A stretch of 63,005 bases of DNA, the filler included, from Chiloscyllium plagiosum (lineage: Eukaryota), in the NCBI RefSeq assembly GCF_004010195.1. It is 4 parts of 4 records of this genome, joined end to end, with 100 filler letters (N's around TTAATTAATTAA, not from the genome) between each part and the next. Parts side by side here need not be neighbours in the genome. Positions count along the whole stretch, not along the records: positions 31,607 to 55,596 come from NC_057733.1; 3 more parts are not named here. The stretch is one strand, 5' to 3'. The notes under the pieces were generated by a model that saw nothing but the letters and a program-made list of their open reading frames with translations, was not told where the DNA came from and ran no database searches. Below, piece after piece: positions 1 to 63,005 of this stretch (within the stretch, counting starts at the first letter, position 1; the number at the start of each line of letters is the position of its first letter). A program made the position numbers and the translations under genes.

Positions 1-1160
1 CCGGTTCAGACAAAGACCATCCTGCTTGTAGAGGTCCCACCTACTCCAAAAAAAGCCAGAATTGTCCAAGAATCCAAAACCCTCCCTCCTGCACCATCCC
101 TGTAGACACGTGTTCAACTCCTCTCTCTCGCTATTCCTTGCCTCACTAGCACATGGCATGGGCAACAAACAGAGACAACTCTGTTCGTCCTAGCTCTAAG
201 CTTTCATCCTAGCTCCCTGAATTTCTGCCTTAAATCCCCATTTCTCTTCCTACCTATGTCGTTGGTGCCTATGTGGACCACGATGTGGTGCTGTTTCCCC
301 TCCCCCTAAAGGATCCCAAAAACACGATCAGAGACATCACGAACCCTGGCACCTGGGAGGCAACACACTAATTGTGAGTCTCTCTCGTCCCTACAGAACC
401 TCCTATCTGTTCCCCTAACTATGGAGTCCCCAATATAAACTGCTCTGCTCCTCTTCCCCTTTCCCTTCTGAGCAGCAGGGACAGACTCTGTACCAGAGCC
501 CTGTTACCCCACTGCTTTCCTCTGGTAAGTCATCCCCCCCAACAGTTTCCAAAACAGTATGCTTATTGTTGAGGGGAATGGTCACAGGGGATCCCTGCAC
601 TGCCTGCCGGTTCCCTTTCTGTCCCCTGACTGTAACCCATTTGCCTTTTTCTTGTACCTTAGGAGTGACTACCTCCCTGTAACTCCTCTCAATATCCCTT
701 CTGCCTCCCGAATGATCCAAAGTTCATCCAGCTCTAGTTCCATAATGTGGTTTTTGAGGAGCTGCTTCCAGCAGATGTAGTCAGCAGGTACACTGATGGT
801 GACCCTTACCTCCCACATTCTGCAGGAGGAACATTCAACTGCCCTAACCTCCATTCCCACTATTCTAAATTCCCAAAGAGACTGTTGAAGAAAATAAGGA
901 ATAAAAAAAACTCGTTACCTTACCAATCTGGCGCACAGGTCCCTTTTTTTGGTTAGAGGAGGAGGATGGGTGGGAGACACTACCCGAGTAGCATTTTGGG
1001 TAACGCAACCACTCAAATATATGACTTCCCAGAAGTCCTTTGCTCCTCCCTAGCACCTCTCGGCAAATGGAGGCACGGCTCCCAAGGTAAGTCCCTTTTA
1101 ATGCGGGAAAACTCACCCTTCCCGGCAGCCCTCGCTTCACCTCTCCTTCTCTCCTCGCTG
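1..1160 (-). mobile_element. CR1-like LINE 5' fragment (5'UTR + decayed ORF1, zinc-knuckle/SGNH-esterase type)
   Basis: Frameshifted ORFs 669-860 (CSSCRMWEV...CWK..ELELDELWII) and 415-720 (WVTVRG..GSPVTIPLNNK). They parallel the better-preserved ORF1 copy at 31607-32510. Confidence 0.8.
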
Positions 1161-1734
1161 CTCTGGCTAAAAATGTTCATTGGTAAAGTTCAGAGCCACT
1201 CATACCTTGCGTTGATCTGTGTGAACATATTGTGTTCCCTTGTGAGAGAAAGCTGTGTTCCTTTGCTGCAAAATATTGTTCCCTTTTCTGAATAAAAGTG
1301 TGTTGTGTCTGGTTTGAAACTGCAGGTTTGGCTCTTTGTGGAGTTCTGGTCTGGAGCTAGTTTTGTGTGTGTCAATGAATGTGTAGAAGGGTGAAAGTTA
1401 GAGAGAGAGAAATGAAATTTTGAGTTGCTGTGATCTCTCATACCCCCTCCCACTTCCCCTCCCTTTAATCTCACAAAGAAACCTTTTGGTCTGCTCCATA
1501 CCTGTGAGATGTGTTCCAGGTAGACTGAGCTGGGAACTGACTGGATGTACTGAGACCTGGGAATAGAGAAGGGTTGAGTGACAGACCTGGCATTTATAAA
1601 CAAAGTCCTGGCAGCTCCCAATTACTTTTGCTATCTGGATGAAGCCAGGAGGTGAGTATCAGAGAATTTCTGGCTTTCTCTGTGTCTGTGTAAGTGGAAC
1701 AGTCCATCTTCCACAGTCACACTACCAGAACAAA

Positions 1735-2168
1735 GAAAAAAGAAAGTTACAGCACAGGAACAGGCCATTCTGCTCTGCCTTCCTGCACCGATCCAGATCC
1801 TCTATCTAAACCTGTCGCCTATTTTCTAAGGATCTGTACCCTTCTGCTCCCTGCCCATTCATGTATCTATCTCGATACATTTTAAATGATGGTCTAGTAC
1901 CCTCCTCTACCACCTCTGCCGGGAATGTCTTCCATGCTCCCACCACCCTCTGCATAAAAAGCTTTCCATGCATATCTCCCTTATACTTCTCCTCTCTCAC
2001 TTTAAACTCGTGACCCCCTAGTAATTGAGACCCCACTCTGGGAAAAGGCATCTTGCTATCCACCCTGTCTATACCTCTCCTGATTTTGTAGACCTCAATC
2101 AGTCCCCCCTCAACCTTTGTCTTTCTAATGAAAATAATCCTAATCTACTCAACCTCTCTTCATAGCAG
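1735..2168 (-). mobile_element. CR1/HER1 LINE 3' end fragment
   Basis: ORF 1806-2063 (FMQRVVGAW..P.EVVE) matches the CR1 ORF2 C-terminal motif seen in several other copies in the window. Confidence 0.75.
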
Positions 2169-3067
2169 CTTCCTCACCTTTTCCTCCATTGCATTGGTAA
2201 CTGTATCGGCGCCACCTCGTGCTCCCACGAGGAGTTTGAACAGATCATTAATTTCACTAATACCTTTCTCCCAACCCCATTCTCCTACTTATCTCACTGC
2301 GCACTTACACCCGCCACATACCTGATGAAGGGCTAATGCCTGAAACGATGACTCCCCTGCTCCTCAGATGCAGACTGACCTGTTGTGCTCAGCATTTCGA
2401 CTCTGATCTCTGACATCTGCAGTCCTCACTTCCTCCTAGTTGCTGCAAAGCCTCTTCCAAGGATGCCCACCTTGAAGAAGGTCTCCTGCTCCTAGCAGAA
2501 GGATCTTCGTGAGAGCCTCTCTCACTGCACACTCAGATCATCTCCTCTGCCCTGAAACTCTTTAACCATGTCCTGAAGCAGACACACTACCACAGCCATT
2601 CTTCCTTCGTCAACACCTGCCTACACAACTGACTGATGCTGCCTGGACTCCAGAATACATTCAGACAATCAGAATTTGGGCATAACCAGGACAACTGCAG
2701 CCTACAGCAAATCCAAAACCTCCAGAAAAGATCTGCCCTCTGGATTCTCCACTCTACACTCACAGCCATGTGCTGCCACCTACTGTTCCTGCAGTCAGCC
2801 CTGCTCCAGCTCAGGGCACACTCTCACAGACCTGCAAATGACATTTGCTGTTTTACATCGTCAGAAGAATCCACATAATTAACAGAAGCTTTCTCTCCAG
2901 CTTATCGGACATCACGGAACATAAGTACACCAAATGCTTACAACAAACTCACTCCAAACCCTGGATTCCTCGACCACAGCCAACTCTATTGCTGCAAACT
3001 ATAACATCACTTCCTCCCCATACCTCCCCGGAATGTGAGCAACATTGACCCTATTACCTCCCAAACT

Positions 3068-3552
3068 GCGCCAGGAGTACCAGCTCCATGAACTTTGCCA
3101 GGAGTATCAGCTCCATGAAAGTCGCCAGGCGTACTGGCTCCATGAACATCGCCAGGAGTACCAACTCCACGAACACTGCCAGGGGTACCAGCTCCATGAA
3201 AGTTGCCAGGAATACTAGCTCCATGAACGCTGCAGGATTACCAGCTCAACGAACAATGCCAGGAGTACCAGCTCCATGAACACCGCCAGGGATACTGGCT
3301 CCATGAACATTGTAGGAGTACCAACTCCACGCACACCGTCAGGAGTACCAACTCCACGCACACCGTCAGGAGTACCAGCTCCATGAAAGTTGCCAGGAAT
3401 ACTAGCTCCATGAGCGTTGTCAGGAGTACCAGCTCCATGAAAGTTGCCAGGAATACTAGCTCCATGAGTGTTGCCAGGAGTACCAGCTCCACGAACACCA
3501 CCAGGTGTATCGGCTCCATGAACATTGTCAGGAGTACCAGCTCCATGAATGC
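3068..3552. repeat. 27-bp minisatellite (ccaggagtaccagctccatgaacNNNg)n, ~17 units
   Basis: Direct tandem repeat. It gives 9-aa periodic ORFs on both strands (3088-3279, 3215-3679, 3238-3609). Confidence 0.9.
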
Positions 3553-3633
3553 TGCTGTGATTATGGGTACTGCAAACGGTGCTGTTACCTCCGTGGCTGA
3601 AGCCTGCATGAAGGCTGCCTAGTACGTTACTCC

Positions 3634-3796
3634 ATTCTGGATTAGTGGTGCTGGAAGAGCACAGCAGTTCAGGCAGCATCCGAGGAGCAGTAAAATCGCC
3701 ATTTCTGGCAAAAGCCTTTTGCTCGAAACGTCGATTTCGAAGCTCCTCGGATGCTGCCTGAACTGCTGTGCTCTTCCAGCACCACTAATCCAGAAT
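3634..3796. repeat. Fold-back inverted repeat built from a Penelope-derived 3' terminus
   Basis: The ~55-bp arm attctggattagtggtgctggaagagcacagcagttcaggcagcatccgaggagc recurs as its reverse complement at ~3742-3796. Confidence 0.85.
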
Positions 3797-5597
3797 CTGG
3801 TTTCCAGCATCTGCAGTCACTGTTTTTACCTGGTGTGTTACTCCAACCCACATGGTCTCCGGCTATGCCACTTCTGCAACCTCAGTTAGCACCGAATGCG
3901 TCACTCTCGCCTCCCCTGACTTCACTCACTCTTTCCCCACTGTCATGTCACCTTTGCAACCACCACAAAGAACCCCACCGCTGAAAAGAAAGTATCACGA
4001 TGTATTATAACGAAATTGTCAGGGTTTTAGAATGTCAAGAATATTCTGCAGAGATCATTAGTCCTGTTGCTTGTTGTCAGGCTGTTGTTTAATGTATATT
4101 TTATGTGGAGTTTATTTCTGTCGTATCTGTCCGGCTTGCCTTGTCTTGCTTTGCTGCTTTTTATTTTCTTTTCTGTTCGTTTTAGTGTTTGTTCTCTGTT
4201 TATAAAATATGGAGGGTAGTTGATGCCTTTGTCATGTTAAAATCTATATAAGAAGGCTGGCTAGGGACAAAAATGCTATTAGAAATTTTGATACAATTCT
4301 TACTACTCCGTCACAAGATACTAGTGTCAGTATTCAGCGGGGTCCTAGTGTCCAGACAAATATTCTGCTGAAAGAATTATAAGATTTTCAAAATTAGTAA
4401 TAGAGAATTTGCTTGCACCACGGTTATGAGGGTGAACTTCCATTAGATAAGCCCTGGACGCACACTAAGGTCCGTGTCATGCTTCAAGATGCCCCTGATC
4501 CGTTCGAGTGCCCAATATTAGTTTTAATTGGCTAGTAGAAATTTGCTGTCCTATATAAAACAGTCCCACAGACACAGACCCCAACACACAATCTGATATT
4601 AACAAGTCTCACAATCACTGACACCTTTCTCCTACAGTATGATATAATCAGCCCCACAGACACTGATACCAATCTCATTCTGTCTAATATAATCCAGCCC
4701 CACAGACACTGATACCAATCTCATTCTGTCTAATATAATCCAGCCCCACAATCACTGAAACCAATCTCCTCCTGTCTGATGTAAACCAGCCCCACAGTCA
4801 CTGACCCCAATCTCCCCCTTTCTGAAATAAACCAGTCTCACAGACAGTGATAGCAATCTCCTCCTGTCTGATATAAACCAGCCCCACAGTCAGAAACAAC
4901 ATTCTCCCCTGTCGGATATAAACCAGCCCCTCAGACGCTGACACCTATCTCCGTATGTCTGATATAAACCAGCGCCACAGACACGGACCCCAATTTCCCC
5001 CTTTCTGATATGAACCAGCCCCAGAGACATTGACACCAATATCGGTTAGTCTGATATAAACCAGCCCCAAAGCCAGTGACAACAATCGCCTCCGTCAAAT
5101 ATAAACCAGCCCCACAGTCACTGGCACTAATCTACTCCTGTCGGATATAAACCAGCCTCTCAGACGCTGACCCCTATCTCCGTATGTCTGATATAAACCA
5201 CGCCACAGACACTGACCCCAATTTCCCCCTTTCTGATATGAACCAGCCCCGCAGACACTGACACTAATCTCCCCACAAACACTGACATCATCTCCCCGAA
5301 AGATATAAACTAGCCCCAGAGACACTGAGACCAATCTCGGTCAGTCTGATATAAACCAGCCCCATAGCCAGTGATAACAATCTCCTTCGTCAAAAATAAA
5401 CCAGTCTGACAGTCGCTGACACCAATCCCCTCCTGTCTGATATTATCCAGCCCCACAGTCACTGACACTAATCTCCTCCAGGTTTACATAAACCAGTCCA
5501 ACAGACACTGACACCAATCTCCAACTTTCTGATATGAACCAGCCCTACAGACACAGACACTAATCTCCCACTGTCTGAGAAAATCTATTGCCACAGT

Positions 5598-6140
5598 CAT
5601 AGAGTCATAGAATCATAGAGACGTACAGCATGGAAACAGACCCTTCGGTCCAACCTGTCCATGCCGACCAGATATCCCAACCCAATCTAGTCCCACCTGC
5701 CAGCACCCAGCCCATATCCCTCCAAACCCTTCCTATTCATATACCCATCCAAATGCCTCTTAAATGTTGCAATTGCACCAGCCTCCACCATTTCCTCTAT
5801 CAGCTCATTCCATAAACGTACCACCCTCTGCGTGAAAACGTTGCCCCTTTGGTCTTTTTTATATCTTTCCCCTCTCACCCTAAACCTATGCCCTCTAGTT
5901 CTGGACTCCCCCACTCCAGGGAAAGTCCTTTTGAATAGTGTCCTGATGCAGCTTCGTTTGTGTGTGTTGGGGTGGTTACTTTCATAGTTTAGGACTTGGT
6001 CTGTGTGTGTGGCTTTCCTGTATACTCTTGTAGTGAATTCTCCGTCTGGTGTTCTCTGTACCATCACGTCTAGGAATGGGAGTTGGCTATCCTTTTCTTC
6101 TTCTCTCGTGAATCGGATTCCTGTGAGTGTGGCATTGATG
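5598..6140 (-). mobile_element. CR1/HER1 3' end (5598-5925) joined to a Penelope-type RT C-terminal fragment (5925-6140)
   Basis: ORF 5687-6067 reads a PLE motif (VYRKATHTDQVLNYESNHPNTHKRSCIRTLFKR), then a CR1 tail (GESRTRGH...FTQRVVRLWN), ending in a catagagt repeat. Confidence 0.8.
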
Positions 6141-7921
6141 ATAAACCAGTCCCACAGACATTGACATCAATCTACCCCTGTCTGATATAAACCAGCCCCA
6201 CAGACACTGACACCAATCTCCTCCTGTCTTATATATACCAGTACCACAGTCACTGACATCAATCTCTCCTGTCTAATATAAACCAACCCCACAGTCACTG
6301 ATGTCAATATAAACCACCCATACATTCACAGAAACCAATCTTCCCCTGTCTGATATAAAGCAGCCCCACAGAAACTGACACCAATCTCCCCCTGTCTGAC
6401 ATAATCAGTCCCACAGTCACAGATCCCAATATCAAACAATCTGATATAAACAAGTCTCAGTCACTGACACCTTTCTCCTACTGTATGATATAAACAAGCC
6501 CCACAGTCACTGACACCAATCTCATCCTGTCTGATGTAAAACAGCCCCACAGACACTGACACCAATCTCCCCTTGTCTGGTATAATCCAGTCTCACAGTC
6601 ACTGACACCAATCTCCCCCTATCTGGCATTAACCAGCACCACAGTCACTGTCATCAATCTCCTCCATTCTGATATAAACCAACCCCATAGTCGCTAAAAC
6701 CAATCTCCCCCTTCTAATATAAAGCAGCCACTCAGTCACTGACACCAATCCCCTCCTGTCTGATATAAACCAGCTCCACATCAATCCCCCACTCTTTGAT
6801 ATAAAACAGCTTCACAGACAATGACACAAATCTCCCCTGTCTGATATAAACTAGCACCACAGTCACAAACACCAATCTCCCCCTTGCTGATATAAATCAG
6901 CCCTAGAGATACTGATTCCAATTTCCCCCTTTCTGAAATAATCCAGCCTCACAGACACTGATACCAATCTAAATCTGTCTGATATAAACCTGCCCCACAG
7001 ACACTGACACCAGTCTACTCCTGTCTGATATAAACCACTCCCACAGTCACTGATGTCAATCTCATCTTGTTTGATATCAACCACCCATACACTCACAGAA
7101 ACCAATCTTACCCTGTCTCATATAAACCAGCCCCACAGAAACTGATACCATTCTCCCCCGTCTGAAAAAGAAACAACCCCAGAATCACTGACACCAATGT
7201 CACCATGTCTGATATAACTCAGTCCCACAGTCACAGACCTCAATATCACCCAATCTGATATACACAAGTCTCACAGTCACTGACACCTTTCTCCAACTGT
7301 ATGATATAAACGAGCCACACAGTCACTGATACCAATCTCATCCTGTCTGATTTAAACCAGTCGCACAGACACTGACACTAATTTTCCCTTGCCCGAGATA
7401 AACGAGCCCCACAGTCACTGACCACAATATCATCCAGTCTGACATAAACTAGTCCCATAGTCACTGACACCAATCTCCTCTTGTCTGATAAAAACAATCC
7501 CCACAGTCACTGACACCAATCTCCCCCATCTGATTTAAAGCAGCCACTCAGACACTGACCCCAGTATACCCCTCCCTGATATAAACCAATCCAACAGTCA
7601 CTGACACCAATCTCCTCCTGTCTGATATAAACCAGCACCACAGTCACTGACACCAATCTCCTCCTGTCTGATATAAACCAGCCCCACAGACACTGACACC
7701 AATCTCTCCCTCTCTGATATAAACCAGGCAAACAGTACTGACACCAATTTCCTCCTGTCTGGTATAAACCTACCCCACACTCACTAACACTAATCTCCTT
7801 CTGTCTGTCATAAACCTGTCCAACAAACACTAACAAAAATATCCTCCTGTCTGATGTCAAGCAGCCCCACAGTCACAAATACCAATCTCCCTCTGTCGGA
7901 CATAAACCAGCTCCACAGTCG

Positions 7922-8125
7922 CTGAGAGTAGTAAGGGTATGGAATGCTTTGCCTGCAACGGTAGTAGATTCGCCAAAATTAAATGCATTTAAGTCATCAT
8001 TGGACAGGCATAAGGACGTACATGGAATAGCGTAGGTGGGATGGGCTTCAAAATAGTATGACAGGGCGGCACAACATCGAGGGCCGAAGGGCTTGTACTG
8101 CGCTGTAATGTTCTATGTTCTATGT
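7922..8125 (+). mobile_element. CR1-like LINE 3' end inserted in the satellite
   Basis: gagagtagtaagggtatggaatgctttgcctg...gggccgaagggcttgtactgcgctgt followed by a (ttctatg)n tail. Confidence 0.7.
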
Positions 8126-9343
8126 TCCCCCTGTCTGATATAAACAAACCACACAGACACTGACACCAATCTCCACCTTTCTGATATCAACCAAGCCCAC
8201 AGACACTTACACCAATCTCCTCTTTTCTGATATAAACTAGCCCCACAGACACTGACACCAATCAACTCCTGTCTAATATAAACCAGCTTCACAATCACTG
8301 ATGTCATTGTCATTTTTTTTGCTATAAACCACCCATACACTCCGAAACCAATCTCCCCCTGTCTGATATAAACCAGCCCCACTGTCACAGACCCCAAAAT
8401 CACACAATCTGATATAAATAAGTCTCACAGTCACTGAAACCTTTCTCCTGCAGTACGATATAAATGTGCCCCACAGTCAGTGACACCAATCTCATCCTAT
8501 CTGATATGAACCAGACCCACAGAAACTGATACCAATTTTCCCTTGTCAGATATAAACGAGCCCATCATTCGCGGACCCCAATATCACCCAGTCTGACATA
8601 AACCAGTCCCACAGCCACTGGCACCAATCTCCTCCCGTAAGATATAAACCAGCCCAAAGCTCACTGACACCAATCTCCTCCTGTGTGATAAAAACCAGCC
8701 CCACAGTCACTAACACAATCTCTCCCTGTATGATATATACCAGTCTCACAGTCACTGACACCGATGTCCCTAAATCTGATCTTAACCAGCCCCACAGTCA
8801 CTGACACCAATCTTCACCTGTGGGATATAATCCCGCTGGACAGTCACTGATCCCAATATCACTCTCCCTGATATAAATCAGTCCCACAGTCACTGACACC
8901 AATCTGCTCCTGTCGAATGTAAACCGGATTCACAGTCACTGACACCAATCGCCCCCTGTCTGATAAAAACCAGCCCTACAGGCACTGACACCAATCTCAC
9001 CCTGTCTGATATACACCAGCCCACAGACGCTGACACAATCTCCCCTTTACTGATATAAACCAGCCCCACAGACACTGACACCTATCTCCCCCTCCCCGAT
9101 ACATCCAGCCCAACAGACAATGACACCAATTCCAACCACCCCACGTCTGATATAAACCAGCCCTACAGACACTGATACAAATCTCCCCTTTTCTGATATA
9201 AAACAGCCCCACAGGCACTAGCACCAATCTCCTCCTGTCTGATATAAACCCACCCCACAGTCACTGAACTCAAACTCATCTTAAGACATAAGACATAGGA
9301 GTGGCAGTAAGGCTATTTGGCCCATCGAGTCCACTCCGCTACA

Positions 9344-9450
9344 TCTGAGTGAATCTCTCCCCCCACACTGGGAACAAGTGAATGACCTTTTCCTCAGAGT
9401 GAGCTCGCAGGTCAGAGAACTGAGTGAATCCCTTCCCACAGACCGAGCAG
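9344..9450 (-). pseudogene. C2H2 zinc-finger remnant
   Basis: The reverse strand reads CSVCGKGFTQFSDLRAHS, then (frameshifted) FTCSQCG..FTQ. Confidence 0.6.
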
Positions 9451-11644
9451 TTTATATCTCTTTTGATATAAACCACCCATACACTCACAGAAACCAGTCT
9501 CCCCATGTTCGATATAAACCAAACCCACAGTCATTGATCACAGCCACAGTCCTGAAGAAGGGCTCATGCCTGAAACGTCGATTCCCCTGCTCCTTGGATG
9601 CTGCCTGATCTGCTGCGCTATTCCTAAAATACATTTTCAGCCCACAGTCACTGACACCAATCTTCTCCTGTCTGATATAAACCAGCCTCACAGTCACTGA
9701 TGTGAATCTCATCTTGTTTAGTATAAAACAGACCGACCGACACTCACACCAATGTCCTCCTCTATGATATAAACCAGCTCCACAGTCACTATTACTAATC
9801 TCCCCGTCTGATATAAAACAGCCCCACAGTCTCTGATACCAATCTCCTCCTGTCTGATATAAAACAGCACCACAGTCTCTGAAACCAATCTCCCCATGTC
9901 TGGTATAAACCATCTCCACAGTCTCTGATACCAATCTTCTCCTGTCTGATATAAACCAGCCTCACAGTCACTGATGTGAATCTCATCTTGTTTGGTATAA
10001 AACAGCCCCACGGACACTCAAACTAATGTCCTCCTGTCTGATACAAACCAGCCCCACAGTCATTATTACTAATCTCGCCCTGTCTGATAAAAACCAGCCA
10101 CACCATCTCTGATACTTATCTCCTCCTGTCTGATATAAAACAGCCCCACAGTCTCTGAAACCAATCTCCACATATCTGGTATAAACCATCCCCACAGTCT
10201 CTGATACCTATCTCCTCCTGTCTGATATAAAACAGCCCCACAGTCTCTGAAACCAATCTCCACATATCTGGTATAAACCATCCCCACAGTCTCTGATACC
10301 AATCTCCTCCTGTCTGATATAAAGCAGCACAACAGTCACTGACACTAACCTCCCTCTGTCTGATATAAACGACCCCCATTGTCAGTGACACCCATCTCCC
10401 ACGTCTAATATACACCAGTCCCACCGTCACTGACACCAATCACCTCCTGTCTGATATAAACCAGCCCCACAGTCACTGACACCATTCCACTCCTGTCTGA
10501 TATAAACCAGCCCCACAGTCACTGACGCTAATCTCCCCCTGTCTGACATAACCAATCCCACAGACACTGATACCAATATCCTCCAGTCTGATGTAAACCA
10601 GCCCACAGTCAAAAACACCAATCTCCTCCTGTTGGATATAAAGCAGATCCACAGTCACTGACCCCAATCTCCCCCTGTCTGATATAAACCAGCCCCACAG
10701 ACGCTGACACCAATCTCCCCCTGTCTGACATAACCAATCCCACAGACACTGATACCAATATCCTCCAGTCTGATGTAAACCAGCCCACAGTCAAAAACAC
10801 CAATCTCCTCCTGTTGGATATAAAGCAGATCCACAGTCACTGACCCCAATCTCCCCCTGTCTGATATAAACCAGCCCCACAGACACTGACACCTATCTCC
10901 ACAATCCTGATATATCCAGACTCACAGACACTGACACCAATTCCACCCCCTCCCCCGTCTGATATAAACCAGCCCTAAAATCATTGACACAAATCTCCCC
11001 TTTTCTGATATAAACCAGCCCCACAGTCACTGAAGTCAAACTCATCTTGTTTGATATAAACCACCCGTACACTCACAGAAACCAGTCTTCCCCTGTCTGA
11101 TAGAAACCAGCCCCACAGACACTGACACTACTCCAATCCTGTCTGATATAAATGAGCCCCACAGTGACTGACACCAATCTCCCCCTTCCACAATCCTGAT
11201 ATATCCAGACTCACAGACACTGACACCAATTCCACCCCCTCCCCCATCTGATAGAAACCAGCCCCACAGACACTGACACCACTCTAATCCTGTCTGATAT
11301 AAATGAGCCCCACAGTGACTGACACCAATCTCCCCCTGTCTGATATAAACCAAACCCACAGTCACTGACACCAATGACTCCCTGTTTGATACAATCCAGC
11401 CCCACAGACACTGACACCAATCTCCCCATGTCTGAAATAAACTAGCCCACAGTCACTGATGTGAATCTCATCTTGTTTGGTATAAAACAGAGCCACAGAC
11501 ACTCACACCAATGTCCTCCTGTCTGACATAAACCAGCCCAACAGCCAATATTGCTAATGTCCCCATGTCTGTTTTAAACTAGCCCCACAGAGTCAAATAC
11601 GTATCTCCTCCTGTCTGGTACAAAACAGCCCCATAGTCTCTGAT

Positions 11645-11890
11645 GGAGAAAGTGAGGCCTGCAGATGCTGGAGATCAGAGCTGAAAAATGTGTTGCTGAA
11701 AAAGCGCAGCAGGTCAGGCAGCATCAAAGGAGCAAGAGAATCGACGTTTCGAGCATAAGCCCTTTTTCAGGAAGGTGTCTTCCCATTGACATCGATTCTC
11801 CTGCTCCTTTGATGCTGCCTGACCTGCTGTGCTTTTCCAACACTACATTCTCGACTCTGATCTCCAGCATGTGCAGTCCTCACATTCTCC
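11645..11890. repeat. Fold-back (head-to-head) Penelope-derived element
   Basis: ggagaaagtgagg...gcagcatcaaaggagcaagagaatcga and its near reverse complement ending cctcacattctcc. Confidence 0.85.
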
Positions 11891-14114
11891 TAGAATATTT
11901 CCTGTTCCTGTTCATTTACAATAAAAAAACAATATTACCGAGCCTTAATTTGCAATGACATTAACAAGATTTATTTTGATCTAAGCAGTAACAGAGTATT
12001 TTGACATAACAGGTGGGGAGATTCACTTTCTGAAAAAGCACCTCAGTGATATAAGCTGAGACCAGACCGATTTTGGTCACTACTGAGACAAAATACAGTA
12101 TGTAATAGATATAGTTTTGAGGGAAATAAATAAACTATCTTAACCCAGGAACAATACAAGGTGTTCTAAACATAAACAGACAGAGATACAAGCAATTTAG
12201 AATATAATAGAAAAGAAATTGTTGGTGTATTGAAATGCAAACAGAGATGTGAATTTGTGTCTCGACATTCTTCCTAGCTAAATCAATCATTTCAAAAATG
12301 CCTTTATTAAATTTCGTGTATCATTCGTCCGCCCATTCCACGAAGCTCACTAGATCTTTAAATTCTGAAGCATCGTCTTCCTGGTTCTCAGTGGTTGCTA
12401 GTTTCATGTTAGAGCAAATTGTGATGTTGTGCATTCTGCACCAATGTCATAGTCAAAAATTGAAAGCAATCACACGCCCAAACAATTACAAAATATCATT
12501 CTGGATTTCCCTTGAGTCCAAAAAAAACTTGTCCCCTTGATCAATAATTTTGAAAATTTGCTCGGACACTGTTGTGAAGGACGTTTTCAAATAACTTCTG
12601 AAGAGAAAATGGTTCCCATCAATCGGATTATAGTATCTATTCGTGTGTTACCCCATAAAAAATGAAGCAAGTTGGTTCACACGAATTGCTCTGAGCAAAT
12701 CTCCAATGGATCCTTTTATCAAAGAAAATCATTTCCAATGTTATTAGGACTCATCTATCTCCTGTGCAATGGTCTGAATTTTAAGTTGTGTCAAACTGCA
12801 GATGAAACTGGCTGATCTGTGTAAAAGTATGGTGTGTGCCTTTCATTTTGTTAATTAACATTGCTGACCTTAGCTGAATAAAGGGATACTGTCCCAAGCA
12901 CCGTCTGGGGCCATCAATTAAACCATTAATTTCCACATCACTAGTCAGAGTGTAGGGTGGAGTTTATTGACATGTGATGTCATTGAAAAAAGCTTGGAAC
13001 ATTTCGAGAATAAATCATGTGAATTAGAGCTTCTTAATTAGGGATAGTAGGACGATGGATTTACAGTAATGGAAAGTTTTCACGATAGAGAGAGATCACT
13101 TCGCCCATCGGACCTGCACCACCTGAAAACAGAGCCTTCCAACCACCAGCCACTTTATAGCATATTGTCTGTAACCCTGCAGGTTGTAACCACTTGAAGT
13201 ATATAGCCAAGGATATTTTAAATAATTTGAGTGTTCCTGCATCTATTATCCTTTCAGGGAGTGAGCTTCCAGAACCTTCCTGTCATTTTGTTTTCAATCA
13301 CCTTATTTACCGAGAGTCGATATTACTGTCGACTCTGATCTCCAGCATTTGCAGTTCTCTCTTTCTGCTACCTTATTTACCGAGCTTCCCCCCAAGCAAA
13401 AGAGTCCTTTCCCATCAATTTTATCCAGACACGAGAACTGTGTGTTTCTGAAGAAAAATTCTCCTCAGCCTCCTCTGCTCCAAGATGAACAAATCCAGGC
13501 AAGTTAGGATTTCGTTATTGCTGCTTTCTTCCAGTCTAAGCAGGATCTTCTGAGACTCATTCTAAAATACTTCCATTCTGACTGTAATGAGGTGACCAAT
13601 TATTCTGCGATTAGATGAGAGAGTGTGTGCATGTGTGTGTGTCCATGAGTATGTCTGTGTGGATGTCGTAATTTATTCCAATTGTCGTTTTTAGTTTTAG
13701 TTTCATTAACGTTAACTCATATCACATAAATTACTCCTTCACCAGGAACTGTGGGAAAAAATCATCATTCCCGAATATTCACGTCAAAATTTGATGGTAA
13801 TAGTGCAAAAACCACGAGCAGCCATTAAAGTGAATATGGATCAACTAAAATAAAATCTAACCAAACAAATTATATTTTCCCATTTCTCCACAATGGACAC
13901 GTTTCACTTATCATTTCGGGAACATTGTGTAGGGTTTAATCCATTACCAACACAGATATGACCTCCAATGCTGTAAATCCTGGCTTATTGGATAAAGTAC
14001 TGGCAGAACTACGTCAATATTCAAACAGTTGGTGCAGCCCTGAGCAGCTTAACGGCCTGTTTCTAAAAGTGTTTCACGCGTCATTTTTAATATTCTTGAC
14101 TTAATGTCAAAGTA

Positions 14115-14235
14115 GGAAGGGCTTATGCCCGAAACGTCGATTCTCCTGTTCCCTGGATGCTGCCTGACCTGCTGCGCTTTTCCAGCAACACATTTCCAGC
14201 TCTGATCTCCAGCATCTGCAGACCTCACTTTCTCC
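14115..14235 (+). mobile_element. Short Penelope-derived insertion with target-site duplication
   Basis: gggcttatgcccgaaacgtcgattctcc...cctcactttctc flanked on both sides by ttaatgtcaaagta. Confidence 0.8.
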
Positions 14236-14734
14236 TTAATGTCAAAGTAAACTGACATGAAAATTAATGCAGACATGTACCCCAGAAATGTTGATAGTAG
14301 CATCCCTTTGTTCAGCCAAGATCAGCAATATGAATTAAGAAAGTTTTTTTTTTAAAAACACCCTTTGTTTTGATTCATTATTGACAACAAGGTTTTCACA
14401 AAGAGCAAAGTACAAGAAGGGGTTGTTCACTATTCTCTGATGTTTACTATTCACAACTGCATTTGTGAGCGACAGGTGAACCTGTGAAATACATTCAGGA
14501 TGGTACTGTACATATTTCAGTAGATACTGTGTACATGGCAGTCTCCCATAAACCAGCAATGACATGGATATCTATTTTTTGATGGTGTTTGAAGCAAAAT
14601 AAAATTGAACAATACGGCTGGGAGAACTTCCTTTCAATTCTTTGAACTAGTATCAAGAGACTGTCTTTGTGGACCTGGGGTGGCAGGAGGATCTTTAGTT
14701 TAATAACGCAGCAGAATGTGAGGGAACAGAGTCA

Positions 14735-15128
14735 CCATTAGAAATCCAGATAGACTGGAACATTTTTCACTGGAGGGTGAGAGTTCGAGGGGTGACCTTA
14801 TACAGTTTATAAAGTCATGAGTGTTAAGGTGAATGGCAAACGTATTTTCCCTCGGGTGGGGGATTTCAACTGTAGGAGATTGTTGTAAGGAAAAAAAAGA
14901 TATTAGAGGCAAGTGTTTACACTGAACGGTTCGTGTGTGGGATGAGTTGGAAGTGGGTACTGTTACAACTTTTAAAAGACATTTGCATAATTACATGAAT
15001 ATTAAATGTTTGGAAGGATATGGGCCAAGCTTACACAGGTGGGATTAGTTTAGTTTGGGATTATGACTGGCATGGACTAGTTGGACCGAAGGGTCTGTTT
15101 CCATCCTGTATCACTCCATGACTCTATG
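14735..15128 (+). mobile_element. CR1/HER1 LINE 3' end
   Basis: aggggtgaccttatacagtttataaagtcatgag...gttggaccgaagggtctgtttcc...ctccatgactctatg tail. Confidence 0.75.
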
Positions 15129-16924
15129 AATATTTATCATTTTTTTCTCAATATTATACATGCTGTCGTGATTTTCCAGTGAACTGATGATGTTTAGATA
15201 GTGTTCGAGACTCTGCGAATATTTCCTTTAATGTTCTCCAAGTTACACAACTGAAAAAGGAGATTTTCTCCAGCATTGTTGCTGAGTAGATTTACTTCAG
15301 TGGAGGCAGTGGTTGTGGTTTACAGTAGGCTTCCCAGCAAATGGTCATTCCTGATGAAGGGCTCCTGCCCGGAACATCGATTTTCCTGCTCCTCGGATGC
15401 TGCCTGACCTGCTGTGCTTTTCCAGCACCACTCTTATCTTGACGGTAATCTCCAGCATCTGCAGTCCTCTCTTTCGCCCTTTTTCCCAGAAAGTGGTCAA
15501 CCGTGTGACAAAATATCTTTCATCTACTGTAGGAACGCCAGATGCTTCCGGTAAATGAAACTGGCAACTCTTCTGCAGTCTGCTTAATTGCTGCCAATTA
15601 TTGTATCTGGCAGATTAAATGGAAAATTAATCAACGAGAATGAAATCCTACCAAACCAACTATATTTTCTCATTTATCCAGCGTGGAACACAGTTCACTT
15701 GGCATTTCTTCTTTAAAAAGGAAATTCATCGAATACAGCATTCACTGTGTGACTATCGGCAAACAGGAAACCGATTGCATGGCAGGAACTTCTTTACTTC
15801 CACCCAAAGGACATTTCAGTTGGTTCACCCTGTTTCTTGTGTATCTTTAAATCTCTTGAATGTAAAGTTAATGGATCCAAACACCCACACTGCACTAACA
15901 TTTCTTATCGTCTCAAAGTAAATTAATAAACTTGAATTGGCTCGAACTCGCGAAAATTGCTGCACCACTCTCTGACTCATGCATCTCATTAAAACTGAGT
16001 GGGCACTTTATGGTAGGGTAATGGCTAATTTATTTGCTGATTTATGTTGGTTAACAGTCCCTGTCAGAGCTACCAGTGAGCAGAGAAATGTACTGTTTAT
16101 GACGTACATCCGTGGCAATTATTACTGTAATACTCTGTAACTTACCAGACACTCCTGATGTACCCAGACAGTTACGTGCAATGGTTTAGATGTTGAAGTT
16201 TTTTTTATTAACTTATGGGCCGGCCTGTTCTAATTCATTAGATTCTCTTTCAAAAGTTTACCTGAGAGTAACGTCTCACTGTCAACTCACTTTTTTAAAA
16301 ATTCTCAGGCACACAGCTTTCCTTTACTTTGTATTTTAGGGTCGGAGCAATTTGAAAAAAAGACGCAAGGAGAGACATACTGCAATGTAAGGAGGTTCTT
16401 CTAATCTCCAGGTTCAAACTGTTTAGTGACATATGCCCACATTCTGAACATAATCACTTTCGACATGCTCCATATTAGGCTGCCTGAATGGAATTTAGAA
16501 ATGATATGCTACTTTGTAATGTGAGAGAGACTTGGAGTGTCATCAAAAATAAAGGCATTCATTTTATTGGCTGATAATATTATTGAACTTCTTTTTAGCT
16601 TTACCTGCTTATGGTTGAATGTAGAAATAAAGGGAGCTAACTTCCAATTGCATTTGTTTTGTTATTTTAAGCAAAATATTGGAAACGATTACCTGAAACC
16701 GATCTCAAGCTGTTCAATTTTACTTGCACCATTAAAAAACACTTCCAAATAAGCTATTCAGCAAAACAATATCCCAAGATGTTCTGGATGTAAACACTCT
16801 AAAACTCTCAAGACTCTCTAATCCCAAGATGTGTACATGTCCATGTTTAAGAATAATCTCATGTAAATATCTGAGCCCATCTGTTCGGGCTGTGCAAGGT
16901 GATAACCAGGATCTAGTCTCAGCC

Positions 16925-16990
16925 TCCAGCAGGAAACCAACAGACGGAACCTGTAAGCCCGCCCCTTTCAGAGGGCCATATAATCCTGGG
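16925..16990 (+). promoter_or_regulatory. Putative IgH V promoter (Ets-like GGAA sites, GC box CCCGCCCC, TATA-like ATATAAT)
   Basis: Motifs lie ~85-140 bp upstream of the leader ATG at 17070. I saw no octamer there, as expected for shark IgH promoters. Confidence 0.45.
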
Positions 16991-17069
16991 CACTGGATAG
17001 TAATTCAACACTTCTGGATCGGGTTTGTTTCGAAAGATCTTGACAAAACCGTTTCCATAAGTTATCAGA

Positions 17070-17118
17070 ATGATTGTATCGGCAATTTTTCTCAGTTTGT
17101 TACTGACTTTCTTATCAT
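17070..17118 (+). CDS. IGHV: IgM VH leader exon (MIVSAIFLSLLLTFLS)
   Basis: Hydrophobic signal peptide of shark IgM-leader type, with a phase-1 GT donor at 17119 (GTGCGC). Confidence 0.85.
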
Positions 17119-17242
17119 GTGCGCATTTTTGTTCAAGTCTCTTTTTTTCTGTCTCAATGTTAGTTTACCCCAGGAATGTAAAAGACTTAACCATCATTTC
17201 ATCAACATTAATGTTCATGTTATATTTGTTTTCTTTTTAAAT

Positions 17243-17547
17243 GTGTCCAGTCGGAGGTTATTTTGACTCAGCCAGAGGCAAAGACTGGCCGTGCCAGCGA
17301 CACCCTGAAACTGACCGGCAAAATCAGTGGGTTCGATCTTGGCAGCTCCTGGATGTATTGGGTCCGACAAGTTCCCGGACAGGGTCTGGAGTGGCTGGTT
17401 AGCAACTATACTGCATCTAGCAATTACTATGCCTCGGCGATGAGGGATCGGTTTACTGCGTCCAAAGACACTTCAAACAACATCTTCGCGTTGGACATGA
17501 GTAACCTGAAGATCGAAGACACCGCCAGCTATTAATGTGCAAGAGAC
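17243..17547 (+). pseudogene. IGHV: IgM VH pseudogene exon
   Basis: [12 protein letters not shown]...[31 protein letters not shown]...[31 protein letters not shown]. Lesions: acceptor AT instead of AG (17241-2), first Cys to Gly, TAA in the YYC motif (17533-35). Confidence 0.93.
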
Positions 17548-17586
17548 CACAGCGAGAGGAGCCAGGGCTGGGCTCATTCAAAACCA
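17548..17586 (+). other. VH recombination signal sequence (22/23-bp spacer)
   Basis: Heptamer CACAGCG at 17548-54, spacer of 22-23 bp, nonamer-like (T)TCAAAACC. Confidence 0.85.
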
Positions 17587-17935
17587 GCTCAAGGGGACAT
17601 TTTGTCAAATCCACCATAAACTAACTGTCAGTACGAGTTTTACATGCAATAATACCAACTACGATCTGAAGCAGACCTCAGGCTGCCTCTTACAAAACTA
17701 TCAAAGTTTAAACTAGCAAACTAGGTGATACAATGGGACAATGTTTTGGGCATGTTATATGTACTGCTAACACTTCCATCAACTAAATGCTTTAACATAA
17801 TGTTAGTTGTAATATATCTGACAGCTCGGGAAATCACAGCTAATTGTGTTATGTAACTATGGCATTAATTCGAAGCCCGATCAGTACTAAATGTCTATTT
17901 CACACGAAAGTTGAGACCGAGAGTATAGAACAGAG

Positions 17936-18015
17936 AATGAGTGTACGACTCTAGATCACTGTGATACTACAGTGGGTCACAGTGATGTGCACAATGACAT
18001 CCTCATATAAAAACC
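17936..18015 (+). other. IGHD: DH1 segment (ATACTACAGTGGGT, 17964-17977) with 5' 12-RSS and 3' 22-RSS
   Basis: CACTGTG at 17957-63 and CACAGTG at 17978-84, then a 22-bp spacer and ATAAAAACC at 18007-15. The 5' nonamer is degenerate (AATGAGTGT). The core resembles shark DH1. Confidence 0.9.
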
Positions 18016-18235
18016 ACTGACAAGGGTTTATCTCAAGTTGGTGATTACTACCATGGCAGGAGCGAGAAAAATGTAAAACACAATTTAAATGCAATCCAGT
18101 AGTGCTAGTCTGTACAAATGAATATTTTTCTACTTTTTTCGTGTTGGTTGCCACGTTAAATGCAGACCAAACCTGTGAAAGTATTCCAAGCTTTAAAAAT
18201 AGAATGAATAGTAATGCTGAAATATTGCACCGAAT

Positions 18236-18263
18236 CATTTTTAAAGGACTCTGAATCACTGTT
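18236..18263 (+). other. Possible degenerate 5' 12-RSS of a lost DH2
   Basis: CATTTTTAA-12bp-CACTGTT. The spacer aggactctgaat resembles the DH1 spacer acgactctagat. No 3' RSS follows. Confidence 0.4.
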
Positions 18264-18379
18264 TTCCATGAAGCGTTGAAATTAATTATCTGCATTTTAC
18301 AATTTGCAGTTTACAGTCTGCCATAGTATTTGACACAATGTGTCTCACAATGACATAGCTTTTTTTCTCTCTTGCTTAG

Positions 18380-18412
18380 TGGGGCCAAAGACCATGGTGA
18401 CGGTGATTTCAG
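18380..18412 (+). pseudogene. IGHJ: JH remnant (WGQ-TMVTVIS) with intact GTAAG donor
   Basis: TGG GGC CAA AG ACC ATG GTG ACG GTG ATT TCA G|GTAAG, i.e. a 1-nt deletion in the WGQG motif. A heptamer-like CAATGTG lies at 18336-42 without a convincing nonamer. Confidence 0.85.
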
Positions 18413-18939
18413 GTAAGAACCTTAAACTTTTTCAGTAAATGTTTCTATTAACGTTCTATTTATGTGAATAATTTCTGAATTACTTGAAACTCACATTCTG
18501 TGCTGAGTTTGGTTTGGTTCCGGCTGATTTTTGTTCAAGCTGTTTATAGACTTCAATTAAGGCTCAGCAAACAGCTAAAGTGGTGATGATGGAGTCCATT
18601 GTTCAGTGTATTTCTTTTTTTGATCAGATGGGCATTCTGTGTGTCTGGGTTACTTGAAACACCTAAAGTCTCTTAGCCAGTAAAGCATAAATAATGTTTA
18701 ATGTCAATGACATCCTGACTGTGAGTTTTATTATCGACAACAAGTGCTAAGTATTTAAAGATGTTCAAAATGTTACCAAACGTGATTAAAATATGCTAAA
18801 ATATCTTCAATACATTCCCGTATACATAACGTTCTTATCATGATTGTATTTTGTCGTTTATTTTGTTAATTTTGTCGATGACAAGCACGTTAGAAACTGT
18901 CATAACATTTTCTTGCGGTGCTATATTTCATTCTGATAT

Positions 18940-19190
18940 GTTAGATTCTGATTTTGTTTTAGTTGATTCTGTTGAAATGAGCAGTTTGGCTTTTGAATTC
19001 GTTTTATTTGATTCAGCTGAACTGAGTTGTTTGGCTTTTGAATTTGTTATATTTGATTCTTTTGAATTGAATTGTTTGGATTCATCTTTCATTTAAACCT
19101 GTTGTTTTGAGTTGATTGGAATCTGATTTTATTTTCCTTGATTCTGTTTAATTGAATTGATTGGATTCTTATTCAGTTTGTAGAATTGAT
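18940..19190. repeat. Degenerate T-rich tandem repeat (~36-bp period) in the J-C intron
   Basis: Recurrent tttggcttttgaatt / tttgattct units. Confidence 0.6.
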
Positions 19191-19770
19191 CTGCGTTTTC
19201 ATGCTTTCAGTAATTGGTGGTTTCTTTCTGGTGAGGAGATTGTCTGTCTGGATTACTTTTAATCACGAATATTTGTGAAGTTCTTTGTTTTTCCTGAATC
19301 GTTTCTGCATTTGTTAAACTCGTATGGCAATTTTTTTTCTCTGGTTGACTGAAAACATTTTATCTGTTTGCAACTGTCTGAAAACCAATGTAAGGCAGAA
19401 ACACGGAAGTGTGAGAAATAAAAAAAGAAACGACATTTAAGTACATTGACTTTTTTTTTAAAACAATCTCAGTTCTAATTGTAAACTAAGTGAAGTTTGT
19501 TTTGAGTAACCTCATTCAAACTAAAAATTGGGACTAAAATCTTAAACTGCAGAATTGATCAGATTACGTAACTGAAACTAAATTTAGTATAACATATAAT
19601 TATAATGTGGTAACGTTTGTCCATTGAACTAATTTTGTTTTGACCTTAAAGTGATTACTCAATATATGCCTTCAACTGCTCTACTGTGCACTGTACCAGA
19701 TTGACATGATCAGGAAGGGTGTACAGGTTGGAAATAAATTGAACCATTGTAAGAATCGTTAATGCTTTAA

Positions 19771-20390
19771 GTCATAGAGTCATAGAGATGTACAGCACAA
19801 AAACACACCCTTCTGTCCAACTCATCCATGCCGACCAAATATCCCAACCCAATCTAGTCCCATCTGCCAGCACCCGGCCCATATCCCTCCAAACCCTTCC
19901 TATTCATATAGCCATCCAGATACCTTTTAAATGTTGCAAAAGTACTAGCCTCCACAACTTCATCTGGCAGCTCATTCCGTACACATACCACACTCTGCGT
20001 GAAAATGTTGCCCCTTAGGTCCCTTTTATATCTTTCCCCTCTCATCCTAAACCTAGGCCTTCTAGTTCTGGACTCTCCCACCCCAGGGAAAAGACTTTAT
20101 CTATTTATCCTATTCATGCCGCTCATGATTTTATAAATCTCTGTAAAGTCACCCCTCAGCCTCTGACGCTCGAGGGAAAGCGGCCCTGTCTTATTCAACC
20201 TCTCCTTATGGCTCAAATCTTCCAACCCTGGCAATGTCCTTGTAAATATTTTCTGAACCCTTTCAAGTTTCACAACATCTTTCCAATAGGGTGGAGACTA
20301 GAATTGCATGCAATATTTGGCTTGATGAAATAGTGGTCTAACGAATGCCCTGTACAGCCGCAACATGACTTCCCAACTCCTGTACTCTGT
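19771..20390 (-). mobile_element. CR1/HER1 LINE 3' fragment
   Basis: ORF 19854-20081 (GESRTR...RDLRGNIFTQSVV..N.LP.EVVEA) and a catagagt tail. Confidence 0.85.
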
Positions 20391-21433
20391 TGTTAACAAA
20401 CAAGGCTGCTGTTATGACTTCCTATTTCTATTCAATTTATTTATTAGTCTGCTTGATGGTGTGCAGTTTTGTTGGATTTCAATTTGGGAATTTTTTGTGT
20501 GTGAGGTTACCTCATGTTCCTTGTTCTGCTGAAAATGTTTGCAGAGCCAGTTCTGCTGCAAACACATCATTGTTCCTCAGTTTTGTGATTTGGTGATCGT
20601 TGTTCTATTGAGGAGGGACTGTGCTGGGGTAACATTAAATTTGTTATATTTGGGAAATTGTTTCTGGTTTCTACATTGTTTTTGCACTGTTTACATGGTT
20701 GGTGATAGTGAACCGCTCTAGTTTCCTCATTCAATTCAATCAGCATGCGAGTTGAAATTTTATCAAGCCTAATATTAAGTGAAAGACAAATCCCAAAGGT
20801 TTTGGAAATGAAGGGAAAACAGACACTTTAGGACGTGATTTTTACATCGAAATAATAATTACCGATTAATCTAAACCACTCTTTACATTCCAAATTCAGA
20901 ACTCAACTGTCTAGTTCAATCACAAGTTCTGTCTTTAAACAGTTTACAAGTCATAGGGAAATATAAATAGAATTTCATAAGTATAATGTTCTCATAGCTT
21001 TTGCTATTGAGTGAAAATGCCATGACTATAATATAATTAATCAAGAAACACTTTTCAGTTCCTCTGTACATCACAACCAAGTGTTCTGGCTGGAAAAGAT
21101 AATTGGCAAATACTATTTGGAAATTCTGCTCAAAATATTTCCATGAAGAACAGATCAATTTCATTGTTTTGATCAGTTTCAAAAGTAACTTGAGTGAATA
21201 ATTGTTTTGTCCCTGATTAAACTGAATTTGCAGGAAAAAATGAAAACACTAACTGTGTGATTTAATCTGCACAGTGCTTTAGGTGTGCCCAGTCATTGCG
21301 TTTTAAATAAATAGTAACATTTTACAACAAAATATCAACTAAACAGTCATTCGTTAGGAAACAACTGCTGTAGTGAATTATGTGACCAAGGCCAAATTTC
21401 GAATTAATTAAAATAATCCACTTGTGAACACAC

Positions 21434-21760
21434 AGGGCAGCATGGTGGCTCAGTGGTTAGTGTTGCTGACTCACAGTGCCAGGGACCCGGGTTCGATTGC
21501 AGCCTCGGATGTGTGGAGTTTGCATATTCTCCCAGTGTCTGTATGGGTTTCCTCTGGTTTCCTCCCACAATCCAAAGATGTGCAAGTTAGGTGAATTGGC
21601 TATGGTAAATTGCACATAGAATCCAGGGACCTGTAGGTTAGGTTGCTTTATTCAGGGGTAAATACAGGCTGGGGGAATGGGTTTGGGGGGTTACTGTTTT
21701 CAGGGTCGGTGTGGACTTGTTAGGCCAAATGGCCTGTTTCCATACTGTAGGAAATCTACT
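21434..21760 (+). mobile_element. HE1-type tRNA-derived SINE
   Basis: A box tggctcagtgg, B box ggttcgatt, central tgtgtggagtttgca core, and a 3' tail shared with the CR1/HER1 ends. Confidence 0.85.
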
Positions 21761-21994
21761 CTGAAACCATGGAAATACTTGCTGCAAACCCAGACAATAT
21801 ATTTTACATCTATGTTTCCAGACATATGCAGAGATCACAAATTTGCAGAAGACAGGAACTAAAGGGTAACAGAACACCTTGTTTACTCAAACACTGAAAA
21901 TAGAGCAATATTTATATTAATTGGTATACTTGACCGAGTATTGTAATGTAGCAATCTAACGGAGACGGTTCACATTAGTTAAGTATGGTGATCA

Positions 21995-22325
21995 TTTAGA
22001 TTAGATTTCCGACAGTTTGAAAACAAGCCATTTGGCCCAACAAGTCCACACCGACCCTCCACAGAGTAGCCCACCCAGACCCATTTCTCCCAACTAATGC
22101 ACTTAACCTACACATACCTGAATACCATGTGCTATTTAGCACAGCCAAATAACCTGACGGTCATGTCTTTGGACTGTGGGAGGAAACCAGAGCACCTGGA
22201 GAGCACCCATGCAGACACATGGAGAATGTGCAAGCTCCACATAGACAGTCACCCGAAGTTGGAATCAAACCCGGGTCACTGGTTCTGTGAGACAGCTGTG
22301 CTAACCACTGAGCCATGGTACCGCA
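21995..22325 (-). mobile_element. HE1-type SINE
   Basis: Reverse-complement copy of the same SINE, with a (ttaga)n tail. Confidence 0.8.
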
Positions 22326-25300
22326 CACATTCGTTTAGAAAGAATCTTAAAGTGTGCAACTCCATTCAGAAACGTTTTGAATTCATATCTTTTTTAACAC
22401 TCTCGCTCATTACAAAGCAGTTAACAAGAAAATGAACTTGCCATTGCAAAACAAACATGACAGTAAATACTTGCCCTAATGTATTCAACACAAATGCGTT
22501 TCCACACTGGAATGCTATATTGGCTTTATGCAGTGCATGCAACATCTCCAAAGTTCAAGAAATGTTTTAAGAATATGTGAAATAATTTAGAGAATAATTC
22601 TTTTCCTCCGAAGCTGTGCTTAAATTGGCGATATGCCTTACTTCAATAATTTCGTTAATTACAATGACTTATTAAGTTTATTAAATCGGTGGTTATCTAT
22701 GTTCATTGTGAACACATTGTCGTTCACCTTAATGGTTAACCCCTGGTTAGTTCCTCTGAAGAATGTTAAATTACAGTGAATCTATTTGACATGAGGAATT
22801 GAGCAGATGCATCTGCTAGGTTTAAGACTGTTGTACAGTTTGTTTCAGTGCTACCTCCAACTAACTTGTCCAGCGGTCCTGACCATTTGGAAAACGTTTG
22901 GCTCAGATATCTGAATCTCACAGAGTTCATTTTCATCTCGCGCTTCAAAGCCACTTTTATCTGCGATAAATGCAATATTTGGTTAGGTACTTCAGAATTG
23001 AGAGCACTGACTAAATTGTTCTAATCAGAATGAACACTTCAGTAACAAAAGGCAAATTGCAAGAGTTGTTGTCAACAAGGGATATTTGATTGAGCGAGGC
23101 AGATGGAAATATTCTGCATATTTTATTTGTGTCTCAGTTGTCCACAGTTGTTTAGTGGCATAATGTAGAATCAGAAATTATTTTGAATCTTATTTGAAAA
23201 CCTATCGCCAGCTTTTAATGTCACTGGCAACTGTCATAACACACTTCAAAACATTTTAATCTATTTCAAACTAAGTCGACCATCTGGTGGAGCAACATTC
23301 ACAGAAATAAGAGGAAGAGCGTTCTAGGTTGAAATCCAGTGACAGTGAATATATAGCAATGCAATTTCTAGTTTTATTCTTGTGTTACCATAGAGTTTGA
23401 ACTATTCGGAGCTGTTGTCAAAGTATTCTTGGATAATTGTTGCAATGTTACTTTCAATTGGTAAGCATTCTGTAACAATCCCTGGTTGCTGGAAGGTGTT
23501 AATAATTAACATGATTCACTCATAGGTGGACTGTGTTCTCGGTGATAGTGTCGAGCTCATTGTGTTCAGATCAGTTGTGATGTTGCAGTAGTGTCGCTGA
23601 CTCTGAGGCATATTAGGGAAGTACGTAATACTATCTCTTATTAGTTTAATTCGGGGCAAAAAAAACACATTGAGTTGTTTGGGTGTTGTTGGAATTCCAC
23701 TCACAGAGGCCTGTTAAATCTATTTAATTGCTCTCCTGACTTGTGTCTCTTCGATATTAAACAGACTTTTGGCGGTTAGCAGCTTTTTCCAGGTCAATAT
23801 TTGTTCACAAGCTTTTGGGCATCTCGAGCTGGGGTTAATGGAGTAAGTCCTCAAAGAAATCCCAGCTTTTGACTTGCTGTTCGAACAATATCATCTATAA
23901 CTAATCCAAAGTAAAATTTTTGAAGCATGTATAATGAGATTAGGTGTAGGCTGTTTTACTTTGCATTAACTCAGTACTGCAGCTGAATTTGATTGTTCAG
24001 TACGCTGGGGTTTCCATTGGATCCAACACTTGCAGCAGATGGTGATAGCTTTTCCATTCGTCTTCAATTGATATCTCAGATCATTCAGTACTTCTGCTAA
24101 GAATTCTTTTCCAACAGGAGTCAATCAAACTTAATCGCTGTCTAACTCAGCAGGTGTCAGTTCTTGGGCCAAAAACATGAAAACAATTTGCTGAAGAGGG
24201 TGTCTCTGGACATGAAATGTGTTAACATTGCTTTCTCTCCACATGAGCTGTCAGACCTACTGAGTTTCTTCAGAAATTTCTGTCTTTATTTCAGTTTTCT
24301 AGCATTCAAAGTTTGTTGTTTCAGTTAAAAAAAGTTATTTTACATGAAATAAGTTGTTCGGACAGAAAATTCATTTGATCAAATTGAGAATGTTCAGAGA
24401 TAGTTATTATCAGAGAATCATTGAATGTGAGCAATCTGATCTTGAAATGCCGTTTCACAAGGAACTGTATCATGAAGTAACAATACACTCCAGAGTGCAG
24501 TGGCTGCTGTAATTGGGGTGGGGGTTATTCTGATCACTCAAATAGAGAATGTCGATACTCCTATTCCAAATTATCGACAAAAAATTGGGTTTTTTTTAAA
24601 GAATGTGTGAAACAATTAATTTGTTGAAATATTTTAATAAAATGTGTTCAGCATCAGTGCTAGTCTAATGAATGACTCAATGATAGGAAGGTAGGAGTAC
24701 GAGTAGGGCATTCAAATCCTCGAGCTGTTCCACCACTTACTTTGATCATGGTGCATCTGTGAGCTAACTCAATTGGCAAAACTCTTTAACACCTTGGGTT
24801 AACAAACAAAACCTAGCCTAGATTTACTGATTTGACTGCCCATAACAAAGGGAGACACCGTTTCTGAAAGATATTTCTATGAGCATTTAAAGTGACACAA
24901 TGAGGCTGTAATTAATTGCTCATGAAAATAAGCTTTAAATCTCTGACAATTTCCAATTCAAACATCTGAATCATCATATTACATTAAATTAACATTATAT
25001 TTCTTTATTCCAGGGAAGTATAATGTATGAGTGCCATGCTAAAAATGAGGAAAGCTTCATTCCCATTATATGATTAAGAAATAGTTCTGTTAGTCAATAA
25101 AAACACAGTCAAACCACACAGAAGGAAACCTTTCAGCATGTTAGTTGAGTGGACACACAAGTGCCTCAAATAATTTTCAATTTTTCCAGTGGTTATTTGC
25201 ATCTCTAGACAGGCGTGGAAGTGTCAGACATTTATATCTCCTTGAGAAACCAGTTGTCACCAGCTTACTTGAATTGTTGAAGTTCATGTGGTATTAGTAC

Positions 25301-25809
25301 ATTCACAGCGCCTGTTAGAAAGTGAGTTCCATGACTGTGATTGAGGAAGAGTAAAGGCGCAGGGAAATAGTTGCAAGACAAGATGGAACATTATTTGGAG
25401 GAAAGCTTTCAGGTGAAGCACTTACATGAATGTGCGTCCTTATCCTCAAAGATCACAGTTTTGGACCATGCTGCTGAAGGCACATGTCCGCATACAAATT
25501 AGAAGCTGAAGAATGTCCCTTGGCTCCTCTAGAATGCTATTCCATTCATAGGATCATCATAAATCTTGCTTCTCAACAGTCTTTCCGATACCCGATAAAA
25601 TTGATCCCGATTGTTTACTGTTCAACGAAAAAATGGTCAACCTTTGGAATTCTACACCACAGAACTTGATTGAGGTCGACACATTAAATGATTTCAAGGA
25701 GGAGATAGATTCCTTCAATCCTCAAGAAAATACTATGAGTATATGGGGGAAAAGGCGAGTAGGGTACAAAGTTGGTTGAAAGCCATGAAAATATTGAATG
25801 GGGCATGGT

Positions 25810-26360
25810 TGGTAAGTCTGCACATGACACCAAATCTGGTGTTATAAATGGCAGTGAAAGTTATCTAAACGTATAATGAGATATTGATCAGCTGGGCCAA
25901 TGGGCTGAGGAGTGGTAGATGCAGTTCAAATTAATATGTCGTTTTGCTTTTTGAGAAGATAAATCAGGTCACAACTTACTCAGTTAATGGTAGGGCACTG
26001 GGTAGTGTTGTCAAACAGAGAGACCTGGAGGTCCAGACACATAGATTCTTGAAAGCGTTGTCTCAAGTAGCTAGCCTTTTGAAGGTGTTTGGCGCATGTA
26101 CCTTCATTGGTCACAGCATTGAGTACAGGAGTTAGGGCTTCATGTTGCAACTGTGCCAGTCATTGAAATGAACCACCAAAGGAAGGGCTAAATGCAGAGA
26201 CAGTTACAACATTTAGAAGCCATTTGGACAGATACAAGAACTGGATAGGTCTGGATGGAAATGGGCCAAAGGTAGGCAAATGGAATTAGTCTAATTTGGG
26301 AACTCTAGTCAGAATGGATGAGCTGGACCAAAGGGCCTGTTTCTGTGCTGTATGAATTTA
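25810..26360 (+). mobile_element. Decayed CR1 LINE ORF2 3' portion
   Basis: ORF 25944-26135 (YSVNGRALGSVVKQRDLEV) and a CR1 3' tail near 26340. Confidence 0.7.
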
Positions 26361-26639
26361 TGGTGGAGCAGGCTCGAAGTTTGAAGGTGCTGAGCTAGTT
26401 AGGGGATGGAATCGTAATGTGGGAGAGTTTGAGATGGTAGGCTGTGAGATGTCGGGTGCCTGCTGGGCAAGCTTGAGTGCTCCTCCTCTGGCAGGGTGGC
26501 ATCAACGCAAATGGTAATGGTCACAAGGATAATTTGGTTGAATTGTGCTTGGTAGGTGAGGGGCAGTTTGAGCTGAAATGCAGGAGGTCTGTCTTCGCCA
26601 AACTTGTTAGTGGAGAGATCAACAGGTTGCCAAGCCAAT

Positions 26640-26935
26640 TATTGGAGACCTGGGCATGGTGTCAAGCTGGTTAGTGGAGAGGTGGGCAGGGTGCCAGGCT
26701 GGTCAGTGTAAAGGTCAAAAGGGTGTCAAGCTGGCTAGTGGAGAGATGGGCACGGCGCCAGACTGTTTAGTGCAGAGGTGGGCAGGGTATCAGGCTGATT
26801 GGTGTAGAGGTCAGCAGTGTGCCAGGCTGGTTAGTGGAGAAATTTTTAGGATGCCAGGCTAGTTAGTGAAGAGGTGGGCAGGGTGTCAGGCTGGTTAGTG
26901 TAGAGGTGGGCTGGGTGCCAGGCTGGCTTAGGGGT
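26640..26935. repeat. 32-bp G-rich minisatellite (gggcagggtgccaggctggttagtggagaggt)n
   Basis: About 9 tandem units, abutting the truncated Cmu3 remnant. Confidence 0.85.
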
Positions 26936-26950
26936 AGAAGGTCACTGTAA

Positions 26951-27038
26951 ACCTGGCTGAGTGGCAATAATTTTGAATGTGTGGTGAATCATCAAAATCT
27001 ACCGATTCCTCTGAGAGATTTCATTCATAAGGATAAAG
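26951..27038 (+). pseudogene. IGHM: 3' half of IgM Cmu3 exon
   Basis: [29 protein letters not shown] is homologous to the Cmu3 end at 60632-60720. The donor is mutated (ATGAGT) and the 5' half is absent. Confidence 0.85.
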
Positions 27039-27486
27039 ATGAGTGGTGAGATAAAAGCATAAAGGATTTCATGTGTAATTTAGATCCAGGTACATCAATG
27101 GCAGGCTTTGATTGGTAATGAGCAAACACCGTTGGGAGCATTAATGATGCCTCTGATGACAGGACAGCTGAGTAGCTGATTAAGAAAAAGATGCATCAAA
27201 GGGTATTCTATTCTGATTAGATCAGATAAGGTGGGAAGAAGTCTGGTTTGTGGTGGAACCATCAGCAATGACAAATGGATGGAGTGTGGGCTGGAAACAT
27301 AGAGGCGACATTCAAATTAAACTTTTTACTTCTGTTACTGAATAGAATGGATAGCATTCTGCTCCTTTGGAAAATGAAAGTGAATAAATCCCAAATTAAA
27401 CATGGCATATTTTAATATTTAGTGAAATTGCAATATTAATTCTGGATTTTGATAATTGATTTATATTTGTTTCAAATAGTTTGCAG

Positions 27487-27878
27487 CAATAATACCATTG
27501 GAGCCATCAGTGCCTGTCCTCCTGCCACTAACAGAAGAAATCTCCGCACAGAGGTTACTCTCCCTCACCTGTTCAGTGAGATGTTTCTCCTCACGAGAGG
27601 TCTTTGTCAAGTGGACAAACAATGACAAGCCTGTGAATCCCAGTGACTACAAGAACACCGAGGTGATGGCAGAGAGCCACAACACCTCCTTCTTCATGTA
27701 TAGCCTGTTAACCATTACAGCGGAGGAGTGGGGCAGAGGTGCTTCTTACTCTTGTGTGGTGGGACATGAAGCGATCTCATTGACTGTTCTGTTGATGATC
27801 TTCAATAATTCCAGCGGTAAACCGAGTTTTGTGAACATTTCACATGCACTGATGGACACTGTTAATTCATGTCAATAA
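27487..27878 (+). CDS. IGHM: IgM Cmu4 + secretory tailpiece exon (open frame, in a decayed cluster)
   Basis: tttgcag acceptor; [10 protein letters not shown]...LSLTCSV...VKW...YSCVVGHEA...[20 protein letters not shown]. Internal TM donor G|GTAAAC at 27817; AATAAA at 27915-20. Confidence 0.93.
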
Positions 27879-28648
27879 AAATCCCAAAGTTGCATTTAAT
27901 AATTCAACAAAAGTAATAAAGATGTTTTCCTTCAATTGTGAGTTAAATACACAACCGCTGAATTAATTATTTCCCACTCTTACTTATATTGCACCTATGT
28001 AGTTGAAGTGGATTATTAACAGCTCTGGGACGGATCTCTTGTGATTACAATGTCTCCTGCTCAGACAAACTCTGGGTCAGAGACAGAGAAAAGTTCACTC
28101 ATTGCAGGATGCTGCCAATAACCTCATCCGTCCTAAATCCCACTGTGTCGAAATCTGACAATGTCCATTTTATATCAAGGGTAGTTCACGAGTTTTGAAC
28201 TTTGTGTTCCTGATTTCCCGATTGGCCATTCTTACAAAATTCATGTCAGTTTCAAACTGCCACATTGCACCAATTGGAAATGTAAACTTAAGAGACTTTT
28301 AAAATTAGTTTTGATTGGAACATACCAATCGTAAACAGTGCAGAGCCTTTGTTTCTGGGGAACTGCCAATGATCATGCCCCAGCGCATTAGTTGACAGAA
28401 TATATCTTCACTTTCATACCAAAGAGAAAGGTCAGATAAATTGTTGTTGAGCAGAGGGAAGAGGAGAGGGGAACGATGAACGTTCTGTACTTTTACTCCA
28501 TGTGCAATGTTTTCACGGTAGACGTCCTCTGTAACGTAACCCAGTTGCTAACAGGAACAGTCAGCTCCTTGCTTACTACCTGAAGATTTAAAGTTTCCAT
28601 GCAAAATAATACCTTTGAAGCATGTTCGATACACTTGGCCCTGTTAAC

Positions 28649-28776
28649 ATTCCTGAAGAAGGGCTCGTGCCCGAAACGTCGATTCTCCTGCTCCTTGGAT
28701 GCTGCCTGACCTGCTGCGCTTTTCCAGCAACACATTTTCAGCTTTGATCTCCAGCATCTGCAGTCCTCACTTTCTC
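28649..28776 (+). mobile_element. Short Penelope-derived insertion with hammerhead motif and TSD
   Basis: CTGAAGA-AGGGCTCGTGCCC-GAAACGTC, flanked by ctgttaac direct repeats. Confidence 0.75.
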
Positions 28777-29139
28777 CTGTTAACGATTTGTTAACATTGA
28801 TTCCCCATAATCCAAAACTGGTATTTGCGTCTTCCTGGTTTGTATTCCATAGTCTTGTTTCAGTTTTCTGGAGCATGTGGAATTAATTCTGGTATTCGAA
28901 CACCTGATGTCGTTCTGTTTCACATACAGAACACTGATAAACATATTCAGAAATGTTATGATACATCTCTGGAGCAGTGAGGATTTGAACTCAGGCCTTT
29001 TGTCTCAGAGACAGAAATTCTATCACTGCAATAGAGGAGTCACTCATAAAACCCTTATGATGATGAGACATACTTCCTACAATCGTCGTCTGTTCAATCC
29101 ATTAAAATTAGAACAATAATAAAAATTAGTCTGGTATAA

Positions 29140-29700
29140 GAGCAGAAACACACACAGATAGAGAGAGATGCTCACAAATACACACATAAAGACACATATA
29201 CAGGCTGTCTCCTAAAGACATATTTATGCACACACACAAATGTGCATATAGATAAGCCATCACACATGCATACACGTACAGAGCCACGCATGCAAATTGT
29301 GCTTGAACACTCATTTAAGCTCTTACAAAAACTCACATACACCGAAAGAAAAGCACATGCACAAATGAACAGGGGTGCCCACACATAATCATGAAAAATA
29401 CACAGACACACACGGTAACACCCAAATGGACACGAATACATATACATTCATACACTGCATTGCGTACAGTCTTACATGCATGAATACACAGATGCAACAT
29501 CCCACATGTCGACTCACACAGGCACATAAGTGCACAAAGATAAACATTAATACCATTATTTTCCCATTTTCATAAACACAAACATATGATGACAGAGGCA
29601 GCTTAATTATTTACTTTTATCCACATGGATCACGACGTATACACAGTCACATACACTCAAATTGAGAATGTCACACGCAGACACACAATGCATCGATTAA
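29140..29700. repeat. Degenerate CA-rich low-complexity tract
   Basis: Mixed (CA)/(TA)/(CATG) runs. It explains the Cys/Val-rich minus-strand ORFs. Confidence 0.8.
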
Positions 29701-29705
29701 CAAAT

Positions 29706-30470
29706 AGATTAGATTAGATTAGATTAGATTACAGTGTGGAAACAGGCCCTTCGGCCCAACAAGTCCACACCGACCCGCCGAAGCGAAACCCACCCCTACC
29801 CCTACATTTAGCCCCTTACCTAACACTACAGGCAATTTAGTATGGCCAATTCACCTGACCCTGCAGATCTTTGGACTGTGGGAGGAAACCGGAACACCCG
29901 GAGGAAACCCACGCAGACACGGGGAGAACGTGCAAACTCCACACAGTTAGTCGCCTGAGGCGGGAATTGAACCCGGGTCTCTGGCGCTGTGAGGCAGCAG
30001 TGCTAACCACTGTGCCACCGTGCCGCCCACTACATTTAGTGCCGCCCACTACAAATAGTGGAGCATTTATTAAACAAGGAAAATGGCACAAGTGTCAGCA
30101 AGCATCCATGCACAATAATATAAACCAGCTGATCAGGAGATGGTTTAAAATAGATTAGATTATTTACAGTGTGGAAACAGGCCCTTCGGCCCAACAAGTC
30201 CACACTAACCCGCTGAAGCGCACCCACCCAGACCCATTCCCCTACATTTACCCCTTCACCTAACACTACGGGCAATTTAGCATGGCCAATTCACCTAACC
30301 CTGCACATTTTTGTGGCTGCTGGAGGAAACCCATGCAGACACGGGGAGAACGTGCAAATTCCACACAGGCAGTCGCCTGAAGCGAGAATTGAACCCGGGT
30401 CTCTGGCACTGTGAGACAGCAGTGCTAATCACTCTGCCACCATGCCACCCACTGCCATCGTGCCGCCCAT
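29706..30470 (-). mobile_element. Two tandem HE1-type SINEs (29706-30030, 30150-30470)
   Basis: Both have (agatt)n tails, a ggaaacccacgcagacacggggagaacgtgcaaa core and tRNA-like heads. Confidence 0.9.
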
Positions 30471-31276
30471 AGATTGCCACATAAGCAGACATTATAAACA
30501 TAAACATCCATCGAAACATGATGTTACATGTTAACATTTATTAAGACAAGCATGAAAATAACCTAATGCAGGTAGGATCTGAAATAGACACATAAACACA
30601 CATTTTAGATAGCACTAACGAGAAGTGAACACTCACAAAGATATTACAAGATAAACATAGGCATCAATGAAGTGGCATAATCGCATAATGATGCTTGCAC
30701 ATTGTGAAATGAACAAAATTTACGTACACAAACACGTAAGCACACCAGCAGCAAAGGAACGTGAATATGTTTATTCATGCACAGACTCCAAAATGGGCAA
30801 GTGTGAAGTCAGAGACACTCGTAACTATATACACAAACATTAAAGGAAAACCATACGCTCCAAGCAGTAGATCAAATAAATTAAAGGACACATGCACAAA
30901 AACTTATTCCTAAATATATAGATCCTACAAACAAAAACATGAAGTAATGTTTTCACTGTGGATCTAACTTCTATTCATGATTTGCCAAGCAATTGGTCAC
31001 CAATAAATAAAGATGAGAATCATATTTGAACTTTTACCCAGTGATGGCCACAATTTTCAATTAAACTGTTGTCACAGCCTATATTTAAATTAAAGTGATA
31101 TAATTAAAATAATCGTTCCTAATAAGCATTCCTCAAATAATAATATCCTTCAGTAATAGATTAAAAGAAGAAAAAATTGAAATGTTCTGACATGGACAAT
31201 GAAGAAAGAACATGTGCAGTTAGTTAGCAAGTTCTTGCTGAGAGTCGATAATGCATTAATGTATACAGATAGAGAT

Positions 31277-31506
31277 GGAAATGTGTTGCTGGAGAAGCGC
31301 AGCAGGTCAGGCAGCATCTAGGGAACAGGAGAATCGACGTTTCGGGCATTAGCCCTTCTTCAGGAATGAGGAAAGTTTGTCCAGCAGGCTAAGATAAAAG
31401 ATAGGGAGGAGGGACTTGGGGGAGGGGCGTCGGAAATGTGATAGGTGGAAAAAGGTCAAGGGGAGGGTGATAGGTCAGACTGGGGTGGGGGCGGAGAGGT
31501 CGGGAA
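31277..31506 (-). mobile_element. Penelope-like element 3' terminus with hammerhead motif
   Basis: Reverse complement of cctgaagaagggctaatgcccgaaacgtcgattctcc, preceded by a purine-rich tract running into the gap. Confidence 0.75.
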
Positions 31507-31606
31507 NNNNNNNNNNNNNNNNNNNNNNNNNNNNNNNNNNNNNNNNNNNNTTAATTAATTAANNNNNNNNNNNNNNNNNNNNNNNNNNNNNNNNNNNNNN
31601 NNNNNN
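31507..31606. other. Assembly spacer N44-TTAATTAATTAA-N44
   Basis: Exactly 100 bp. The same structure recurs at 55597-55696 and 59310-59409. Confidence 0.97.
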
Positions 31607-32510
31607 GCTAGCAAACCTACCCCCCAGGATATTGGTGCCCTTCTGGTTCAGGTGCAACCCGTCCTGTTTGTACAGGTCCCACCTTCCCCAGAATGCAGTC
31701 CAATTGTCCAAATATCTGAAGCCCTCCCTCCTCCACCAGCCTTGCAGCCACGTGTTCAGCTGCACTCTCTCCCTATTCTTTGCCTCACTGTCACGTGGCA
31801 CCGGCAACAACCCAGAGATGACGACTCTGTCTGTCCTAGCTTTTAGCTTCCAGCCTAATTCCCTGAGCTCCTGAATGACCTCCCCACCCCTCTTCCTACC
31901 TATGTCGTTGGTGCCAATGTGCACCACGACTTCTGGCTGCATACCCTCCCCCTTAAGGATTCTGAAGACACGGTCCAAGACGTCTCGGATCCTGGCACCC
32001 AGGAGGCACCAACCCATCCGAGAGTCTCGCCCATGTCCACAGAACCGCCTGTCCGTCCCTCTAACTATAGAGTCTCCTAAAACTAGCGCTCTCCTCCTCG
32101 CCCCCTTTCCCTTCTGAGCCTCAGAGCCGGACCTCATGCCAGAGACCCGATCACTGCAGCTTACCCCTGCTAGGCCGTCCCCCCAACAGTATCCAAAGCG
32201 GTATACTTATTGTTGAGGGGAACGACCACAAGGGATCCCTGCACTGCCTGCTTCCTCCCCTTCCCACCTCTAACTGTTACCCAGCTACCTCTGTTCTCTG
32301 GCGTAACCACGTCCCTGCAGCTTCTATCTATCACCCTCTCAGCCTCTTGAATAATCCTCAGTTCATCCAACTCCAGCTCCAGTTCCCTTAACGCGGTCTG
32401 TGAGGAGCTGGAGCTGACTGCATTTCCTGCAGGTGAAGTCGGCAGGAGCATCGGTGGTCACCCCTACCTCAAACATCCTGCAGGAGGAACATTCCACTGC
32501 CATAGTTTGT
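31607..32510 (-). mobile_element. CR1-like LINE ORF1 (SGNH/GDSL esterase-type)
   Basis: LVLGDSIVRG...VVHIGTNDIG...VISGLLPVPR...DGLHLNQKG, plus an upstream coiled-coil segment LRELELELDELRII. Confidence 0.9.
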
Positions 32511-32789
32511 CTGGATTCGGTTTATACTCCACCTAGCGATCTCCAGAAGCATTTACACTTCGCTCTATGGAAAAAAAAGTTGTTGTCTTTCTAAGATGTA
32601 AAAACTGTACAACAGATTTAATTCTCGGGATTTTATTATTTATACATAAACAGGCAGCAATTCTCTATTCTATTTCTCATCTCATTTCCGTTCACGGTAT
32701 AAGCTGAGCAGGGTTGCTGGGGCAAGTCAGGGAGTTGCTCACAAATAGTACATTTTATTTTCCTACGCTCGTCAACCACAATTATTCAG

Positions 32790-33233
32790 TTACAGTATAT
32801 CGAAACTAAAAGTTCAAAGGCAAGGAAAAAGGAACAGCGGGAGGACCGGCTGCTTGCGCAGTTCGTTTTGAACAACAGCACTGTCCAGAAAAATAGCATA
32901 ACATGACTTTGGCTCATTGTTTGCTGTAACACTGGACACCAGGAGCCGGGCTCTTTCCCAGACTGGGCAGTGGATCGAGCTCTGAGCTGCACTCGCTCCC
33001 CGCAGATCCTAAAGCACGTCCCGGGCTCAGCTGAGCTGATCCTGTGTCGAATCCCGACTATAAATGCTGACTCTTCTGAGATCAGCTTTGACCTGATTTA
33101 GTGCTGGGCTCATTGGATCTCCACGTATTATCTGGGACAAAGGTACAGTCTGACATTCAGGAAATATTTTTGCTGAGAGCTGTGTTGAAAGTGTGTGGAC
33201 TGTGGGTATAATGTTGCTCGCTTTGCCTAGTTG
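32790..33233 (+). promoter_or_regulatory. Candidate promoter/non-coding first exon for the downstream B7-family gene
   Basis: Locally CpG-enriched, with ISRE-like GAAACTAAAAGT (~32802), TATAAAT at 33059-65 and a GTGAGT donor at 33234. The leader exon has an acceptor at 39862-63, so an upstream exon is expected. Confidence 0.35.
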
Positions 33234-33739
33234 GTGAGTTTGTGATGCAGTTAAAGCCAAAATTCCCACACTGGCTGACGTTACTATGAAGGACTCTCCT
33301 TCACAGTCTCATCCCCTCACCCGAGGCATTTTTATTTATTATTCACTTAGAGATGTGGGAATCACTGGCTGCCAGCATTTATTTTCCATCCCTTGTTGCC
33401 CTTGAGAAGATGGTGGTGAGCTGCCATTTTGAACTGCTCCAGTCCATGTCATCTCTTTGCTGAGACTTCATAGCAATTGGTACAACTGAGTAGCTTACTC
33501 GGCCATTTCAGAGGACAGTTGACAGTCAAACACATTGCTGTATATCTGGAGTCGCATGTAGGCCAGACCAGGTAAGGATGACAGATTTCCCTGAAGGACA
33601 TCATTGAGCTAGGTTGAGTTTTATTCTGACAGTCATCAATGGTTTCATGGTCATCAGTAGATTCTTCATACCAGATTTTTATTAAATTGAAAGTCCGTCT
33701 TTGGCTATGGAAAGATTTGAACCTGGTCCCTCTTGCAAA

Positions 33740-35875
33740 GCATAGCCCTCCGCTCCAACCCCAACCTCACCATCAAACCAGATATCAAGGGGGGCACAGT
33801 GGTAGTTTGGCACACTGACCTCTTACACCGCTGAAGCCAGGCACCAATTCATGGACACCTTCTCCTACTGCCCTCTCGACCACGACCTCACCTCCTATAC
33901 CAAACCATCATCTCTCAGACCATCCACAACCTCATCACCTCTGGGGATCTGCCACCCACAGCCTTCATTGTCCTGATCCCTGCAGCACCCAGTTCTACCT
34001 CTTACCCAAAATCCACAAACCTGACAGCCCCAGTTGATCCATTGTCTCCCCCACTCCTGCTCCACTGAACGTATCTCCTCATACCTTGACACCATCCTGT
34101 CCCCTTGGTTCAGGAACTCCCCACATACATTCAGGACACCACCCACACCCTTTACCTTCTCCATGACATTTGTTTCCCCAGCCCCCAATGCTTCATCTTC
34201 ACCATGGACATCCAGTCCCTGTACACGTCCATCCATCATGGCAAAGGCCTCCACGCCCTCTGTTTCTTCCTCTCCCGACAACTCAACCAGTACTCCTTCA
34301 TCAACACGCTCATTCGATTGGCAGAACTGGTTCACACCTCAATAACTTCTCATTCGGAGCCTCCCACTTCCTTTGGACCAAAAGGGTAGCGATTAGAACC
34401 TGCAAGGGCCACAGCTCTGCCTGCCTTTTCATCAGATACATGGAACAGTTCATCATCTGCAGCTACACTAGCATCATCTTCCTCCACTTCGTTGATGACT
34501 GTATTGGTGCCACCTCATGCTCCCACTAGTAAGTTGAATAGTGCATCAACTTCACAAACATGTTTCACCCTGACCTTAAGTTCACCTGGACCATCTCCGA
34601 CATGTCCCTCTCCTTCCTGGACCTCTCTGTCTCCTTCTCCGGCGACTGACTCAACACAGACATCTATTTCAAACCCACCGACTCCTACAGCTACCTGGAC
34701 TCTACCCCGCCCACCCCATCTCCTGTAAAAACGTGATCCCTTACTCCCGATTCCTCCACCTCCACCGTATCTGGTCCTAGGAGGAGCAAATCCATTCGAG
34801 GACACCCAAGGAGGCCTCCTGTTTCAAGGACCACAATATCCCCCCATACGTGATCGGCAGTGCCTTCCACCTCATCTCCTTTACTTCCTGCATCTCTGCT
34901 CATGAACCCCCACCCCTCCAACCGCAATAAGGATAGAGCCCCCCGCCCCCTGTTCTCACCTTCCATCTGACTAATTTCCGGATATAGCGCATTATCCTCC
35001 GCCATTTGTGCCACCTACAATCAGACCCCACCTCCAGAGACGTATTTCCTTCCCTATCCCTATCTGCATTCTGCAGAGACCATTCCCTCCGGATCTCCCT
35101 TGTTAGGTCCACGCCTTCCAACAACCCACCCCTCCCTACCCAGCACCTTCCCTTGCCACCATAAGAGATGTAAAACCTGCACCTACACCTCCCCCTCACC
35201 TTCATCCAAGGCCCCAAATGATCTTTCCACATCCAGCAGAGATTTTATGCACATCCACCCACCTCATTTACTGCATCCGGTGTTCTCAGTGTGGTCTTCT
35301 GTACATCGGGAGGACACAACGCCAATATGCAGAGTATTTCAGAGAACATCTCTGGGACACATGCACCAAACAACTCCCTGTGGCCGACCACTTCAACTCC
35401 CCCTCCCACTCCACCAAGGCCATGCAAATCCTGGGCCTCCTTCACTGCCAAATTCAATCCACCCAACAACTGGAGGAAGAAAGTCTCATCTTCCACCTAG
35501 GACCCTCAAAACCATACGACATCAACACCTGACTTCACTAGTTTCCAAATCTCCCCTCCTCCATCTCCCCTCACCACATCCTAGACCCAACCCTCCAACT
35601 CAGCACCACATTCTTGGACTGTCCTATCTGTCCATCTTCCTTCCCACCTATCTGTCCACCCTACCCACCAACCTATCACAATCACCATTCACCTGCATTT
35701 AACAATCGCCTTCCCAGCTATCTTCCCCCGCCCCCTCAGCCCCATCCCACCTTCCTATGTATCTCTCAGCCCTTTTTGCCCCCACATTCTTGATGAAGGG
35801 GTTATGCCCGAAACGTCGACTCTCCTGCTCCTCGAATGCTGCCTGACTTGCTGCGCTTTTCTCGCACCACACCTT
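33740..35875 (+). mobile_element. Decayed Penelope-like element (RT + GIY-YIG endonuclease)
   Basis: RT fragments FIFTMDIQSLYTSIHH and FLHFVDDCIGA; GIY-YIG motif LIYCIRCSQCGLLYIGRT..REH; hammerhead-like terminus at ~35790-35820. Confidence 0.85.
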
Positions 35876-36099
35876 TTGACTGGAATGAATCACAGTTGCA
35901 GTTCACCCACCCATTGCCTTTCTACTGTCATCCCTCTCAGTTGTTTGCCCCAATTCACCCATGACAACTTGCACATCATACAATTATACTTTCCCCTGTG
36001 GACATTCAGGGCCTGGATCTCAGAATCAATTGTGTCACTCCCCATCTTAAGGGAGAATTATATTATATTATGGTCACTCTTCCTTAAGGGATCTCACAC

Positions 36100-37560
36100 G
36101 TAGCAAGAATGCCAATTAGTCCCTTCTCATTACACAGCACCCAACATAGAATAGTCTGTCCCCTAGTTGGTTCCTCAACAAACAATCTCGCTCAGTGTTC
36201 CATATTCTCCTCTATTGCATTGTTACTGATTTGATTTACCTAATCTATATGTAAAGTTGCTCATTATTACAACCATACCTTTATTGTTAATTATACCAAT
36301 TTAACAGAGCTAATATCCTTCCTCACTATTTTGTTATTCACTTGTTAACTAGCAATGCTACCTCACCTTCTTTTTCTCTTTGTCCTTCCTAAAATTGAAA
36401 TACCCCTGGATGTTCAGTTTTCATTATTGGTCACCCTGCAGCCACATCAATGTAATCCCAATGATATCATATCCATTTATGCCTATTTGCACAATTGATT
36501 TATGCACTTTATGGCAAATGCTTCAAGCATTAGGGCACAAGGCCTCAAACCTTGTCTTCATAATATTTTTAGTTCTGTTCACATTATTTAACACTGCAGC
36601 TTGAATTCTTTGCCGATTAATTTTCTTATTTTCCATTGTGTTTTTTGTCTTTGCCTGACTCCATGTATAGGTTCCCGTTTCCCTGCTATTTTAGTTTAAA
36701 CTCTCCACAACTGCACTCAAAAATACTCCCCTCGGAGTCAGTTCCAATCTTGCTCAAGTGCACCCCAGTTCCACCTTCCCCAGAATCAATCCCAATGTCC
36801 AAGCCATCTCCCCTTTGCACTATCTCTCCAGCCACATATTTATCTGATATATCCTGCTATTTCTACTCTGATGAGCACATGACACTGAGAGCAATCCTGA
36901 TATCACTACTTTGATTTTCTACTTTTTAACTTGCTTTATAAATCCCTACATTGTGATTTTAGGACCGCCTCCCGTTTTTAACCCAGGTTATTGGTACCAC
37001 TGCGACCACTGTCTGTTCAGCCTCCCACAGGAATGACCTGTAGCCACTCCAAGATGTTCTTGACCCCAGCAGCCAGGATGCAACATATCATCCTGAAATT
37101 TTGTTAGTGGCCACAGAAACATCTATCTGTTCGCCTTAGAATTGAACTCTTTATAGCCTTCCCACACTTCCTCCCCCTTTCCCATGCAGCAGAGTCAACA
37201 GTGGTGAAACAAGTTTTGCTGCTGCGACTTTGCTCTGGGAGACCATAACCCCAACAGTATCCAAACTGGCATGTTTGTTTGGCAGGGGAATAGCATAGGG
37301 GCTTCCTGCACTGCCTGCCTATTGCTCTGTCTGGTGACCACCCATTCCCTCCTTTGTTGTAGATCTGGGCCTGCAGAGTAACCAGCTGTCGGTACATGGT
37401 CTCCATGACACTGCTGAAGGTCTGAAACCCGGGCTTCCAGGAGCTACAGATGGAAATACTTGCTGCCCACATCAAACTGTGCCCGCCTTCTCACAGAGCA
37501 GGAGGAACACATCACAATCGTGAGCACTGCTGCTCTGACTTACTCCTTTCAGTGAAACCC
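36100..37560 (-). mobile_element. Highly decayed CR1-like ORF1/ORF2-start fragment
   Basis: ILRRTDRCFCGH motif (37104-37475) and nucleotide similarity to 31607-32510. Confidence 0.6.
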
Positions 37561-37756
37561 TCAGGTTGCCCTGAAATCAAATAATATTATATACACAGGG
37601 GTGCTTTTTTAATCTGAAAATGCAATTTATTGCCCTTTAAAATGATAAGACCAAAATAAAGAACCTAAAGATCTTACAAACAATAAGGGATAAAAATATT
37701 ATTAATATGATTATATTATTAACCCAGGCGTACTCACCAACTTCGCTGCTTCTTCT

Positions 37757-38070
37757 TAGATTACTTACAGTGTGGAAACAGGCCCTTCGGCCCAACAAGT
37801 CCACACCGACCCGCCGAAGCACAACCCACCCAGACCCAGTCCCCTACATTTACCCCTTCACCTAACACTACGGGCAATTTAGCATGGCCAATGCACCTAA
37901 CCTGCACATTTTTGGATTGTCGGAGGAAATCGGAGCACCCAGAGGAAACCCACGCAGACACGGGGAGACTGTGCAAACTGCAAAACAGAGAGTCGCCTGA
38001 GGCGGGAATTGAACCTGGGTCCCTGGCGCTGCAAGGCAGCAGTGCTAACGACTGTGCCACCATGCCACCA
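37757..38070 (-). mobile_element. HE1-type SINE
   Basis: Near-identical to the copies at 29706-30470. Confidence 0.9.
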
Positions 38071-38773
38071 TGTCTCTACATGAATCCTGAGGTCATCTCA
38101 GGTGATGTTCCTGTGGGATCAGTATTAAATTGCTATTGTATTTCCCAAAGTCATACAAAATGTCTCTCTGATGCTCTGTGCCTTTGGTTTCACTGTGCTG
38201 CTGCTTTTAAACTATGCCCAGTGTTTCCCATCAGGTATGCTGCCTTTCATGTTTCAAAATTTGAATGAATACTTTATAGTGGAGAGGCTAATAGATTTGT
38301 GACACAGTTTCTTCTCTCTCTGTATGGTAGTGAGCTCTCACTGCTTTTAGGTATGCACCAAATCCCCAAACCAAACACTGAGAATGTGAGAGAAACTCAG
38401 TAGATCTGGCAGCATCTAAAGAAAGATAAACAGAGTCTGGCATAATACTTCATACCTCCAGAAATTGATTTCAATCTACAGGATGAGGTCATTTCTTACA
38501 GGTGGAGGTTGCAAAACCTAAACCTCCATCACTGACTGTGCCCATCACCCTGACACTGGAGACGTCTCCAAATTAAAATCTCAAACATTAACCTCCAGCA
38601 GCTGGTATAACTGCCTGGAAATATTCAAACACCATTCAATTCAAAATTAAATTGCAAATGCTTTGGGATGTTTAAACAAGGCCTTCCTGATTGCTCACTT
38701 TTTTTTATTTTGAAAGTTAATGAGTAATAGAAAGAGCAGAGCAGTCTGGAGTTGATTTCACCAGAATTGCATT

Positions 38774-39619
38774 ATCAGTTCAGTCGTGATGGATTCAGGG
38801 TTTTCGTTTATCTTTCACTGATACTACAGCAATAGCTGTGGGAATCACCAAATTTGGAGTCTACATGTCAGGGCTTGCACAATGATTGATGGTTATTTGG
38901 ATTTGGATATCCCAGCACAGGATATGGAGGCAGGATATCCAATCCAGGATCAGACCATCCTCAGGTCCAGAATAGAACAACCCCAGGCTCTGAGACACTG
39001 CTGCAGCCTTGTCAAGTCCCTGCCCAATCTAAGGCCAAATCTGTCAAACAGGGGCTGCTAAAGGAGTGGGAGTGGGTCCTGGAAACAAGACACACACTGT
39101 GGACTTAAAATGTCACTCAGCACATGTGGAGATCTGCAATCCAGTCAAACACAGCCCAGCCTGTCAAGATTGCAGCCTTGGTATTATTGCAGTGTCATCA
39201 GTTCAGTTGTGATGGATTCAGGGTTTTCATTTATCTTTCACTGATACTACAGCAATAGCTGTGGGAATCACCAAATTTGGAGTCTACATGTCAGGGCTTG
39301 CACAATGATTGATGGTTATTTGGATTTGGACATCCCAGCACAGGATATGGAGGCAGGATATCCAATCCAGGATCAGACCATCCTCAGGTCCAGAATAGAA
39401 CAACCCCAGGCTCTGAGTCACTGCTGCAGCCTTGTCAAGTCCCTGCCCAATCTAAGGCCAAATCTGTCAAACAGGGGCTGCTAAAGGAGTGGAAGTGGGT
39501 CCTGGAAACAAGACACACACTGTGGACTTAAAATGTCACTCAGCACATGTGGAGATCTGCAATCTAGTCAAACACAGCCCAGCCTGTCAAGATTGCAGCC
39601 ATGGTATTATTGCAGTGTC
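38774..39619. repeat. Recent 423-bp direct tandem duplication
   Basis: 38774-39196 and 39197-39619 are almost identical (atcagttcagt...tattgcagtgtc). Confidence 0.95.
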
Positions 39620-39880
39620 CTTTGCTATACTGTTTGCTTGGTCATAGATTCCAGAATCCTCGCTGTGAGAATGGTAGCCATCCACCACAAAACGTGTGTA
39701 TGTTTTACACTAACATGTAATAATTACAAGCATTCAAACCATATCTAGCAATTTTTTTAGAGCAATATTTTATTGATGATAAATGTTTGATCCATAAAAA
39801 AGTGAAACCAGGTTTTATAAGATTAGTGAAACTTAATATGTTTTCTGTATTATCCCCAATTAGGTGAACTGGGTCTGGAA

Positions 39881-42800
39881 ATGGTTTCGTATTATATGAT
39901 AAGTATTTTTCCTGTCATCTTATGCACTTTTCCATCTTTTGCACAATGTAAGTCTTGAAGTGCTTCTCAATATTTGGCTCCATTGAATACTCATTCTCAC
40001 TGCACTGATGTGAGTTAATGAAAATTACTGTTTTTCAGGTTTCTTGAAATTAAATTGTGAGTCATCAGTGACAGGAATATTTAGTAAAGACACTAAACTA
40101 CCATGCACATTCAATTCAGCATCAAATATGACTCTGACACATATCGAACTAGTTAAAATGGAAGAAGATAGAATTGTTGAAGTATTTACCTCCAAGAAAA
40201 GTGTCAATGGAATTCAGGGTCGGATTAAATTACTTCACCCAGAATCTCAAGATGTATCACTGGTAATCCAGAACACACAGTTGTCAGATATTGGGACATA
40301 TCAATATCATTTGGAATCAAGTGTTGGTCATGACACTGGTGTGATTATATTGCAGGTTAAAGGTGAGTGATTATTCTGTTTCTGATCTTCCTAATTGTAG
40401 AATGTTGGTTGCAAGTAGTTGGTAACAATTTCTGGTTTTGTTCTCATCCTTAAAAGAGAAATAGGGGCATGATTAAATCGTATGGTCCATCAAGCATGCT
40501 CTCCCATTCAGGGAGAAAGTGAGGACTGCAGATGCTGGAGATCAGAGCTGAAAATGTGTTGCCGGAAAAGCGCAGCAGGTCAGGCAGCATCCAAGGAGCA
40601 GGACAATCGACGTTTCGGGCATAAGCCCTTCTTCAGCCCTTCTCCCATTCAGTCTGATCATCTTTGATCTTGGGCTGCAGCTCCACTTTCCTGCTCTAAG
40701 CCTAAAAAAACATCTGTCAGTCTTAAGTGTATTCAATAATGCAGCATCCACAACCCTCTGGGATGAGGAAGGTTTACAGAAGTTTACATACCTGTGAGTG
40801 AACAATTATAATCCTAACTCAGTTTACCGGAGACTGTGCTTTTGTGGTTTAAATTTCCTGACTGGCAGAATCAATTTCTCTATAACTATCCTGTAAGGCC
40901 CTTTCAGAATCTTACATGTTTCAGAGAGATCACCTCTCACTCTTTTAAACCCCAGAGAATATAAACTCAAAGCAATCAATCTTTCAGCATATGAAAACCA
41001 TCTCATTCCATAACTAAATGTTGTGAACTTTCACTATACTGTGACCAGTGCAAGTCTGTCTTTCCTTAAATGTGGAAGCTAAAACTGCATTTGGACTCTT
41101 GATGTGGTCGCACCAAATACCTGTCTAACTGTAGCAAGACTTCTTTATTCTGCTACTTTAATCCCCTTGCAATAAAGGACAGAATGCCCTTCGACATTCT
41201 CGTTGCTTGCTGTACATACATGCTAACATTTTGTCTTCCTTATTCCTGTCCATGGAAAGTCCCACCTCAAAGAAAACACGAATTATGAAGCTAGTCTCAT
41301 TCCACTAATAATATTGTAATCATCCCTTTTAGCTCCATACAACGTGACCATATTCCCAAACATTATATCAACGAGAAGGGTAAATGTCACCTGTGAAGCA
41401 ATTGGATATCCTCTGGCTCAGATTCATTGGTTGTTGAATGGAACAAAGAACCTCACATCCAAGGTTAATACTCGCAGTGTAAAATCAGCAGAGGAACTGT
41501 ACAAGATCACGAGCACACTTCAAATCACAGAGAAAATAGATATTCCAGAATGTGTTTACATTTGTGCCGTGTGGAGCATGGAAGAGGGTCAATATGTGGT
41601 GCAGAAACACCTTCCATGTAAGTTTGCAACATTCACTCATGAAAGGATTTTGGAAAGTCGATGTTTAAAGAACTAATATATCTAATTTGTTCTTAATATG
41701 TGAACAATATTGCAAGATTATATTGAATAATCATGACTATTTACACTGAAATGTTTTGGGGGATCTTGTTTTAAATTATTGCAGCCTTTTTTCTCAGTGT
41801 CGTTTAAAAGTCAACTTTGCTATTGTTAATGAATAGAGTCACAGTTCGGTACAGATATTCCCAGACCAAACAGAAGCTATGTGGCCGGTCTGAGAATTAA
41901 GATTGACTGTTAACTGCTCATGCTGCAGCTCCAGGCCCAAACGATGAGCACCCTCTTCTCACTCTGTATAAAATGGGGTCTCATTTTATAAATCTCATTA
42001 TTGCATTCTAGATCTAATGAGTACGAAGTGAAATGCTTCAACTTTTAGTCATGTCTTAGTTCTGCTGTTAATTGTATATTTTTCACCCACATTGTCTGTT
42101 TCAGTCTTTCATCAAAGCTCTAACCGTGATGGTAATATTGAAGAGAAAGATAAAAATGTTCTCATAGCAGCCTTTCTGATTATCACCCTTATTTATGGTG
42201 CATTAGTAATTTCTGCTCTTCCACAGTTTAGAAGAAGTTCACATCCAGGTATTTTGATCATTATAGTTATTGCATAATTATGCTAATCACACAAATTATG
42301 ACATTGTCTTACGTTTTGAAACATTTGTTATTATCCTTATTTTGAATATGCTCGTAATCCAGAATCCAATGCAGTTTAACTTAATTATATATCAAATATA
42401 CAATTTCCAAGATTCAATAAAAATAATTGACAGAATCTCTAACATTCTGAATAGCTCCAGATTCAGTCTCTCACTCTAATCTCCTCATTAATACAGTGTT
42501 TCTTACATATCCCTTAGTTGAAATATTGGAAAACAAATATCTTTAAATTACTGATGGAGAAGCATTTGCTGAATAGTTTGCTAGAAAGAAATGTTGAGGT
42601 ATCTCAAGTTATGAATGTTGCCTAATTAATTACAATCCTTGCTTAAAGAAAAGATGGATAAATAAAAACTACACATTCACTTGTCCTGAGCTCCCACATA
42701 AAGGAGATAGAAATGTTTTTGGTGAGTCAGACTGAACTGCTGTGAAGACATTCTATTCAGTCATTTCCATTGAACATCACAGAAAAGATGTGACTCAGTC

Positions 42801-44911
42801 ATCCTTTGGTGGTCCAAGATATAAATATTAAACTTATGATGTTTTGGACAGGGCAAGGAGAATAGAGAAGGAAGTAAACATTTTTTCTTCTTAGTTGTGT
42901 GTAAAGCTGGCATTTATTTCCCAGAGTGAATAACTATGGGATGCTGCTTGACCTTCTTTATCATAGTTTAATACCTGTAATCAGACTGATTCCAATCTAA
43001 AAAACAGATTTACAGAATCTTACGTGGATTTACATGGGCCGACATGACACCAAGTGTTAAAGTTCACTTGAGAATGTTTCTTTAAAAAAGTTCTGCAATT
43101 CACAAACGAAAGAACTGAAAACAACATGTTCATTCTAAAAGATGAGGGACTTAACAAACTATCCTGGTCAATTCAGAGTGAACTAATTGGTGTGCTATTT
43201 GCATTATATTTATATAGGGCTGCAACTTTCCTCTCCAAAAATACATTAGTTTTTAAGCTAGATATTTAGTGAAGTGTTCTCAAATTATCGAAGCCTGTTC
43301 ATTACGTGTGCTGATACTAGGCCCTTCAAGAAAATCTAAAATCAAATTCTCACACTGTGCTTGGTTATTTGAACTTCTGAATCACAGGTCCAAACATTAG
43401 CAATTTGGTAACTTAATCATGAGATTACCATAGACTTCTAGTTGTTAGAAAACTGAAATCTTAGAGGTTCGCTGATTGCAATTATTTTGTATCAATTTGG
43501 TTATAAAGGTATTTTCGCCCTTTGACAAAGGAGCAGGACAAACTATCTGAATTGAGTTCAATAAATGTGATGCTTTTATATCTGTCAATATTGTCATGAT
43601 CATCCAGAGATTACTGCCTTTTCCAAGATTGAGTTTGGAGCTATAAGAATGAATAAACTGCAACATTTTGCAGAAGAATGTGTTAATTAAAATCAACTGT
43701 TATATGCCAGAAACAATGAATTCATTGTTGTGTTGCTTTATTTTCAGAAATTAGAAGAGAATTTGAAATCCCGATGGTAAGTGTGATTTCAAGTATCTGC
43801 ATGTTTTTAAAAGCTTTCTGTCATGGACCAGGCCTGACCCCTCAAAACATTTTCAAGCAGGTAGCCTAGACCATAACTTTGCTATTTGTTTCAGGTAAGT
43901 GTACAGGGGATGTTCCCAGAGTGAACTAGTTGGTCTGACTGCCAAGTTTTAAACAAAGAATTTATTTACAAAATTACAGAATGAAACACAAAGAACCAAA
44001 AATACAACTTATCCGATCCAAACACCCGACAGATATCCCAACTTAATGATGCTGTTCCAAAATACTTCCAACAGTCCCAGTAAACAGACCCCTTAGCACA
44101 AAGAGTTAAAATGACACAAAAAGCTTACAGGTTACAAAGTCAGAAGGGCAGGAGGAGGGAGAGAGCTTCCAGTTTCAACTGTGATCCTGACTCAACTTTT
44201 TTAAAGAAACATTCTCAAGTGAACTTTAATACTTGGCATCATGTCGGCTCAGATAAGTCCACGTAAGATTCTGTAAATCTGTTTTTTAGATTGGAATCAG
44301 TCTGAACATTATAGCACAGACAGTCTCACACAGGGCACCTCACACCTTCAATACATTATCTGGGCCAACATGACACCAACTGTTAAAGTTCACTCGGGAA
44401 TGTCACTTTAAAAAAGTTCTGCGATTTTATGTATGAAAGAACTGAAACCAACATGTTCATTCTAAAAGATGAGAGACTTAACAAACAATCCAGCTCTTTT
44501 TTAATATATAAATTCAGTTACATCACACTGTAAACTTCTGTTATAAATTCTGTGTCTTACGATCTTATACTCCACAATCACCTGATGAAGGAGCAGCGCT
44601 CCGAAAGCTAGTGCTTCCAAATAAACCTGTTGGACTATAACCTGGTGTTGTGTGATTTTTAACTGATTATACCATTTTTTAAAGACATGAAAGCCTTAGG
44701 CTCATTATCTGTTAGGGGTAAACAAAAAGGGCCCCAACAAAACCTTTCAAACCCAGCCTAGTTGGAGCGTGGCCAATTACCCCCTCTCTGAAAAACACAA
44801 GGGCACAATAACTTTGAGATAGGCTCAGCTTTGTGACATTTGTCTCACAACTTTTAAAAGTCTTTTTTCCGTTTTAACCAGGTGTCAAGCGACCACAGGA
44901 TTAATGTTTAA
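39881..44911 (+). CDS. B7-family type I membrane protein, PD-L1/PD-L2 (CD274/PDCD1LG2)-like; exons 39881-39947, 40039-40362, 41333-41617, 42105-42248, 43748-43776, 44882-44911
   Basis: All introns are GT-AG with compatible phases (1,1,1,1,0); 879 nt = 292 aa + stop. Order: signal peptide, IgV, IgC (APY...VTCEAIGYPLAQIHW...EELYKITSTLQI...YICAVW), TM (VLIAAFLIITLIYGALVISAL), tail RRSSHPEIRREFEIPMVSSDHRINV*. AATAAA overlaps the stop. Confidence 0.85.
40039..40362 (+). CDS. IgV-set exon of the B7-family gene (atypical)
   Basis: TKLPCTF, GRIKL, DVSLVIQNTQLSDIGTYQY. No C-strand Trp, and Tyr replaces the F-strand Cys. ttttcag acceptor and GTGAG donor. Confidence 0.88.
40511..40640 (-). mobile_element. 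Short Penelope-derived insertion in the IgV-IgC intron, with TSD
   Basis: Flanked by tctcccattcag direct repeats; reverse-strand hammerhead motif. Confidence 0.75.
41333..41617 (+). CDS. IgC exon of the B7-family gene
   Basis: TCEAIGYPLAQIHW and LYKITSTLQI align by eye with PD-L2 TCQATGYPLAEVSW and PD-L1 LFNVTSTLRI. Both Cys and the Trp are present. Confidence 0.9.
42105..42248 (+). CDS. Stalk/transmembrane exon of the B7-family gene
   Basis: tttcag acceptor; 21-residue hydrophobic stretch followed by FRR; phase-1 GT donor. Confidence 0.85.
43819..44838. mobile_element. Possible solo LTR (TGTCAT...GTGACA) interrupted by a Penelope-derived repeat (~44195-44665)
   Basis: TG..CA inverted ends with near-TSD tttc/tttg. 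The inner repeat ends in CTGATGA-AGGAGCAGCGCTCC-GAAAG and has partial direct and inverted copies at 42980-43165. Confidence 0.45.
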
Positions 44912-46979
44912 TAAAATATAGAACTGGAAAATATAGATTCTGGAAATCTGAAACTCAAGCAAAAATTGCTGGAGAAATTCAGCACGTCTGGCAGCGTCTA
45001 TGGCAAGATAGCAGAACTAAGATTTTGACTTCAATGACCCTTCTACAGAACACAAAACCAATGCTTCGTCGTGTTTGCAGTTAATCAATCTTATTTTTAA
45101 CTTGTACAGAATATACTGATGTCGACATTTTAAAGTAAATGTTTTGACTTCCTCTCTCATCTAGTTAATGGGTGTTAATATTTCTGGTCTGATACAAACT
45201 CCTCCTACCTCTAGAAACTGGCAAATTACAAAGCTTGATGTTGGAAGTCCTAGTGACACATTAACGCCGAGGCTGACAGCCACTCATGTTGTGCCAATCA
45301 TGAAGCACGTGGACAGAGTACAATGTTAAGAAGAAAGGCTGCAAAGGCACTCATAGTAGGTGAAAGAAATGAGCTAACCTGTGAAAGAGAAGACTGAAAC
45401 CATTAAGTTGCATCTGCAGCAAGTGACTGGGCCTGCATAGGGGACAATATTGCCCTCCACCATATGATCACACAGGCACACAAAGTGCCTAGCCCGGCAA
45501 TCCTGCAGCACTCACTGTCTTGGTTGTGCCTCCTCATCATCAACACAACTGAGATCTTCCTGAGATATACACTCCTACACATATACGCTGCTGCTCAGTA
45601 AGCAATTATAGTGGGGCAGGGGTGTAAGATATCGGAGTGAGCTGATGTCATGTACACGTATTGCTACTGCTGTTTCCATGTAATGTAGTTAGCAATCTTT
45701 GCAGCCACCCTTCCCCTGACCCTCATTAATGACCAAGGAGTGATAGCATAGGATGCTATGAGGCATCTAGCCTCAGAACAGAGATAGGGGCATAAGCAGT
45801 AAAATGCAAGAGTTTAAGAAATGTTAAAACTACTTATATACTACTCGTTGTGGAAGGAGCTTTAAGTATGAATTTGTTTTCTCAATAAATTGTCGAGATA
45901 ACACAGTATGGTGAACAGACTATTTAAATCAGGTCTCCGAACTCTGTACAATTTTACAGCCTACACCTACAAGTGACATTAATCATTTTTTCCTCCTGTC
46001 CCTCTCATTGCACTACCCTGAAATACCTCACAGCTGAGATGGAAGGATCATGCTCCGTAATGGAGCTCATTGACCCTGGAGGTTTGTTCGGATGACCCCA
46101 GGGGCTTGTCTGGGTGACCCTGGGAGTTTGCTTGGGTGACCCTGGATGTTTGTTCGGGTCTGGATGGGCTAAACATTTTGAGGGTCCTCTAGCCAGGGGC
46201 AAGCTTAACTTGCTAGGCTGGAGCATCCAACACTCAGGGAGGGGTTAATGGGGGAGGGGAACAAGGTGGAGGTGGAGGGTCTGGCCACTTCCCTGATGGG
46301 AGACTGTTGTGGGACCTGTGTGTAACTCCTCCTCTTCCAGTTTTATGGCTCCTCGCTCTGCCCCATCTCTTTGTGAAGGGATGTACCTGGATGTACAAGG
46401 CTCTTCGTCACTGAGGATCAATGTGTAGGGTTAAGGAGTGCAGGTATTTTGATCCTCCAACAGCTCCTGCTGATGCTGGGCCTGTGTCTTCACAGTAGCC
46501 GCAAATCTGTACATGGAGACAGATGGCCATAAAACTGGCTGCAGTGCTGCAGTGTCTAAGTGATAGCAGGAAGGGAATCGATGCAGTGGCTGTATTACTC
46601 CAGCTTCTCAGCAATGAGGACAAGTGAGACCTCTTGGCCTGCTGCTGCTCACTGTGCATCTGCACAAAGCTACACAGGAAGTGACAAGAAGTTAGTATAT
46701 GACTAAGTCAGTGGAAGACAGTTTGGGAATACACTAACCAACAACTAACAGCTGGTCATGCACCCTGGGAATGAATCAAACATTTAATAATGATTGTGTG
46801 TGAGGACAGTTCCAAAGCAACCCAAGTATAAGGTGAAACCAAAGGATTTACTGAGTGTGATGTCATTGGCAGAGAAACTACTCAGATATCCCATTAGAAG
46901 CTAATCGATCCTCATCAGATCAGATCTAATCAGCCGTTAGTAAATTTAGTCTGTCTGACAGGTGGGTTACTGTATGTTG

Positions 46980-47205
46980 GGAGAAAGTGAGGACTGCAGA
47001 TCAGAGTTGAGAGCGTGGTGCTGGAAAAAGCTCTGCCGATTAGGCAGCATCAGAGGAGCAGGAGAATTGACATTTCAAGCATAAGCTCTTCATCAGCAAG
47101 GATTCGTTCCTGATGAAGAGCTTATGCTCGAAACGTCAATTCTCCCGGACCTCGGATGCTGCCTGACTGGCTGTGCTTTTCCAGCACCACACTCTCGACT
47201 CTGTC
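46980..47205. repeat. Fold-back Penelope-derived element with TSD
   Basis: Head-to-head arms around catcagcaaggattcgttcctgatg, flanked by actgtatgttg direct repeats. Confidence 0.8.
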
Positions 47206-48066
47206 ACTGTATGTTGTTTATGGAATAGGCGCAAATCATTTACACAATTTGCCTAAAGTTTCATCCAGCCAATTTAATTTCATAAAATTTGCTTGATTTA
47301 TGAAATATTTTGTCAGTTAGAATTCTCGATTTCAGGAACCTTACACTGTACAGCTGAAAAGATCGGAATTATTGGTGTGGCCAAATGAGGAGTGCTCTAC
47401 CAGAATAGGCAAAACCATATTTTCCAGACTGCTGTGGCTCTGGGAAACACTTTTCCACCTCATCCATGATTGTTCGCCCTTCCAGGATTGGCTGCTAGTG
47501 TGATCCATGATATTGCAATTATCTAAATGCAAAGACAATTACCTGAAGAGAAAATAATCAAGGGTACAGATAAAGGATGGGCTAGTGGGACTCACTAATC
47601 AGTTCTTCAATGGTGTTGGCATAGTTTTAAAAGGCTAAATAATCTCCTTCTAGACAGTAACCAGTTTACAATCCTATAATTCCATTATTCATGATGATTC
47701 GATTTCAATGAGGTTGCAGTCTCACATTGATTCTATCTTTCAAATTGTCGGAATAGGTCTCCACTTGTCATATGCAGCACTTTAAATCCATCCCAGCACT
47801 TTTGGCAACAGTGCTGAGCAATTGTTACCACAATATTGTAGGAGCGATCAGATTAAATGTGGTCAATCCACACCTGCAGCAACTGAGATTAACTAGCTAA
47901 GCACAGGCTATTCTTGTACTGCCAGAATTGTAGCTATAAGAAAAGCTTTGATAAAATGGGACTTTTTTGGGGAGCAGAAGTAGTTGACTTGGGAATTGAT
48001 TGAGGTGTTTTTAATTTGTATGGAATCTAGAAAAGACCAACTTAGAAGTAGGTCAATAACTTCAGC

Positions 48067-48740
48067 AAATCATCTGCCGACATTCCCGCCACCTCCAAAC
48101 AGACCCCACCACCAGGGATATATTTCCCTCCCCACCCCTTTCCGCTTTCCGCAAAGACCGTTCCCTCCGTGACTACCTGGTCAGGTCCACGCCCCCCTAC
48201 AACCCACACTCCCATCCTGGCACTTTCCCCTGCCACCGCAGGAACTGTAAAACCTGCGCCCACACCTCCTCCCTCACCTCTATCCAAGGCCCTAAAGGAG
48301 CCTTCCACATCCATCAAAGTTTTACCTGCACATCCACTAATATCATTTATTGTATCCGTTGCTCCCAATGCNNNNNNNNNNNNNNNNNNNNNNNNNNNNN
48401 NNNNNNNNNNNNNNNNNNNNNNNNNNNNNNNNNNNNNNNNNNNNNNNNNNNNNNNNNNNNNCTTTTCCACCTATCCACTCCACTCCACCCTCCTCCCTGA
48501 CCTATCACCTTCATCCCCTCCCCCACTCACCTCTTGTACTCTATGCTACTTTCTCCCCACCCCTACCCTCCTCTCACTTATCTCTCCTCGCTTCAGGCTC
48601 TCTGCCTTTATTCCTGATGAAGGGCTTTTGCCCGAAACGTTGATTTTACTGCTCCTTGGATGCTGCCTGAACTGCTGTGCTCTTCCAGCACCACTAATCC
48701 AGAATCAGGTTTCCAGCATCTGCAGTCATTGTTTTTACCC
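48067..48740 (+). mobile_element. Penelope-like element 3' part (spans an N gap at 48372-48461)
   Basis: Same family as 35000-35875; hammerhead motif at 48614; flanked by caataacttcagca repeats. Confidence 0.8.
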
Positions 48741-48909
48741 AATAACTTCAGCAGACGGATTAGAGGAGCATTGAGGAGTATTTCTTAAAACAGTTGGTGA
48801 TGGTGAATTGCATCTCTGCTGGAAATATTGGGAGAAAAGGTCATACTTAAAACCGACTTGGGTATGCAGAGTGCTGTAATCTATAAGAAAGAGAGAGAGA
48901 GAGTAGAGT

Positions 48910-49795
48910 AGCTTTTATTTGTCATTTCTACTAGATACAACTGATACAGCAAAAACGAGACAATGTTCCCCTAATACCGAGATGCTACATTGACAGCACA
49001 AACTACACAATCGTACACGGCATAAAGTGCATAATAAGTGCAAAACACACAAGTTACAGTGTAATAGAAGAATGATAAATAATTGACATTTCTCTGGCAG
49101 CAATTTGAAGTGGTGCCAAGATTTTCAGATGGAAAAGTGTCCAATCATACTGTGTTAAGGAGCCGGATAGCTTGGGGGAAGAAACTGTTGCACAGTCTGG
49201 CGTGAGAGATGGAATACTCCAGTATCTTCTACCAGATGGCAGGAGGGAGAAGAGTTTGAGTGAAGGGTGTATGGGGTCTTCCACAAAGCTCTTAGCCTTT
49301 TGGATGCAACGTGTGTTGTAAATGTCTGTAATGGAGGGAAGAGAGATCCCGATGATCTTCTCAGTTCTCCTCACTATCCGTTGTAGGGTCTTACGATCCA
49401 AGATGATCCCAAACCAGACAGTGATAGAGCAGCTCAGGGTATTCTCAATGAACCCTCTGTAGAATGTAGTGAGGATGGGGGTGGGAGATGGGCTTTCCTC
49501 AGCCTGTGCAGAAAGAAGAGATGCTGCTGGGCTTTCTTGGCTATGGAGCTGGTGTTGAGGGTCCAGGTGAGATTCTCTGCCAGGCGTTAACCAATAAATT
49601 TGGTGCTCTTCACAATCTCCACGGGAGAGCCATCGGTGTACAGCAGAGAGTGGTCAGTCCGTGCCCTCCTGAAGTCAACAACCATCACTTTTGTCTTGTC
49701 CATGTTCAGAGGCAGGTTGTTGGCCCTGCACCAGTACGTTAGCCGCTGCACCTCCTCTCTGTGTGCTGACTCATCATTCCTGCTAAGACAATAGA
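48910..49795 (-). mobile_element. Rex1/Babar-type non-LTR retrotransposon 3' fragment
   Basis: WCRANNLPLNMDKTKVMVVDFRR...VKSTKF; LQRIVR.TEKIIGISLPSI...HPSLKLFSLLPSGRRY. Confidence 0.75.
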
Positions 49796-49894
49796 CCAAT
49801 TTTTAAAAATAACTTCTGTAATTAAAATGGCACCTAATTGTGTAACATATGCACATCTCCCTGTATTAGCAATTTTTGTGAAGATTTGTAGGTT

Positions 49895-52775
49895 AATGAT
49901 AAGTCTGTAAGTTAGCTTGCTGAGCTTGAAGGCTTATTTTCAGACGTTTTGTTACCATACTGGGTAACATCATCAGTGAGAGTCTCTGGTGAAGCGCTGG
50001 TGGTACGTCCCACCTCTCTATTTATAGGTCTTGGTTTCTTAAGGTGGGCGATGCCATTTCCACTTTATTTTTTTCAAGGGAAGGTAGATAGGGTCTAAAT
50101 CGATGTGTCTTTTGACAGAGTTCTGGTTAGAATGCCATGCCTCTAAGAATTCTCGTGTGTGTCTTTGTTTCGCCTGTTCTAGGACGTGTGTGCTGTCCTA
50201 GTCAAAGTGGTGTCTTTCTTTGTCTGTATGTATGGAAACTAGTGAGAGTGGATCGTGTCTTTTGGTGGCTAGTTGGTACTTATGTGTCCTGGTGGCAAGT
50301 TTCCTGCTAGTTTGTCTGATGTAGTGTTTTTTTTTTAATTCATGCACCGATACAGAAAAAGCAGTCCTAGTCAGAGGGTTAAACTACAGTTACAAAGACA
50401 TGAGTAAAAAGGACTTCCCTGCAGCATTTGAATTCATATTTCAAAAAAAACAGTCTTTCAGAATAAACACAGCAGACCATAAGTCAAGCTATTGCACCTA
50501 CGTTAGGCTGAAAAAAGGAAGGGAATACACTTAATGCTCAAGAAAATAAAGCCTAAGAAAAACTTTAAAAAGGCAAAAACATCATAATCTAGCTGCAGAC
50601 AATGGACACATGACCATTATTTTTTAATGATTTGGAGATGCCAGTGGTGGACTGGGGTGTACAAAGTTATTTTAAAAATCCAACCATCTTAAAAAGGCAA
50701 ATGCTCTGCTTGCAGATACCGACACTTACCAGTCGATGGCGATAGACTCGAACCTGCAACTGCTAAACAGATTCTCAGCCTTTCTAACAGGACTTGAAAG
50801 AATCAGGAGAATTAAACAGGACACACTTCTAAAACATGAAACCAGATAGATCCAACACAGCATACTTCTATGGATTACCAGAAATACACAAACCTGGGCT
50901 CCTCCCCCACTCAGATCCAGAGTCTCCCTACCTGGTACACCAACATATAGATTAGCCAAGGAACTCCACCAAAAACAAAAACACCTAATTGAAGATTCAC
51001 AACACTCTATTCACTCCACCCAAGAATTCCTGAACACCATCAAAGACACCAAGATGGAAGAGGATGAAATAATGGTCTCCTTTGATGTTACAGCCCTTTT
51101 CACATCAATCAGCATCAACCTGGCCAAAGAAACACTGGCATCACTACCTAGCAAAACCAGGAACACAAACACTCGACAGCACCGACTTCATCAGCAAAGA
51201 CAATGTCCTCAAGCTAGTGGACCTGTGCCTCACCACCCACTTCACTTTCAATAACAAAACCTACAAACAAGTCAACAGAACACCTATGGGATCACCAATA
51301 TCAGGGCTCATAGTGGAAGGAGTAATGCAGAGACTTGAACAAGGCGCACTCCCATCTATCCAATCCAAACGTTGGGTTTGCAACGTGGATGACACCTTAG
51401 TCATCACAAAACGGAACAAATTAGAGGAAACATACAACACCATCAACAATATCCTGACAGGCATAAAATTTACAGAAGAGGTGAACGGCAACAGACTCCC
51501 ATTCCTAGATGTGACAGTTGAACATACAGTTAATGGAGAGCTTCAAACCAGCGTCTACAGAAAAACAAACACAGACCAAATACTTAACTTCAGAAGCAAT
51601 CATCCCAACACCCACAAATAGAGCTGCATCACAACATTATTTCAATGAGCTACATCACACTGAAGCACCCAAGAACTATAAAAAGCAGAAGAAAAATATC
51701 TATACAATGTTTTCAAGAAAAAATGGATACCCAATAATTATACCCAATACATTCCACTGATTCCTCAGAAACAAACCCAAACAAGCAGACACAAAGCAAC
51801 CAAAAACTATAGCCACATTATCTTACATCAAAGACAGATCAGAAATGATTTCCAGACCACTCAGACCCCTTGGTATCATGGTAGCCCATAAACTTACCAA
51901 TACACTTGAACAGCGACTAATGAACCTAAAGGATCCATTAGATACTACCAGCAAAACAACCACCATTTACAAGATACCACGCAAGAACTGTAAAAAACTC
52001 TACATTGGACAAACTAGTAGGATACTTGCCACCAGGATACATGAACATCAACTGGCCACCAAAATACATGCCGGCTACTTGCGGAGCGTTTCAGAGAACA
52101 CCTCTGGGACACCCGGACCAACCAACCCAACCACCCTGTGGCTCAACATTTCAACTCCCCCTCCCACTCCACCAAGGATATGCAGGTCTTTGGACTCCTC
52201 CATCGCCAGACCACAACAAAATGACGGTTGGAGGAAGAGCGCCTCATCTTCCGCCTAGGAACCCTCCAACCACGGAGAATTCATTCCTGAAGAAGGGCTT
52301 ATGCCCGAAACGTCGATTCTCCTGTTCTCTGGATGCTGCCTGACCTGCTGCGCTTTTCCAGCAACACATTTTCAGCTCTGATCTCCAGCATCTGCAGACC
52401 TCACTTTCTCACCAAAATACATGACCCACTCTCACTAGTTTCCATACATACAGAAAAAGAAGGACACCACTTTGATTGGGACAACACACACATCCTAGGA
52501 CAGGCGAAACAAAGACATGCACGAGAATTCCTAGAGGCATTGCAATCTAACCAGAACTCCATCAATAAACACATCAATTTGGACTCTATCTACCTGCCCT
52601 TGAAAAGAAATGGAAATTACATCACCCACCTTAAGAACCAAGACCTATAAATAGAGAGGCGGGACATACCACCAGCACTTCACCAGAGACTTTCACTGAC
52701 GATGTTACCTAGTATGGTGACAAAATGTCGGAAAACAAATCTTTCAGCTCAGCAAGCTAACTTACATACTTAACT
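49895..52775 (+). mobile_element. Penelope (Poseidon-type) element with an inverted terminal copy
   Basis: RT motifs MVSFDVTALFTSI, PMGSPISG, NVDDT, LPFLDV, NHPNTHK; EN IYKIPRKNCKKLYIGQT. 49895-50330 is the reverse complement of its 3' end. A second PLE is inserted at ~52071-52410 with an accaaaatacatg TSD. Confidence 0.88.
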
Positions 52776-54249
52776 CACTGTATTTTCATAAATGTAAGTG
52801 ACAAATTGTCAAAAATAAAACAACTGCAAAGTCAGATTAAGATTGTATAACACCATTTTGGTCAAACTATGTGTGAAAAGTCACTTTCTAAGGCATTAAC
52901 TTTCTGTGTCTGAATCCTTATTTCAACATACTCAAAATTTACTCAAACCTATTCCATATGAAACTTAGTTGATTGTCCCTCCATTAACTCAAATCTCACT
53001 AAATTCTTGACACTCATGCCCTTTCTGCCTCGTTCTGAATAATATTGTAAATAAATACTGTCTTCAGTGATCATATATGTGTTATTGGTCAAACACTGGC
53101 CATGACAACTGCGCTGCCATACTCTATTTACTATTGCCAGTTCTGATACAATATGATAGTTCGGTTATCTTGCAATCTCGTTTTGTAAGAAAATCACACA
53201 ATAGCCACACCATTTAAACTAATAGGGCCAGAATCATGTTAAAGCCAATACATGTCAGGAAAGTTGGCGTTCTGCAAATAACGGCCTCATTTCTTCAATT
53301 GTGTTAAAACCAATTCACGCTGTATCCCAGCCCTTAAGTTACTTCTCATCTGGTTTGTGTCAAGCTTCCTGAATGTTTCAGTCCTCATTGTTCATTTTAT
53401 GCCAGTCTCCGGCTCCCCTCTTGCAATATATTGAAGGTAAATGAACACCCTGTTATTAATGTTGTTTCCATTGCAAATGTGAGTGAACAACTGTCTCATT
53501 ATAAGATGTGTTCCTGGAACAGAATGTAAGATTTGCATCTATCAGTAAAAAATATGACCTGTTAAAACTTCTGTGCCTTTGTGCATTAGCTAATATGAGT
53601 GGTTGCATTAACACCTGACGAGTAAAAGCTTGCAATTCATTCAAATCTCACCACTGAGCTTTGAGATGGTTGCAGTAACATAAACCACAGGCAGAGGGTT
53701 GCAGTTCTATGAAACGCCTGTTGTTTCAAGTGAACAAACACAAGAGGAAGACAGATATACCAAAGTTCTTTCTGAAGTGCTTCAGCAGCTCAGAAAGGTA
53801 CAAATAAAGAAAACTACTTTGCACAGTTGTTTGGAAAATAAACAAAAAACTGTATTTTTTTCTTACTTACATTAATGGATTCACCATGAATGTATCAAAA
53901 GGTTTTCAACCCCTCCGCAGATTCTCCTACGAGACGTACACTGTCCTGACTTGGAGATACACCACTGCTTCTTCAGTTTCACTAGCTCAAAGTCCTGAGG
54001 CCACCTTGCAAACAGCATTGTGGGTCGGCCTCAACCAAATGGAAAGCTGTTCACCACCATTATCTCAAAGGCCATTAATTATTGTCATTAAATGCAGGTC
54101 CAGCCGGTCATGTCCATTTCTCCTCAATGAATCGAATTCAGTATCCAGTTCCATAACTAGAATATTAATGAAAGTGCTGATGATGCTTTCAGGTAAACGT
54201 TCCTCCTAACTCTGCTTTATATTTTAGTTCCATTTATTCCCTATACCAA

Positions 54250-55215
54250 GCTGTGATGTATCTGGACTGGATGCTTTCTATAGTGCAGCCATAAAAATTG
54301 GTAAGAGTCATTATGGACATGCTAAATTCCTTTAACGTTCTGAGGAAGTAGAGACATTGGTGTGTTGTACTCATCATTATTTAAGATCCATCCCACTATG
54401 ATGGCATCATCAGCAAATTTGTAAATGCAGTTAAAACTGAATTTGGTCACACAGTCGCGAGTGTTTAAGGAGAGTACACAGCCTTGCGGGGCACCGGTGT
54501 TGAGGATTGTTGTGGAGGAGGTGTTGTTGCCTATCCTTATTGATTGCAGTCTGCGGGTCAGGAAGCCAATGATCCAGATGAAGAGGGGGGAGTGGAGCCC
54601 TAGATCTCTTAGTTTGGAGATAAATTTAGTTGGAATTATGGTGTTGATGGTGGAGCTAAAGTCAGTAAATAGGAGTCTAACGTAGACATCCTTGTTATCC
54701 AGATGCTCCAGGGATGGGTGTAGTCAGGGAGATGGTACCTGCTATGGAACTGTGTGACATTAGGTGAATTATAGTGGATCAAGTCAATCTGGGAGGCTGC
54801 ATTTGATGTGTGCCATTACTCCCCTATTGAAGCACTTCATTATGATGGATGTTAGAGTCACTGGGCAGTAGCCATTAAGGCATGTGCCCTGATTTTTCTT
54901 TGGCACCGGTATGATGGTGATCTTCTTGATGCAGGTGGGAACCTCAATCTATCATGAGGAGTGGTTAAAAATGTCTGCAAATACTCCCACCAGCTGGTTC
55001 ACACAGGATCTGGGCCAGTCATTTTCTGTGGGTTCAACAACAAGAAGGCTGATCTGACATCTGCAGTGGTGTCTGTGGGTACAGATGCACCAAATGCTGT
55101 TCGGGCAGGCGACATAATTTCACTGACTTTCTGTTCAAAATGAGCATATAATACAATGAGCTCATGGAGGAGAGTTGCATTGCTGTCAGCGATTCCATTC
55201 AACTTTGCTTTGTAG
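54250..55215 (-). mobile_element. Rex1/Babar-type LINE fragment
   Basis: ELIVLYAHFEQ...TADVRSAFL..NPQKMTGPD; reverse-strand TGAPQGCV and FADDA motifs at ~54400-54500. Confidence 0.7.
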
Positions 55216-55221
55216 TCTGAT

Positions 55222-55596
55222 ATAGAGTCATAGAGATGTACAGCATGGAAACAGACCCTTCGGTCCAACCTGTCCACGCCGACCAGATATCCCAACCCAA
55301 TCTAGTCCCACCTGCCAGCACCCGGCCTATATCCCTCCAAACCCTTCCTATTCATATACCCATCCAAATGCCTCTTAAATGTTGCAATTGTACCAGCCTC
55401 CACCACACCCTCTGGCAGCGCATTCCATACACGTACCACCCTCTGCATGAAAGAGTTGCCCCTTAGGTCTCTTTTATATCTTTCCCCTCTCACCCTAAAC
55501 CTATGCCCTCTAGTTCTGGGCTCCCGACCCCAGGGAAAAGACTTTGTCTATTTATCCTATCCATGCCCCTCATAATTTTGTAAACCTCTATAAGGT
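55222..55596 (-). mobile_element. CR1/HER1 LINE 3' end
   Basis: ORF 55302-55493 (RDLRGNSFMQRVVRVWNALP); near-identical to 5598-5925. Confidence 0.88.
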
Positions 55597-55696
55597 NNNN
55601 NNNNNNNNNNNNNNNNNNNNNNNNNNNNNNNNNNNNNNNNTTAATTAATTAANNNNNNNNNNNNNNNNNNNNNNNNNNNNNNNNNNNNNNNNNNNN
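55597..55696. other. Assembly spacer N44-TTAATTAATTAA-N44
   Basis: Directly visible. Confidence 0.97.
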
Positions 55697-55974
55697 GGAG
55701 ATATATGGGAACACTACCACTTTCAAGTTGCCTTCGAAGCTAATCACCATCTTAACGCGGAAATATATCAGCGTTCCATCACTGTCGTTTATTGAAAATC
55801 CTGGAAATCCCTGCCCAATGGCATTATGCGTATACAGACAGCACGTGGACTGCAGCGTTTCAAGACGGCAGCTCGCTCCAAAATCCTTAAAACATACTAC
55901 GAATGGGCAATAAATACTGGCAAGCCAACGACGCCCACATCTCACAAATTGAAAAAAAAAGTTTTAGCACTCTA

Positions 55975-56230
55975 AACATAGAATCCCGACAGAATGGCAG
56001 CAGGGTATTGGAACCATCGAGTCTCTGAAGGAAAACACACCCAAATTATCCCTGCATCTCCTCCTCTGGCGAATTCAGCTACACGTTTGGACTGTTGGAG
56101 GATTCCAGAACACCTGCAGGAAACTGACGCAGACGCAGGGAAAATGTGCAGACTGACACCTGAAGCTGAAATAGAACCTGGGTGTTTGGTGCTGTTTGGC
56201 ATCAGTCCGAACAACTGAGCCACAATGCCA
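55975..56230 (-). mobile_element. Decayed HE1-type SINE
   Basis: tttggactgttggagg...gcagacgcagggaaaatgtgca core. Confidence 0.65.
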
Positions 56231-57130
56231 TCATCTGTGGGATGCTTCCTGGAAATTCATGATTTGGTATTCCACTAACTCATAAATTACTCATTTCTTG
56301 GTGCTGCAAAATTACAAGAGATCTCATCAGAGTACGCATTTGTCACTCTCACTGGAACAGGTGATAACCTGGTCTTCTTATGGACTCGGAATCATCAACA
56401 CTTACCATTTATATTTGTGTCATCTGTAAACGTATTAGGATTTGGTTCCCACGTTGTCATGTACCTCTGCTCTTAGACCATTCCCTTTCAGATGTTGGAG
56501 ACTTTACCAATTTGTGTTTTCTTCCCTTTTAAAACATTTGGCAATCGTGTATGGGAGTGGCTCGCAATGCTGACACCTTCCTCTAATTGTCCAGAACAAT
56601 GTGACCATGAGCCATTTACTTGACAAACTGCGTGCATCTGATATAGTTATAGGAGTTACATTTAGAATAAGACAAAGTAAAGGTAAATAATTGCGATTAT
56701 GATAAATCTGCCCAGTAAATGCAGCAGAAGCAGCATTCGATTGTACTGCTTCATTCGTCAAAAATTGCCTTGAGGAATAAAGCTTTGATTACAATGCCGG
56801 AAGAACATCGTGTGAAATCGTTGGATGCTGCAAATGAAATTGAAATGCAGATTCTCAGCTGCTCACAGTGGTCTTCTGGGAAGGAGGACGTATCTGCTTT
56901 CGTTGAACAGTATCGCGTGAAGTGTAATTGGTGCGAGGATGTGGATGTCGCAATTATTTTTTCATGCAACTAGATGGCAGTGTGAACCTGGGATAAATAT
57001 TGACGCCGTCGGCTGAAGGAGGAATGACCTGCCAGACTGTGAGCATCTTTCACTGTCAGAGGCTTGTTACAGAAACAAACACCAAGACTCAGCTTCTTCT
57101 GCAACTCCAACAGCAAGGCTGGTCTGCGCT

Positions 57131-57138
57131 AGACGTCA
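57131..57138 (+). promoter_or_regulatory. CRE-like element (AGACGTCA) upstream of the TCR V
   Basis: 7/8 match to TGACGTCA, ~110 bp before the ATG at 57247. CRE-type motifs are typical of TCR V promoters. Confidence 0.45.
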
Positions 57139-57246
57139 AGCGTGCATTGTTCTCGATATTTACTTGTGTAAATGTAACAATTGCCTCCAGTTCCTCAAGA
57201 GAACCCCGTGGACAATTGCTTTTACTACTGGTCTTACAATCTGATA

Positions 57247-57580
57247 ATGTTCCGAATTTGCAGAATCCTCCTGATGTTTTCCACTCTGACCTCCAGGGAT
57301 GTGACTGGAGAAGGCGATGTCACGCAACTTCCTTCGTGGATGGTTGTTCGTGAAGTGGGAATTGCGTCCATGAATTGCTCGATTGCCACTATGTCGAACG
57401 CAATGTTTTGGTACAGACAGGTCCCGAATCAGCCACCCCAGCATCTGGTGATGGCCAAAAGGGAAAATGATCAGCCCGAGAGGATCACTGCTTCAATCAG
57501 TGGAGACTACAAACTCAGTACACTGACTGTGAAAGACGCCAGACTTAATGACACTGCAATCTATCTCTGTGCAATGAAGA
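57247..57580 (+). CDS. TRAV: T-cell receptor alpha/delta-type V segment, open, with the leader apparently in the same exon
   Basis: MFRICRILLMFSTLTSRDVTG-EGDVTQ...ASMNCS...MFWYRQVPNQPPQHLV...STLTVKDARLNDTAIYLCAMK. Both Cys and the WYRQ motif are intact. Confidence 0.88.
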
Positions 57581-57619
57581 CACAGTGTTACAAACAGATG
57601 GAGAGCGCGTACTAAAACC
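57581..57619 (+). other. 23-RSS of the TCR V
   Basis: CACAGTG at 57581-87, exactly 23-bp spacer, ACTAAAACC at 57611-19. Confidence 0.95.
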
Positions 57620-58254
57620 AGCACAGAGTGGGAGTTCCAGTATGCTTACTTTGAAGTTTCAGTGCAATTAATTCTGACACCAACCAAGAAAAATGGAAAA
57701 TAATGAGATAATGGAAAAGTGAGCAAAATACACCAGAAAGTATGGAACAGATTAAATTAGAGATAGTCAGAAGTGAGGACAATTGGGGATGCGGATGGAG
57801 GTGAAAGAAGTACTTGTTTGCAAAACTGAAAGAGTGATGGAGAAAAGGAAAAGTGGAGAGATACTTTAATAATACTTGCAGAAGGCAGAACGATAAGCCT
57901 GTCCATCATCTACAAAGCCCAACTCAGTGTTGTGATGGAATACTCCCTAATTGTCTGGATGGTGCAGCTCCAACAACTGTTAGATTCTTGACACCACCCA
58001 GGACAATGCAGCCCGTTTGATTGGCAGAGTAATGATCGGAATTCACTTGTTCAAAAACGGATAAGTCCGTCCCCCCAATGGCATTGTAGGTCAACCCAGA
58101 GCAGGTGAACTGCCGCAGTTGAATAAGGCAGCTCACTCCCACCTTCACAAGAACAACTTGGGGCAGGTAATAAATGCTGGCTAGACAGCGGTGCCTACAG
58201 CCTACAGCCTGCCAATAACGACATTTAATAAAGGTCAATATATACACAATCTAA

Positions 58255-58545
58255 CCATAGAATCCCTGCAGCGTGGATGCACGCCATTCGGTCCATCGAG
58301 ACCACACCTAGCATCTGAAGAACATCACATCTCGACCCAACCTCCCCCTGCATCTCCTACGTCTAAGTTGCCTAAGCTGCCCGCCTTTGGACTGTGCGAG
58401 GAAACCAGAACAACCACAGGAAACCCATGCAGAGATAGAGAGAACGTGCAGGCCCCATTATGACAGCCACCTGAGGCTGAAATCGAACGTGGGTCTTTGG
58501 TTTTAAGAAACACGAGTGCTTACCACTGAACCACCGTGCCATCAT
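58255..58545 (-). mobile_element. Decayed HE1-type SINE
   Basis: tttggactgtgcgaggaaacc...ggaaacccatgcagagatagagagaacgtgca core. Confidence 0.7.
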
Positions 58546-59309
58546 CTTGAGAATGGCAGATGAAAATTCACGATTTGCTTTTCCTCCCACTCATGAATTG
58601 TTTATTTCTTTTTTGAAAATTTCCTGGAGATGTCGCCCGAGTATGGTACAGTGACACTCTTTGAAACAGTCTGTGACTTTGTCTTTCATGAGACTCTTTA
58701 AGTCATAATCATTACCAATTGCCATGTTACTTATTTTCGTGTCACTTGTAAACCTGGTAAACATACACTGACATTAGTCAGGATTTGGAATTTGCGTAAG
58801 CATGCACCTCTGCCCTTTCACCATTCCCAATCAAATGATTTGACAGATTATCTTTTGTTTTCTGTGAGAAATCAGTTAGTCTTGTATAATCTGAGACAAT
58901 GTGGCGGTGAGCCGTGTGTTTGATGCACTGCAGTGTATTTGATACTCATGCAGGAGTTATGTTTACGATGGCACAAAGTAAAGTTAATGAAAGACAGTTG
59001 CAACGTATCGTACCAGGAAATGCAACATTCGATTGTACTGTAACATTTTTTAAAATTTTATTTATTTATTTCCTCATTATTACATCAGAATGTCCCAGAC
59101 TCACTGGTCCTACGCATCAGCTAATGGGACTGTCTAAGACCAAGACCGGCTTTGTTACCTGAGACACCACAGTTCTCATACTCGAACAGGATGAACGAAT
59201 TCCTATTTGTATAAATGCTGACAGAAATAATAATCGATGTGGGACAACGTTTGGTTTAATCTCTGTCCTTACCATAGTTTATAGATGAACAAATTTACTT
59301 TGCTCTTGA

Positions 59310-59409
59310 NNNNNNNNNNNNNNNNNNNNNNNNNNNNNNNNNNNNNNNNNNNNTTAATTAATTAANNNNNNNNNNNNNNNNNNNNNNNNNNNNNNNNNNN
59401 NNNNNNNNN
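59310..59409. other. Assembly spacer N44-TTAATTAATTAA-N44
   Basis: Directly visible. Confidence 0.97.
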
Positions 59410-59654
59410 GTTAATTGCAGAATCCGGCAATGCGTGAGCTTTCCTCTATCTCTGATCTTAACTTTGTCTGAGCAGGGAACATTTACAGCACAAGACATGA
59501 GTCCGACACCTGTTACTAATCCAACTTAACTTTACAACTGGAATATAATTAAAAGTGAGAAGCACAATTAATTAAACGGTTGTATATTTAAATCACAATT
59601 GGAAGAAAAGGCTTTATTACTTTGGTTGAATGATTAAAAACATCTTCGAATTTT

Positions 59655-60046
59655 TTATTGACACGAATTAATAGTGCCCATCAGTGCAAGTGAAATGTTC
59701 ACAAAACTTGGTTTACCGATGGAATTATCGACTGTTCTGTTGATGATCTTCAGTGGAATCGCTTCATGTTCCACCACACAGGAATAAGAAGCACCACTGG
59801 CCCACTCCTCTGTTGTATTGGACAACAGGGTGTACATGAAGAAGGAGGTGCTCTCGCTCTCCGCCATCACCTCGGTGTTCTTGCAGTTACTGGGATTAGC
59901 TGGCTTGTCATTGTTTGTCCACTTGACTAAGATCTCTCGGGAAGAGAAGCCTCTCACTAAACAGGTGAGGGAGAGAAACCTCTTAGCGGAAACGTCTTCT
60001 GTTGGTGGCAGGAGGATCGACACTGATGGCTCCAGTCGCTTTTCTC
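59655..60046 (-). CDS. IGHM: IgM Cmu4 + secretory tailpiece exon (second cluster, open frame)
   Basis: ctgcag acceptor; [34 protein letters not shown]...[19 protein letters not shown]...[20 protein letters not shown]. Confidence 0.94.
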
Positions 60047-60170
60047 CTGCAGAATATTTGAAACAAATATAAATCCACTATAAAAATCCAAAATCAATAT
60101 TGCAATTTCAGACATATTAAAATGTGCCAGTTTTGTTTTTAAATTTGGGATTTATACATTCTCATTTTCT

Positions 60171-60424
60171 GAACGAGCAGAATGATATCCATCCTAATCA
60201 TTAACAAAAAAGAGTTTAATTCGAAAGTCGCCTCCATGTTTCCAACTCACAACTAAGACATCCTGTACATTTGTCATTGCTGATGTTAAAAACACATGAA
60301 CGAGCAGAATGATATCCATCCTAATCATTAACAAAAAAAGAGTTTAATTCGAAAGTCGCCTCCATGCTTCCAACTCACAACTAAGACATCCTGTACATTT
60401 GTCATTGCTGATGTTAAAAACACA
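60171..60424. repeat. 127-bp tandem duplication in the Cmu3-Cmu4 intron
   Basis: gaacgagcagaatgatatcc...gttaaaaacaca occurs twice (60171 and 60298). Confidence 0.9.
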
Positions 60425-60631
60425 AAGCAGGTTTCTTCCCACTTTATTTGACTTATAATAAAAAAGAACAAGCTTTGGTCCATCTTGTTCTCAATCAGAT
60501 ATTTAGATATCCTGACATCAGACACATGTTTAATGCTCCCAACGTTATCTGGAGCCAATCCAAGCATGCCATGTATGTTTCTGGATCGAGATTACACATG
60601 GGATGCTTTGTTTTTTCATCTCACCGCTCAC

Positions 60632-60939
60632 CATTTTCCTTGTGGATGGAGTCTCTCAGTGGAGTCGGTAGATACAGATGGTTCACCAAACCTTCAAAAC
60701 TAACGTGACTCATCCAGGCTTCAGTCGAAGTGCTTAATTTGCTGGTCACGCTGTCGGGATTTTCTCCAGGCCGATTCGAGATCTCTGATTTCAGAGTCTT
60801 CTTTTGTTGTACCAGGTGACATTGGCACCAGAAGGAATATTGGACACAACACAGGTTAATGTCACCGTCGCCCCCAGGAAGATGTGTTCTCATGGAGGTG
60901 GTAGGATTGTAACTATGTAATCGTGGCAATCAGTAACTC
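60632..60939 (-). pseudogene. IGHM: IgM Cmu3 exon, disabled
   Basis: GVTDCHDYIVTILPPP*EHIFLGATVTLTCVVSN...VTW / frameshift / KTLKSEI...TEAWMSHVSFEGLVNHLYLPTPLRDSIHKEN. In-frame TGA, frameshift and second Cys to Gly; splice sites intact. Confidence 0.9.
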
Positions 60940-62400
60940 CTATGAAACAGAAATCAAATCAATGAAAAATGCCTCTTTAGGATCAAAACACCGAGTCTTC
61001 AGGCTATTCACTCATGAAGTGAGGAAACCACCTTTGACATGGCAGCTTCCAAATGTTGCTGAAATGATGGTTCCTCTTGCTGATATATTTTGATTTGTGA
61101 AAACATTTGTTATTATCTATTAAATCACCCATGTATGTATTATTGGTGTGAGATCATTCTCAAAAACATACCATGAGATATTATTCCTCCTGTCAAATTT
61201 ATAGTAGGTCTAAAAGCAAAACAGTGAATTTCTTAGTAGAATAAAAACAAAACAAATACGAGTATCTAACATTATTCTACAAATTAATGGAAATTTGCGT
61301 GAGCATTATTCAGACGTCCAGTGATCACTGTGTGAACATCTCCATCCGGACACCAGGCTGAAGACGCCTGACTCTAATTCCTCGTTCGTTCATCGCCACT
61401 GCAGCCATCCCACTAAAATGTTTTCTCCTGCCACATCCACTAATTGCAGAGAGTACCTTAAAGAGTTCCAATTAGGTCCTGTTTATCCGGATTGATCAAA
61501 TGTGATAGCAACTTGCTTTGTGGCCTGGTCCCATGAATGAAGTTAAAGAGCTCAGAAAAATCTATGTTGTATAATGCCCAAGTCCAACAGGTCATTCCTG
61601 AGCAGGAAATGAAGCATTGAACACATTTTGATTTATTTTACAACAAGGGTCACTGCATATTTTACCTTGTTATTTTGAGACCACAAGATAATAAGATATA
61701 GTAGCAGAATGAGGCAATTCGGCAAATCGAGTCTGCCCTGCCATTCGATCATGTGTGATATGTTCTCTACCACATTCTCCAGCCTTCTCCATGTACTAAC
61801 CGATCAATCGCTATCATAAATACAGTCACTGACTTGGCCTCCATGACCGTCTGTGGTAATGAATTCCACCACCCTCTGGCTGAAGAAATTCTGCCCCACC
61901 TCAGTTACAAATGGTGCACCCTTTGACTCCGAGGCTATGCCCTCGTGTCCTACTCTCGCCGACTTGTCAAAACATTTACTCCACGTTCACCCAAACCCGG
62001 CCTCCCTGTATGTTTTAAGTTTCAAAAAAATACTTCTGCGACCCTAATCCCCCGGCCCACACAAGACACGCACCCCTCCCCCACCGGCTAAATGAAGTCA
62101 CCAGGCGTGGATTCAGCACTCTAATGCCTCTCCAAGTGTGGTCAGACATCAAACAACTTTATAAAAAAGACTGTTAAACCAGCTCACATGTCTTCAATAT
62201 AGAGGAAAACATGCTCTTCTGATTAGACATAATGTTGAATTATGAGCAATGCTAATGTCACACTCAAACTGAAATGCATGACACGTTTTTGAATGGGATG
62301 CTGCACACTTTAGTGCTGTTGACTAAGTTTGATAAATGTGTGTATCTGATCCACATCGGAGTTCAGAATGATTTCTAGTGCTCTCGTATGTATGTCTTAC

Positions 62401-62660
62401 CCTGGGGTGTGGTGATGCTTTGACTTTGAGTGTTCTCTCCATGAGTGACCTGGCGGGTAAACACTGCGTTGTTGAACCATTCGCCATAACAGCCGGTCAG
62501 CCGATTCATTACCGAGAAATTCCCATTCACCTCACACACAGGAGATGTGAAGACACCAGAATCCACGGATTGGCCATTGTTCAACCAACTCATGGAGATT
62601 TGCTTCAGATGGAAATCAATGATTGAACATACGATGGTTGCAAACCTGCTACTTTCTTGC
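62401..62660 (-). pseudogene. IGHM: IgM Cmu2 exon, 5'-interrupted
   Basis: [25 protein letters not shown]...VCEVNGNFS...[14 protein letters not shown]...TPQG|GTAAG. Second Cys to Arg; the 5' end is replaced by CR1 sequence. Confidence 0.9.
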
Positions 62661-63005
62661 ATTCTTAGGGGGCGGTGGTTTAAACTAATTTGGCAGGGGG
62701 ATGGGATCCAGACTTGTAGTCCAGCAAGTAGGTTCGCTGTTTTGCAGGATGTCCTGACTGTTGAGACGCTGTGGACAAAGTAGCACTGACAGCGAATACT
62801 TGCAGACACAGAGATGAGTTCAAGTGTGTATACTTCAACGCAAGGAGTATCAGAAATAAGGTGGGTGAACTTAAGGCGTGGATCGGTACTTGGGACTACG
62901 ATGTTGTGGCCATCACGGAAACGTAGAAAGAAGAGGGACAGAAATGATTGTTGGAGGTCCCTGATTACAGATGTTTCAGTAAGATTAGGGAGGGTGGTAA
63001 AAAAG
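62661..63005 (+). mobile_element. CR1-like LINE (ORF1 end / ORF2 APE endonuclease start) abutting Cmu2
   Basis: [34 protein letters not shown] endonuclease N-terminus. Confidence 0.85.

Follow-up and report, generated by a model that had tools for sequence, protein, structure and literature searches.

SECTM1 (K12), encoded at human 17q25, is a ligand of CD7 and is induced by interferon-gamma in myeloid and epithelial cells. The SECTM1 and CD7 genes adjoin one another in mammals (PMC4603632, PMC3769348). For CD7, a clinical CAR-T target, no natural ligand other than SECTM1 has been reported (PMC10320215). The SECTM1 protein has two invariant cysteines, at positions 38 and 55, no canonical cysteine pair, and the motif GxYxWxLxGxQ; it has been reported in eutherians alone and its ancestry is described as unclear (PMC4603632). 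Among the B7-type ligands, sharks have a canonical single PD-L1 in which, as compared by eye, both the tryptophan and the cysteine are kept (PMC12151841 supplementary file 1).

The gene described here, from the bamboo shark Chiloscyllium plagiosum, is an intact, divergent B7-type gene encoding a type I membrane protein whose two immunoglobulin domains are a V and a C. Comparing it with SECTM1 through the published description of the latter, we think that it probably belongs to the lineage that gave mammals SECTM1, a role as ligand of a CD7-type lymphocyte receptor being predicted from a sturgeon relative. This reading draws together the cysteine pattern, a partial F-strand motif, a CD7-like neighbour in fused fish gene models and the predicted binding of a sturgeon pair. 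We hold with moderate confidence the broader proposition that the family is pre-mammalian SECTM1, with V+C ligand and CD7 receptor neighbours and partners since the first jawed vertebrates, and that its orthologues have expanded into a large set of fish genes automatically named CD276-, PD-L- or ICOSL-like.

Structure of the gene and its product

Within the window, by which we mean the whole 63,005-nucleotide stretch of DNA that was analysed, the gene occupies 39881..44911 on the plus strand. Translation gives six coding exons and a 292-residue product with no stops, the exons having AG/GT ends throughout and phases of 1, 1, 1, 1 and 0, and the product is identical to RefSeq XP_043570554.1 (P0007; Chiloscyllium plagiosum 'PD-L2-like X4', 292 aa). 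The coding part of the leader exon (39881..39947, phase 1) begins at the ATG at 39881, behind an acceptor at 39864. It is followed by an IgV exon at 40039..40362, assigned from alignments and a Pfam V-set match (E 4e-11), and by an IgC exon at 41333..41617 (Pfam C2-set_2, E 1.4e-5; best PDB match PD-L1, E 8e-7) with Cys151-Cys208 and a GYP-x5-W motif, present in the product as TCEAIGYPLAQIHW. A stalk and transmembrane exon (42105..42248; predicted helix 237-270) leads to two short cytoplasmic exons, the first at 43748..43776 with a phase 0 end and the last at 44882..44911, which reads VSSDHRINV-stop in frame and has an AATAAA at 44910; the cytoplasmic tail is about 25 residues long. A sequence-only reading of this DNA had described a complete six-coding-exon gene with consistent phases, a PD-L-like exon layout and the IgC motif, and on each of these points it was right.

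The order of leader, IgV, IgC, transmembrane segment and short tail, with each domain on a phase-1 exon, is that of the B7 family, and the closest solved relatives of the whole protein are CD276 (B7-H3; E 2e-15) and PD-L1 (E 5e-11). CD276 is thus the best whole-protein PDB match, and many members of the family described below have been given its name automatically. Layout and IgC GYP motif are equally those of PD-L1 and PD-L2, and the best fold matches, at roughly 21% identity, are to PD-L1. The B7-type V+C ectodomain is shared with butyrophilins as well.

An altered V-domain core

The V domain of the gene product is non-canonical, a point that the sequence-only reading missed: it has no C-strand tryptophan, and Tyr112 replaces the F-strand cysteine. 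Its cysteines are Cys29 in the A strand and Cys45 in the B strand, 16 residues apart, and would be joined by an intra-sheet disulfide that replaces the standard one. A strand-A cysteine 15-17 residues ahead of the B-strand cysteine marks the family, and in an alignment census it was present in 28/28 elasmobranch, 4/5 coelacanth-type and 48/49 other bony-fish rows versus 0/7 canonical B7/BTN rows. The F-strand cysteine was found in none of the 28 elasmobranch rows, in 1/5 coelacanth-type and 34/49 other bony-fish rows and in all 7 canonical ones. Elasmobranch members have lost both the F-strand cysteine and the C-strand tryptophan; across 82 rows, counted with kinship ignored, 42 had lost both residues, 34 had kept both and 6 were mixed. 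At the level of aligned residues, this distribution shows what would be a stepwise swap of the V-domain disulfide, from three cysteines in many bony fish to an A-B pair alone in elasmobranchs. A further residue of the V domain, Gly119 in the F-G hairpin, is invariant.

These features invite comparison with SECTM1. Both proteins have two N-terminal cysteines 16-17 residues apart and no canonical pair, and both place an aromatic residue at the F-strand cysteine position within GxYx(W/Y)xL, although the spacing is 17 in SECTM1 and 16 in the shark protein, which has tyrosine for tryptophan (GxYxYxL) and lacks the final GxQ of the motif. Tryptophan stands at this position in 4/5 coelacanth-type rows, and GxYxWxL in 3/5. 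Local duplication is another shared trait, as is a form without a transmembrane segment, RefSeq isoform X5 (P0003) paralleling secreted SECTM1. On the other side, SECTM1 has one immunoglobulin domain and the shark product a V and a C, and SECTM1 is reported as eutherian-specific whereas the family occurs in fish. Eutherian SECTM1 would derive from the family by loss of the C domain; V-only members exist in the family (P0164, P0069). SECTM1 was not among the matches listed in the PDB sequence, coelacanth V-domain fold and atlas searches, which is no evidence either way.

A family across jawed fishes

This gene and two bamboo-shark paralogues (the latter falling within XP_043570548-50) share about 50% identity. 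Their family is multi-copy in 13 elasmobranchs, occurring in sharks, rays, skates, coelacanth, sturgeon and teleosts, salmonids included. The idea that the gene is a cartilaginous-fish-specific paralogue was accordingly rejected on the coelacanth, sturgeon and salmonid members. The literature searched yielded no account of the family. The gene itself, first proposed as an undescribed co-signalling ligand, plausibly is such a ligand. RefSeq already models it, with five isoforms (XP_043570551-5) automatically named 'PD-L1/2-like'; these names are automatic and misleading.

In a careful tree of 27 rows, hand-picked across groups from 89, the 22 family rows were split from 5 canonical rows with support of 100/99, the elasmobranch, coelacanth and ray-finned groups each fell on one side of a branch, and the family stood apart from the PD-L1, CD276 and butyrophilin rows. 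The full 89-row tree was built by a quick method only, and two of its long-branch groups have tentative positions. Forcing the elasmobranch rows together with two PD-L rows was rejected (p-AU 0.004), a test made against frog PD-L1 and one PD-L-like row only, with shark PD-L1 left out. Orthology with PD-L1 was rejected on this test, on the loss of the V core and on the existence of a separate shark PD-L1, in agreement with the initial view of the gene as a divergent B7 and not the ordinary CD274 orthologue. CD276 rows differ from the family in keeping the canonical V core and lying on their own 100/99 branch. Butyrophilins differ in the V core and the branch and by their B30.2/SPRY domain, for which the gene product gave no match at E up to 10. 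Identity as a butyrophilin was rejected on the missing domain and the tree, and nothing here favours the suggested butyrophilin-like TCR ligand.

A CD7-like neighbour in bony-fish models and a predicted complex

The evidence for a CD7-like neighbour comes from bony fish, in the form of two automatically built, fused gene models. The sturgeon model P0202 reads, in order, a SUMO-like piece, a Jupiter-like piece, a family member, a V-TM receptor with a YEEM tail and a PDZ protein; in the model P0144 a family member precedes a related V-TM receptor whose tail reads YEVM. In the sterlet, the V-TM receptor on its own (P0204) and a family member (P0203) lie on the same record. The best match of P0204 among PDB chains other than antigen receptors is human CD7 (E 1.4e-6, and E 1e-7 in a second search), antibody and TCR V chains outscoring CD7 to put it at rank 28 and then rank 12. 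Within the window there is no CD7-like gene, and a shark CD7 was not found. From the two fused models, the family would sit head-to-tail ahead of the CD7-like gene.

Modelling of the V domains of P0203 and P0204 gave a predicted complex scoring 0.83 in 3/3 runs, against 0.01 for the best of three controls, with contacts agreeing to at least 94% and a partner pLDDT of 90. The score mark used is reached by 51/78 solved microbial complexes versus 2/108 mismatches and, among eukaryotes, by 39/65 solved pairs versus 2/126 unrelated pairs. In this sturgeon pair the N-terminus and F-G hairpin of the family V domain would make the contact with the V domain of the CD7-like receptor, on the GFC face that PD-L1 uses, and by analogy with mammals engagement would co-stimulate T or NK cells via the tyrosine motif of the receptor tail. 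The predicted interface centres on Gly128, which is invariant in 60/60 family rows and corresponds to Gly119 of the shark product. Resemblance to solved complexes of the PD-1/PD-L1 type could account for this score, and a score above the mark does not single out the family member that binds. The shark product has Ser-Ser in the predicted interface where most members have Thr-Asp; given also its two paralogues at about 50% identity, the bamboo-shark copy may have changed partner.

Alternative explanations

Were the resemblance to SECTM1 no deeper than the Ig fold, the family would be a B7 subfamily of its own in fish that mammals have lost, its cysteine pattern convergent and its partner either the neighbouring receptor or an orphan of the CD28 family (CD28HL1-3, CD28X). 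The tree does hold a distinct B7-type family, no direct SECTM1 match was among those listed, and four CD28-family receptors absent from humans occur in sharks and bony fish (PMC11599192). We nevertheless regard this account as unlikely: it would need cysteine pattern, tryptophan motif and CD7 adjacency to coincide by chance, the neighbour's best match outside the antigen receptors is CD7, and neither SUMO nor Jupiter appears among the markers listed for CD28HL1-3 and CD28X. Descent from a PD-L duplicate, making the gene a second PD-1 ligand in sharks, strikes us as distinctly improbable. Its attractions are the RefSeq PD-L1/2-like name, an IgC exon whose best PDB matches are PD-L1 and PD-L2, the PD-L1 fold matches, and two residues at PD-L1 positions that contact PD-1, with Phe24 (21 residues before the B-strand cysteine) at the position of Phe19 and Asp121 aligning with Asp122. 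Yet Asp121 is kept in 16/60 family rows only, the whole protein matches CD276 better than PD-L1, and the topology test described above, with its two PD-L rows, and the canonical V core of the published shark PD-L1 both oppose such a grouping. Least credible of all, to our minds, is a dispensable copy of recent origin without a function of its own; species do differ in copy number, which ranges from 2 to at least 5, and read coverage is low with intronic contigs present too, but the frame is intact and the Hemiscyllium orthologue has 92% identity and a cytoplasmic tail identical at 19/19 positions.

There is also the placement of the gene among IgM clusters and a TCR V, claimed in the sequence-only reading. 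The elements themselves are real. The left IgM cluster (17251..27878, plus strand) has a pseudo-VH that has lost its first cysteine and contains an in-frame stop, a D segment with RSS near 17978, a frameshifted J near 18380 and a secretory CH4, and the right one is a set of constant exons on the minus strand (59655..62653) with CH4 open, CH3 frameshifted and a CH remnant at 62441-62653, so both clusters are decayed, as had been said. Between gene and right cluster lies an open TCR alpha/delta-type V exon with its leader in the same exon (57250..57619, plus strand; V 57250-57580, 23-spacer RSS at 57581), whose best single-V matches are TCR alpha chains. Continuity, however, is what the claim lacks. 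Three 100-base linker gaps (31507..31606, 55597..55696 and 59310..59409), each built of N44, a 12-base palindrome that stops all six frames, and N44, divide the window into four scaffold pieces, and no continuous sequence therefore joins the gene, on its 24-kb piece (31607-55596), to the left IgM cluster, to the TCR V alone on its 3.6-kb piece or to the right IgM exons. On present evidence the left cluster lies outside the gene's locus, and scaffolding, an assembly artefact, is the likely reason why IgM and TCR V pieces stand beside the gene. In catshark the family genes lie on a record of 131,918,509 bases while the antigen-receptor complex occupies chr17, where its genes extend as far as 133.54 Mb, which places the two on different chromosomes; in epaulette and stingray the family and complex records also differ, by indirect evidence. 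A gene truly within an IgM/TCR alpha-delta complex and acting as a butyrophilin-like TCR ligand is thus very improbable, even granting that IgM clusters and TCR alpha/delta V segments intermingle in the elasmobranch complex (PMC12227049), that scaffolding can mirror true proximity and that orphan Ig clusters occur outside the complex; the absent B30.2 domain speaks against it too, and the proposed linkage to antigen-receptor loci is unsupported.

Membership in the SECTM1 lineage, if true, would mean that SECTM1 is not eutherian-specific and that CD7-SECTM1 is an ancient, unrecognised co-signalling pair of B7/CD28 type. Should the family be the fish counterpart, the pair would be as old as adaptive immunity and fish could be used to test the function of the axis. 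For annotation, members of this family can go unnoticed in fish under the names 'PD-L1-like', 'CD276' and 'ICOS ligand', and in this assembly Ig/TCR adjacency may arise from scaffolding.

Upstream exons and transcript reads

Two alternative exons lie upstream of the leader on the plus strand, both placed by peptide matches and sequence. The first (37450..37564) matches exactly the peptides of isoforms X1 and X5, the latter being the one without a transmembrane segment, and isoform X2 uses an earlier donor near 37519; the ATG of this exon is likely not a working start. A GAS-like 9-mer at 37548 is 1 of 19 in the window, which is the chance level. The second exon (38062..38101), of isoform X3, lies at the end of a SINE-like repeat. 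Junction support had been proposed as a check on the gene model, and it was obtained in part: contig 13 of run X16, a run that is only putatively RNA, carries the junction 41617|42105 between the IgC and transmembrane exons, spliced exactly and with 0 differences. This makes at least one intron junction among the read-mapping rows listed, and repeats dominate the depth and joint tables. Run X22 placed no reads on the gene. A few reads of run X21 fall in the V exon, and their differences match a paralogue.

Structure and transcripts of the gene

The gene at 39881..44911 (+ strand) is intact, as the sequence-only reading had claimed: its six coding exons in the window sequence (39881-39947, 40039-40362, 41333-41617, 42105-42248, 43748-43776 and 44882-44911, all +) have canonical splice ends and consistent phases (1,1,1,1,0), and they encode the same 292-aa protein as RefSeq isoform X4 (P0007, XP_043570554.1). 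Used as a query, the third exon (IgC) gave a 100% match in a protein search to a cluster of five Chiloscyllium plagiosum RefSeq isoforms and one Hemiscyllium orthologue; the gene is already known as a RefSeq model. The window also contains upstream exons of the longer isoforms, at 37450 and 38062, and isoform X5 stops after the IgC exon, without the TM segment. The AlphaFold model has a TM helix and two Ig domains (mean pLDDT 74). Among four sequencing runs aligned to the gene, a contig from the putative RNA run X16 runs from 41617 directly into 42105 without any difference, giving exact junction support for one intron, and a contig from a second putative RNA run (X15) departs from the IgC exon precisely at 41617. 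The few V-exon reads from run X21 match a paralogue, and run X22 gave no reads on the gene. The RefSeq alternative first exon at 38062-38101 begins where a SINE-like repeat (37756-38066) ends. Just upstream of the leader exon, a 423-base tandem duplication (38774-39619; two copies, 98% alike) may be genuine or a product of the assembly.

A B7 family marked by an A-strand cysteine

The gene opens the way to an apparently undescribed B7 subfamily of jawed vertebrates, whose link to SECTM1 and CD7 can be tested. In a cysteine census by alignment (89 rows, 82 family and 7 canonical), an A-strand Cys was present in 80 of the 82 family rows versus 0/7 canonical rows. It lies 16 residues ahead of the B-strand Cys, where antibody V domains have their buried residue 6, opposite Cys22, so that an intra-sheet disulfide between the A- and B-strand cysteines is likely. 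The F-strand Cys is missing from 28/28 elasmobranch, 4/5 coelacanth-type and 15/49 other bony-fish rows, a loss mostly accompanied by that of the C-strand Trp, and the single coelacanth row without the A-strand Cys retains the F-strand Cys.

Structurally the gene qualifies as a member of the B7 family, and not as PD-L1 or a butyrophilin. A careful tree set 22 family rows apart from CD276, PD-L and butyrophilin rows (100/99), and forcing the elasmobranch rows with PD-L was rejected (p-AU 0.004). The proposal of a divergent B7 gene, distinct from an ordinary CD274 orthologue, holds up. The shark and skate PD-L1 in print retain the canonical Trp and Cys in the portion of the source available (PMC12151841), and they and the family are clearly different proteins. 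Phe24 and Asp121 occupy PD-1-contact positions in the gene's protein, a retention from which PD-1 binding is possible.

A first search gave 14 elasmobranch clusters and a later one 30, and numerous relatives from bony fish came up in a profile search. Ten profile-search relatives were looked up, comprising family members from elasmobranchs (4), coelacanth (3), sturgeon (1) and a salmonid (1), and one frog PD-L1, so the supposed specificity to cartilaginous fish falls away. Automatic names of the relatives looked up included CD276, PD-L1, PD-L2, ICOS ligand and butyrophilin. Members all lie on one record, as judged from record length, in 13/13 elasmobranch species with at least two members and in coelacanth, which points to one tandem cluster per species. 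In the open-access literature searched, we found neither this family nor a fish SECTM1 described; PMC13262535 makes no mention of SECTM1 or CD7, PMC11372145 and PMC10751288 hold nothing on point, and earlier recognition of the family is possible.

Domain number is plastic in the family, since the IgC domain is duplicated in stingray P0041-P0044 (V-C-C), skate members (P0069) are V-V-TM and the elasmobranch-clade P0164 is V-TM. The bony-fish models P0053 and P0054, with many family V domains in tandem, are probably fused tandem clusters. Coelacanth P0103, called "ICOS ligand" by NCBI, yet groups in the family and is one of three genes with consecutive accessions on one record.

Likeness to SECTM1 and a putative CD7-like neighbour in bony fish

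Two fused gene models place a family member beside a receptor. Sturgeon P0202 comprises, in order, a SUMO-like piece, a Jupiter-like segment whose sequence is that of P0107's Pfam Jupiter match, a family member, a V-TM receptor ending YEEM and a PDZ protein, which we take to resemble STXBP4 (17q22); bony-fish P0144 has a family member and then a related receptor ending YEVM, the two receptors sharing 30% identity over 89 residues. In human, SUMO2 and JPT1 lie on 17q25, SECTM1 directly precedes CD7 in the same transcriptional orientation, and signalling by CD7 uses a YEDM-type motif. The sterlet V-TM receptor P0204 is on the same record as family member P0203, and human CD7 is its best match outside antigen receptors, antibody chains scoring above CD7. 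Published marker genes of CD28H, CD28HL1-3 and CD28X, as far as the source was available, differ from the P0202 neighbours (PMC11599192).

We compared the family with SECTM1 because its cysteine pattern resembles SECTM1's. In the parts of PMC4603632 available, SECTM1 has invariant Cys 38 and 55, modelled as an intra-sheet bridge, carries the motif GxYxWxLxGxQ, adjoins CD7 and is reported missing outside eutherians. Three of five coelacanth-type family rows have GxYxWxL and the gene's protein has GxYxYxL, but the final GxQ is unmatched in the family. As SECTM1 combines a single Ig domain with the full motif and the gene's protein fails both strict features, we do not file the gene as SECTM1. 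It is likely that the gene represents the orthologous lineage of SECTM1 and works like it.

Complex prediction for the sturgeon pair, with P0203 residues 22-141 and P0204 residues 20-135, the alignments being unused by the folder, scored 0.83 in three runs versus 0.01 for the best control, with contact agreement of at least 94% and a partner pLDDT of 90. That mark was reached by 51/78 solved complexes and 2/108 mismatches in a microbial benchmark, and by 39/65 solved pairs and 2/126 unrelated ones in a eukaryotic benchmark; the pass may reflect likeness, because similar B7/CD28-type complexes have been solved. In the predicted interface, the F-G loop of the receptor packs on the N-terminus, C strands and F-G hairpin of the ligand, around a Gly128 found in 60/60 family rows (Gly119 in the shark protein). 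At the corresponding positions the gene's protein has Ser116-Ser117 versus the family consensus Thr-Asp, and the partner may therefore vary between paralogues. The partners of the human CD7 chains in the PDB sequence file (entries 12hp and 12np) might bear on this interface.

From the available parts of the sources, mammalian SECTM1 binds CD7 at 38 nM (PMC10320215), is interferon-gamma inducible and provides T-cell cytokine co-stimulation, and mouse SECTM1A also works independently of CD7 (PMC3769348). We lean towards a surface, possibly secreted, ligand that would engage a CD7-type receptor, an engagement that would co-stimulate lymphocytes.

Antigen-receptor neighbourhood

Three gaps of one 100-base form (N44, a palindrome with six-frame stops, N44) separate the pieces, and presumably are artificial scaffold joins. 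Ig and TCR elements are absent from the gene's 24-kb piece, and the TCR V has a 3.6-kb piece to itself. The CpG observed/expected ratio is 0.30 for the gene's piece, against 0.59 and 0.54 for the two pieces to its right. A published bamboo-shark assembly is Hi-C-ordered, with IgNAR on chr44 in the portion available (PMC7677710). IgM clusters and TCR alpha/delta V segments are described, in the part of the source available, as intermixed in the elasmobranch antigen-receptor complex, which in catshark occupies chr17, its genes reaching as far as 133.54 Mb (PMC12227049); both catshark family members are on a record of 131,918,509 bases, and the two therefore belong to different chromosomes. In indirect comparisons, from partial sources, the epaulette shark complex is on unlocalised scaffolds versus a 58.9-Mb record for the orthologue, and in stingray the locus numbers of complex and family are more than 1,200 apart. 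Given the joins and the separate catshark chromosomes, the linkage to Ig/TCR loci that had been read from the window is unsupported and likely an artefact; an orphan Ig cluster near the gene is possible. The original observation is confirmed for the gene and for the decay of the IgM remnants, and not for antigen-receptor linkage, and its interpretation is supported in part.

The TCR V (57250-57619, +) is alpha/delta-like: one open-frame exon carries both leader and V, the CDR2 region is short, and the 23-spacer RSS is close to perfect. A satellite with a 46-base unit and C-rich skew fills about 7 kb at 4546-11643, and some copies look like recombination signals by chance. A 90-base N gap inside the gene's piece (48372-48461) is without linker, unlike the three joins. 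A 128-base doublet at 60170-60424 is similar to the 423-base one.
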